This document shows, piece by piece, positions 1-64,000 of a stretch of 64,000 bases of DNA. The position numbers and the translations under genes were made by a program. The stretch is from positions 1-64,000 of the forward strand of contig NIVC01001011.1 of assembly GCA_002269645.1 (NCBI GenBank), in the 5' to 3' direction. The stretch is from Macrostomum lignano. Its lineage: Eukaryota. The notes beneath the pieces were generated by a model that was given only the letters and a program-made list of their open reading frames with translations, ran no database searches and was not told where the DNA came from. Numbering within the stretch: the stretch's first letter is position 1; each line of letters begins with the position of its first letter.

Positions 1-66
1 TGAGCCAGAGCCCTAATATTCGCACACAATCACTGACCGAGTCCAGTGTGGAAACCCCAATTGCAG

Positions 67-3005
67 TGCACCCGCAAGGTCGCTCTGTTCTTCTCGCAGT
101 ATCGCTGGGTCTGCTGAGCGAGCAGCCGGTCGGCAGTCCGATCGAGACGGGTCCCGACGGAGAGCTGCGAGTCTCCGCCTGCTCCGCTGAGCTCAGGGTC
201 CGACTGGCCGCCGCGGACGGCAGCTCGACGTGCGAGTTCGACGTGAACTCGCGTCGAACGTCTCGAGCTGGCGCGCCGAAGCTGACCGGACGGTTATCCG
301 GACGGTTTATCCGGACGGTCCGCTTGCGTCGTTCATGTTCGCTCCGTTCCACCGAGCCGTGAACCGCTTCTGCGATGCAAGGTCGAAGGAGCCTCAGCTG
401 CAGCACAACGGCATGGTGGACAGTCTGATGAACAGGCAGTGCGACGGGCTGAGCGCAGCTGAAGTGCTGCGGAATCACCGAGACTTCTGGGGAACTCCAG
501 ACGGTACTCGCCAGCACCTGGCGACATAAGTTTCGACGTCGTCGCTGAGAAGTCCAACAGACGCGTAGTTGTCGTCATGGACACCTCTGGTAGCATGAGT
601 GTGAGTTTGGCTTTTTTACAAATACCTTCTTGACTGCAATAGTTGAATTATTTTGTAAGGTTTTTTGAAATCATGAAATTATTTCACTATAGGGACTCAG
701 AATTGCGATGATGATCAGCGCCGTGAACCAGTTTCTACTGGAAATAATCGAAGACGGTTCCGAATGCGCTTTGATCAGCTTTACAAACAGACATTCGGTT
801 CTGTCAAATTTTGTAAGCATTCAGTCAAGAAGAGACCGAGAACGCCTGTCGAGTCTTGTGTCGAGACTCCATGCTAACGGAGGAACGTGCATTGGAGGGG
901 CCGTTTCCGCAGCAGCTTCCGTAATTCACAAAGCTGTTAATGTCAGGATTTGTATTGAATTTGTATTAAGCATGCAGACTTTGTATTTTAGATGCTAGGC
1001 TATCACGGTCCGGCTTCTGCATCTGCTACAGGTCAGATAATTCTTCTCTCTGATGGCGTAGAAGGCTGTCCCGGACGGCTTAACAGCATGGTTAGCTTCC
1101 TGGCTCATAGCAGCCTTGAGGTGGTGTCCATTCGCTACGGTGACAAAGCCGATTCGCGAATGGACCGATTGGCGGAGGTTACTGGCGGCCAGAAGTTCTT
1201 CGGTGGCACGTCAATCGCTGACAGCAGCGGCCTAAGACTGGCGCTGGGCGCTACGACAACCGCGATCGACGAGTCAAAGAGGACATTGACGGTGGGCTTG
1301 AATAGATAATTGCTTTTCATAATTTGTAAATGCACAAAAGTGACTGTGATTTTAAGTTCTTTTTTAATTTTTTTACAGCTCACCTCGGAAGAGATCGGCA
1401 GTAGATTCGTGCGTCGAAGGTTTAACGTCGACGAGTCAGTCAGACGCGACCTGGTGTTCCGAGTGACAGTGCCATCAAACACGGGTGCCGTGACGCAGCT
1501 TCGGCTGCTGCTAAATGCGCCGTCGGGTCGTGAGTTCGGCTACAGAAACCGCTCTGACATCTACGAAGCGAATGCAGCGATTGGGACTGTTGCAATCCGG
1601 GTACCGGACAGCCAAATTCAGGTAAACAAATTAATTTTCATGGCTATTCGCTATTTGATTTTTTTACTCCATTCAGTAACTATTCCGCAAGCAGAAAGGT
1701 ATTTGGATACTGCGAGATGAAGCCAGCGAAAGCCAACCAGAAAGTCACCCGTCGACGGGAGCTGGAGGCTCCATCGTTGTCACGGGACGGTCGTCTGAGG
1801 ATTCCGTTGAAGCTCCCGTAGTCCTAACGGCTGAAGTGCATCCGAGCATCGTTCAAAGAATTTCTGAGGAAACCAAAATTGCCGTCTTTGCTCAGCTACT
1901 CAGAGGTCACACGCCTGTAAGGGGCGGAAGGCTGTACGCCTCAGTGCGGTCAGATTCCAATTTGGTAGCTTCCTTCGATCTCATGGACAACGGTGCTGGT
2001 ATGCTTGGGCTTCATTCGAATAAAACAATTCACGAGCGTTACAGAAAATACAGATACAATTAATACATAATTATATAATACAGGGGCCGATCTGAAGGCC
2101 GGAGACGGCACGTATTCCGCCTACCTGCCTGTCGCTGAACTAAATGAGCCTCGAGACTTCTCTGTCTCAGTGAAGTCACTTTCCCCAGTGAGCCGCGTCA
2201 CATCCGCTGGCAAGGTGACAGTTCGCTATCGAATCCGAGCTTCAACAGGCAGCTGGTCCCACCGCCGAAGGTCATTGACTTCCGAGTGACGGTGAACACG
2301 CTGAACAACTCAGCTGTTCTCATGTGGACTGCAGTAGAAGATCCGACAGTGAAGAATGCATGTAAGTTCTTTTTTGAAGTAGTAGCTGAATCAGTATGTT
2401 TAATAACAATTCTAACTTTTAAGACACCGCATTAACGCCCGAATTTCAGCCGCAAAGTACGAGATCCGGTACTCCAGCTCTCGCGAGCAGCTCATTAAAA
2501 ACTTCTCAACTTGCCCGATTCTGACGGTTCTGTCCGAAGGTCTCGGAGCTCCGGGCTCGACTGTGCAGCTGAACGCGTTTCATCAGCTCGCAGGCCGCGG
2601 CGCCGTCTTTGTCGCTGTCTCGGGCGTCTCCGCGCTCAACGTCAGCGGGCCGCAGTCAAATCTGATCGGCGTCGACCTGACTCCGCCCTCGTGACGCAGC
2701 TGACGCACATCGGACTGCTGCCTGTCGGAGACGGGATGGGCGCGACGGAGCCTCCGTCTAGAATGAGCGTTCCAGGCCTGATTGTCGGTGTGACAGCCTC
2801 GGTGGCAGCTGCAGCCGGTCTGGCCTACCTGTCGATGGTGCTGCACCGCAGGGCAAGCTCGGCTCAACCAGCTTCGCTGACTAAACCAGCCGACACCGAC
2901 ACGAAGCAAGGCAAGGCACCAAGGTCGCAGAGTGCCAGCAATGTCTCTGTTCGCTATGCCGACGAGTTTTTCGACGGTTCCACTTTGCTCACACCGGCAA
3001 TTTGA
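67..3005 (+). pseudogene. CLCA: CLCA-like gene, copy 1 (5'-truncated by the window edge; multiple frameshifts: pseudogene or sequence errors)
   Basis: Same exon series as copy 2: Cys-rich domain (ASFMFAPFHRAVNRFCD), vWA with MIDAS (VVVVMDTSGSMS, GGTC, ILLSDG), DNGAGADLKAGDGTYSAY, FN3-like segment and a C-terminal TM (LIVGVTASVAAAAGLAYLSMVL). Indels relative to copy 2 at ~72, ~110, ~285-310, ~510, ~2230 and ~2690. Confidence 0.85.
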
Positions 3006-3639
3006 ACGAGCCGTGGAAAGAATGGAAAACAAAAAGTTCGTTTTTATCTGTTGTAGTGACGAGGAGAAATTTATTGCTTTTTTAATAATGAGTTGGTTGG
3101 TATCCTTTTTCCCAACTCAATGCGACTAAGCATGGATTGAGAGTTCGTATAAAAACAGGGACAATTAACTGTCTTTTAGTTGTCCCTGATAAAAAACTTC
3201 AATATATATGATTACGAAGGTATTAAATTTAATACTTTTTTGTATTCAGAATTACGTTTATGTAAGTGAAAAGTTCGATTTTTTTGACATACTTGCCACC
3301 AGCAAAAGTTTAACAACTACGAACTATAAAATTGAGAAAGTCGACTACTTATTTAGCGTTTATTCAGAACTTTCTGTATCGTTTTATTCGGAGAGATTTT
3401 TTTTCATTTTTTTCATTTTCTAATCGGTCTGTGCTCTCAAGAAATTTAAATTCAATTCAAACTACCATTTGCTTCGACTCTGTAGCATTTATCTATTTGT
3501 TTAAGTTATACAGTACAAGCCCGTAAATGATTGTGTTGCATTCGGATTTGAGCATATATTCACGGAATTACGCTACGCCTTATACTGAAGTATTATGAGC
3601 ACTAGTACGAGCGTAGTAGTAATAAATAAATGTCACATA

Positions 3640-3790
3640 TACGAGGCAGTAGTAGTCGTAGTGGTAGTAGTAGTAGTAGTTGTTGTGTTGTTGTTGTTGT
3701 AGTTGCAGTAGTAGTAGGAGTAGGAGTAGTAGTAAGATTAGTAGTAGTAGTAGGAGTAGTAGTAGTAGGAGTAGTAGTAGTAGTCGTCGT
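3640..3790. repeat. Degenerate (TAG/GTA/GTT)n trinucleotide microsatellite
   Basis: Directly visible; it generates spurious poly-T/V/S ORFs. Confidence 0.9.
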
Positions 3791-4012
3791 TTTTTGGACT
3801 TTTCGAATGAACATTATTGTTCCCATCCATAAATACTCGTAGCAACTACTGATTTTGGTGAAACAGGAGGCGCGGCCACAGTCATCAACTGATAGCTTAC
3901 CAGTACGATGGAATTGACTTCCTACTAAATTGCCGGTGTATGATAGTGACAAACTGCTAACTATAATTTAGGAAAGCTCCTTGTTTAGATAAGCAGCAAT
4001 CTGAGACAAACA

Positions 4013-4401
4013 CCCTAGAGGACATTCTGTTTCTCAAACTTAGCAGATCTTTTCTCTGTGCCATTCTTAGCAGATTTTCTCAATCTGCTCGGTTCTTGCA
4101 GGATCTTCTAAGATGGGAGGTAAATTTGTTTTATTATTCATTTGGCTAAAGTGTTCTAGCTGAAATATATTTCTTTTATGACAAAAAGGGACAATAAATT
4201 TAAGAAAATATGCGATTCGAAGCTATAAAAAGATATAAAAGCTAAGATCTTGTACCATGTAGCAAGTCGCCCAGATCTGGTAAGTTTACCTAAGTATTAT
4301 TATAGCGAAGATCTTGCACGTTCTTGCAAGTACTTGCGCAGCAACCCAAGAAGATAGATCACAAGATCTGCTAAGAATCAACAAGTCAATGTCTTTTAGG
4401 G
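4013..4401. mobile_element. MITE-like element with imperfect ~40-bp terminal inverted repeats
   Basis: Left CCCTAGAGGACATT...CTTAGCAGATCT versus right AGATCTGCTAAG...AATGTCTTTTAGGG. No clear TSD. Confidence 0.45.
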
Positions 4402-4636
4402 CATTAACTTTCTAGGTTTACAAAGCTGGAAGTGATAATTGCAAAGCTGGCTAGAATCATCACAATGCAATGGGGGGACAGTGATGAAACGTAAACATAC
4501 TAAACTTACTATCTGCGTGTACATGCATAAATAAAAGTATAATTAGCTGCGGTTTCTTCATTATTTTAAGTTCTAGAAATAAGTTATAAGAAAATCGACC
4601 AAATATTTTGTTAGCCTCGTTTTATCACTGACCAGG

Positions 4637-7600
4637 ATGCAGCTAAGAACGCTGTTAGTGCTTCTGCTTGCTGCACTGGAGCTGTCCGAGGCTCAGCAGG
4701 ACACGGAGCTGCATCTGCAATCCAACCAGTTCCACCGGCTGCTCATCTTCGTAGAGGATCACCGAACTGGCCAGCCGCCTGTCGGTCAATCGCGCCACCT
4801 GATTGAGAAGATCAAGGTGAGAATCAATTAAGGTCTTAACAAGAAGTTCATGCACAAACGTCACTTAAGGATGAGTCACAGGTGCTCAATCAATCCGCAG
4901 AAAGGATTTAATGACGCCTCCAGGCTGCTGCAGAACTTGACCGCTGCCGTTGGCCGCCCGATGAGGCTCGGCAGCGCCAGCGTCCTGGTGTCCGCCAGAC
5001 TCGGCCGCGAGCTTCGAACCGCCGGACTGCGCGTCGGAGACGCCCGGTGGCAGCGCCGGAACCGAGCCGACTTCGTCGTCACTCACGAAGTCGACGCCGA
5101 TACCGAGGGCTCGGTCGCCATGGAGACCGGATGCGGCAAGCCCGGCAAGAAAGTCGTCATGCAGGATGCGAGCTTCATGAATGACTCAAACAGCATCGGT
5201 GAGTGCTCAGTTGGTAATTGGTACTGAGCCAGAGCCCTACTAGTCTCACACAATCAACTGACCGAGTCCAGTGTTGAACCCCAATTGCAGTGCACCGCAA
5301 GGTCGCTCTGTTCTTCTCGCAGTACCGCTGGGGTCTGCTGAGCGAGCAGCCGGTCGGCAGTCCGATCGAGACGGGTCCCGACGGAGAGCTGCGAGTCTCC
5401 GCCTGCTCCGCTGAGCTCAGGGTCCGACTGGCCGCCGCGGACGGCAGCTCGACGTGCGAGTTCGACGTGAACTCGCGTCGAACGTCTCGGGGCTGCGCGC
5501 CGAAGCTGAGCGAGTCGCAGCCGGACGGTCCGCTTGCGTCGTTCATGTTCGCTCCGTTCCACCGAGCCGTGAACCGCTTCTGCGATGCAAGGTCGAAGGA
5601 GCCTCAGCTGCAGCACAACGGCATGGTGGACAGTCTGATGAACAGGCAGTGCGACGGTCTGAGCGCAGCTGAAGTGCTGCGGAATCACCGAGACTTCTGG
5701 GGAACTCCAGACGGTACTCGGCCAGCACCTGGCGACATAAGTTTCGACATCGTCGCTGAGAAGTCAAACAGACGCGTAGTTGTTGTCATGGACACCTCTG
5801 GTAGCATGAGTAGAGTGAGTGACTTTAGCTTCGAGAACTCAATTCTTTGTGGCGAGTGTGCTGAGTATGAGGACCCTAAGCTAATATGCAACCAATTGTT
5901 AGATCTACGAGCTATCGGCATCTCAACAATCGACTAATGTCATTCAAATTTTCGGCTTTGATTTTTAATCGCGCTGACTGAAATTACATATATTGTATTA
6001 ATTCATTTATTTAAATCATTAGGGAAATCGGTTGACTATGATGAAGAGCGCAGTCAGCCAGTTCCTTATGGAGATTCTTGAAGATGGCTCCGAATGCGCA
6101 TTGATCAGCTTCACGAATGGGCATCAATTGCTTTCCGGATTCACGAAAATTAGGTCCAGGGAGGACAGAGAGAATTTGTCCAGACTGGTTGAAGCATTGA
6201 ATGCGTCAGGAAGCACCTGTATTGCTGGAGCTGTCCGTGCAGCTGCATCTGTGAGTACTAAGGATATAGCAGATATGTACGTACATGTACCAGTACGTAC
6301 GCTCGTATATATCCCTCAGGCACTTTCACCAAGAAAATACGAGCCAGCAAATTTGATTGCGTTTTGCAGCTCCTTGGCTATAAGAACTCGGCCGGGCCAT
6401 CTGCGACGACTACTGGACAAATCATTCTTCTTTCTGACGGTGAGGAAGGCTGCAATGGGAGAGGAGGTCTGAACGGCCTCATCAACTCATTGTCCGATTC
6501 GAGCATTCAAGTGGTCTCCATTCGCTACGGAGACTCCGCTGAAATGCTAATGGACAGGCTAGCCGACGCGACAGGCGGTCAAAAGTTTTTCCAAAGCACA
6601 AACATCTTTGATGCCAGCGGACTGCGACTGGCTCTGGGCGGGACAATCATGGAGCTTGAGGAGTCCAAGAGGTCGCTGACGGTGAGCTGTGCTGAAATAC
6701 TGTTTGAACTCTGTTGATTGTTAGTTTATCTATATGCTGACGATATGGATTGCTTCTGAATTGATTTTCTCAAATTGCGGAAGTGTGCAACGAAGTCTTT
6801 ACCACACCTAGACCGTATTTATAATCCTTTTGGCAGCTGATCTCTGAAGTTATCGAAGGCCGCCTGACGCGTCGCAGGTTCTACGTTGACCACTCGGTGC
6901 GGCGAGACCTCGTGTTCCGGGTGTCTGCACCGGCCAATCTTCGTAGAGTGCAGCAGCTTCGACTGGTGCTGACGTCTCCGTCAGGAGCGAACTTCAGCTA
7001 TCGAAATTCTTCAAGTACATATGAAATCAATGCTAAGCTCGGAACCATTGCGATCAGGGTTCCTGACTTGTACATTGAGGTAAGCCGAATCCAGCTGTGG
7101 CTGATGCCCATGCAGTCCGTGAAGTTTATAAAGTAGCGCAATTGCCACTCATATGGACACTTCAGAACGGTACGTGGACACTAAGAAACGAATACAACTC
7201 ATCGGATGTCGGATTTGTCAGCAGCGATGGCGGCTTCATCGCTGTGACTGGAGAGCAGCTGACAATGCCACTGAAGCCCCCGTTGTTCTCACCGCTGAGG
7301 TCAGTCCGAGAAAAGTTGACAAAATCTTTGTAAACACCACAATTGTCGTGTACGCTCGTCTGTTGAGAGGTCATTCGCCCGTGACAGCTGGGAAATTGTT
7401 TGCCACTGTGAAATCCGATGCAGAACTGGTTGCCACTGTTGATTTGAGTGACAATGGAGCTGGTAAGGGAGTAAAGCATAAGAAAACATAATTGCATTGT
7501 ACTTTGCACCTTTGAAGCAAAAAAATTATACAACTGATTCTTGCGCAATTTAGGAGCCGATCTGAAGATCAGAGATGGCACCTACTCCGCCTACCTGCCC

Positions 7601-8489
7601 ATCGATAAACTCAACGAAGCTCGCGACTTCTCCGTCTCGGTGACGTCACTGTCGCCTGTGAGTCGCGTCGCACCTGCTGGCAAAGTCACAGTTGATAAGG
7701 TGAATGCAGGATTCAACAGGCAGCAAGTGCCACCGGCTAAGGTGATCGACCTGAGAGTGACAGTGAATGCGATGGACCAAACAGCCATGTTAATTTGGAC
7801 GGCGATGGAAGATCCGGTCAGACCTAATACCTGTGAGCCGCGTCTTGCTCTGGTTGGAAATATATCAATGTAAAGTTTGTAATTCAGCGAAATTCCTTCC
7901 ATTTTTGGTATCCCTGTTTATTCCAGCTGTCAGCTATCAAATTAGATACTCAAAATCGCGTAGTCAGTTGATTGACAACTTTTCAAAGTGCAAAAAACTG
8001 AGCTCTGTGTCCAGTGGTCTGACCGGCCCGGACTCCACAATCGAGATGAACATCTTCTCTCTGCTGTCAGATAAAGGCGCCGTGTTTCTCGCCGTCGCCG
8101 GCGTCTCATCCGCCCGAGTCGTCGGACTGCAGTCTAACATCGTCGGCGTTGACGTGACGCCACCATCGGCTTTGGAGCTGAGTAGGCTGGAGAAGCTCGG
8201 TTTGAATGTCGACGGCATTCACCTGCCGGCCGGTACGGCTGACTTCTCCGCCGTAGTGGCGGGAGTGTGCGCCGCAGTGGCGGCTGTGAGTAGTCTCGTT
8301 ACTCTGTCGCTGGTGCTGCAGAGACGGCTGGGCCCGATGGCGATGTTTGCCTCGGCTGGAGCAGATACAGGTCAAGCAGTGGGCCAGATGACCCTCAGCC
8401 GTGCGGCGGCGATGCCTCAGCAGGTGTGTGTGGACGAGAGCGACTTTACTAATGATGTCTACGATGCTGTCGCCTTCGTGAACGACTAA
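4637..8489 (+). CDS. CLCA: CLCA-like (calcium-activated chloride channel regulator family) type I membrane protein, copy 2; 9 exons, one -1 frameshift in exon 7 (~7255)
   Basis: Exons 4637-4816, 4901-5198, 5291-5814, 6023-6250, 6370-6681, 6837-7079, 7166-7462, 7554-7832, 7927-8489, all GT-AG and phase-compatible. Signal peptide MQLRTLLVLLLAALELSEA; N-terminal CLCA motifs (CGKPGKKVVM, YRWG); MIDAS DTSGS; DNGAGAD...DGTYSAY; VPPAKVIDLRV...LIWTA (FN3-like); TM VVAGVCAAVAAVSSLVTLSLVL. Confidence 0.88.
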
Positions 8490-9579
8490 AAGGAAAGCTC
8501 TAAAGAGAAGAAGTCGTCCTCATTAAGAGTTTGTCGTTGAAAGTGTTTTGTTGAACAATATTTGAAATTGAAATTGGCTGTTTTTTGAAATTAAGAGCTG
8601 AAGAAAAGAGAATTTTCAAGATATTTATCTATTTAACGCACGACATTTTTTTGCAGTTTGATTGGAGAATCGTTGGTTTAAATTTGTAACAGCCTTACTA
8701 TAACAAATCAAAGTATTTTACTATACGCTCGTACTACTGTTGCTCCAAAGTCTATGCTAATCTGCTTAACGAGAAAAGATTAGGTCTAATATTACCTGTT
8801 CCGTACTGTGTCGGAAAGTCTATAATTATATACTAGAACATATAAATTTATTTATTTATTTAAAGCCAAATTTTCAGATACTCATGCCCGTAATTCAGAG
8901 ATCAATGTTTTCACATTACATCGGATAACTACGTGATACGTCGGCTGTACATGCAGCGGTGTAATGTAAAAGTATCCCATTTGTTAGCGACATCGATAAG
9001 GCGTCGGATTGTTTTTCGGATATCCAGTCGGCATACTAGTATTTAATAATAATAGCATTCATGCCATCCATTTTAAGAAGCTGCAACTTCTTACCTTATT
9101 GGGTATATTTATACTGTATCGTCTATTATCTAGCTATAGTTATACTCCAGGGTATTATATGATTACAGTAATTTAATAAATCTAACAGTCTTTTCCGTTA
9201 ATAAATGTCAATTTATTCAGGATATAAGAACAAAAATTATCAGTGAATCAAATGCGCTTAAGAATAGCGCAAGGTATCCGTTTTAATTTCTTTACAATGC
9301 AGATATTGACGCCTCTTTTGGTTTGACGAGATTAATTAGTATTTTAACTTTCAGCACTATTATTAGCATCACTACTCAACTATAACTTTATGTCTACGGT
9401 CATTCTGCAGTAAGAGACGTAAATTAGACGCCCATGGAAATATTTTGATCGAGTTAGGAAGATTATTTTTATTCATAATTTTAGGGACTATGTAGTGTAA
9501 AATAGCGCGCCACACTATTCCACATGTAATGAACCAGCTCCAATAACTCAATGCACGCCAGTCTAGAACAGTTCTAGAG

Positions 9580-12500
9580 ATGGCCGACTCGCTGAAACGC
9601 TGGTGGCAGAGGCGACTCTGCATCAAGAGGGCCAGACGGCACAACCTGCAGGACGCGAGGAAGAGGCCGAGTCTTCAACGACAGCGAAATTCCAGTCTAA
9701 AATGTCAGCAACAACAAGCTGAAGCAGTCGGCAACAGTGACCCGGCAGGCAGGGATGCTGCGTCTGTCCCAGGGACAGCAATGGAAAGCGGCGGCGCCGA
9801 AACGGAGCCGCAGCCTCCACCTCCTCCGCCGCAGCCACTGCCGTTGCAGCCGCAGCACCTCCAGATGAGTCGCACCACTTTTACATCGGTGCTGCCTCGG
9901 GTGGCCAGCCGGCTGCACACAATTCACGAAGAGGAGGACGGCGGCAGTCGGAGCGCCTCCAACGCGTTCGGCTGGGCCAGCAGTCAAGAGGAGGCGACCG
10001 CGAACGACTATTGTCCGTCGGACGACTTGGACTCGCGAGCCATCTTCGATTCCGACCAGTCCGATCTGGACCGAGAGTTGATTGAGTGCAGAAATCAAAC
10101 AAGAAACAATGCTAAGCTTGAGTCCGAAGATGCAGATCCAGCAGGGCAACTGAAGGCCGAAGCGCCCGCCGCTGTGGCTATGGCTGCGGTAGCTGAGAAC
10201 TTTGATGACGATGCAGACGAGGCTATGGAGGCTGCGACTATTTCGGAAGCGTTCACAACAGCCATGACTCGAACAGGAACCGCCACCACCACCTGCACCA
10301 CGCCGTCACCGTCTATCGCTAGGCAGAACTCGCCGCTGCCTGAACGATCGTGGATTCCCAGCAGGCGATGTCGGCGAAACAATCACCACGGGCATGGCAG
10401 AACTTCGAAGCCCAACTGCGGGCGCGGCGCCGACATCGGATGGCCCAACGTCCGGCTCGAGAAGGTGACAATCCAGCCGCATTCAACAGCTACTTGTGGC
10501 CGTCGTATCAGCTGCCTTGAGACCCGCCGCACGTCTGGCCGGGGCAAGTGCGACGAGTTGAATTTCGATATGGCGGAAGAAGACTACAGCGGTAATCGTC
10601 TGCGAAATCCGATCCGAGAGCCGTCGGCATCCCCGGAGCAGTCAAGTGAGGCCGTCTTTGGCATCGCCTGCGCCCTGCAAACCTCGGACTTGGAGTCGTC
10701 GTTTCCATGCTCATCTTCTGAGAAGACCAACAGCAGTTTACAAAAAATCAGTGGCAGCAAAGCCGCCAAAAATTTTACGAATTTGTCCAATGTCTACGGA
10801 CAGCCGACAGCGGGTTTGGCTGCGAATGCGGCTGAGTCAGTATCTGCTGGCAAACGGCAGTCGTCTCGCATCACTCGAATTTGGCTCGACGTGAAAAGTT
10901 CAAGCAGCGACAGAACTGCGGAGCAGAACGAAAAAGCAAGGGAGAGTCGACGAAAAACAAAGAAGGAAGAGACAAGGGAAGAGGAACCGGAAACAGAGCC
11001 GGAAACGGAGCCAGAGACGGAGCCGGAAGTAGAGAAGGAGCATGAAGAACCGGAAGAGCAAAAAAACCCTTCGCCACCACCTCAGAATGTTGAGCGGAGA
11101 AATTCTTCAGAAAAGAAAATCAAAGTAAAGCGAGAGCCTCGAAGCAGCCATCATAGTCAGCAGGAAGACTCGGGTGACGACGAACACGTCTTTGTTTACG
11201 AAGCCACGGTGGCGTTGGATACTCCGGCTAACGCCGATAACGCTGAGAAACCAGCTAAGGAAATCAACAGCTCGGTAAGTTGTAAGTCGGTCTGTAAAAG
11301 TTTATAGTTACCGCTGTAAATAGTTTGATCTCTAAAATCTTTGAGTTGGTTTTTATTGGTTGATTTGCACCTGTGCTGAAATTCTCAACAACCCAGCGAG
11401 CAGGTGGTGACAAGCAGGACACCCAGCCAGAGAGACCGCAGGACTGTGCCGGCTGTTTCGGCTCCTTTGAGAACGGGCGACAACCGCGTTGCAACTGCTG
11501 CTGCACGTCTGTACGCTGCTGTTGCCGCCATGACGACCATCCGATGGGGAGGCTGCCGGATGCCGCGTCATCTGGCTGCGGCGGATGCCATCAGCGCTGC
11601 TCGTGCTGCTGCTGCCACAACTGCAGCACTCGGTCGCCGATAGGCTCTGCCTGCGTCTCCGGCCACAGGTGCTGTAACAACCGCAGCCAGCATCAACGAG
11701 GTCATAGGACCATTGGTTGCTCCAGTGCCTACGGTGGCTGCTGTTGCGGCTGCTGCTGCTCAGGCTACCAGCCTCCAACGCGCTACATTAATCCGCACTC
11801 GATGGCGCAGTACGACCTGGCCGAGCCGTGGATTTGGCAGCCGCCCGTGTCGCCAGAAGAGCACCGACAGCAGCTTGTCAACGTGTCGGAGGGACAAGCA
11901 AAAAAGACAATAGCTGCAGCTGAAAGTCTATTAAAATCGGCTTCCAGGCAGCCTGCGCAAGAATGCGATGTGACATGCGACAAGTATGACATGGGTTTAC
12001 ATGGTTCTTTGTGATAGGAGAGTGTAAATGACGTCTTGCCAGACTGTCGATAGTTGCTAGATGGTCTAACTGTTTTCGCTTTAAATCTTTTACTAGATCT
12101 CGCAATCCAGCCGTGCGCCCCAAAAAACCCACCACCCCCAATAACACGCAATCCAGCCGTGCGCCCCAGAAAACCCACCAACCCCAATAACACGCAATCC
12201 AGCCGTGCGCCCCAGAAAACCCACCAACCCCAATAACACGCAATCCAGCCGTGCGCCCCAAAAAACCCACCAACCCCAATAACACGCAATCCAGCCGTGC
12301 GCCCCAGAAAACCCACCGACCCCAATCGAACACAATCAAACCAGTGCCTAAAAAGATGCACTACTAGAGCAAATCTGCAGCACAACGCAGTCCTTTTGTA
12401 CCCACAATTTTTCCAGAACTGACATTCAACAACAAGCTGCGTCACTACAGGATGGAGGGCAGCGGCTCGAGCAGCCAGAAAAACATCCTGCCTCTACTAG

Positions 12501-12828
12501 CAACGTTGCAAACTGGCCCAGGCGGTCGCCAGATCCAAACAGCTGGATGACGATGGACCGCAACTCTCAACTGACCAACCTGGCCTTACTAACTAGCAGC
12601 GGCGACTTTCGCTGTCATCGTCGGCAAGATCAAAAATTGTTCTCCCCGTCGTCCGGGTTTCGATCCTCGTCGACGTCCTCGTCTGACTGCTCGTCGGCTC
12701 GGGTCACTATCCAGTCGTCTAGAGACGGCGGCGTCGATCACGCAACCGACGCTAGCGGACGCTATCGGATCTCGTCCTCGTCTAGCGTTGATGTAGCCGT
12801 ACACTTTATTAAAGGACGCCGGCGTTGA
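9580..12828 (+). CDS. Uncharacterised ~897-aa mostly disordered protein with a Cys-rich cluster (3 exons)
   Basis: Exons 9580-11274, 11397-11983, 12417-12828 join in frame (phase 0, then phase 2) through GT-AG introns. Long GC-rich ORFs with poly-Q/P and E/K-rich tracts. No domain recognised; upstream exons cannot be excluded. Confidence 0.7.
12102..12325. repeat. 46-bp minisatellite, ~5 copies, intronic
   Basis: Unit GCAATCCAGCCGTGCGCCCCAAAAAACCCACCACCCCCAATAACAC. Confidence 0.9.
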
Positions 12829-14442
12829 TGGGCACTACTTAAACATTGGCGCGTAACTTTCCCATCCCCATCATCGCCTTCGATTTAGCGACCGCTGGAA
12901 TAGCAGCTGCTATGATAATAGGCGCATAAGCTTTTTACTTATAATCATTTTTGCCCGAGCATTTTTGATCTCTGGAATAGTAATTCATAGCTAACAATAA
13001 GTGATTCGGGGGACTGTTGCTAACGGGTCTCGAAATTTGTCGAAGTTTTGTTTTGTCCTTTTCAGTTTTTTTCACTTTCTCATTACAGAAATTTTCATTC
13101 CCAACCGTTAACTTCAGCTTATTTCATTTCCAAAGATTTTTTGCTTTGTTTATTTTTAAAAGTCTTTCTGCGAAGCGAAACCGTCTAGTGCCGGCAGCTC
13201 TGCATGGGACTTCCTTCTACCCCTATAAATAAAAAATTAAACCGGGGCGCCGTATTAACAAAACTTTATGCGAGGCAAAGAGAGAACAGTGTCATTATAG
13301 ATATTTTTAAACCGTTAACGGCGGTAAAACTAAAACTGACTTAACAAGATAAACGAAGCCTTAAGCCTGAAGGTGTCATTTGAAAGTACCTTCTTTTGTA
13401 GAGGATAAGTATATGCACTTACAATTATGTTATAATTTAAATACGAGTAATAAGACGCATCTCAACTTGAGATAATTTTAAATCTGATTTTTTGACATTA
13501 GCTTTATCCTAAAAGTTCTTTTTTTCATCGATACTTTTGATGGAGATTATTCGACAAAACAAAAAAATCACTACACAAACTTACATGTAAGCGCAATCAA
13601 TTCGTCAACTAAATATTCAAACTCCAAAGTTATAGCTTTAGTTCACTATTCAAACGTATATTATTTTATACTATTTTTTATGCATTTCGAAACCTTTAAA
13701 TCCAGATAATTATACGATTAATATAATATGTAGTACTGCTTAAACGCGATTAGTCAGTAGTATACCTCGAAGGTAGAAAAAACAGGTTTACAATTGGTGG
13801 GAAGTTATAAAAGATCGGTTGAAACTATTGGGGAAAAAGTTGTCTTTTTGTAGTGCGCGTGGGAGTGTCCGCAACTGTGGCAGCACACGGGCCTGTAGCT
13901 ACAATGAGTTGCAGTGCAAGTGTGATCCAAGGAAACGATATGCTCGAAAGCAGAAAGGCACAAACTGAAAAACACGACATTCATCTGGTTGTCGTGTTAA
14001 ATATTTTTATCAATTAGTCCTGGTTAAATGACTAATAGTTCAAGGCAGGAAAAAATCGAATAGCCAATTTTCGTCTTGATATATATCTCCTACTAGAAGA
14101 AGCCAGAAATTTGTTTGGCTCAATTTAAACAAAGAGTCGCATTGTCTGGAGGAGAAGCATATTAAGATTCAGCATTCAGTGTCATACGAAAGTAACTATT
14201 AATATTTTAATAACAAATATAGAGGGTTGGCAATTTTGATCAGCTATTTGTTTTTGTCGTTACATCCAGCATAATTTTGTTATAATTCCAAGAAGAAACC
14301 AACGTAATTTTGGTGACAATTCAAAACCGAAAAATATTTAATCATATATAGCATAGGTAGAATTGCCAAGCAAAATTTAGGTCAAGTAAATTCATAGAGA
14401 AAAATTTATTTAACTGCCACATCGGCTTCTTAGGTCAGCTGT

Positions 14443-17400
14443 TCAACGACTGCTGGTGTTGAACTGCATGAAGTACGCTGCCGTGGGCGGGTTGGTGTAC
14501 AACTCTTTTTCCAGGAACTCTTTGTGCGCCTTCTGCTCCCTGGCTAGGCGGAGATTCTCTTCGGCCTGTTTGCGCTGCAGATCGCGGTTGACTCGTTCAA
14601 CTTCGCGCTCGATGAGCACCCCGGTGCGAGCCTGCGTCAGGAGGAGTCAGTGCGAAATGTTAGTTTCTGGCCAAGCCTTCAGGCACAGTCCGGCGGTGAG
14701 TACACGACGATCAGAAGTTTTACAGTTTATAATGAACTGCAGTAAAATTCTTAAACATCTAAGACTCTGGGTAAAATTTAAGATTCATAAGAGCCTGGAC
14801 GTTCATTGAAGAGTTTGTTTGGTTTTTGTAGGAATTCGAAGTTACAATAGCATCGCAAACGCCCCTGCTCTGATTCTCCTAGCGGCGACACCATTGCAGG
14901 GTGTCGGGACTTTTGCTACCTCGGCTCTATAGTCGCCTCTCCAGATGAAATAAACCATTGCGGACCGGCGTGGACAGGCCTGGAATGCAGCTGACCAGCT
15001 CAGCCCTGTCTTCGATCAGCTCAAACTCCGCATCTTCCTCTACGGCCTTGAGGCTGTGCTCATCACTGCAAGCCGCCGGGAAGAAGTCTTGAATGCGGCC
15101 TACAGAGCCTTCTCTCTGAACATCCGCTACCCGTGCACCCTGTCAAACCGCGCTCTGATGGCGAAAACCGGCATCGCACCGCTAAGTGACATCCTCAGAC
15201 AACGTAGGCCGCTGCAGTCGTTGTTGCCAACCCAACTCAGAAGGGATTTTGCCGAGGACGAGCCGGCATCATTAACCTCATTGACACTGACGATCTGCGC
15301 GTCCTGTACCTGACTCCTAGCGAGGCCATGCAACTTCCCTCCTCGGTTTTCCGCGAAGCGTTTGTGCATTAGGGCTCTTTTAGTCCTCTGCGTCGCTACT
15401 TCTACTACTACTACTATGCTGACGCAAATGCTGACAATCTATTAACAATTTGATTTCGGCAAACATCAAATGATTAAAGTGATTCGCACCTGCAGCGCCC
15501 GCTGGCGATCCCACTCGTCCTTCTCCCGTTTCTCGGCCTCCCGCTTGCGCCGCTGCTCTTCAGCTTGCAGCGCCTGAATGCGGCGAACCTCCTCCTGCTG
15601 CTCGGGCGTCATGCCCTTCCAGCGGTCCGGCACGACTCGGTGAGACCCGAAGGCGCTCTGGGCCACCGCCGGATTCTCCGTCAGCATGTCGCTGAAGATT
15701 GCGTTCGACACCTCGGTGGCGTTGTCGTCCTGCTCCTGAATGTGTTGGCCAGGATGAGTAGATTATAGATAAAAGGAGATATTTAAATTTAATAAATGAA
15801 CCCACCACCCCAATAAAACAATACAGTCATGCGCCGCATAAAACCCACCACCCCAATAATACACAACCCAAGCTGTGCGCCCCATAAAACCCACCACCCA
15901 CACATCCCAGCTGTGGGCCCAATAAAACCCACCAACCCAACAACACACAGTCCAACAGCTATCCAACAACTAATAATAGACAATAAAGCCAATGCAAAGC
16001 AAAGTTCTCTTAAGCGCCGCTCACCTGCTGCCGCCGCAAGCGGGCCCTCTCCTCGGCCTCCCTGGCCAGGGCATTGTTATAATCGGCCGTGGCCATGTTG
16101 ATGGCCCGACGGCATGCCTCCTCAGCCTGGGCCAGCTCGCAGGCGCGCTGGTCCAGCTCGCGCCGTTTCAAATCGTATAGCCGGTCGGCCTCTTTCTGGC
16201 CCCACTTGGCGGCGTCCTTCTCGCGCTGCTGCTGAAGCGACCACTCGCGCAGCTGCTCCTCTTGAAGTCGGCGACGAGCCTTGGCATTGAGATCCTCGCC
16301 GTCGAACTTCTGCAACGAGCTGATGGTGCAGCGCGGATCGTCGTCGTGCACCCTGGCCGGCTTGTCCTTCTTCAGCGCGTCCGGGTCGTACAGGTCCCAC
16401 TCGCGCCGGGCCTCCGGCTGCTGGTGCAGGGAACGAAACTCGTTCTCGTACATGTTTAGGGCGCGTTTGTCCGCCTGCTGGCGGGTTTCCATCAGAGTGG
16501 CGATTTTGTCGTAGCGAACCGCGTCCTGAGCGAAGGCCTCCTCGCGCTCGCGCTCGCGCTGCTCGTGCTGCTTTTTCTGGTCAACCTGCTGCTCGAGGCC
16601 TTGGACATCGATCTGGGCAGGAGAAGCACAATAGAAACATCCTAACATCGAGATACACATTTTCATATGCTTAAACACTTTATAAACTTGATATTATAGG
16701 ACTATGTATAGCAACAAATTTATATAGCATATGTTTTGATTACAATTTGCCAGAAATATTCAGTGTTATAAAATTGCTCAAAACCAGCAACATTTTAAAA
16801 TAGAACTAATAATAATTTGATAAGTATAAACTTAATGCCATTGCCTAGAAATTCAAATTCTAAAGAGGTTTTGAAATTACAATGATATTAGTATACATAT
16901 ACGCAGATAACAAAAAGCAGAAAACTTTTTTATGTTCTTTGAGATTTTTATCTTAAAGTATAGTATTTATCTCTAATCATAAGAATTATGAATAATAGCG
17001 AAAAACACAAAAGATTTTGCATCTTCAATTAAAAATTATTTTATACATAAAGGACTAATTCTTATATTTTAAGGCAAAAGATTAAGGACTTTTCTGATAG
17101 CCAATAGATGGTATACCTTACATTTTAAGTATTTCATTTTTATTGTAGAATTTTAATTCTTAATTTGAATTTAATTTAGCTTTGAAGCGAATTTCAACTT
17201 TTGCATTTATACCTCCAGTCAGATTCGCGTTCTTCGATTTTTGCTTGGATTTTCGGATAACAAAAAATGTATTAACCAATGTACAATTTATTAATTTAAA
17301 CAGACTATCAAGACAATAATTTTTAGCCACTTAAATACATTTATCATATTATATTCAATTTTATATGATGATGATGATTCAATTTAGCATGAATAATTAG

Positions 17401-17581
17401 ATTTAAATACTTTCGTCTTAGATACAACTATTTCGAATTGAGGAATGACACCAAGTTGACTTACTCCAATCTGCCTAACTTTGGCATTGAAAATTCGGCC
17501 CTGACGCTGCTGTTCCCGATTGCGACGCCGCTCAATCGCAGCAGCCTCCTTGCGATCAAGAGGGGTGTCGAGCTTGTACAT
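14443..17581 (-). CDS. RIB43A: RIB43A-like coiled-coil ciliary microtubule inner protein (RIBC1/2 family), 379 aa, 4 exons
   Basis: Exons 17581-17465, 16612-16025, 15735-15490, 14631-14443, all phase 0. Family motifs: AIERRRNREQQRQGRIFNAKVRQIG, REWDLYDPDALKKDKPARVHDDDPRCTISSLQKFDGEDL, DMLTENP, DRWKGMT, and C-terminal NPPTAAYFMQFNTSSR*. Confidence 0.95.
14865..15415 (+). mobile_element. 5'-truncated, decayed non-LTR retrotransposon (RTE-like) fragment in RIB43A intron 3, antisense to the host gene
   Basis: Translates with breaks to GDTIAGCRDFCYLGSI...KLRIFLYG...LNIRYP..LSNRAL...PLSDILRQRR, resembling the RT C-terminus/thumb, and ends in a (CTA)n tail. Confidence 0.7.
15795..15960. repeat. Degenerate minisatellite related to the 12.1-kb array (RIB43A intron 2)
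   Basis: Repeated AAAACCCACCACCCCAATAA...GCTGTGCGCCCC cores. Confidence 0.7.
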
Positions 17582-19315
17582 ATCTTATCCTTATTATTCC
17601 CGTATAAATAAAGTTGCCTGATTAAGATATCCAGTCAAGGTTAGAAATGTATAATTTGTACGAAGACTAGTGAGTTTAAAATATCACAACTACCGTCAGT
17701 AACTATGACGCCAAAGTATAACAAAACGTACTATAATTTTTCTTTTTAGAAAAAAGTATAGTTAGTATTAGTTCTTTGAATAAGCAGCTTTGTTTTGCTA
17801 CAAAATCTAATATTTAGTAGTGAAATAATTTGTGACTATACAAGCTATTTACAAATTCGTTTATACATGTACATATGACAAAATTAACAAACACCTTCCG
17901 CTCTTTACACCCGCTACTTTCTTTACCAAGCTGCAATAATACTTGCAAGTATATTCCTGATATAAGGAATGTGTTTACTAGTTGCATTTTTTGACATCGA
18001 GATCGAAAGCTCGTACAATGTACTCGAAGAAATTAATTGGTACAATAACAGTACACGTCACGTTGTAGACATGCCTTATGGTTCGGAAGTAGACAATGAT
18101 TGTTTTTTTCACGAGTGGAAAAATCATCATTATCTACCTGGCTAAACATATATACAAGCACAATCTTAAGAATGCATTTACAGTGTAGTATTGAATATTG
18201 ATCGATTTCGAAACGTGTTGATCATATTGAGAGTACAGCGCGAGAGTGAGACAAATGACACGTACACGTGGCTACATTAAGTAGTGTATTTATTGCATTA
18301 TAGTAATAAAATAATAAGATTCCTCTGGTATGGCTATCTCTTTCTTATATCAGGCTAATAAATATTTTCACCTAGCCTGAAACTGGAAGTTTAACATGTA
18401 ATTGGAAATCCTCATGCATGAAATTAAAAGCTGGGCGGTGATAACTTTGGCTACAATGTACGCTCGTATTACTTTAATACATGTACGAGCAATACCCGTA
18501 TTTATTTATTCGATATACAGGCCGTAGCGGCCAGGAAAAGTCGATCATCAGCGCTTTAGAGTTGCTAAAATGTACCAACTGATTCACTCCCTTGATGTAC
18601 ATGAAGATTATGCTCGTAAACTTTGCAATTCAAATTTCAACAAAGGTGACACTTTAACTGTGTGTTTACATGTAGGCTATACGAGATTCTAGATGATAAA
18701 AATAAAAATACGAAAATAAAAAATTTTAGTTTTCAACATTTCTTAAAACGCGTTCAAAGACAATTTTTTAAATATATTTGGGCATTTTTCCTTTTATCTA
18801 TTGCATCAACAAAGAAAGAAATCTATAATTTTGACATAACAATAATAGCAAACTACTAACAGTAGTACGAAAACAAATTGAAACAATCAGAAAATTGCTC
18901 TAACATTCCGAAATAATTTTAATTCAAGCTTAGCATTTCACGTACTATAATCTTGCAAAAGTGAGTCAGTCGGTGCCAGAAAGGGAACTTAAAAAAGAAA
19001 CTAAAAGCAAACGAAAGAAAAAATACGCAGAATACCCGTATACCCAAACACAGCGCTATTAAAGGAAGAAAATGTTAAGAAACCAGTACAAGTTTACTAC
19101 ATTTTCAGATAACCAAAATCAGATGACACCCAAGAATTCCAAGACAGAACACTGGATAACTGGATTATTGAGAAACAAACAGAGCAAAAAACAAGTCAAT
19201 CTTAGGAGAGCAGCTTGACAATGTCAATGTGAATCAGAAGAAACATTTCGAAATACAACTGAAATACTCGAACCAAACAAACCGGTAACAAGTGTGTTTC
19301 TTGGTACAACGGTTC

Positions 19316-22300
19316 TCAGGGAGCCACCGTGGTGGCATTGAGAGTCGGATTGGCTGCGGCAGTCTCTGGCTGACTTGACCGCGGCAGGTGCATCGAAGGC
19401 ACGCTGACACTCACTGGGGGCATGCCGGGCAGACTCAGCTGGGTGCTGACCGCGGGAAAATCAGTCAGCGGCTGCTGCGTGGGCGGCGGGGGCGGCGGCG
19501 GCAGAGGCTGCTGCTGCTGTTGCGGAGGCGCAGGCGGCGGTGGCAACGGCTGATCGTGCGAGTGACCGTGACCTCCGCTATACAGAGGCTGCTGCTGCTG
19601 CTGCTGGTGAACAGTTGGACTACCGCTGGAGGAGCTCAGCGGAACCTGTTAATTTGAAGAAAAAATAAATTTGTGCCATTTTCAGATTTTCGAAACTACG
19701 ATGTGCCAGCGCGGCCCAGGCTCGATTCCAAGTGCAGTCACATTAACTTGGAACTCTAAATAAATTGGAATCTCGGCTTGGCTCTGCTTGTGCAATGAAC
19801 GGCCTTGAGGAGGCCCAATACCAAAGGCATAGATAGAGTGTGTGCCTGTGCCTCTATCCGGTTGTGCCACAATGTCACTTAAAGAGCGCCAGGGTGCACA
19901 CAGCCACATGGACTAATAGAAAATATGATAAACTATGCGTCAAGACAGGTGAGTAAATTTGTGTGAACTTTTACTTACATCGGCAAATCCGTTGCCATTG
20001 CTGACCGATCCAGTCCGGTCGGAGTCGGACAGACTGTCCGGAGACTGGCTCAACGGAATCCGGTGCAAATAGCCGTAGCCAATATTGCAGCCGAGCAGGC
20101 CCTCGCCGCCCCAAGCGGAATTGGGCACAATTGTCAGCTCGCGACACGAATCTGACACGGTGCTGTACACGTACAGTTTCAGGGGCTTGTTGTCGTGAGC
20201 CTCAATCATGGCAAACAGATCTTCAGCGTCCTAGGTGTTCGAATATTAATATTATTTCGTAGCTTAAAAAATCAATTTTTTAAACGTAAGAAAACTGTTG
20301 GAGTTAATCAGTAGTATTGAATGCCACTTACAGAAAATTGACTGAGAATATGTTTGACTTAGCAAGTATGTTACACTCTATGTGCCTTGCGGGTTGGCTG
20401 TCATTGGCAGTCTTAATAAAGAAATTTAGGCAAGCGCGTCGCCACCAGGGGGACACCCCGGTAAAAGCCATCATGATGGGGGACATGTCAATAGAGCCTG
20501 TGGCGCTAAAAAAGTGCCTGTGGCGCTAAAATGAGTGCCTGTGGCGCTAAAAAAGTGCCTGTGGCGCTAAAATGAGTGCTTGTGGCGCTAAAATGAGTGC
20601 CTGTGGCGCTAAAAAAGTGCCTGTGGCGCTAAAATGAGTGCCTGTGGCCCTAAAAAAGTGCCTGTGGCGCTAAAATGAGTGCCTGTGGCGCTAAAATAGT
20701 GCCTGTGGCGCTAAAATGAGTGCCTGTGGCACTAAAATGAGTGCCTGTGGCGCTAAAATGAGTGCCTGTGGCGCTAAAATGAGTGCCTGCGGCGCTAAGA
20801 TGAGTGCCTGCGGCGCTAAAATGAGTGCCTGCGGCGCTAAGATGAGTGCCTGCGGCACTAAAATGAGTGCCTGCGGCGCTAAAATGAGTGCCTGTGGCGC
20901 TAAAATGAGTGCCTGCGGCGCTAAAATGAGTGCCTGCGGCGCTAAAATAGTGCCTGTGGCGCTAAAATGAGTGCCTGTGGCGCTAAAATGAGTGCCTGTG
21001 GCGCTAAAATAGTGCCTGTGGCGCTAAAATGAGTGCCTGTGGCGCTAAAATGAGTGCCGGTGGCGCTAAAATAGTGCCTGTGGCGCTAAAATGACTGCCT
21101 GTGGCGCTAAAATGAGTGCCGGTGGCGCTAAAATAGTGCCTGTGGCGCTAAAATGACTGCCTGTGGCGCTAAAATGACTGCCTGTGGCGCTAAAATGAGT
21201 GCCGGTGGCGCTAAAATAGTGCCTGTGGCGCTAAAATGAGTGCCTGTGGCGCTAAAATGAGCGCTGACAACACCGACTTCTCAAAATAACGGACATGCAG
21301 AAATGCAGTCATGTACATGATTGTACATGTTGAATTCTCGGCTTTGTCCCTTTACCATAAAATACATGGCGACACCCCTGGATTTAGGTGACAAAGCCAT
21401 ATGACATATGCATGAATATTGAATTGATAGCTCACAGATGTACCCCCTGTTTGTAAAAATAGAAGTGAATACTTAAAAAAAAATCAGCATTTGATAAGCA
21501 GTTTATCATCGAAACGTTTTGATCCGGTAAATCTTTTTACTAAGCCTTGCGGGCAATGAATGAAATTCTCTCGTGCTCCCCTCTCATGGCTGAGTCGTAC
21601 ACGACAGGGCCCCCGGCCCCCTGGACCAATTTTCATGCACAGAAGCTCAAAACGAATGCAGCAGCGGTCGTGTGGCGCGGGAACTGCTCCGCCTCCTGCT
21701 CCCAAGTCCCATTCGGTACAATAAAACCAGTGACCTTCCCTGGATAGGTCCCAGATTGCAGTTCGGCAGGCTGGCTACTACCGTAACACATTTCTGAATC
21801 AAATTGATCCCAATCAGCAAGCATTGCTAATCACCTGCAGCAGGGCATCGGCGCCAATAATATAGTCCGAATCTGACACGAAACCGGCCAGAGCTGCCGG
21901 CGAGTTCGGCTGCACGTCCAACACGTGCCAGACGTTCTCGTTGGCGCCCTGGAACGAGCAGAATCGAATACTGACGCCTAGGAGTCCCTGGCCGCCCCAG
22001 CCGTCTGATGGAACAATGGTGACCTCACGGCAGACCTGAGTCTTGCTGCTGTACACCAGAGCTTGGACAGGCTTGTCTTTGTTAGCAGAGAGCAGCTCTC
22101 GGAGCTTGTCATTGTCTTCGTTCTAGGGTGTTATAAAAAATGGGTTGATGAAATCAAATATAAAAATGACTCTTTTGCATATTACGCTACTATGAGTAGA
22201 TTTCAGTAGCCAAAATGTAACTTACCAATCTAGTATTGCCGATAGCAATAATGAAATCAAAGAACGCTTCTAGGCCGGCCTTGTGACCTGGCGAGTTGTC

Positions 22301-25300
22301 CTGGACCTAAGCAGAACCAGAGATAAGGAATACATAATAAATTAATTTAGGGTATGTTGTAACATGGCAAATTTAGTATGGAAGTTAGTGGCATACATTT
22401 CATTCTGTTAATCTAATTCAATTCAAATTTGCACCAAAAAGACTTTATTTAAACAAAATATAAGCTACTTTCAACACCTTAATTTTTTAAATACTGAAAT
22501 TAGTACTTTACTATCCAAATTTGCTTCTATGGTGCTTAAACTTTTTGTTCTTAATATTAATTGAGCAGTTTTGAAACATACTTGCCCTGGTCATCTTATC
22601 ATCTAGTTAGATGGCCAGGTATATTGTATACATATTAATTTGAGACTTCATATTTATTTCCTTGTTTTTAAACGTGGAGGGAAGCATGGGCAACCCTCTA
22701 AAAGTTTGTGGAAAGCTGTTTGAGAGCAGGAATCCCAGCAAGAAAGATCTAGAGTCCGTAAGTCTTAGAAAAGGCTTCAAGATAGGAACAAGTCTAGGCA
22801 GCTTCATTATTACCAAGGGCAAATCTTTTATTAGGTAAACAAAAAGCTAAGAAAGCTTCTCCAATAGGGTTACAAGCCACAAGGCTTCTTCATTACCTAG
22901 CACTAATAAGTTTGGAATTTCTAAGTAGCAGTCTAGGAGCAGAAAGACCCAAGTCTTAAATAGAAATGGCTTGAATAATTGAAGTGAGTCCAGACACATT
23001 ATTTACCAAAAGTCTCCTAATAGACAGGAAGACTGGCTATGTATAGGTCTACAAGCCTCAAGGCTTATTCACTATCTAGCTTAGGTAAGCCTAGGCCAAG
23101 TGGTTAGAGATAGGAGAGGCACTAAGGAGCAAAGGGACCATTGGACTCAGCCAGTTTTCCCCAATTTGGGATGAACATCAACCTCATTAGTAGTTCTAAT
23201 AGACTGATTATATGTAATGCATAAAGAAAAATTCTTATTTCTATATTGACAAATGGTCTTCTTAAAAATATTGAAAAATTGTTGGCAAACATCTTTAAAT
23301 GTTAGTTAATATATTTAATTTATAAAATTAAATCTTAAGCACTAGCCCTATAAGAATTTTCAAAATAACTTAATTTTATATTCCTATGCAAATACAAAAG
23401 TATAAAGCAAAATGCAAAAGCATTCATACATGCGCAACTGCTGGCCGACCTGGCCGATCCGGCCACCGTAAATCGTGGCTGACCAGGGGTAAGTCACAAA
23501 ATTGAGTCAACCAAAAACAGAAAAACACAAGAACCAAGAAAGGCAAGAGGAAAGCAAAAGAAAGTGCAGTTCAGGGAAAATGGTGAAGCAAAAGAAAAAC
23601 TATTCGCAAAAGAAGCAAACTAAGTTGTAAAAATAATCAGGTAAGTCGCAAAAAGGATCAGGTAAGTCGCAAAAGAAGCAAACTAAGTCGCAAAAAGGAT
23701 CAGGTAAGTCGCAACAGGAATCAGGTAAGTCGCAAAAGAAGCAAACTAAGTCGCAAAAAGGATCAGGTAAGTTGCAAAAGGGTTAGGTAAGTCGCAAAAA
23801 GGATTAGGTAAGTCGCAAAAAGGATCAGGTAAGTCGCAAAAAGGATCATGTAAGTCGCAACAAGAATCAGGTAAGTCGCAAAAGGATCAGCTAAGTCGCA
23901 AAAGGATTAGGTAAGTCGCAAAAAGGATTAGGTAAGTCGCAAAAAGGATTAGGTAAGTCGCAAAAAGAATCAGGTAAGTCGCAAAAGGATCAGCTAAGTC
24001 GCAAAAGGATTAGGTAAGTCGCAAAAGGGTTAGGTAAGTCGCAAAAGGATTAGGTAAGTCGCAAAAGGGTTAGGTAAGCCGCAAAAGGATTAGGTAAGTC
24101 GCAAAAAGGATTAGGTAAGTCGCAAAAAGAATCAGGTAAGTCGCAAAAGGATCAGCTAAGTCGCAAAAGGATTAGGTAAGTCGCAAAAGGGTTAGGTAAG
24201 TCGCAAAAGGATTAGGTAAGTCGCAAAAGGGTTAGGTAAGTCGCAAAAGGATTAGGTAAGTCGCAAAAAGGATTAGGTAAGTCGCAAAAAGGATTAGGTA
24301 AGTCGCAAAAAGAAGCAACTAAGTCGCAATAAGAGGGAAGTAAGTCACAATCAGAGGCAATCAGGGGGTAGTAGGTGCAAGTGTGGCAGGAGAGCAAAAA
24401 CAGAATAGAAGCCTTCAACCACAGACAAGATCTTTGAAATCAGAAGCCCGCGTCCACAGTTTCCCATTGATTTCTTAAACTCTGGAGCAGGGGTTGGCAA
24501 ACTCCGGCTTGTGAAGCCCCTCTATCTGGCCCTCGCCCCTCGGGTTCTTTGAAACTTCCTAACCAGCAAGGTTGGTGTCTCTTCAACTCTCATCTCTCTC
24601 TTCTTCTCTACCTTGCCTCCCCTCTTCTCTCTCTCCCCCCTTTTCCCTCTTCTCTCTCCTCTCATTTTTACTCTCCTCTCTTCCCCCCCTTTCTCTCTAC
24701 CCTTTCTCCTCAATGCCCTCTTCTCTCCTCTTATCTTCAGCAAAAATATGTGCATATTTTCTTACTTCAAAGTAGAGGGAATAGAATATTAGAGATAAGC
24801 AAACAGAGGGGAGGCGAGCGATGCGATGGGAGAAAAGATAGAAGAGGAGAGAAAAGCTGAGGGAGGAAAAACAGATGAGAGAGAAGAGGAGATTAGAGGA
24901 AAGAGGAAAGAAAAGATGATGGATGAGATCAGAAGAGAGGAAAGAGGAAAGAGGAGAGAGTAGATGAGAGAAGAGAGGATAAAGAGGAGATGAGAGGAGA
25001 GTGAAGAGAGGAGAGATGAGAGAGTAGAAATGAGAGATAAGATGAGAGAGTAGAGTGGAGAGAGACGAGAGGGAAGATAAGATGAGAGAGTAGAGTGGAA
25101 TGGAGAGATGAGAGGAGATAAGAATGTAGAGAGGAGACAGAAGAGATAGGAGAGGAGAGGAAAGAGAGAAGGGATAAGGGATGAGAGAGAAAAGAAAAAG
25201 AGGATGAGAAGATTGAGGAATGGAGAGAATTTGCAAAGGCCTCAACTCAAATCTTAGTTTAACATGCATTACTCCCATCTTTGCCTTTTTCCTAACTGTT

Positions 25301-26419
25301 AACAAGTTTTTGTTTGAGCATGACTTCAAATTTAGAATCTATGCAAAAATAGTTCCGGGAATTAGAATTCAGTGGTTTAAAAATCTGTGGGTTTTCACAG
25401 CTTGTATCTCTACTGGATTCGTATTCTGCATCTGATGAGCCATCTGAATCAGGGCTCTCATCTTCCATGCCAAATCGTCTAGCAAATCGTTCTTGAGCTA
25501 TAGGTCACATTGTATTCACTTCACTTACTTCTGGACATTCATGAATCATGACTTTTGTAGTATGCTCACTACACTGTACTGACAATTTACTAATTGCTTC
25601 ATGCCGCCACTAGATGACACTGATTAGCTGTTATAAAAACGCGGAATCTGCACGCAGCACTAATTAGCTGGCGAGGCATTTAGCTTTAAAAATATGGTCA
25701 TAGTTACTCCTGCCGTTTACCTAAAGTTTTTGCTTGGCTCTTTCATAGGTAAGTTGCATTTTTTATCGAAAACTACGTTGCACGGCCAGCGTAATTTCAG
25801 AAGTTGCGCATGTATGAAAGCATTGGCAATAAAATACTAAGTAAAATTAATTAGGGACAAGTAATTAACTTGTGCTTTAAACTCATAAGAAATTATAAGA
25901 AATAATAACTTTAGAAAAGACTATCAAAACTCAAAAATGCTTGATTTAATACCATAGTCTATTTTGTCACAATTATACTCTAGTATAAGTCATCTTAAAA
26001 ATAGCTGATATAAAATATTATAAAATTTTTTGGCATGTTTGTTTTATTTAAAAAATAATTAAACAAAAAAATTTATGTTTGCATTTGAATCCTATGCAAA
26101 AAATAAACAAAAACTTCCATAAGGTTACACTACAGTGTTACTACCAATTTAATGCCACATTTATAATTATAGAAGGCATTTTTTAGACAAAAATATATAG
26201 TGCTAGCAATGTATTTTTATTGCACTTTTTTATCATGGCATAATTTGCATTTGTTTTGTACAAGTTTCACTGAGTTTTAATTTGATTTAAAAAATTGCAA
26301 AATAAAATTTAAAGTACATTGCACAATGCAATGCACAGATAGGCCACTACACTTACTCTAAGAACATGATAACCATCAGTTCCTCCTCCTGGAACAGGGG
26401 CGCTACTGCCTGCACCCAT
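19316..26419 (-). CDS. GORASP: Golgi reassembly-stacking protein GRASP55/65, 337 aa, 5 exons
   Basis: Exons 26419-26357 ([21 protein letters not shown]; myristoylation-type MGxxxS), 22306-22226, 22122-21835, 20230-19979, 19645-19316, all phase 0. Tandem GRASP PDZ motifs [44 protein letters not shown], followed by a P/Q-rich tail. Exon 1 is missing from the ORF track. Confidence 0.96.
20431..21380. mobile_element. Non-autonomous hAT-like element carrying a 21-bp minisatellite (20497-21260), GRASP intron 3
   Basis: Termini CAAGCGCGTCGCCA / TGGCGACACCCCTG. 8-bp flanks AATTTAGG (20423-30) and GATTTAGG (21381-88), 7/8 match. Internal unit GTGCCTGTGGCGCTAAAATGA. Confidence 0.7.
23425..25816 (-). 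mobile_element. 2.4-kb non-autonomous DNA transposon, copy A (GRASP intron 1); 15-bp TIR CATACATGCGCAACT, 8-bp TSD
   Basis: Perfect TIRs and perfect TSD AAAGCATT (23417-24; 25817-24). Inverted homolog at 60464-62747. Internal ~20-bp TAAGTCGCAAAAGGATTAGG array and CT/AG-rich tracts. Strand is relative to copy B. Confidence 0.92.
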
Positions 26420-27753
26420 GCGAAAAAAGTTAATTTAGAACAAGGACAAGGGCTAGGACAAGACAGAGGCCTTAGCTTGTGTAATAATTGCAGATAATGA
26501 TTAGTCAGTGGCTACGACTAAAGGACCTAAGACAAATGTTATGGATTGTCTAAAGGAGTTTGGAGTGACACAATAAAAGAACTAGTGTGAAAACTTTTGT
26601 TTATAATTTCTTCCTTTAGCCTAGGTTAGTATTTTTATTGACAGTCGCTGCGGAATAAAAAGTAAATCTGAAAAGTGGAATATTACACGCTACCTCAGTT
26701 TCTTCTATGAGCTATGTTAGAAAGATGGAAATCTCTGAAAAAATTAATCCACGTTAAGCAAATAATTTAGAACTCCTATGACAAAATTACAGAAAACAAA
26801 ATGGCACGTTGAATCATCTACTGCAAAAAGCAAAATTACCCATATCAGTAGTAAAAACTCTCCGTTTAATATTAAATACTTTTACTTTGTTAAAACTCCT
26901 ATAACCGTTGGTAACCGTCAGCAGCCATGACAAAGATTCTAATAAAGGATATTTTTATGACTTGATTATAGATAAATTAATGGCATTTTCTATTTCTTCA
27001 CTTTTGAATTAATAATTTGCAGAGCTATGCTGCTTTTTAAGTGGACATTTAAAACAGGAGATTATTAGTTTCACAATCAAGTCACTCTTTAAAAGATTTG
27101 ATAATAATGAAAGTAGTCGATAAGAGTTAAAATTAATGGAAATAGAAGCCAAAAAAGTTTTAGCTTAAGTTTATCATTCCAACATGCCGCACAAATAAAA
27201 TAACTGAGCACATTTAAATGCACAATTTATTTAGTCGAAAACGAAAAAAATGAATATTTAAATGATTCCATAGTAGTTGAAAACACTGGGAACTGTATAC
27301 AATGTTTCTGCATTAACATGACACTTGGTATTGGCACGCGGCTAAAATTTTCGCTAAAATACATTGAGCTTCTTAACAAAATTAACAAAATATGGATAAA
27401 AAACAGCAGCATGCAACACAAAGCAAAATTATAATGCTGTACAATGGATTATCTTCTTGCAATGCAAACGACATTAGAAAATACGTTTAGAATGTACAAG
27501 CTACAACTGTTTAGTGCAGGATATTAATAAAAATGATGACTTCTATCAGAAAGCTCAGCTGCTTGTATTCCTTAAGCTGTTTTATTTTGACAAATAGGGA
27601 GCTGTTAGTGCATAAAAAATATATAAATTATTACTAATTATACATTATTTTACTCAATGGTAAAGTGTAAGAAGACAAGTAGCAGTGCGAAAATATATAA
27701 GAATTTTTACCAAATCATCTACTGAAGCGAAATAAAGAAATACTTGGATGAAC

Positions 27754-30700
27754 TCAGACCCGATCCGCCTTATACTCGTAGCCGCACTCCTGGCCAGCAT
27801 CGTTGTCAACAGTCAGCAGACTGGAACTATCAGGCGAGGCCAGCACCAGTAGGTGCGTTGTTGGCGACGGTGTTGATGAGCGAATCGATACGGATTCGAA
27901 CTCTGGCTCCTCCCGCCCGCCGCCTAGCTTGTGAACGGGGGTTAATTTAACATTTGGCGACGCTTTCAACGGCTGATGACGACGGCCGCGCAGTGGTCTG
28001 TGCGGTGAACATTTAGCGACACTATTGCCGACATTGCTGTTCTCCTTGTCTTGGCCTCTCATACCAGGGATTATATTGGGGTTGGCGATGCTCTTCACTG
28101 CTGTCGCCGCCTCCGATGCGGGCTTGTTCAAGTTTGAATTTGTCTGCGCGCCAACCCGAAGGAAAGCCGGCAGCTCCAGATTGCGGGCGTCGATTTTGCC
28201 GCGCTGATCGTCCATTCGGCTGCCCTGAACTCGGGCCAGCAGCTCCACTAGCGAGTCGTCTTTGACGCTGCCTGCGCCAGCGGCTGCATCTGCCGAGGCC
28301 GCCATTGGATTCTTCAATTTCGACAACGACGAGGGGGACGACAGAGTCGCCGATTGCCAGGGCACCGCCGAGGCCGGTCGGCGTGGCGACGAAGTCACCG
28401 GAATATTCGTCACAGCCCCGACAGAGGCGGTGGCAGCGATGGGAGTTGAGGTTGGAGTCTGGATATTTTTTGGAGGATAAGATGGTATCGGTGAGTTATG
28501 ACGCAGAAACTGAGGATCTGGGAGGCTGGCTCAGCAACGAGGATCTGGGAGGCTGGCTCAGCAACGAGGATCTGGGAGGCTGGCTCAGCAACTGAGGATC
28601 TGGGAGGCTGGCTCAGCAACTGAGGATCTGGGAGGCTGGCTCAGCAACTGGGGATCTGGGAGGCTGGCTCAGCAACTGAGGATCTGGGAGGATGGCCCAG
28701 CAACTGGGGATCTGGGAGGCTGGCTCAGCAACTGAGGATCTGGGAGGCTGGCTCAGCAACTGGGGATCTGGGAGGCTGGCTCAGCAACTGAGGATCTGGG
28801 AGGCTAGCTCAGCAACTGGGGGTCTGGGAGGCTGGCTCAGCAACTGAGGATCTGGGAGGATGGCTCAGCAACTGAGGATCTGGGAGGCTGGCTCAGCAAC
28901 TGAGGATCTGGGAGGCTAGCTCAGCAACTGGGGATCTGGGAGGCTGGCTCAGCAACTGAGGATCTGGGAGGCTAGCTCAGCAAATATGGGGTCTGGGAGG
29001 CTGGCTCAGCAACTGAGGATCTGGGAGGCTGGCTCAGCAACGAGGATCTGGGAGGCTGGCTCAGCAACTGAGGATCTGGGAGGCTGGCTCAGCAAACTGG
29101 GGATCTGGGAGGCTGGCTCAGCAACTGGGGATCTGGGAGGCTGGCTCAGCAACTGAGGATCTGGGAGGCTAGCTCAGCAACTGGGGGTCTGGGAGGCTGG
29201 CTCAGCAACTGAGGATTTGGGAGGCTGGCTCAGCAACTGGGGATCTGGGAGGCTGGCTCAGCAACTGAGGATCTGGGAGGCTAGCTCAGCAACTGGGGGT
29301 CTGGGAGGCTGGCTCAGCAACGAGGATCTGGGAGGCTGGCTCAGCAACTGAGGATCTGGGAGGCTGGCTCAGCAACTGGGGATCTGGGAGGCTGGCTCAG
29401 CAACTGAGGATCTGGGAGGCTAGCTCAGCAACTGAGGATCTGGGAGGCTGGCTCAGCAACTGAGGATCTGGGAGGCTGGCTCAGCAACGAGGATCTGGGA
29501 GGCTGGCCCAGCAACTGAGGATCTGGGAGGCTGGCATAGCAACTGAGGATCTAGGAGAATCACTTGCAAAAAACTACAAGTAAGTATTTTAATTGTTTAA
29601 AACTGGCACGCCTACCAACCTGCAGCTCGCAGACGCCGCCAGAGTCGAAGCAAATCAGGCCGGAGTTGATGGCGCTCGCCATGCGATCCGCATTCCACTG
29701 GCAGTCTTGCAGCAGTCGAGACAGGCCGCTGTGTGAAGGATCTGGAAATTTTTAATGGATTCTAATGCGTATTATTGCTTTAATTGAAGCCTAGAGATAC
29801 TACTCTAGGTAGTGAAGACAAATCGGTTCTTTAAGAAAAAAAGGCAAAAACTGACAATTAGAAATTGCACTTGAACAAATTAGTAAGGCAAATTTCATAT
29901 TTCTTTCCCAGAATACTAAGTTAACAGTCGGCATGGTTTCACCGGCAGCACGGAATTCATTAAAAGTACATTTTAAGGACAGAAGAAACGGCCTTCAAAA
30001 ATGATAAAAGCTAAATTTTGTTAAAATTATTTTCATCAACACACTACAAACTTACGACTCACCATTGTTCACGGAATAAAAATAAATAGTAAAATACGTA
30101 CGAACTACTCTACAGTAGTTTACTAGTACGCTGAAACACAAAGTCAAATGGGTCGAATTTGTTAAAATGCAAAAAACCCGGAGCTGTCATCGCCTGAGCT
30201 TTGCGGGCAGGGAGACGAGGCTGGGCCTGCTCGGCCTTTGACGATTTTCGCCAAATTTAATGCCATCACAATCTGCATGCACGAATCAATAGGGAAACGA
30301 TAATTTACTTAGTGCGAGGATAAGATGATTGCAGACATCAGGTGTTAAGACGAGAAGGATAATTAGAACAATTAACACAGTGGGAAATTAGTTAAACGCA
30401 ACTTAGGGCCATCAGGGTGACCAGAAGTAAAGGTAATCCAATACAGGATATAGTCAATTGGGTCGGGGGGCACCAGGTGTGCGGGTAATTAAATACGCAA
30501 GATAAGATAAATAAGATCACCAGATGTAAAGATAATCAAATACACCAGATAAAGATAATTAGGGCTACCAGGTGTGAAGTCAATTAAAAACGCCAGATAA
30601 AGATAATTAAGGACAACAGGTGTGAGGCTAATTAAACACGCCAGATAAAGATAATTAAGGACAACAGGTGTGAGGCTAATTAAACACGCCAGATAAAGAT

Positions 30701-33700
30701 AATTAGGGACACCAGGTGGGAAGGTAATTAGAGACACAAGATGAAGACAATAAAAAATACGTAAAATAAGAGAAAATTTTTATACTTAAATACATCACTT
30801 GCATACTAATAGTAATAAACAGAAACTCTATGATAATTCGAGTTCAACTCGGAAATTGTGAGAACACTCACCAGTCAGCAGATCTTCAGCTGGCACCAGT
30901 GCAAACTGGCGCCTATGATCCGCTCGGGTCAGCCGCCTGGTGTCCCAGGGTACAGCAGCGGCTGCGGCGGCGGCAACAGAGCCCGATGACTCAACAGGTG
31001 CAACAGCCATCAGCAGGCCGTCGCCGGGGGTTTCTAGGCCGTATTTTGAGCAGATTGGGCCCAGGGCGTCTCGAAATGACTGACCGGGCGAGGCGCGGAC
31101 AGCCAGCCAAGCAGACGACGAAAGCCCGGCTGTTGAAGCGTTTGTGCCGCTGCGCTGTCGCTGCTGTTTCTGCTGCCGACGCGATTTGAATCCCACTAGG
31201 AGGTCGACTTTGTTGCCAACGCCCGACTGATCGCCGCCTGCTGCTAGGACTTTTGAGTAGCGCTTGCTGGACCGGCCTGTGGGATATTTATCATCAAAAA
31301 AGGAACCAGATGACTCCCCTAGTTGTAGGATATTTATCCTCAAAAGAGAAACTAGATGACTCCCCCTAACTGTGGGATATGCATCTCCAAAAGAGGAACT
31401 AGATGACCCACTAATTATGGGATATGTAACCCCAAAAGAGGAACTAGATGACCCACTAACTATGGGATATGCATCCCTAAAAGAGGAACTAGATGACTCC
31501 CCCTAACTGTGGGATATGCATCTCCAAAAGAGGAACTAGATGACTCCCCCTAACTATGGGATATGCATCCCCAAAAGAGGAACTAGATGACTCCCCCTAA
31601 CTATGGGATATGTATCCCTAAAAGAGGAACTAGATGACCCACTAACTATGGGATATGCATCCCTAAAAGAGGAACTAGATGACCCCCTAACTGTGGGATA
31701 TGTATCCCCAAAAGAGGAACTAGATGACCCACTAACTATGGGATAGTTATCCCCAAGAGGGATATGGGATATGGGATATTTATCCCTACTAGATGACCCA
31801 CTAACTATGGGACATTTATCCTCACAACGGGAACAAGATGACCCCCTAACTATGGGATATTTATCCCCACAGGACTAACCCCGCATCAGCGAGGCCAGAA
31901 AGCCCCGACCGCTGCGCTGCTGCTGCTTGTCCCGACTCCGGTCTCGATCGGGATTGCTCAGCAGTCCAACGCTTCGAGTAGACGCCATGTTTGACTGCTT
32001 ATTCTGCTGCTTATTCTGCTGCTTATTCTGCTGCTCCTGCTTCTGTTGCTGACTCGCATTGGGCAAGGGCCGCGACTGCAGCTCGCACAGCAGGCAGTCT
32101 TTGTACAGCTGAGATTTCAGAAACCTGGCATAGCTGTCCATGCGCATCAGGTTGAAGATGTGCTGCTGGGCGGGGTCAAATAAGGTCAGGGGAGGCGGCT
32201 GCGACCCCTGCTGCGCAAGACAGGCCTGGATGGTATCGACCGTACAGCTGTCGATGTTGACGCTTGAAGGGGCGCTGGGGCCAACGAAGGTTGATGCAAT
32301 TTGATCGGCCGCGGAACGAATCTGGAAGAATCAAAGATTTGAAATATACCGCAATTATGAAAATCGATTATCCCTTTTTTTGAGGTCGTCAAAATCATTT
32401 TCTCTAATGAAGCTAAACTATAAAAATCGAGGTAAAATCATCCTCAAATTGAGATGGACGCCAAATCCCATTAAAATTATTCCCAAACCCGAAAGCAACA
32501 TTAGAATCCGATTAAAATTATCCCCAAACCCGAAAGCGACACCAGAATCCCCTTAAAATTATCCCCAAACCCGAAAGCGACACCCAGAATCCCATTAAAA
32601 TTATCCCCAAACCCGAAAGCGACACCCAGAATCCCATTAAAATTATATCTCAAACCTGAAAGCGACACCAGAATCCCATTAAAATGATCCCCAAACCTAG
32701 AAGCGACACCAAAACCTAGAAGGACAATTAATATCCCACTCGCACCTGGTCAGCGTTGGCCAACAGCCGATAGTCTTCAACAGCCAGCCAGAAGGCGATG
32801 TTCTCTTCGCTGAACTCCAACCGCAAGAAGTCGGTGAACACGCCGACACCGACAGGATCGGCTAGCAGATGCGGCAAACCCGTGGCCCACTTGGCAACGC
32901 TGCTGGCGGACTCGGGCTCGGGTTCGACACCCATCGAGCTGAGATTTCGTTCGCTAGAAGCCAGAGACGAGTTGAGCAGGTGCGGATGCCTGCCGGATGT
33001 GTTTTGCTGGTCGGTGGGGTCCGGGATCGAGGCCGGGTCGGCGGCAGCCGCTGAAGTGGCGGGGTCGGCGTCGAGCTCGGATGCGCTGCTGGTCAGACTC
33101 TGCAGCGATCGGCCGGTTGGAAAATGAAATTACATTTTCAATTAATTGGTGCTAATAGTGTCTTTATGTCTTGGTGTCTTGATGTCCTAGGGTCTTTATG
33201 TCTTGGTGTCCTGATATCCTAGGGTCTTTATGTCTTGGTGTCCTGATATCCTAGTGTTTTAATGTCTTGGTGTCCTGATGTCCTAGGGTTTCAATGTCTT
33301 GGTGTCCTGATATCCTAGTGTTTTAATGTCTTGGTGTCCTGATATCCTAGTGTTTTAATGTCTTGGTGTCCTGATATCCTAGTGTTTTAATGTCTTGGTG
33401 TCCTGATATCCTAGTGTTTTAATGTCTTGGTGTCCTGATATCTTCATGTCCTGATATCTTAGTGTTTTAATATCTTCATGTCCTGATATCTTCATGTCCT
33501 GATATCCTATTGTTTTAATATCTTCATGTCCTGATATCTTCATGTCCTGATATCCTAGTGTTTTAATGTCTTCATGTCCTGATATCTTCATGTCCTGATA
33601 TCTTAGTGTTTTAATATCTTCATGTCCTGATATCTTCATGTCCTGATATCCTATTGTTTTAATATCTTCATGTCCTGATATCTTCATGTCCTGATATCCT

Positions 33701-36168
33701 AGTGTTTTAATATCTTCATGTCCTGATATCCTAGTGTTTTAATATCTTCATGTCCTGATATCCTAGTGTTTTAATGTCTTGATGTCCTGATATCTTCATG
33801 TCCTGATATCCTAGTGTTTTAATATCTTCATGTCCTGATATCCTAGTGTTTTAATATCTTCATGTCCTGATATCCTAGTGTTTTAATATCTTCATGTCCT
33901 GATATCCTAGTGTTTTAATGTCTTGATGTCCTGATATTCTAGGGTTTTAATGTCTTGGTGTCCTGATGCCATACAGAAACCTATATTTCATAATTCAAAT
34001 TTACTGGCTAATCTGTGCTGCGAGATAGATTAACTTGAATGTCTGATGTCTGAATATCTTAACAATGATAATTTTCGAGAGGGATTTTGACTGATGTAAG
34101 AGTATTGCTTTGAATCAAATCCTTGTGTGTCCTGAGATTACTACTAATAGTCGTATGCATGCAGATGTTATCGGGTCTGCACCAACTGAAGATCAAGTTT
34201 TCAATATTCAGAGTCGAACCTCGGTCGACATCGCCGTTGAGCGTCGGCGAAGTTTTCGAAACGAGCCAGAAGCGCCGCGAGCAAAACGGCGAAGAAACGA
34301 CGGCGACTGAGACGGCACAGTCGGCTGTTGCGGTGGGGGCGGTGGCGGCATTGGCACTTTGAAAGTCGCAGTGGAAGATGCCGTACTACTCGTTGTCGTC
34401 GCAATGGACGAGGAAGACATAACTGTTGCCGACTGCCGACGACTTGAGCCGACGGAACGCCAGGCGCACAGCGACCGCAGCGCCGTCAGAACAGCACCGG
34501 CGTCTGGCGGGAACGATCGACAACTACAGCCTGTTACAGTCGACGATGTCGATAAACCGACGGCGGAACAGACGATGCCGAACGCGGCTGCCCACTGGGC
34601 GTGAGCGGCATGGCTGGCGGCCAGTTGCGGGTTGGCACAGAAGCCGTGCACAGTCAGGGCGCTGGCGCCGCTGGAGCAGCCGGTCAGCAAGCCGAAATAG
34701 GCGGCGTCCTGACTGTGCCGGCCCGCCAGGAGAAGCTGCTGCTGCTGACTGTCGGTGGCAGACAGGCGGAACAGACAGCGACCGGTGCAGCTGGTCAGAG
34801 AGATGCTCACTAAGCAGTTCTCATTATCATCATCGTCATCATAATCCTCATTTTTATTAATGCCACAGCTCTCAGCATCCAGCGCCAATTCTTCATCAAT
34901 ATCTAGGGTGGCTAGAGTGACAGCTCTGGCTTCGGACTTCAGTCGGGCAACAGCCGAGGCGACAGTTCTAGTAGCCGAGGCCTGACAGCTGACTGGCGGG
35001 ATGCTGAGCGAGCCGATGTAGCTGAGCACGAATTTGTGCCGACAGATCACCCGCCTGCGCTGCTTGGAGCGTCTGTGCCTTAGCTGGTGCTGCGCCTGCT
35101 GCTGCTGCTTCTGGTGCCGATGCCTGGGGACCTGCTCGTAGCGAACCTCCGGCCCGATGATGCGCGGATCCGAGGTGGCCACTCGCGGTGGAGGCGGCGG
35201 CGGCGGTGGAGGCGGCGGCGGTGGAGGCGGCGGCGGTGGAGGCGGCGGCAGAGGCGTTTGATTCGCCTGCAGTGCATACAGTGATAATGTGGCTCTAAAT
35301 GCCCGCTGATTGATCACTCATTTGCTCCTTAAATCCTCCTTCAGCCCTCAAATCGAATCCGCCCCCAACATCAGCCCTCAAATCCGCCCCCAAACATCAG
35401 CCCTCAAATCCCCCCCAAACATCAGCCCTCAAATCCGCCCCCAACATCAGCCCTCAAATCCGCCCCCAAACATCAGCCCTCAAATCCCCCCCAAACATCA
35501 GCCCTCAAATCCGCCCCCAAACATCAGCCCTCAAATCCGCCCCAAACATCAGCCCTCAAATCCGCCCCCAAACATCAGCCCTCAAATCCGCCCCAAACAT
35601 CAGCCCTCAAATCCGCCCCCAAACATCAGCCCTCAAATCCGCCCCAAACATCAGCCCTCAAATCCGCCCCAAACATCAGCCCCCAAATCCGCCCCCAAAC
35701 ATCAGCCCTCAAATCCGCCCCAAACATCAGCCCTCAAATCCGCCCCAAACATCAGCCCTCAAATCCGCCCCCAGCCCTCAAATCCGCCCCCAGCCCTCAA
35801 ATCCGCCCCTAGCCCTCAAATCCGCCCCCAGCCCTCACCGGTGCCACTATCAGCGTGAGCAGGCCACCGCACCTGGCGATGGCAGCGGCCACGTCGTCGT
35901 GAGCCAGGCCGCGCACGGAGACGCCGTTGACGCCGAGCAGAGCATCGCCAGGCCTCAGAGCGGCCAGATCAGCCGGGCTGCCCGGCACGATGCAGCTGAG
36001 CATGCAGGGAGACTGGCCGTTGATTGTGAAACCAAATCCGATACGAGACCGGCTGAGCTGAACTGTGCGAGTTCTCTGATTGACACCGTGCTGATGCTGC
36101 TGATGATGAATGGGATGCTGGGCGGCTAACGGGGCAGCTGTAGCCAATGCTGCTGCTCCTGCATCCAT
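27754..36168 (-). CDS. RGS12: Regulator of G-protein signalling RGS12/loco-like (PDZ-PTB-RGS-RBD-GoLoco), ~1134 aa, 7 exons
   Basis: Exons 36168-35839 (PDZ, GFGFTINGQSPC), 35266-34220 (PTB-like), 33099-32746 and 32321-31880 (RGS: EFSEENIAFWLAVEDY...IFNLMRMDSYARFLKS), 31276-30872 (RBD-like), 29741-29620, 28458-27754 (GoLoco: LVELLARVQGSRMDDQRG). All phases are compatible; the exon 2 donor (GTTCGA) is weak. Confidence 0.92.
28511..29555. repeat. 27/28-bp minisatellite filling RGS12 intron 6
   Basis: Unit CTGAGGATCTGGGAGGCTGGCTCAGCAA, >35 copies. Confidence 0.95.
30330..30745. repeat. Degenerate ~48-bp minisatellite, RGS12 intron 5
   Basis: Unit CACGCCAGATAAAGATAATTAAGGACAACAGGTGTGAGGCTAATTAAA. 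Confidence 0.8.
31285..31875. repeat. ~45-bp minisatellite filling RGS12 intron 4
   Basis: Unit AAAAGAGGAACTAGATGACCCCCTAACTATGGGATATGCATCCC. Confidence 0.92.
32460..32720. repeat. ~42-bp minisatellite, RGS12 intron 3
   Basis: Unit CCCATTAAAATTATCCCCAAACCCGAAAGCGACACCAGAAT. Confidence 0.9.
33160..33970. repeat. 16/32-bp compound minisatellite, RGS12 intron 2
   Basis: Units TCTTGGTGTCCTGATATCCTAGTGTTTTAATG and TCTTCATGTCCTGATA. Confidence 0.92.
35335..35835. repeat. ~26-bp minisatellite filling RGS12 intron 1
   Basis: Unit CAGCCCTCAAATCCGCCCCCAAACAT; the array abuts the donor site. Confidence 0.92.
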
Positions 36169-36279
36169 GAAGTGGCGGCTGCAGCAATTGGATGATTTTA
36201 GTTTTTGGTAGCATGAGAAATATACTGATAGAGGGTACTACAGCTTAATACAAATCCAAACAGGCAGACAGATAGAGGA

Positions 36280-36650
36280 TAGACACAGACAGACAGACAC
36301 CCTGACGGTGGACAGACACTCACAGAGGAAAACAACAGACAGACATGCAAATTATAAGGGACAGGCACCCACAGACACGCAGACAGAGGACAGGCACCCA
36401 CAGACACGCAGACATAGGACAGGCACTCACAGACACGCAGACATAGGACAGGCACTCACAGACACGCAGACATAGGACAGGCACTCACAGACACAGAGAC
36501 ATAGGACAGGCACTCACAGACACAGAGACATAGGACAGGCACTCACAGACACGCAGACACAGGACAGGCACTCACAGACACGCAGACACAAGACAGGCAC
36601 TCACAGACACAAGTCAGACACACATAGACGCAGACACAGGACAGACAGTC
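36280..36650. repeat. 29-bp minisatellite upstream of the RGS12 start codon
   Basis: Unit GGACAGGCACTCACAGACACGCAGACATA. Confidence 0.88.
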
Positions 36651-37139
36651 ACAAACACTGCATGTAGAAACAAATAAGAAGTACAGGTTTCAGAGTGACC
36701 AAGCGGAATTATCGTTAAAAATGTATATTTCAGTAAACTTCGTTCGTTAGTAAATGGTTAAATTGCACTTTGTCATACCATTAAATAAATTTCATAACGT
36801 TATTATAAGTATTACTAAAGCACGGAGCAGTGAACTATAGAGAGCAAATACGGTGCAAAACACGCTGGTTGAATCGATCGAATGGTCAGAAAAGAAAACT
36901 GCCAGAAAGATGTCAAAGACATGTAAAGATTAACTTATTAAAAAAATTAAAATAAAAAGCTTCAGAAAATTAGTAAAACTGTCGTTTGAAAACAAATTAT
37001 TGATTTATAATTTCTTAACTGCTATTTTCTTTTCAATTATTACACATAATTATTATATGAGAACAAACAAAATATGGACTATGTAAAAACTGCTCACTAA
37101 TTTAATAAGTGCAAAACTTCTGGTAATATGATCTTAAGC

Positions 37140-37915
37140 TGGGGGTAGCGGAGAGAGGGTAATGAAGAGGGTAGTGAAGAGGCGAGTGGAGAGAGGGTAA
37201 CGAAGAAAGGGTAGCGGAGAGGGTAGTAAAGAGAGGGTAGCAAAGAGGGTTTCGGAGAGAGGGTAGTGAAGAGAGGGTAGCGAAGAGAGGGTAGCGGAGA
37301 GAGGGTAGTGAAGAGAGGGTAGTGAAGAGAGGGTAGTGAAGAGGGTAGCGGAGAGAGGGTAGTGAAGAGAGGGTAGTGAAGAGAGGGTAGTGAAGAGGGT
37401 AGTGAAGAGGGTAGCGGAGAGAGGGTAGTGAAGAGAGGGTAGTGAAGAGAGGGTAGTGAAGAGAGGGTAGTGAAGAGGGTAGCGGAGAGAGGGTAGTGAA
37501 GAGAGGGTAGTGAAAGAGAGGGTAGTGAAGAGAGGGTAGTGAAGAGAGGGTAGTGAAGAGAGGGTAGTGAAAGAGAGGGTAGTGAAGAGAGGGTAGTGAA
37601 GAGAGGGTAGTGAAGAGAGGGTAGTGAAGAGAGGGTAGTGAAGAGAGGGTAGCGGAGAGAGGGTAGTGAAGAGAGTAGTGAAGAGAGGGTAGCGGACAGA
37701 AGGTAGTAAAGAGAGGGTAGCGGAGAGAGGGTAGCGGAGAGAGGGTAGCGGAGAGAGGGTAGTGAAGAGAGGGTAGTGAAAGAGAGGGTAGTGAAGAGAG
37801 GGTAGTGAAGAGAGGGTAGTGAAGAGAGGGTAGCGGAGAGAGGGTAGTAAAGAGAGGGTAGCGGAGAGAGGGTAGCGGAGAGAGGGTACAGAAAGAGGGT
37901 AGCGAGAGGGGTAAG
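37140..37915. repeat. 14-bp minisatellite between PASK and RGS12
   Basis: Unit GAGAGGGTAGTGAA and variants. Confidence 0.95.
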
Positions 37916-38394
37916 AGAGAGGCAATGTATACATACGCGTATTGCAAACAACTTAAAGTGCGTATATATAATGTTAGAAGCAAATCGATATTTGCCTGAT
38001 TCCAATGGCAACAAGTAGAAAGATTATAGGAAAAAACAGTCACAGACAAATCGAACACAAGCTTAGAATACTATTAGCGAACTAAAGCTGTAACATATTA
38101 TTTAAAAACAAGGAAAGACGAAACGCGATTAAAAGGCAGTTTGGGGTGGCAACTAAGACAAATGGATATGTGCAGGAGTTCTCAAAGAAACAATCGAAAG
38201 AAAGTGACAGCAGTTAAAAGAGAAATGCTACTGTAGTTAACGGTGAATTTTATTTAGAATAAAAATGTATTGAGACTTCTTAGCATGTGCGACTACATCC
38301 CAACATGTTAAAACGATAGTAAAGATACACACTATACAGATGTGTACACTATCCCAACAGGGGTACACCATCCTAACAGGTGTGCACCAACATA

Positions 38395-39110
38395 ACAGGT
38401 GTACACACTATCTCAACAGGTGTACACACTATCTCAACAGGTGTACACACTATCTCAACAGGTGTACACACTATCTTAACAGGTGTACACACTATCTCAA
38501 CAGGTGTACACACTATCTCAACAGGTGTACACACTATCTCAACAGGTGTACACACTATCTTAACAGGTGTACACACTATCTCAACAGGTGTACACACTAT
38601 CTCAACAGGTGTACACACTATCTCAACAGGTGTACACACTATCTCAACAGGTGTACACACTATCTCAACAGGTGTACACACTATCTTAACAGGTGTACAC
38701 ACTATCTCAACAGGTGTACACACTATCTCAACAGGTGTACACACTATCTCAACAGGTGTACACACTATCTCAACAGGTGTACACACTATCTTAACAGGTG
38801 TACACACTATCTCAACAGGTGTACACACTATCTCAACAGGTGTACACACTATCTTAACAGGTGTACACACTATCTCAACAGGTGTACACACTATCTCAAC
38901 AGGTGTACACACTCTTATAACAGGTGTACACACTATCTCAACAGGTGTACACACTATCTCAACAGGTGTACACACTATCTCAACAGGTGTGCACACTATC
39001 TCAACAGGTGTACACTATCTCAACAGGTGTACACACTATCTCAACAGGTGTACACACTATCTCAACTGGTGTACACACTATCTCAACTGGTGTACACACT
39101 ATCTCAATAG
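38395..39110. repeat. 21-bp minisatellite between PASK and RGS12
   Basis: Unit ACAGGTGTACACACTATCTCA, >30 copies. Confidence 0.95.
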
Positions 39111-39406
39111 ATAGTGTTCGTCATCCTAAAAGGAGTGTACACGTACATTATCAGCCCATTTCAATGTAACTTCATGTAACAAAAAATAGAATGTCGAAAA
39201 CTCTCCCGATATGTATAGAAAAAATCAGTTTGTAAAGGGTGAGAAGGAAAAAAAGCGGGACGGAAACCGTATAAAAAATTGCACACATGTGTTTAATAAA
39301 AGCACTAATAAGATACAGAAGGCTACACAAGTGAGATTATTAAATAGTATTGATTAAATATAAAACTGTAGGCAAATTGCAGAACAATAAGCCCTATGCT
39401 CCCACA

Positions 39407-47480
<8,074 letters not shown>

Positions 47481-48319
47481 GTCGCGCAGGTTCTGAGATA
47501 TGGTTTCAGAGTTTGGTCAGCTAATGTGATGACTAATTTTAAAATAGCTTGACAAAAATTTGCAAGAACCGATCTTTTGTCGAAAAAAACATCATTTTAT
47601 TTAGTATAATGCCTTCTGCGAGTACTAGACTGTTTAGATCCTTATTAATTAGATAGTTAGATAATTAATAACTATGTTTAGGAATGCATCATAGGTCGGT
47701 AAACTCTGGACTGCGAAACCTCTCTATCCGGCCCTCGGGTCCTTTGAAACTTCACAATAGCAATCTGGCCTGCTCGAGGGTTTTGCACCTTTTCAGCTCT
47801 CTCCTATCTTCTCTCTCCTCTCACTCCTCTTCTCTCTCCTTCTCTCACCCTCTCCCCTCCTCTCTCCTCTGAGCCCTCTTCTCACTTTCCTCTCTCCTCT
47901 CCTCTCACTCCTTTTCTCTCTTCTAAATAGTTTTATTAAATAAAACTAGCTATCTTATTATTTTCTTTTTCCTACTACTACTAGGCCCTATCATATCTAT
48001 GCATTCTAAATATTACTTAGCCAATTCAAATATAGTATATTTTATTGAAATTGCTATATTTTTATCTAAAAAGCCTTTTTGTAATAAAAGCCTATTTTTG
48101 TATATTATTTTTTTATAAAAAAGAATATAAGTATTGAACACTTAATTATTTAATCTTATTTTTAAAATCAAAGCAACATAATATTTTTATATCAATTTTT
48201 TAATTTCCAATATTTGCAACATTTGGTTTTAAGATTATAAAATATAGGCCTATTAAAAGCCTTTTTGGATATTAAAGCCAAAGGTAAAATAGGCCATTTT
48301 ACTTTAGACACTAAAAGGC

Positions 48320-48597
48320 GGCGCATGACCAAGATGGTCACATACCAAGATGGCCACAGCTCTGAATGGCTGCTTGGATAGGAATAGGTCTATATATTTC
48401 TTTATATATATATATATTATATATTTTTGTCTTTAGCCTTGCAATATGCTAATAAAATTTTGACTGTCTGTCTAACCCCCCATTGCAACCCCACATTTCC
48501 CCACCCGAAGCTATCTAATAGTAAACCAGCTGTCATTTTCCATGACCCCCACCTCGGCTGTGGCCATCTTGGTATGTGGCTATCTTGGTCTTACACC
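48320..48597. mobile_element. 278-bp MITE with GG-starting TIRs and an 8-bp TSD (Merlin/MULE-like)
   Basis: TIR GGCGCATGACCAAGATGGTCACATACCAAGATGGCCACAGC versus its reverse complement at the right end; TSD TAAAAGGC at 48312-19 and 48598-605. Confidence 0.75.
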
Positions 48598-49937
48598 TAA
48601 AAGGCTAAGCCTAACTAAAATAAGGATTCCAATATGCATATTAACTCTGAGGCTATTACTAGGCCTATGTACTAAAAAAATTAGCAACCTTCCTTGCTGT
48701 TTAGTATTTTGATTTATGACTAGGCCTAGGTAAGGCCTATTTTATTATAGATAGGCCTAATAAGCTTAGTCTAGCTCTAGCAACTGCAACTGGTATAATA
48801 AATTAAAAAACTATTTTGTCTACTAGCATACTATTCAAGTCCAAGACTCCAAGGCTTAATTGTATATAAGCAAAGGGAAAGAAAATTGCCTATTGACTTT
48901 GCCTTGCCTTTTGTTAAAATCATTTTTCAGTTTTTCGTATTTTATCTAGTCTTGGTCTACTGCATTTTAAGAACTATCTAAAGGTAAAGACTTTAGCATA
49001 GTATTATCCTTGGTTTAATTGGCTGTGATTTAACAAGGCCTAGACTAGGCCTAAATGTTGGCACAAAAATTGGCATTTTATTTGGAACTGGAAGGGTACC
49101 AGTCACTTCAGCAAAAATTTATGGACCTTTGCTGAAACTTCTGTTTGCCTAGGGCCTAGGCCTATGTGACCAGCACCTGATAAGATAGGCTCTCAATATT
49201 ACAAATGGTGCTCTATGCCTCTAGGGCTCTATGCAAGCGAAATGTAGGCATGCTACAATACAATTATAGCATAGCATATCATACATGTATACACCATTAC
49301 ACGTTACACCTGAACTAACTATGTAGTGCTTAAAAAGTGAAAAAATTTTAAAGTTAAGAGTTAAAAGTTAAAAGCTAAAAAAGTGAAGATCTATTTGACG
49401 AATTAAACGGATCCTTTATTGCCTTTAAAAGTTATACGCGATGAGAATATTTAATTTCATAGAGCCCTAGACCAAGGAAGCATGCCTAGTAGTAGAACAA
49501 TTAAAAAATGAAGTTAAGCTATCAATTTAAACTTGCGCGAAAGAATTCCTGGTAAGCACAACGAAAGCTGTTTTAATCAATTGTTTGATTTTCTTCCTGA
49601 TGTAGAAACAAATTGAAAGCCAAATCAATCAGATTCATTAGGGCAATAGGAGTTTAGATTCCTAGAATTTTAATTTGTTAGTAAGCTGAGATAATTAACG
49701 TGATGTGAACACTGGGGTAGAATTGATCTGAGAGACAGTACTGAGTGCGGGCAAAGTTCGGCAGAAAAAGCTCGACGGGCAATTCGCTCGCAAGAAACAC
49801 TCGCGGTCAAAATGCACTGCAGGAAAAACTCGGCGGTAGTTCGCCTGCGGGCTATTCTCATGGATCCAAGCGAAAATACGCGACAATTCCTGCTTACTGC
49901 CCTTAAATGTCTAAGCAACTATAGCTAGCTGATAATG

Positions 49938-51272
49938 CAGGGGTGTCGGAACCGGGGGGGGGGGGGCACTTTTTAGCATAATCCTGCAAGTGCCCTTTTT
50001 GAATTTCAAGCAAGTGTCGGCCGGTTTTCGGCTTTGGCTTGAGTCTTGGAAGCTAACGGTACCAGCTGATATAATAGTTCATGTTGTTTTCAATATCATT
50101 CCACTACAGTTTTTATCTAATGTGCCTAAGCCTAGTGCTTTTAGGGGTCAGCAAACTTTTTACCTCAAGGGCCAGATTGAGAACAGCGCATGACTGCCCT
50201 TCTGGTCCGCTTCGCTGAGCCCCCTAAGCGAAACGCGCGCCCAGGAGTCCATGATGACTGGGGGCTATAAGGAGAGCGGATAGGGAATAGAGAAGAGAAA
50301 TACGAGCGCAGGATAAAGGAGAGGCGAAGAAATAAAGGAGAAGAGAGTATACGAGAAGAGAGATAAAATAGAAGAGGAGAGAGGAGAGGGGAGATAAATG
50401 AGGAGAGGAAGAGTCGAAATATAAGAGAGAGGAGGGAAGGGAGAAGAGAATGGAGAGGAAACGGGAGATGAGAGGAGAGGAGAAGAGATGAGATGAGAGG
50501 AGAGAGGTGAGGAGAGGAGAGGAGAGAGAGAGGTGAGGAGAGGAGAGGAGAGAGGTGAGGAGAGGAGAGAGAGGTGAGGAGAGGAGAGGAGAGAGGTGAG
50601 GAGAGGAGAGGAGAGAGGTGAGAAGAGGAGAGGAGAGGAGAGAGGTGAGGAGAGGAGAGGAGAGAGGTGAGAAGAGGAGAGGAGAGGAAGGAGAGAGGAG
50701 AGGAGAGAGGTGAGGAGATGAGAGGAGAGAAGAGGAGACGAGAGGAGAGGAGAGGAGAGGAGAGGAGAGGAGAGGAAAGGAGAGGAGAGGAGAGGAGAGG
50801 AGAGGAGAGGAGAGAAGAGGAGAGAAGAGGAGAGGAGTCGAGAGGTGAGGAAGGAGAGAGGAGAGGAGAGAGGTGAGGAGATGAGAGGAGAGGAGAGAGG
50901 TGAGGAGAGGAGAGGAGAGAGGTGAGAAGAGGAGAGGAGAGGAAGGAGAGAGGAGAGGAGAGAGGTGAGGAGATGAGAGGAGAGGAGAGGAGAGGAGACG
51001 AGAGGAGAGGAGAGGAGAGGAGAGGAGAGGAGAGGAAAGGAGAGGAGAGGAGAGGAGAGGAGAGAAGAGGAGAGGAGTCGAGAGGTGAGGAGATGAGAGG
51101 AGAGGAGAGAGGTCGGTTGGCACAACTAATGTCACAAACTGACATAACAGCAGGAGTTATTAGTAATTATATTAGTAATATATTAGTAAGGGTGCCCTTA
51201 GATAAAAAAATCATGTGCAATGTGCCCTCCCACCAATAGCCCCCCACTTTGAAATATGTTCCGACACCGCTG
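49938..51272. mobile_element. Non-autonomous hAT-like element carrying a (GAGAG)n tract
   Basis: TIR CAGGGGTGTCGGAAC / GTTCCGACACCGCTG; flanks TGATAATG / TGTTAATG (7/8). The sequences on either side join into a segment homologous to 53250-53430. Internal Charlie-like terminus TAGGGGTCAGCAAACTTTTT...GGGCCAGAT at ~50142. Confidence 0.82.
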
Positions 51273-51449
51273 TGTTAATGTCAAATCGAAAGTTCATAAA
51301 TTAGCTACATGTAGTTCATTCCGTTCAGTCTAAATTCTGCAGACTAATCAATCAGCAGTCTAGCGGCTATCGGCTAAATGTTTCAAGTTTAACTGAGTGC
51401 ACAAAATACAGTTTATACTACACACGTTTTATTCGTATTTTAATTGATC

Positions 51450-51654
51450 AGGCCTTGTATTATCTGGAACGCTTATTGCCAGCGTAGCATAAATTACGAC
51501 ATGCTGAAGCGGGAGCTGCTGGCTACCAATTCGGCTCAATTTGGCGGAACGCCGGGTCCGATTGCGACTCCGGCAGATCGGATAATCAGTGCGAAAGGTG
51601 CTGCTACTGTATGTCCTGCTCAAGTCTAAGGTGCTTGATGAGCCAGCTGGATAA
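51450..51654 (+). pseudogene. Decayed paralog of the secreted 6-Cys protein (54116-54373 exon); signal exon deleted, frameshifted
   Basis: PCIIWNAYCQRSINYDMLKRELLATNSAQFGGTP, then shifted frames giving DCDSGRSDNQCERCCY and LLKSKVLDEPAG*. The downstream flank is also homologous to 54374-55010. Confidence 0.8.
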
Positions 51655-52524
51655 ACGTGAACGCGCTGCATATTGACAACAAAACATGATATTGGAACGA
51701 CCGAAGACAATCACAATGATTCATGACATCAAAAGCTTATTTAAATACATCGTTTGAAAGCAGAGTGGCCAGAATTAACAACTGCATGCTTATGATGTTG
51801 AATGAGACTGATGATAGCTTTGAGTAACTGTGTATCCTTTAATAAAGCGTCGAGTAAATTTGCTAAGCTTGTTTTAACGCTCTAGAAAGTACTTATTGAG
51901 TTAAAAATGGTGTCAATCATCACGCAAATACGATGTACGCTTGCAGTAGTTTTGGCGTCAAGCATACAGGGATATTTTTGGATATTTGTATGCATGTGCT
52001 TTTAAATTGACATCATGTACATGCAAGACAACCGACAGTTGAGCCCAGACAGACAGCAGCCACAGCTGCGGACCCGGAAACGGGATATCGAACAAATCTG
52101 TGCAGTTTGTCAGTAGACTCATTAGACTTACGCCAGATACTCATGCAGTTAAATTCAAGTTTATTTAATGCAACGATGGCTTTCTGCTGCTGTGACACGT
52201 GGGTGGACACAAACCCGAGCAGCGGACTTCAGCGTGCTTGTAACGTCGAAAAGACAAAAGACGCCAGAAATAACTACATACATAACTACATAACTACGCC
52301 AGCCAAAAGACACCCTGCTGTCTTTTTAACGGTCAAAGGCGCCCAATGATAGCCATAGACAAGCTGATTGCTGTGCGGCGGTTAGGATGGCGAATCGAGC
52401 CCATGGAGGCCTAGGCTTTATTTTTGTGCCGACGTGATGAAAGACGAATCTCCCTGTGATTTCAGCAGTTCGTCTACCTCAGCGGTCTGATTCTAGCGAT
52501 GTTCGTGAGGAGTTGCTACGTAGT

Positions 52525-53022
<498 letters not shown>

Positions 53023-53092
53023 TGTTTGATTGCACCTTGAGATTGTGGGGTAATTTTGCTGAATACAATGTCTGGACGCTAGCTTTAAAGCG

Positions 53093-53320
53093 AAAATATG
53101 CGACTTCCTGCTTTTAATTGCCTTATATAAATGTCTGAGCAACTGGCGATTGATGCAAAATGGAAAGTTCGAAAATATGCGACTTCCTGCTTTTAATTGC
53201 CTTATATAAATGTCTGAGCAACTGGCGATTGATGCAAAATGGAAAGTTCGAAAATATGCGACTTCCTGCTTTTAATTGCCCTTTATAAATCTCTGAGCAA
53301 CTGGCTGTTGATGCAGAATG
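53093..53320 (+). repeat. 79-bp unit x3, each containing a TATA-like TATATAAA/TTTATAAA
   Basis: AAAATATGCGAC recurs at 53093, 53172 and 53251. Confidence 0.85.
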
Positions 53321-53642
53321 GAAAGTTCATCAATTAGTTGATCCCGTTCAGCCCAACTTCCACAGACTAATCAACATCCATTTTATCGACTATCGGTTAA
53401 TTTTTTAAGTTCAACTGGGTGCACAATAACTACACCATTTAGTTGCAATTTTCGTCTCAGCTGTAAGTCAAAAAAGTAATTGCCACTTTAAAAATTGGTC
53501 AAAAAAATTCCCTTCAAACGTTAGGGCTTAAAAAGCATAAATAGAAATGATGTGTGCGTGGAGGGGACCTCAGCATCGAAGAAAGCAATCCCCTCAGTGA
53601 AAAGTTTGATTTTTAAAATCGAAGTCAAAAATATAAAAAAAA

Positions 53643-54373
53643 ATGCTGCGACTCGTGCGACCTCAACTCGTGTTTGCCATCGCGATGCTTCTTGTGGCCG
53701 TCCACGCTCAGGTAGCGCAATGTTGATGTTGCATTTGCAGCGACAGTTGACAATTTCTTTAAGCATCGATTCGGTATCTGTTTACTTACGAAAGTCTAGT
53801 ATCTGTTAGAATGTGACGCTTGAGCAAGGTTGCTAGGTATTCCAGTGGCGTACGCAGAGGTCCTTGCCGCCCATCAACCCCTCCAGAAAATCCATCACAG
53901 AGGTGACTAAGGTAAACCAAGAGACAGGGGCGCCCACATAGAGGCAGGAGAGACCCTATCAATAGTAGCACGCACTTCCAGCCAATTTGGTAACACATCA
54001 GAGACTTTGGCGACTGTTATTACTGGCTCAGCAAGTTAGTTTTGAAAGCGCCCATACTAGCACCGTTTTCTTAGCCAGATTGATACATCTTTCTCGTGTA
54101 TAATTTCTTCACCAGAGCGGTCAACAAGAGATGAATATGAGACAGCTGGAAATGGTGTTCAGGCCTTGCATCGTAAACGACCGCTGCCCGCGCGGCTTGA
54201 GCTACGACATGCTGAAGGAGCAGGTGCCGGCCAGCTATATGCTGGCTACCTATTCGGCTCAATTTGGCGGCACGCCGTCCGCTTGCGACTGCGACAGATC
54301 GGATGATCGGTGCAACAGGCGCTGCTACTATGCTCTGTACAAGTCTATGCTGCTTGGCGAGCCCGCTGAATAA
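53643..54373 (+). CDS. Predicted 108-aa secreted protein with six cysteines; no family recognised
   Basis: Exon 1 53643-53711 (MLRLVRPQLVFAIAMLLVAVHAQ, signal-peptide-like; donor GTAGCG) plus exon 2 54116-54373 (acceptor TTTCTTCACCAG), in frame. A paralog at 51450 conserves protein-level motifs. Confidence 0.68.
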
Positions 54374-55469
54374 ACGTGAACGCGCTGCATATTGACAACG
54401 AAACATGATATTGGAACGACCGAAGACGATCACAAATATACATGACATCTAAAGATTAAATATATTGTTTGAAAGCAGAGTGGTCAGAAAACAACTGCCT
54501 AAAGGCAATCAATCTAGCAAAGCATAAATTATGCATATTGAATGATTCCGATGAATAGTCAGAGTTTGTGTGCCCCTATATAAGGCTTCGAGTACAGTTG
54601 CGATGCTTGAATTCACGCTGGTAAAAGTACAAACTCCCATCCAGATTGTACTGTAGATAATTTTGTGAGTCATTATGCATGAAATACGCTCGCAGTAGTT
54701 TAGGGTACATTGCGCTGCGCTTTTAAAAATATGACTGAGCATTACTTTTAAAACAACTGACACTGAGACCATCAGACTGACACAGCAGCCACAAATGTAC
54801 ACCAGAGGACACAGGCCATCCAACAAATTCAAGTAGTCAGTAGACTCATTCGAGTAGCTCAGGTATTCAGTTAAATGCACTGTAAGTTTTTTAAATGCGA
54901 GACGGCTTTCTGCTGCTACGGACGCGTGGGTTCGACGACGACTCCAACCCGAAAGGCGGCTCAGCGTGCTTGCATGGGCTCGATCTTGTCTTGGTGTCTT
55001 CAACGGTTAAAAATTCCCGTGTCAGCTTAAGGACCACGTACCAATTGTAAATATGGCAAAATTCTTTACGTGCATTTTACCTGTGTTTTTTTCACTGTTA
55101 GAACAAAAGCATCGAGGCAAAGTTCGGCGGGAAAAAATCGACGGGCAAAATGTGTGGGCGGGCGATTCTCGTGCTCATGATGTTGAACACCACTTTCTGC
55201 CTCATATTCATTTCTCGTTGGGCACTCTGCAGGTGAGGAAATTACATAAGAAAGATTATCAAGCTGGCAAAGGAAACGGTACCAGTATAGACGCGCTTTC
55301 AAAACTAAATTTCTGAGCCAGTTTTAAGGATCGCTAAAGTCGCTGATGTGTTACCAAATTTTCTGACAGTGCGTTCTACTGGGTGCCCCTGTTGTGGGCG
55401 CAGCCCTGTCTCTTTGTGGGGGCCCCTGTCTCGTTGTGGGGGCCCCTGTCTCGTTGTGGGGGCCCTGTC

Positions 55470-55868
<399 letters not shown>

Positions 55869-56540
55869 TACGTAGCAACTCCTCACGAACATCGCTAGAA
55901 TCAGACCGCTGAGGTAGACGAACTGCTGAAATCACAGGGAGATTCGTCTTTCATCACGTCGGCACAAAAATAAAGCCTAGGCCTCCATGGGCTCGATTCG
56001 CCATCCTAACCGCCGCACAGCAATCAGCTTGTCTATGGCTATCATTGGGCGCCTTTGACCGTTAAAGACAGCAGGGCGAGATCGTCGTTGTAGCCATACA
56101 AGCACGCTGAAGTCAGCTGCTCGGGTTTGTGTCCACCCACGTGTCACAGCAGCAGAAAGCCATCGTTGCATTATAAACTTGAATTTAACTGCATGAGTAT
56201 CTGGCGTAAGTCTAATGAGTCTACTGACAAACTGCACAGATTTGTTCGTGCATCTATCTATATCTATCTATCTATCGCGGCAGTCAACATCGGCCATTGC
56301 AAAATCAGTCGGAGCTGCCCTGCAGGACGTACATGTACGTAGACTGAGGGCGGTGATCTGATCCTGGCGTTGGTCGAAACCATGCATACGCTCGTATAAT
56401 CTCACAACGCTAAAAGCCGTAACGCTGACGGAGTCAATTGCGACAAGCTACATGTGCATGATGTACAATAATATTGTCGGTGAAAACTTTCAGCACAAAC
56501 ATTAAATTATTCTAAGAGTTTTTTAATCGTGCTCAGCGGA

Positions 56541-56625
56541 CAGTGGCGGCGCATCACCTCTGAATGGGGGGGGGCAGTTGGTCAACCGGGCCTGCAGCCT
56601 ACCCGCACCCCGTTCGCCATCACTG
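56541..56625. mobile_element. Possible 85-bp hAT-type MITE relic
   Basis: CAGTGGCGG...CGCCATCACTG termini; 8-bp flanks match 6/8. Confidence 0.35.
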
Positions 56626-56948
56626 TCGGTGGACATACAGATGATCAGACTGTATAAAAGTCCGTCAGTCGTGTCAGACAACTGCTCGTGGAGTCATTTT
56701 TAAATAAGATAAAATTTGTTTTAGTCTGCATGGTAAATTGTCTTCTATATCGCTTCTGTTGTGTCTGAAAATACAATAGGCAATACTCTTTATATTGAAA
56801 TTGGCTATATAAAAGATAGACAGCTGTGAATAGGTTTTTAATTTGTCTGATGCTATAGTCCATTTCTTATTCCGGCACTAATTTAAATGACAAAAATTTT
56901 ACCTCTCGGGCACGCCATGAATGAAGAATACTAGCCTAGTATGTAATA

Positions 56949-57138
56949 CGAGGGGTGTTTTAAAAGTAACGAGATTTTGTTAGAACTTTAGACTGAATGA
57001 ACTTATGAACTTGAAATTTTATCCAACAATTTTATACATTAAATACATTAACTTTATTTTGAGCCTTGTATAGCTGTGTAATCGTTGATGATGATGAAAG
57101 TCCCCTCGAATTTTAGAAAGACCCCTCCCTCTACCTCG
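56949..57138. mobile_element. Possible mariner-type MITE relic
   Basis: TA|CGAGGGGTGTTTTAAAAG left end; degenerate TTTTAGAAAGACCCCTC...CG|TA right end. Confidence 0.45.
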
Positions 57139-58319
57139 TACAATACAATTTAATTGATCTAGGCGGTATAACATTGGACGGCAATGTTGAACTTATAATG
57201 GAGTACCTGATTCGTCTCTGTTACTTTAAGTTTGATTACATTAATTTACAATACAAAGAATAAAACTCCCTCAATTCCCCAAAAATACCTAGGGCTAGGG
57301 GTTGACGGTCATTTCGTCTGCCGCCTTTTCGTCTGCCGCCTTTTCGTCTGCCAATATACGATATAGCCTAGGCTAGGCCTAACTAAACACTGATTGTCCA
57401 ATGTCCAAAGTTACATAAACTTAAACTGAACTTACCGAAGCAGTGAATGCTTTGACTATTATTGGATGCCTGAATTGTGTTGTATACTATTCTTTTTTAT
57501 TATACTAATAGGCCTAACTAGATTTATTCTGTTATGCTAAAATATGTAGGCCTATGCTTTCCTATTCTATGCTAGCCTGTAATCCTAGTAGGCCTACCTA
57601 GTATTGGTGGTTTTTATTTGCATGATAAATAAGCAAGAATCAGACATCATTTTTTCAAATGCTTAGGTGCCTACTAAGATGTGACACTTGTAAAAAATTA
57701 GAGGCTTTTATATTTTAAATTGAACTAAAGGTAAAGGATAGGCCCCTAAGTTCTAGTATTTAAAATTAAAATATAACACATTAACAACAATATATCAATA
57801 AAATCAATATATATATATATATATAATATAATATAATAGATTTTATTCCTAGGCCTATCTGCCTATAGTACTAGTAGGGCCTAACAAAGTTTTTATAGGC
57901 CCTATTAGGCCTACTATATAAGTTTCACATTACAATAGGCTTATCCTATATTAATGTTTCATAAGCTTTTGGAATCAGACCTATATAATATAATACTAAT
58001 TAGGGGTCAGTTAAGATTTCAATCTCAATCATCTAAATATTGGCACTTTTTTCAATCTTGATCTTAGTTTTGAGATCTCAAAAAATGTCAAAATTTGCAA
58101 TTATATAATTATTTGTGACTAATATTTTTTTGGTTATGGCTAGAGGTTGGATAAGATCTTGATTGTCAAAATATCAATACTTTTTTGAAACTCAATCTTG
58201 GTTTCAAGATCTCAAAAAGTCAAGATTTGTGACTAGGAGACTAGGACCATTGTATTGATGACTGTGACTAGGCCTATGACTATGACTGACTATTATCATA
58301 TATTTATTTTTTATTTATA

Positions 58320-58570
58320 TCAAGTTACTAACATTAACAAGTTTAGTATTATATAATAATTGTTTTTCCTTCTACAATATTTTATCATCATTATACACAT
58401 TTAGCAAATAATATTATTAGCCCTGATAGATAAAATAGTGTAAATAAGTCTATTAGATTAGTCTAGATGCTAATTAGGCTTCATCTTAAATCTTGATTGA
58501 TTCTCAACTATCTTAAAAGCATAGATCTCAAGTTTAAAAAATCTAAAAAATGTGGCATTATCTGACCCTT
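58320..58570. repeat. Old AT-rich dispersed repeat; second copy at ~63315-63545
   Basis: Shared CTAGAT(G/A)CTAATTAGGCTT...TAGATCTCAAGT.TAAAAAATCT...TCTGACCCT block. Confidence 0.6.
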
Positions 58571-59054
58571 AGTTATAGTGATTTTTAGTTTGTTTTCTGA
58601 TTTAATTTTTAAGTTTGAGTTAGTTCTGCAACATAATAATAGAAAATAATGTCTGGCCAAAAAGGGATAAAAATGGTATCAGAAAATTTTCTAGCCTCTA
58701 GCTCTTATCTACTGCTTTATCTTTTACTCTATCTATTGCTTTATATATCACTCTATCTACTGCTATATCTATCACTAAGTTTATTACCATATCTGTTGCT
58801 GTATAAGGTGGATCCGTTGAAATGTCACACTTTCATTTTTTGTTTTTATTTTTTTGGTTTTTGGCATATAAAGCTAAGCACATAGGGTTTTGCTTTTATA
58901 TCTGTATTTGACCTGTGAGATAAGTTTTATAGAAATTGCTCATACTATGTCGTTGAGAAACTTCAAGCAGGAGAGCCTTCTATATCAATTTCTTGGCATC
59001 TTGGAATTTTGAAAAACCAAGTCTATTGAACCAAGCAACTTTTTGTGGTAACTG

Positions 59055-59804
59055 TAGTTAATCGAAATTATTTTTCAAATCGAAATCAAAATCAAAATTT
59101 TCGGTTCCTTAGAATTGAAATTGAAATCAAAATTGAAATCGAAATTGAAATCGAAATTGAAATTTTTGAGCTTAACAAATTTTTACTTTTTCGCTAATCA
59201 TGCAAAAAGGTTAACACCTTGCCTCTGCCTGTATGAGCTTATATGTTTTATAAAAAGTATCTTTGATATGTTTAAACCAGAATACTTAAGATTTAACTTA
59301 CTTTAAAAATACAAAATAGAAAATGCTGGTGTATTATGTATTATACACTCGTACATAGAAATATAGTAGAAGTTTTATTATACTTCACTGCTGTTTAAGC
59401 TGAAGATCTAGATACAAGTAGCCTATATCCATTTCATTAAGGCTTTAAGTCTTTAGCCAATTAAAATCCACGCCAATGAGTTCAGCCAATGGGCTTGTGG
59501 AGGTTGAGGTGGGTGCAGCACAAGGCCTGGAACTGTGTGTGCCCTGCATAATCTTTCTTATAGAAAAGGTGATTCTCACCTCCCCACTGAGTCTTCAAAC
59601 TGCACTTCCTTTCACTTCCTATAGATTTTCTTTCTCGTGTAGCATGATCATCAATGTCTAAATTGTTAAAATATAACCAAAATTTCGAAATGATTTTCAA
59701 TGAATGGTGTCAAAATTCGAAATTGAAATGGAAATTATTTCAATGCAAAATTAGTTTCAAAATTCGGAATATCAAAATCAAAATCAAATTTCGATCCATC
59801 ACTA
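59055..59804. mobile_element. 750-bp non-autonomous hAT-like element nested in the maT relic
   Basis: Perfect TSD GGTAACTG (59047-54; 59805-12); termini TAGT..ATCGAAATT / AATTTCGATCCATCACTA; subterminal (GAAATT/GAAATC)n hexamers. Confidence 0.85.
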
Positions 59805-60463
59805 GGTAACTGGTAGTGTTAAGGCATGTCATGGAGGTAGGTATAGTCATACTGCTCACAGATACCAAGTATTGGTCATTTCTTCTATTGGCAGCTACAT
59901 TGACAAATTTTTTTTTATCTAAGAAGAAGTGCACTAGGTGTAGATACAACCTGCTAAGCAGTTGCTTGTCTTGTATCTTTCTAATGAATTTCTAGGCTTC
60001 TAACAAGAAATGCCAACAAACTAGAAACTATTACTTTGTTTTTCACTCCAACATCATCTTTGAGCAGTTGGTTCATTGTCTTGTTACTCTTATACATTAT
60101 TCCATAGTCCCAAAAGCTGTTGAGAACTTTGTCTTGGGTTCCTACAGATGCACATTTTTACAGCCTTGATGACATTTTTTGTGGCTATGTAAGTATGTAA
60201 AAGATATCCCAGACAATGCTCGTATGGTACAGTGCAGCAAAAATCTTGCTTCTGTCATGGTACTAGGGGTCATCAGCTCTGGACAAAAGTGCCCCCCCCC
60301 CATTTTCATTGACCCTAGTGCTCAGCTCAATGCTGTTGGCTGGGGCCTATCAAGAGCTGCTGCAAAACAAAGTGCTGCCATGGCTAAATCAGCACTACCC
60401 AAGTGGCCAATATGTATTCTAGCAAGATGGTGCACCTGCGCATACTTTGACAACCATGCTGAC

Positions 60464-62747
60464 CATACATGCGCAACTTCTGAAATTATGCTGGCCGTGC
60501 GACTTAGTTTTCGATAAAAAATGCGACTTACCTATGAAAGAGCCAAGCAAAAACTTTAGGTAAACGGCAGGAGTAACTATGACCATATTTTTAAAGCTAA
60601 ATGCCTCGCCAGCTAATTAGTGCTGCGTGCAGATTCCGCGTTTTTATAACAGCTAATCAGTATGTCATCTAGTGGCGGCATGAAGCAATTAGTAAATTGT
60701 CAGTACAGTGTAGTGAGCATACTACAAAAGTCATGATTCATGAATGTCCAGAAGTAAGTGAAGTGAATACAGTGTGACCTATAGCTCAAGAACGATTTGC
60801 TAGACGATTTGGCATGGAAGCTGAGAGCCCTGATTCAGATGGCTCATCAGATGCAGAATACGAATCCAGTAGAGATACAAGCTGTGAAAACCCACAGATT
60901 TTTAAACCACTGAATTCTAATTCCCGGAACTATTTTTGCACAGATTCAAATTTGAAGTCATGCTCAAACAAAAACTTGTTAACAGTTAGGAAAAAGGCAA
61001 AGATGGGAGTAATGCATGTTAAACTAAGATTTGAGCCTTTGCAAATTCTCTCCAATCCTCAATCTTCTCATCCTCTTTTTCTTTTCTCTCTCATCCCTTA
61101 TCCCTTCTCTCTTTCCTCTCCTCTCTCCTCTCTTTCCTCTCCTCTCCTATCTCTTCTGTCTCCTCTCTACATTCTTATCTCTCCTCTCGTCTCTCTCCAT
61201 TCCACTCTACTCTCTCATCTTATCTTCCCTCTCGTCTCTCTCCACTCTACTCTCTCATCTTCTCTTCCCTCTCGTCTCTCTCCACTCTACTCTCTCATCT
61301 TCTCTTCCCTCTCGTCTCTCTCCACTCTACTCTCTCATCTTCTCTTCCCTCTCGTCTCTCTCCACTCTACTCTCTCATCTTCTCTTCCCTCTCGTCTCTC
61401 TCCACTCTACTCTCTCATCTTCTCTTCCCTCTCGTCTCTCTCCACTCTACTCTCTCATCTTCTCTTCCCTCTCGTCTCTCTCCACTCTACTCTCTCATCT
61501 TCTCTTCCCTCTCGTCTCTCTCCACTCTACTCTCTCATCTTATCTCTCCTCTCTTTTCTACTCTCTCATCTCTCCTCTCTTCACTCTCCTCTCATCTCCT
61601 CTTTATCCTCTCTTCTCTCATCTACTCTCTCCTCTTTCCTCTTTCCTCTCTTCTGATCTCATCCATCATCTTTTCTTTCCTCTTTCCTCTAATCTCCTCT
61701 TTTCTCTCATCTCTTTTTCCTCCCTCAGCTTTTCTCTCCTCTTCTATCTTTTCTCCCATCGCATCGCTCGCCTCTCTGTTTGCTTATCTCTAATCTTCTA
61801 TTCCCTCTACTTTGAAGTAAGAAAATATGCACATATTTTTGCTGAAGATAAGAGGAGAGAAGAGGGCATTGAGGAGAAAGGGTAGAGAGAAAGGGGGAGA
61901 AGAGAGGAGAGTAAAAATGAGAGGAGAGAGAAGAGGGAAAAGGGGGGAGAGAGAGAAGAGGGGAGGCAAGGTAGAGAAGAAGAGAGAGATGAGAGTTGAA
62001 GAGACACCAACCTTGCTAGTTAGGAAGTTTCAAAGAACCCGAGGGGCGAGGGCCAGGCCAGATAGAGGGGCTTCGCGAGCCGGAGTTTGCCAACCCCTGC
62101 TCCAGAGTTTAAGAAATCAATGGGAAACTGTTGACGCGGGCTTCTGATTTCAAAGATCTTGTCTGTGGTTGAAGGCTTCTATTCTGTTTTTGCTCTCCTG
62201 CCACACTTGCACCTCCCCCTGATTGCCTCTGATTGTGACTTACTTCCCTCTTATTGCGACTTACCTAATCCTTTTTGTGACTTACCTAATCCTTTTGCGA
62301 CTTACCTAACCCTTTTGCGACTTACCTAATCCTTTTGCGACTTACCTGATTCTTTTTGCGACTTACCTAATCCTTTTTGCGACTTACCTAATCCTTTTTG
62401 CGACTTACCTAATCCTTTTGCGACTTAGCTGATCCTTTTGCGACTTACCTAATCCTTTTTGCGACTTACCTAACCCTTTTGCGACTTACCTGATTCCTGT
62501 TGCGACTTACCTGATCCTTTTTGCGACTTACCTGATTATTTTTACAACTTAGTTTGCTTCTTTTGCGAATTGTTTTTCTTTTGCTTCACCATTTTCCCTG
62601 AACTGCTCTTTCTTTTGCTTTCCTCTTGCCTTTCTTGGTTCTTGTGTTTTTCTGTTTTTGGTTGACTCAATTTTGCGACTTACCCCTGGTCAGCCACAAT
62701 TTACGGTGGCCGGATCGGCCAGGTCGGCCAGCAGTTGCGCATGTATG
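60464..62747 (+). mobile_element. 2.3-kb non-autonomous DNA transposon, copy B, nested in the maT catalytic domain
   Basis: TIR CATACATGCGCAACT and perfect TSD ATGCTGAC (60456-63; 62748-55). Near-identical (by eye) to the reverse complement of 23425-25816. Confidence 0.93.
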
Positions 62748-64000
62748 ATGCTGACCTTCCTATCAAAGTATTTTGCAAGTTATTGGCCAAAAGACTTCTG
62801 GCCACCTTTGTCACTAGATCTTAATCCACTAGATTATTATTTCTAGGTGCAAATGGAGTGTGAGCTATGTCGCATATCTCACCACAATCTCAAGTTGTTT
62901 CACACCTCCATCTCAAAAGCATGTGATAAAATCCCATCAGCTGAAGTGCAAAAAGCTGTTGGTAGATTTCAAGCTAGGCTGTAGAAAATTGTAGAAGTAG
63001 ATGGCAGTTACGTTAAATAAATTTGTTCCTGATAGTGTTGATCATTTACCCAATGCATTTTTGCTCTGCACTTTTGCTTGTTTGAATCAAGTCAAAATAT
63101 ACTCAGTACTAGAAAGTGTGACGTTTCAATGGATCCACCTTGTATCTATCACTCTAGCTACTGCTCCATTTACTTCTCTATAAACTGCTCTATCTAGTGC
63201 TCAGAGGCACTGTGTTCTAGTACCAATTCAAACTCAATGTCATAAGAAAATAAAATAAAATAATATCACAAAGCATACTAGAAGCAAACCATATTATCAT
63301 ACTGACATTTGATATACATCAAGTTATTAGCAAGCTCAATTTTAAATAATCATTGTTTTTCTTTCTACTATTATCATAGTATACATTTAACAAGTTATAA
63401 TATTAGCATTAATAGATAAACTAGTATAAATATGCCTACTAGATACTAATTAGGCTTAATTTCAAATCTCAATTGAATCTCAATTATCTCAAAAGTAATA
63501 GATCTCAAGTCTAAAAAATCTCAACAATTTGATATTGTCTGACCCTAATACTTATGTCTATAGTTATAGTCATATACAAATGGTCATTTCTATCTGTTCT
63601 TAGGGCATATATGCAAATCTTACATGCAAGTTAAATCTGTAAAAAACTAAGAAATCATTTTATAGTTTGTTTTTTTGAGCTAAATAAAAAATTGAGATTT
63701 AATATTATCAACAAATATTTTTGTTATATTCGTAACCATATCTTTTCCAAAACCCTATGTATATAAGCCTATATATGAGCCTATTTCACCACAAATAAAA
63801 CAGACCTTCTCCCATTTTGCAAACTCTTGCTTATGTTCTCAGATAAAAACTACTTAAAAATATAGAATTCTTAAATAAGTTATTCAATTTGGAGTCACTA
63901 GACTGAATAAGATTTGCAGTGCTAAGTGCTATTATAGGCCTATAGTTATATCCTATATACTAAAAATACTAGGTCTATTTTCAAATATAGGATTATAGTT

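What the first reader, a model, noticed from the sequence alone, without database searches (positions are those of the whole stretch)
67..8489. Tandem CLCA paralogs that appear protease-dead and also lack the autocleavage loop, while keeping MIDAS and a TM anchor
Seen: where canonical CLCAs read HEWAHLRWGVFDE (HExxHxxxGxxDE zinc motif), both copies read LFFSQYRWGLLSE (copy 2 at 5308-5346). All zinc ligands and the catalytic Glu are replaced, yet the YRWG anchor, Cys-rich domain, DxSxS/T/D MIDAS, FN3-like region and TM are retained. Between ...DGTYSAY...FSVSVTS and SRVAPAG...VPPAKVIDL (~7620-7690; same in copy 1) only a few residues remain. In vertebrate CLCA1, as I recall its sequence, this interval holds a loop of roughly 50 aa containing the self-cleavage site. 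Known: CLCAs self-cleave through this zinc domain, and the vWA domain engages TMEM16A. Inference: coordinated loss of enzyme and substrate site points to an uncleaved, membrane-tethered pseudo-protease, possibly an adhesion or ligand-binding receptor, rather than random decay.
Basis: partly seen in the sequence, partly recalled or inferred. Interest (0 to 1): 0.72.

Follow-up and report, generated by a model that had tools for sequence, protein, structure and literature searches.

The report
Protease-dead, loop-less flatworm CLCA gene pair
Two neighbouring genes of the flatworm Macrostomum lignano encode membrane-anchored relatives of the CLCA self-cleaving metalloproteases that have lost both the zinc catalytic site and the loop that is normally cut, yet remain under purifying selection. 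Loss of the catalytic motif is already known in this family, so this is a modest variant.

Summary
It reads LFFSQYRWGLLSE at 5308-5346 where CLCAs read HEWAHLRWGVFDE. Five residues replace the 34-106-residue loop that carries the self-cleavage site. The MIDAS, the conserved cysteines, the Met-turn methionine, the FnIII-like domain and one transmembrane helix are kept.

Copy 1 (67-3005, its 5' end off the window) does not read the motif in frame as assembled. The window carries ±1 homopolymer indels in both copies. Each site is intact in another M. lignano assembly, so they are most likely assembly errors.

The genes are not pseudogenes. dN/dS is 0.23 between the copies and 0.15-0.43 between homeologs, dead domain included. 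The GenBank models of copy 1 belong to an RNA-seq-based annotation.

The dead motif plus the short hairpin is shared by at least three diverged M. lignano paralog lineages and one transcript from an unidentified organism.

Substituted HExxH motifs are common and were described in 2013; here 27 of 114 representatives have one. Loops under 34 residues occur only in such proteins. The best reading is an uncleaved, membrane-tethered pseudoprotease that acts through its VWA MIDAS. The binding partner is unknown. I rate it a new variant of a known kind, of moderate interest.

The parts
67..600 (+). Copy 1 exon 3. It encodes the second half of the metalloprotease-like domain and the Cys-rich region. 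Exons 1-2 lie off the window.
   Evidence: Acceptor AG at 65-66 and donor GT at 601-602. 97.9% nt identical to copy 2 exon 3. Indels at 71, 106, 285 and 509 relative to NIVC01003199.1.
85..122 (+). Copy 1 stretch homologous to the LFFSQYRWGLLSE motif. It is 38 nt instead of 39 and is out of phase as assembled.
   Evidence: M. lignano proteins P0001 and P0176-P0178 read FFSQYRWGLL[S/N]EQ here.
288..312 (+). Tandem duplication ccggacggtt(t)at in copy 1 exon 3. After indel correction it is an in-frame change, RTVIRTVY in place of ESQ.
   Evidence: Present in NIVC01003199.1 and absent (15-nt gap) in homeolog loci L002 and L003.
693..920 (+). Copy 1 exon 4 (start of the VWA domain). An alternative donor lies at 941/942.
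   Evidence: P0001 uses the downstream donor.
992..1291 (+). Copy 1 exon 5 (rest of the VWA domain)
1379..1621 (+). Copy 1 exon 6 (BSR domain)
1695..1998 (+). Copy 1 exon 7 (BSR domain and start of the Inhibitory-domain homologue)
2084..2361 (+). Copy 1 exon 8 (Inhibitory-domain homologue and start of FnIII). One base is missing at 2230.
2155..2223 (+). Copy 1 beta6-hairpin-beta7, DFSVSVK-SLSPV-SRVTSAGKVTV. It stands in place of the loop that carries the cleavage site.
   Evidence: The model has strands 728-737 and 741-752 with pLDDT of about 89-96.
2450..3005 (+). Copy 1 exon 9 (FnIII, stalk, transmembrane helix at about 2769-2843, tail, stop). One base is missing at 2690.
   Evidence: The model has a helix at 909-931.
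4637..4816 (+). Copy 2 exon 1 (ATG, hydrophobic signal-like N-terminus)
4901..5198 (+). Copy 2 exon 2 (first half of the metalloprotease-like domain)
   Evidence: 93.3% nt identical to copy 1 exon 2.
5291..5814 (+). Copy 2 exon 3 (motif helix, Cys-rich region, start of VWA with DTSGS)
5308..5346 (+). LFFSQYRWGLLSE, in the position of HEWAHLRWGVFDE. His156 becomes Leu, Glu157 Phe, His160 Gln and Asp167 Ser.
5791..5805 (+). MIDAS D-T-S-G-S of copy 2
6023..6250 (+). Copy 2 exon 4
6370..6681 (+). Copy 2 exon 5
6837..7079 (+). Copy 2 exon 6
7166..7462 (+). Copy 2 exon 7. It has a 1-nt deletion at 7249-7253: ACTGGAGAGCA against ACTGGGAGAGCA.
   Evidence: P0006 and P0155 read VTGRAADNATE through this site.
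7554..7832 (+). Copy 2 exon 8
7625..7693 (+). Copy 2 beta6-hairpin-beta7, DFSVSVT-SLSPV-SRVAPAGKVTV. The five-residue connector is at 7646-7660.
7927..8489 (+). Copy 2 exon 9 (FnIII, stalk, transmembrane helix at 8244-8318, tail, stop)

Best explanation
The two genes are tandem paralogs in Macrostomum lignano. They belong to a flatworm clade of CLCA-family pseudoproteases.

Each gene encodes a type I membrane protein with these parts, in order:
- a signal-like N-terminus;
- a metzincin-like domain kept as a scaffold, without zinc ligands or a catalytic base;
- a Cys-rich region;
- a VWA domain with a complete MIDAS;
- a BSR domain;
- the homologue of the CLCA1 Inhibitory domain, in which the roughly 45-residue beta6-beta7 extension is reduced to a five-residue hairpin (in CLCA1 that extension holds the scissile bond and plugs the active site);
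- an FnIII-like domain, a stalk, a transmembrane helix and a short tail.

Shown here: the anatomy, homology to the family, intact reading frames once two assemblies are reconciled, and purifying selection that includes the dead domain.

Inferred: the protein cannot cut itself and has nothing to cut at the usual place. It therefore stays a single chain on the cell surface. Its activity is non-catalytic, most likely metal-dependent binding of a partner through the MIDAS. That is how the CLCA1 VWA domain is reported to engage TMEM16A. Dead ADAMs and the calcium-channel alpha2delta subunits act in a comparable way, as receptors or auxiliary subunits. The partner is unknown.
For: Family and domains:
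- Pfam CLCA_N and VWA hits.
- The CLCA1 VWA crystal structure matches by sequence and by fold, with TM 0.87 normalised to the target and rmsd 2.4 A.

Motif:
- The motif replacement is aligned unambiguously through the conserved RWG..E.
- There is no HExxH in any frame.

Loop:
- The connector is 5 residues, against 34-106 in 79 motif-intact representatives.
- The role of that loop in CLCA1 comes from 10.1101/2025.10.18.683246.

Model:
- AlphaFold2 model of P0001: mean pLDDT 77.9, pTM 0.76, ectodomain mostly above 85.
- It has a helix at 162-178 where the active-site helix lies, a tight beta hairpin at 728-752 and a transmembrane helix at 909-931.

Selection:
- Copy 1 against copy 2, exons 4-9: dN/dS 0.23.
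- Between homeologs: 0.15-0.38 over the dead domain plus Cys-rich region, and 0.24-0.43 over the rest.
- There is a deficit of non-synonymous changes, with p from 0.01 to 7e-9.

Conservation of the state:
- Shared by paralogs P0152, P0007 and P0004, which are 25-43% identical to P0001.
- The dead domain is no less conserved than the other domains.

Frameshifts and expression:
- The frameshifts are assembly-specific homopolymer indels.
- Both public assemblies are PacBio drafts with many errors.
- The copy 1 GenBank models (PAA78007.1, PAA56473.1, PAA52687.1) belong to an annotation derived from an RNA-seq-guided transcriptome.
Against: - There is no direct evidence on cleavage, zinc binding, location or binding partner.
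- Copy 2 has no gene model in the GenBank annotation of the three loci fetched, so its expression is not shown.
- dN/dS of 0.3-0.4 for copy 2 indicates only moderate constraint.
- Gene conversion over exons 2-3 could keep the dead domain similar between the copies without selection. The homeolog comparison argues against that explanation, though it rests on few changes (6 non-synonymous against 13 synonymous for copy 1).
- The reconciled frames mix bases from two draft assemblies. No reads were examined.
- A conserved basic cluster, RRRF, at the start of the BSR domain could be a convertase site.
Confidence: 0.65

Rival explanations
1. The two copies are decaying pseudogenes. On this reading the lost motif, the missing loop and the frameshifts are all part of the same erosion.
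For: As assembled, copy 1 has six frame-disturbing indels and an early stop, and copy 2 has one frameshift. Copy 2 is not annotated in GenBank at the three loci fetched.
Against: - Every frameshift site has the frame-preserving length in another assembly of the same locus, which is 99.7% identical with 23 gap positions against 4 mismatches. That assembly has its own indels where the window is intact.
- Copy 1 exons 4-9 translate identically to P0001 over about 630 residues apart from the two indel sites and one residue near the C-terminus.
- Homeolog loci L002 and L003 have frame-preserving exon lengths for copy 1.
- dN/dS is 0.15-0.43.
- All splice sites are canonical.
Confidence: 0.05
2. The proteins are still processed, or still catalytic, by another route. 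Another protease such as a proprotein convertase might cleave them at a different site, or other residues might perform hydrolysis. In that case they would be shed or two-chain proteins like canonical CLCAs.
For: - A basic cluster (TRRRF in copy 2, VRRRF in copy 1) is conserved at the start of the BSR domain.
- Glu168 of the DEY motif and the Met-turn methionine are retained.
- The metalloprotease-like domain is under constraint.
Against: - All three metal ligands and the general base are replaced by Leu, Phe, Gln and Ser, which cannot bind zinc.
- No HExxH or H...H occurs anywhere in the protein.
- The basic cluster lies in or directly before a predicted beta strand of a well-folded domain.
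- In P0152 it is QRRLEF, so it is only partly conserved.
Confidence: 0.1
3. They are structural or secreted-matrix components, for example of mucus, rhabdite or adhesive secretions, rather than signalling receptors or channel regulators. The hydrophobic C-terminus would serve only for transient anchoring before release.
For: - CLCA1 is a major non-mucin mucus protein (abstract of PMC6851300).
- The family has expanded in M. lignano into at least five paralog groups.
- Paralogs P0152 and P0004 end directly in a hydrophobic stretch with no cytoplasmic tail.
Against: Both window genes have a transmembrane helix followed by RR and a 50-65-residue tail. There are no expression or localisation data for or against.
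Confidence: 0.15

Closest known systems
Vertebrate membrane-anchored CLCAs (CLCA2, CLCA4) and secreted CLCA1
   Same: - The domain order is the same: metalloprotease-like domain, Cys-rich region, VWA with MIDAS, BSR, Inhibitory domain, FnIII-like domain, and a C-terminal transmembrane helix as in CLCA2 and CLCA4.
- The conserved cysteines, the Met-turn methionine and the calcium-site residues of the Inhibitory domain (DNGAGAD...DG.YS) are all present.
   Different: The HExxHxxxGxxDEY zinc motif is absent. The beta6-beta7 extension with the scissile bond and the plug of the active site is also absent. Self-cleavage, and the activation step that depends on it, therefore cannot occur in the same way.
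CLCA_N proteins with substituted catalytic sites (Lenart et al. 2013, PMC3650047)
   Same: They are members of the same family with the HExxH motif replaced. That paper reports 72% motif conservation and about five independent losses. Here 27 of 114 scorable representatives are substituted, including proteins from a sea urchin, Daphnia and a gar.
   Different: - I found no flatworm term (flatworm, Schistosoma, Platyhelminth) in the main text of that paper.
- In the parts of it that I read, the cleavage loop of substituted members is not discussed.
- Most substituted members keep a loop of normal length. The Macrostomum clade has the extreme five-residue hairpin.
Catalytically dead ADAMs (ADAM11, ADAM22, ADAM23); from general knowledge, not tested here
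   Same: They are metzincin-fold ectodomains without a zinc site. They are type I membrane proteins that act as receptors or adhesion molecules.
   Different: They belong to a different metzincin family with different accessory domains (disintegrin, Cys-rich and EGF rather than VWA, BSR and FnIII). They are not homologous outside the protease fold.
Alpha2delta auxiliary subunits of voltage-gated calcium channels
   Same: They are membrane-anchored extracellular proteins whose MIDAS-containing VWA domain binds a channel. They appear among the structural matches through the VWA domain.
   Different: They have Cache domains instead of a protease-like domain. The match covers only the VWA part, with low whole-chain TM scores of 0.14-0.17.

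Membership tests
CLCA family (Pfam CLCA_N, PF08434, plus VWA architecture) | CLCA_N domain scoring above Pfam's gathering threshold | tested here: met
   37.4 bits against a cut-off of 25.6, E 2.5e-9, residues 46-296 of copy 2. The nearest named relatives outside Macrostomum are annotated CLCA1-like or CLCA4-like, from amphioxus, a sea urchin, a hemichordate and a gastropod.
CLCA family (Pfam CLCA_N, PF08434, plus VWA architecture) | VWA domain with a complete MIDAS (D-x-S-x-S, T, D) | tested here: met
   D332, S334, S336, T403 and D442 of P0001 align with D313, S315, S317, T384 and D414 of a mouse-type CLCA and are invariant or nearly so in 74 sequences. Match to PDB 6PYO.
CLCA family (Pfam CLCA_N, PF08434, plus VWA architecture) | BSR, Inhibitory-domain and FnIII-like domains after the VWA domain | tested here: met
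   The alignment is continuous to the PPxxIxDL start of FnIII. The model shows beta-rich domains at 519-872 with pLDDT mostly 80-97.
CLCA metalloproteases ('CLCAsins', a metzincin family) | Zinc-binding and catalytic motif HExxHxxxGxxDEY | tested here: not met
   The sequence is LFFSQYRWGLLSEQ. His156, Glu157, His160, Asp167 and Tyr169 are all replaced. There is no HExxH in any frame.
CLCA metalloproteases ('CLCAsins', a metzincin family) | Met-turn methionine below the active site | tested here: met
   M250 of P0001 aligns with M239 of the mouse-type CLCA (human Met238). 67 of 74 sequences have Met in this column.
CLCA metalloproteases ('CLCAsins', a metzincin family) | Autocatalytic cleavage site in the beta6-beta7 extension of the Inhibitory domain | tested here: not met
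   The extension is reduced to 5 residues, against 34-106 in motif-intact members. The position of the site in CLCA1 (Gly694/Ala695) comes.
CLCA metalloproteases ('CLCAsins', a metzincin family) | Self-cleavage into N- and C-terminal products | not testable with these tools
   This needs protein biochemistry.
Regulators of TMEM16 channels (functional class of CLCA1 and CLCA4) | MIDAS-dependent binding and stabilisation of a TMEM16 channel | not testable with these tools
   Only the MIDAS is shown to be intact. Anoctamin homologues are listed for the M. lignano transcriptome in PMC3447372.

The most novel reading that the evidence does not exclude
The Macrostomum clade would be a natural separation of function for CLCA proteins. 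On this reading an expanded family kept the VWA-MIDAS partner-binding role, for example in TMEM16-type channel regulation or cell-matrix adhesion, and permanently dispensed with proteolysis and autoinhibition. The five-residue hairpin with its conserved SPVSR..SAGK motif would then be a new functional surface, not a scar. More generally, the inhibitory loop of CLCAs would be kept only as long as the protease is active. That would explain why loops under 34 residues occur only in motif-substituted members.
Probability: 0.3. Interest if true: 0.5.

Novelty: new variant of a known kind. Interest (0 to 1): 0.35.

Why it matters
CLCA proteins are studied for mucus disease and chloride-channel regulation. 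It is debated how far their effects need proteolysis.

A clade under selection that lacks both the catalytic site and the autoinhibitory, self-cleaved loop, but keeps the MIDAS, is a ready-made non-catalytic comparator. M. lignano has transgenesis and RNAi tools with which to test it.

The family-wide pattern gives evolutionary support to the recent structural proposal that the loop exists to plug and regulate the active site. In that pattern the loop shrinks only where the motif is lost.

The practical lesson is that apparent frameshifts in M. lignano draft assemblies should be checked against a second assembly before a gene is called a pseudogene.

Tried and rejected
- Word-indexed protein searches found only M. 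lignano proteins and were useless for distant relatives. The exhaustive phmmer search was needed.
- A MAFFT L-INS-i run on 150 sequences timed out. The automatic mode was used.
- A regex measure of the DG.YS to PPxxIxDL spacing missed many sequences. It was replaced by alignment-anchored loop lengths.
- P0003 looks as if it has a 42-residue loop, but the region does not align (GHGTKAS...). It is probably a faulty gene model, so I ignored it.
- The whole-chain Foldseek search was dominated by VWA hits. It could not test the metzincin fold of the dead domain, and no full-length CLCA1 structure was in the PDB copy.
- I first mapped the motif one residue out of register (H to F, E to F, H to Y). 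The column check corrected this to H to L, E to F, H to Q.
- I considered a short intron or alternative splice to explain the copy 2 frame change at about 7253. I rejected it because no in-phase acceptor exists and P0006 reads straight through.
- The source organism of SRR30276804 (P0004) could not be identified with these tools.


Full report
WHAT IS THERE

The first 8.5 kb of the window hold two head-to-tail genes on the + strand, with short GT..AG introns.

Copy 2 is complete. Its nine exons are 4637-4816, 4901-5198, 5291-5814, 6023-6250, 6370-6681, 6837-7079, 7166-7462, 7554-7832 and 7927-8489.

Copy 1 enters the window inside its intron 2. Its exons here are exon 3 at 67-600, then 693-920, 992-1291, 1379-1621, 1695-1998, 2084-2361 and 2450-3005.

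Pfam finds CLCA_N (37.4 bits, cut-off 25.6) and VWA on copy 2. The best database matches are Macrostomum lignano proteins A0A1I8GJS2 and A0A1I8GWG2. The window is 99.7% identical to GCA_002269645.1 contig NIVC01003199.1, so the organism is the flatworm M. lignano. No further CLCA copy lies downstream in the window.

CHECKING THE OBSERVATION

Copy 2 reads LFFSQYRWGLLSE at exactly 5308-5346.

In a 74-sequence alignment anchored by the conserved RWG..E, these residues fall on HEWAHLRWGVFDE(Y). The substitutions are His156 to Leu, Glu157 to Phe, His160 to Gln, Asp167 to Ser and Tyr169 to Gln. Gly164 and Glu168 are kept. The cryo-EM preprint on human CLCA1 identifies His156, His160 and Asp167 as the zinc ligands and Glu157 as the catalytic base. 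No HExxH occurs in any of the six frames of 1-8600.

These features are retained:
- the MIDAS residues;
- four invariant cysteines;
- the Met-turn methionine (Met250 of P0001, equivalent to human Met238);
- the DNGAGAD...DG.YS calcium-site stretch;
- the PPxxIxDL start of the FnIII-like domain;
- one strong transmembrane segment followed by RR.

Five residues, SLSPV, join DFSVSVT to SRVAPAGKVTV. In CLCA1 the corresponding strands are beta6 (Lys674, Arg676) and beta7 (Ser729-Thr731) of the 'Inhibitory domain'. The extension of about 50 residues between them carries the Gly694/Ala695 scissile bond and occludes the active site.

The part that does not hold is 'both copies read'. As assembled, copy 1 has an extra C at 71-73 and lacks a G at about 107. 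This rewrites the motif region, and further indels follow.

ARE THEY BROKEN GENES?

The copy 2 CDS is 3n+2 because one base is missing at 7249-7253. Copy 1 has single-base differences at 71, 106, 285, 509, 2230 and 2690.

Base-by-base comparison with NIVC01003199.1 shows 28 differences in 9.2 kb, and almost all are ±1 changes in homopolymer runs. At every frameshift site in the window, the other assembly has the frame-preserving length. Conversely, it has eight indels of its own in copy 2 exons where the window is intact.

ML2-derived proteins read straight through the sites: RYRNPSF, TPPSVTQL and VTGRAADNATE. Both public assemblies are PacBio drafts. REAPR scored only 32% and 64% of their bases as error-free.

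I took copy 1 exons from NIVC01003199.1 and added one G to copy 2. This gives open frames of 979 and 974 residues. I conclude that the frameshifts are most likely assembly errors. No reads were examined, so this stays an inference.

A 25-nt tandem duplication in copy 1 exon 3 (288-312) is present in both assemblies. After correction it is in frame: RTVIRTVY in place of ESQ, in a loop that also varies among other alleles.

SELECTION

The two copies are 53-72% identical in nucleotides in exons 1 and 4-9. In exons 2 and 3 and the intron between them they are 93-98% identical. This is a gene-conversion tract that covers exactly the protease-like and Cys-rich coding part.

Over exons 4-9, Nei-Gojobori dN/dS is 0.23 (dN 0.375, dS 1.65, close to saturation).

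M. lignano is a neopolyploid with three subgenomes. I fetched the three homeologous loci, L002-L004, and projected their exons onto the reference frames.

| Comparison between homeologs | Exons 1-3 (dead domain + Cys-rich) | Remaining exons |
|---|---|---|
| Copy 1 | 0.15 | 0.24-0.26 |
| Copy 2 | 0.32-0.38 | 0.29-0.43 |

Non-synonymous changes are significantly under-represented, with p from 0.01 to 7e-9. The counts are small: 6 non-synonymous against 13 synonymous for the copy 1 dead domain.

Among paralogs, the dead domain is no less conserved than the other domains. The GenBank models of the three copy 1 homeologs belong to an annotation derived from an RNA-seq-guided transcriptome. Copy 2 has no GenBank model at these loci, so its expression is not shown.

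HOW WIDESPREAD IS THIS STATE?

An exhaustive phmmer search with P0001 found 710 relatives at E of 0.001 or better.

The closest are all M. lignano paralogs: A0A1I8G1G6, PAA58881.1, PAA70808.1, PAA75759.1 and PAA46316.1. One further close hit is a 907-residue ORF on an intronless 2973-nt contig assembled from SRA run SRR30276804, whose organism is unknown.

All of these lack HExxH. Every one that is full-length and alignable in that region has the five-residue connector followed by a conserved [SA]R[VT]x[ST]AGK, although they are only 25-43% identical overall. The state is therefore old and conserved within this clade.

The next relatives are annotated CLCA1-like or CLCA4-like proteins of amphioxus, a sea urchin, a hemichordate and molluscs. 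They have an intact motif or only Asp167 changed to Asn.

| Motif state, 114 representatives scorable for motif and loop | Number | beta6-beta7 connector (residues) |
|---|---|---|
| HExxH...D intact | 79 | 34-106, apart from one alignment outlier |
| Only the third ligand changed | 8 | 35-63 |
| Substituted | 27 | 5, 12, 21, 24, 29 or 32 in eleven of them; normal length in the rest |

The substituted group includes proteins from a sea urchin, Daphnia and a gar. Loops shorter than 34 residues were thus seen only in substituted members. The comparison is not corrected for phylogeny.

STRUCTURE

An AlphaFold2 model of P0001, built with the 74-sequence alignment, has mean pLDDT 77.9 and pTM 0.76. 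The ectodomain is mostly above 85.

The model has these features:
- a helix at 162-178 where the active-site helix would lie;
- a VWA fold;
- beta-rich domains;
- a tight hairpin, with strands 728-737 and 741-752;
- a transmembrane helix at 909-931.

Foldseek against the PDB recovers the CLCA1 VWA domain (TM 0.87 normalised to the target, rmsd 2.4 A). The other matches are VWA proteins such as alpha2delta, ANTXR and complement factor B. No full-length CLCA structure was in the library, so the metzincin fold of the dead domain rests on sequence homology and on the secondary structure of the model.

MOST LIKELY MECHANISM

Shown: a CLCA homologue without metal ligands, catalytic base or scissile loop, with an intact MIDAS and a membrane anchor, under purifying selection.

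Inferred: the protein stays a single chain at the cell surface and works by binding. The MIDAS of the VWA domain is the obvious interaction site, by analogy with the reported CLCA1-TMEM16A interaction. More distantly it resembles dead ADAMs and the alpha2delta subunits. Anoctamin homologues are listed for the M. lignano transcriptome. In CLCA1 the loop plugs the active site, so it has no purpose once catalysis is gone. That makes the joint loss mechanistically sensible.

COMPARISON WITH WHAT IS KNOWN, AND NOVELTY

By homology and architecture these are members of the CLCA family. They fail the two features that define CLCA metalloproteases: the zinc motif and the autocleavage site.

Substituted catalytic sites in CLCA_N proteins were described by Lenart et al. 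2013, with 72% motif conservation and about five independent losses. My sample agrees.

Several things appear to be new:
- the complete removal of the cleavage and inhibitory loop in a dead clade;
- its conservation across an expanded flatworm paralog family;
- the family-wide pattern that short loops occur only where the motif is substituted.

My literature check was limited. One search for Macrostomum plus CLCA returned only a 2012 table of ion-channel homologues. I rate this a new variant of a known kind, of moderate interest.

Noticed in passing
window 1-9200, against NIVC01003199.1 (L004 11289-20489): The same locus in two M. lignano assemblies differs by 23 gap positions and only 4 mismatches in the BLAST alignment. 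Almost all the indels are ±1 in homopolymer runs, and each assembly is 'wrong' at different exon positions. Apparent frameshifts in these drafts are unreliable.
   Followed up: yes
window 1-600 against 5225-5814, and copy 1 exon 2 (L004 10965-11262) against 4901-5198: A gene-conversion tract lies between the tandem paralogs. Exons 2-3 and intron 2 are 93-98% identical, while all other exons are 53-72% identical. The tract covers just the protease-like and Cys-rich coding part.
   Followed up: partly
window 288-312: Copy 1 exon 3 has a tandem duplication, ccggacggtt(t)at. It is present in both assemblies of this homeolog and absent from homeologs L002 and L003. In frame it replaces ESQ by RTVIRTVY. 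The GenBank model PAA52687.1 skips the segment (KLS|PDGP).
   Followed up: partly
L002 (NIVC01000712.1), copy 1 exon 3: One homeolog reads FFSQYRWGLLNEQ. It has Asn instead of Ser at the position of the former third zinc ligand, so that position varies among the homeologs.
   Followed up: no
L002 14423-21069, against window 3157-4627: The spacer between copy 1 and copy 2 is about 6.6 kb in homeolog L002, against about 1.5 kb in the window. This implies an insertion of roughly 5 kb whose nature I did not examine.
   Followed up: no
window 3630-3842: An imperfect trinucleotide repeat (GTT/GGT-rich on the + strand) lies in the spacer between the two genes. It produces spurious poly-Val and poly-Thr ORFs.
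   Followed up: no
window 12100-62600: The rest of the window is packed with minisatellites and microsatellites. Examples are 21-mer x37 at 20496-21261, 28-mer x38 at 28504-29557, 20-mer x53 at 39741-40798, 24-mer x36 at 46078-46947, and (ATAG)n at 41397-42337, 52525-53022 and 55470-55866. Many long 'ORFs' there are translations of repeats.
   Followed up: no
window 40797-41312 and 42342-42758, - strand: Two ORFs look like exons of a Ser/Thr protein kinase. They contain GRGAYGYV...VVVKF, HRDLKDEN and DFG, and they flank the (ATAG)n array.
   Followed up: no
window 9580-11307, + strand: A 575-residue ORF, low in complexity and rich in acidic, Ser and Pro residues, lies downstream of copy 2. In homeolog L003 a gene with no Pfam hit (894 residues) is called at the corresponding place, 21263-24282.
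   Followed up: no
L003 and L004, 1-6066, - strand (upstream of the window): The upstream neighbour of copy 1 in the other assembly is a gene with FERM and SPRY domains on the opposite strand.
   Followed up: no
L001 (Logan SRR30276804 contig, 2973 nt): An intronless contig with a 907-residue ORF encodes a relative 25-28% identical to P0001, with the same dead motif (YEFGQFRWGLRPEH) and the same five-residue hairpin. It is probably a transcript of another species. The organism could not be identified here.
   Followed up: partly

Follow-up and report, generated by a model that had tools for sequence, protein, structure and literature searches.

A predicted secreted six-cysteine protein of Macrostomum lignano, its undescribed paralogue family and its broken second copy

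Gene structure and predicted protein

The window, which is the whole 64,000-nt stretch of DNA analysed here, corresponds to positions 1-64000 of Macrostomum lignano contig NIVC01001011.1 (assembly Mlig_3_7, GCA_002269645.1). On its forward strand, exon 1 (53643-53711) and exon 2 (54116-54373), separated by a GT..AG intron, encode a 108-aa protein. The translation shows 100% identity over the full length to PAA73435.1 (BOX15_Mlig007900g1) of M. lignano, which is deposited as "hypothetical protein BOX15_Mlig007900g1" and annotated at 53643-54373 of NIVC01001011.1, with coordinates exactly matching the two-exon model. Since RNA-seq transcript assemblies, both genome-guided and de novo, were the only source of the GenBank annotation of Mlig_3_7 (PMC5730564), the Mlig007900 splice junction has indirect transcript support. 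The two-exon model proposed in the initial annotation is correct, residue for residue. The same annotation described the model as absent from the ORF track, which is true of the mechanical list of open reading frames but not of the public annotation, where PAA73435.1 was already present. Mlig007900 is a real, expressed M. lignano gene that has been annotated before. The following features were assigned to it:

53535-53550, plus strand: TATA-like block GCATAAATAGAAATGA, about 100 nt 5' of the ATG, putative promoter (read directly)
53643-53711, plus strand: coding part of exon 1, MLRLVRPQLVFAIAMLLVAVHAQ, equal to PAA73435.1 residues 1-23 (signal peptide and Gln23)
53712-54115, plus strand: intron of 404 nt, GTAGCG...CACCAG, phase 0; donor and acceptor conserved in the L002 and L003 copies
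54116-54373, plus strand: coding part of exon 2, 85 residues, predicted six-Cys four-helix domain (family alignments; AlphaFold2 pLDDT 90.5)
54369-54374, plus strand: AATAAA, candidate polyadenylation signal overlapping the stop codon (read directly)
54371-54373, plus strand: stop codon TAA, end of exon 2
54455-54460, plus strand: ATTAAA, second polyadenylation candidate (read directly)

The 75-85% diverged pseudogene copies of the related contigs L002 and L003 keep the TATA-like core ATAAATAG together with most of the ~30 nt that follow it, and we infer a promoter role for the block at 53535-53550. Directly 5' of this region lie three 79-bp tandem repeats (53091-53328; two identical, the third 92%), which are also found in L002/L003.

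The N-terminus of Mlig007900 combines an n-region containing R3 and R6, a hydrophobic core at residues 9-20 (Kyte-Doolittle mean ~3.1) and a predicted cleavage site, V-H-A|Q, that obeys the -3/-1 rule. On inspection of the sequence, all three elements fit the signal peptide predicted earlier, and a direct count agrees with the cysteine spacing C-x5-C-x32-C-x-C-x6-C-x3-C that had been reported with it. The predicted mature chain has 86 aa (~9.9 kDa, pI 5.4, GRAVY -0.61) with six Cys and 6 Met. It ends in ...LLGEPAE, and its sole RR pair lies inside helix 4; at the C-terminus there is no dibasic or Gly amidation motif of the kind sought in neuropeptide and peptide-hormone precursors.

AlphaFold2 modelling from the single sequence gave a pLDDT of 78, and inclusion of 12 family sequences gave a pLDDT of 90.5 and a pTM of 0.82, with helices at 2-21, 30-36, 39-50 and 64-80. 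In the maturation that we propose, cleavage at A22|Q23 would remove the signal peptide and expose an N-terminal Gln that may cyclise. Folding in the ER would give a compact bundle of four helices held by three disulfides, in which Cys4-Cys5 would close a short loop onto helix 4, while Cys1 and Cys2 would link helix 1 and the loop after it to Cys3 and Cys6.

The paralogue family and its comparison with named families

An exhaustive phmmer search over 1.84 billion representative proteins with Mlig007900 as the query revealed at least six further paralogue groups with 25-47% identity. All of these are M. lignano proteins (P0004, 47% identity, E = 2e-13; P0005, 1.5e-7; P0006, 2.7e-6; P0007, 5.2e-6; P0008, 8e-5; P0010, 3.2e-4), and each paralogue matches exon 2 by tblastn (E 2e-16 to 4e-4). 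A word-indexed protein search returned only Mlig007900 itself and an older mis-modelled prediction. Two profile searches of the word-indexed collection, whose recall was poor since they missed known members, also produced only M. lignano proteins; a further two-domain member, P0018, was recovered by profile search. The metagenomic JGI protein P0009, a 567-aa sequence with internal repeats and 20% identity, was regarded as spurious. The lineage restriction suggested earlier is borne out by these searches, with relatives found in M. lignano only (phmmer over 1.84 billion proteins and profile searches of poor recall).

The family includes BOX15_Mlig032223 (99%), Mlig031165 (47%), Mlig014068, Mlig001682/030151 and Mlig014137/003397/013351, together with the two-domain proteins Mlig029205 and A0A1I8G7C1/A0A1I8G9Z9. 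The paralogues are labelled "hypothetical" or "uncharacterized", and some carry automatic saposin or WAP names in UniProt. The family alignments show invariant C41, C47, P77, C80, R91, C93, Y95 and A96 and nearly invariant P40 and C89, within the motif RPC..(5-6)..CP...P.eC.C...ERC.R.CYYA..K (the consensus can also be written RPCIV...NCP...P.eC.C...ERC.R.CYYA..K). A mature domain of ~75-85 aa is found throughout the family and a signal peptide is common to its members, with Gln at the predicted mature N-terminus in three M. lignano paralogues. The single-domain genes follow a plan of one signal-peptide exon and one domain exon: a separate signal-peptide exon was found in the four that were examined (the window gene, Mlig032223, Mlig031165 and Mlig001682), and exon 1 of the latter three encodes a signal peptide of 16-24 aa. 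Although the initial annotation could not assign a family, the protein can be placed in an unnamed one, with at least seven paralogue groups including Mlig007900, a shared motif and a shared exon plan. Judged by these alignments, Mlig007900 belongs to an undescribed multigene family detected in M. lignano only.

The paralogues differ from Mlig007900 in two respects. Firstly, some of them have two domains, whereas Mlig007900 has one, and Cys4 and Cys5 are both absent from the second domain of P0005, P0011 and P0018. A Cys4-Cys5 disulfide is suggested because the two residues were lost together, and this co-loss, a single evolutionary event in one paralogue lineage, points to their pairing. Secondly, Mlig007900 lacks the basic, acidic or amidation-type C-terminal tails of several paralogues. 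Basic or amidation-type tails (...QQRFPGKRSV, ...SKRFFGFQG, ...WRRRR and ...DKRR) occur in P0004, P0006, P0007, P0013 and P0014.

Searches for a named family gave no significant match in Pfam, PDB sequences or PDB folds, in line with the initial description of the protein as unrecognised. A Pfam scan of the query and 12 family sequences (E<=10) revealed no consistent match, and the noise comprised scattered single-member matches to RhoGAP, Tospo_nucleocap and DUF7545. The only match of the family profile to PDB sequences was the insect odorant-binding protein 6jpm, which is not significant (E=0.79). Foldseek found nothing below E=1 when both AlphaFold2 models were compared with the PDB and the better one also with predicted viral structures; for the pLDDT 90.5 model the best PDB match had E=3.0 (TM ~0.2-0.27), with no saposin among the 12 matches listed, and as Foldseek is weak on small helical proteins, the lack of a match is no proof of a new fold. 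The predicted structure is a confident four-helix model without a known structural relative in the PDB.

Several named families resemble Mlig007900 in part. Saposin-like proteins share with it a length of ~80 aa, a helical structure, six Cys and, sometimes, tandem domains, and one paralogue is named "Saposin B-type domain-containing" in UniProt (A0A1I8GAE8). However, neither the Pfam families SapB_1/SapB_2 (query and 12 family sequences, E<=10) nor Foldseek support a saposin identity, and the Cys spacing of the family differs from the saposin pattern. The WAP names given in UniProt to Mlig001682, Mlig030151 and Mlig014068 are likewise unsupported by Pfam and Foldseek: the "CP" following a cysteine is a point of likeness to the WAP four-disulfide core, but that core has eight Cys against six here, our model is all-helical, and there is no Pfam WAP match in the sequences scanned. 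Insect odorant-binding proteins (PBP_GOBP, 6jpm) are likewise small, secreted and helical with six Cys, and gave the weak profile match mentioned above. They have ~120 aa and six helices, in contrast to 86 aa and four predicted helices here, and a different Cys spacing; there was no Pfam or fold match, and this identity also found no support.

In the type II CHH/MIH/ITP hormones (Crust_neurohorm), a signal peptide directly precedes a helical hormone of ~72-80 aa, in which six Cys form three disulfides. They have a C-x3-C on a helix, and some are amidated via a C-terminal G-K(K/R). Mlig007900 resembles them in having a signal peptide directly before a helical six-Cys domain. In contrast to them, it has another order and spacing of Cys, C-x5-C-x32-C-x-C-x6-C-x3-C being different from the CHH signature, and there was no Pfam match among the 12 family sequences and no PDB structural match. 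The Crust_neurohorm family is known from ecdysozoans and is not known from flatworms.

The broken second copy and rearrangement of the locus

The locus also contains the remains of a second copy of the gene, here called X, and a pair of inverted repeat arms. These features and those found at other family loci are:

51448-51785, plus strand: Xb, 3' half of the broken copy (exon 2 from codon R39 and 3' flank), with frameshifts and a 15-nt deletion
52089-53246, plus strand: left arm of the inverted repeat, unique sequence and (ATAG)n at 52525-53022
55184-55380, minus strand: Xa, complementary half (3' end of the intron, acceptor and exon 2 to codon F38), found by blastn
55474-56276, minus strand: right arm of the inverted repeat, (TCTA)n at 55470-55866 and unique sequence
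L006 15933-16254 and L007 11412-11733, minus strand: inverted frameshifted copies at other family loci
L005 2027-2793, plus strand: two-domain genes, a tandem pair with an LTR retroelement between them

The upstream decayed copy noticed in the initial annotation is real: positions 51448-51785 align with 54159-54498 at ~85% identity. This copy has lost 15 nt, carries two insertions that shift the frame, and lacks exon 1 and the intron. The complementary half, Xa, is inverted and occurs 0.8 kb downstream of the intact gene, and blastn aligns 53964-54145 with 55380-55197 at 80%. The homology of Xa stops at ...GTGTTCA (F38) and Xb starts at TCAGGCC (R39), so that the two share a 3-nt overlap, TCA. 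Because they are complementary with this overlap, Xa and Xb are the halves of one copy cut in exon 2. With the intact gene between them, the halves are now 3.4 kb distant from each other and oppositely oriented, an arrangement that is the sequence signature of an inversion breakpoint within the gene, between codons F38 and R39. The description of Xb as a decayed paralogue holds in so far as it is a pseudogene copy; it was not worn down simply by point mutations but was broken by a rearrangement within exon 2.

The downstream segment with a C-x5-C spacing, HCKISRSCPAGRTC (56295-56336), which had been taken for another relative, proved to be a chance resemblance. The string is present, but no family member aligns there by tblastn (E<=10), and in the six-frame translation of the 64,000-nt window C-x5-C occurs 187 times and C-x5-CP 13 times. 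Duplication and pseudogenisation, also proposed earlier, can be seen at the Mlig007900 locus and at two paralogous loci. Mlig031165, the closest paralogue, has an inverted frameshifted copy 5 kb downstream.

Near-identical copies of the gene are present on L002 and L003, as expected because M. lignano has been described as a recent polyploid (PMC10733133). The protein encoded there, P0003 (Mlig032223g1/g2, 109 aa), has one Val inserted in the signal peptide and the substitution Q28R; in both copies the frame is kept and both splice sites are identical to those of the window gene. The window and the L002/L003 copies are ~98% identical in introns as in exons, and this comparison was therefore set aside as evidence for purifying selection.

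The intact gene and Xa sit between the inverted arms, which are 98% complementary between 52325-52917 and 55474-56066 and each consist mostly of an (ATAG)n array. Comparison of the orientation of the window (52089-56276) with L002 (8528-13861) and L003 (8500-18164) showed that the block of arm, gene and Xa is collinear with the window on L002/L003, with both flanks reversed, a single arm and no Xb. That the relative orientation is opposite in the window and L002/L003 is confirmed by the neighbouring kinase gene. On L002/L003 the 5' part of copy X follows a satellite; in L003, exon 1 of this part is frameshifted and its donor has changed from GT to AT.

We infer a history of four steps for the locus. 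Two tandem copies would have been present originally, and an inversion common to all copies would have split X between F38 and R39. Xb would have been lost from the L002/L003 lineage by deletion between the arms, which at that stage were in direct orientation, and in the window lineage a second inversion and the loss of the 5' part of X would have followed. This model fits all shared and private junctions. The flipped gene segment could be a real inversion via the inverted repeats, possibly a reversible one, or an assembly error.

Several repeats and sequence differences were observed around the gene copies. The 20-bp satellite GTTGTGGGGGCCCCTGTCTC is present as four copies at 55391-55471 of the window and is expanded to ~0.55 kb in the introns of the L002/L003 gene copies and to 1-5 kb downstream of the genes (L002 10280-10860 and 12354-13461; L003 12547-17600). 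Identity among the window, L002 and L003 is 98-100% in the exons, at the ends of the intron and over the 400 nt upstream, and the first 300 nt after the stop codon of the window gene (54374-54673) show only 89% identity to L002 11317-11616 and L003 11257-11556, with 19 gap columns. The ~100 nt after the stop codon in the window (54374-54470) are ~90% identical to Xb by eye. The divergent 3' flank of the window copy may reflect gene conversion between copies.

Elsewhere in the window there are genes for a CLCA/VWA-like protein (5290-6472, plus strand), RIB43A (16010-16678, minus strand, E=2e-66) and a Ser/Thr protein kinase (40797-42758, minus strand), which have no obvious functional link to the secreted protein. 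The long 5' ORF at 46011-47480 (minus strand), within the span of the neighbouring protein-kinase gene, contains ~40 copies of a 24-nt in-frame repeat (...APTVTVRI...) at 45964-46971, and the region is ~96% conserved on L002. Two ORF segments in opposite orientation (24697-25329, minus strand, and 60814-61885, plus strand) have long near-identical Ser/Leu/Pro-rich stretches and, from their sequence, are a putative dispersed repeat or transposon remnant.

Possible functions and significance

The best overall explanation, which we regard as probable when taken as a whole, is that Mlig007900 is an expressed member of a secreted six-Cys helical family with a role as a ligand or carrier, at a locus that once held two copies. 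That it encodes a real, secreted and disulfide-bonded helical protein of a lineage-restricted family is very likely. The proposal of a secreted soluble ligand or carrier with extracellular action is tentative. Mlig007900 would be released from a gland or neurosecretory cell, and its conserved surface with methionine-rich helices would bind a partner outside the cell. A role as a lytic peptide, an enzyme or a toxin is improbable. A cationic lytic or antimicrobial peptide is argued against because the predicted mature chain is hydrophilic with a pI of 5.4, and since non-Cys residues are conserved at 25-47% identity, the pattern argues for a conserved binding surface and not for hypervariable toxin loops. 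A search of the searchable full-text literature for seven family gene identifiers found zero papers, and the identifiers were absent from the M. lignano supplementary text that was searched, where no expression data were located. The more specific readings that follow overlap one another and the ligand or carrier proposal.

The small size, predicted secretion and lineage restriction of Mlig007900 would also suit a reproductive secretion, the leading idea of the initial annotation, which we consider somewhat unlikely. Such a protein would come from the prostate gland, as part of the seminal fluid, or from a female gland; it would be passed on at mating and be shaped by sexual selection. Many Macrostomum prostate transcripts are short secreted orphans, a background that counts for this reading, as do the duplicates and pseudogenes at three family loci. 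A screen for putative seminal-fluid proteins has been published for Macrostomum (PMC5977470), and reproduction-related genes have been described as evolving rapidly in this genus (PMC7336406). However, no family identifier was found in the supplements of the seminal-fluid screen and of the comparative RNA-seq study, which were represented by partial files using other transcript identifiers. In addition, paralogues at 25-47% identity keep many non-Cys residues, more than expected of a fast-evolving seminal protein.

A peptide hormone or neuropeptide-like ligand with a helical six-Cys domain, organised by analogy like the type II CHH/MIH hormones, is unlikely. It would have in common with them the signal peptide directly before a conserved helical domain of 75-85 aa, and the C-termini of paralogues would be trimmed or amidated by a prohormone convertase, a carboxypeptidase and an amidating enzyme, as the GKR, KR...G and RRRR tails of P0007/P0013, P0004, P0006 and P0014 would allow. 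On the other hand, the tail motifs vary among paralogues and could be due to chance, no Pfam Crust_neurohorm match was found in the 12 family sequences scanned, and the Cys spacing is unlike the CHH signature. The basic or amidation-type paralogue tails, together with the PC2 homologue present in M. lignano neurons (PMC4490696), suggest a regulated secretory route (convertase, carboxypeptidase) for at least some family members. This prohormone-like argument does not apply directly to Mlig007900, which ends in ...LLGEPAE without a dibasic or amidation motif.

More doubtful is a carrier of hydrophobic ligands or lipids, or a membrane-active defence or digestive protein, analogous to saposins or odorant-binding proteins. 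The model of a small disulfide-locked helical bundle with methionine-rich helices is compatible with such a protein, and the two-domain tandem members recall prosaposin; the UniProt name of one paralogue ("Saposin B-type domain-containing") and the sole PDB profile match, 6jpm (E=0.79, not significant), could be read in the same way. Nevertheless, Pfam found neither SapB nor PBP_GOBP in the 12 family sequences, Foldseek retrieved neither a saposin nor an odorant-binding fold (best E=3, TM ~0.2-0.27), and both families differ from the protein in Cys spacing. In being acidic and hydrophilic, it is also unlike lytic saposin-like peptides. We attach a similarly low probability to the broader proposal that the family represents an unrecognised flatworm signalling class, namely disulfide-locked four-helix hormones or waterborne or contact pheromones with a fold unseen in solved structures. 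If this were true, some members would be matured by a prohormone convertase and amidation, and Mlig007900 would be a ligand with its own receptor.

It is highly improbable that the locus is not a functional protein gene, although it is repeat-rich and rearranged and also contains a 125-aa antisense ORF (54071-54448) and an 80-aa ORF from an internal ATG (54131): the plus-strand frame is kept across six or more divergent paralogue groups, in which Cys, Pro, Arg and Tyr positions do not vary, every single-domain gene examined has an upstream signal-peptide exon, and the intact gene is preserved in three copies whereas copy X is frameshifted, which argues against a non-functional transcribed ORF. 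The antisense product and the internal start without a signal peptide were both rejected in view of the family conservation and the conserved signal-peptide exon.

The new elements of this work are the recognition of the family, a confident model without a known fold relative, and the reconstructed history of the broken second copy. Orphan secreted cysteine-rich families are common in invertebrate genomes, and on present evidence Mlig007900 is an ordinary orphan of this kind. At the locus itself, an inversion breakpoint has destroyed one gene copy and left its two halves readable, and the segment bounded by inverted repeats, in opposite orientation in related copies of this recently duplicated genome, is useful for the study of rearrangement in duplicated genomes. 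M. lignano is a flatworm model with established stable transgenesis (PMC5730564, PMC8717057) and is in use for studies of regeneration, adhesion and sexual selection. A conserved secreted family comprising several paralogue groups, with a confidently predicted fold that has no match, is a ready target for in situ hybridisation, RNAi and reporters in this organism, and could reveal a new gland product or signalling ligand.
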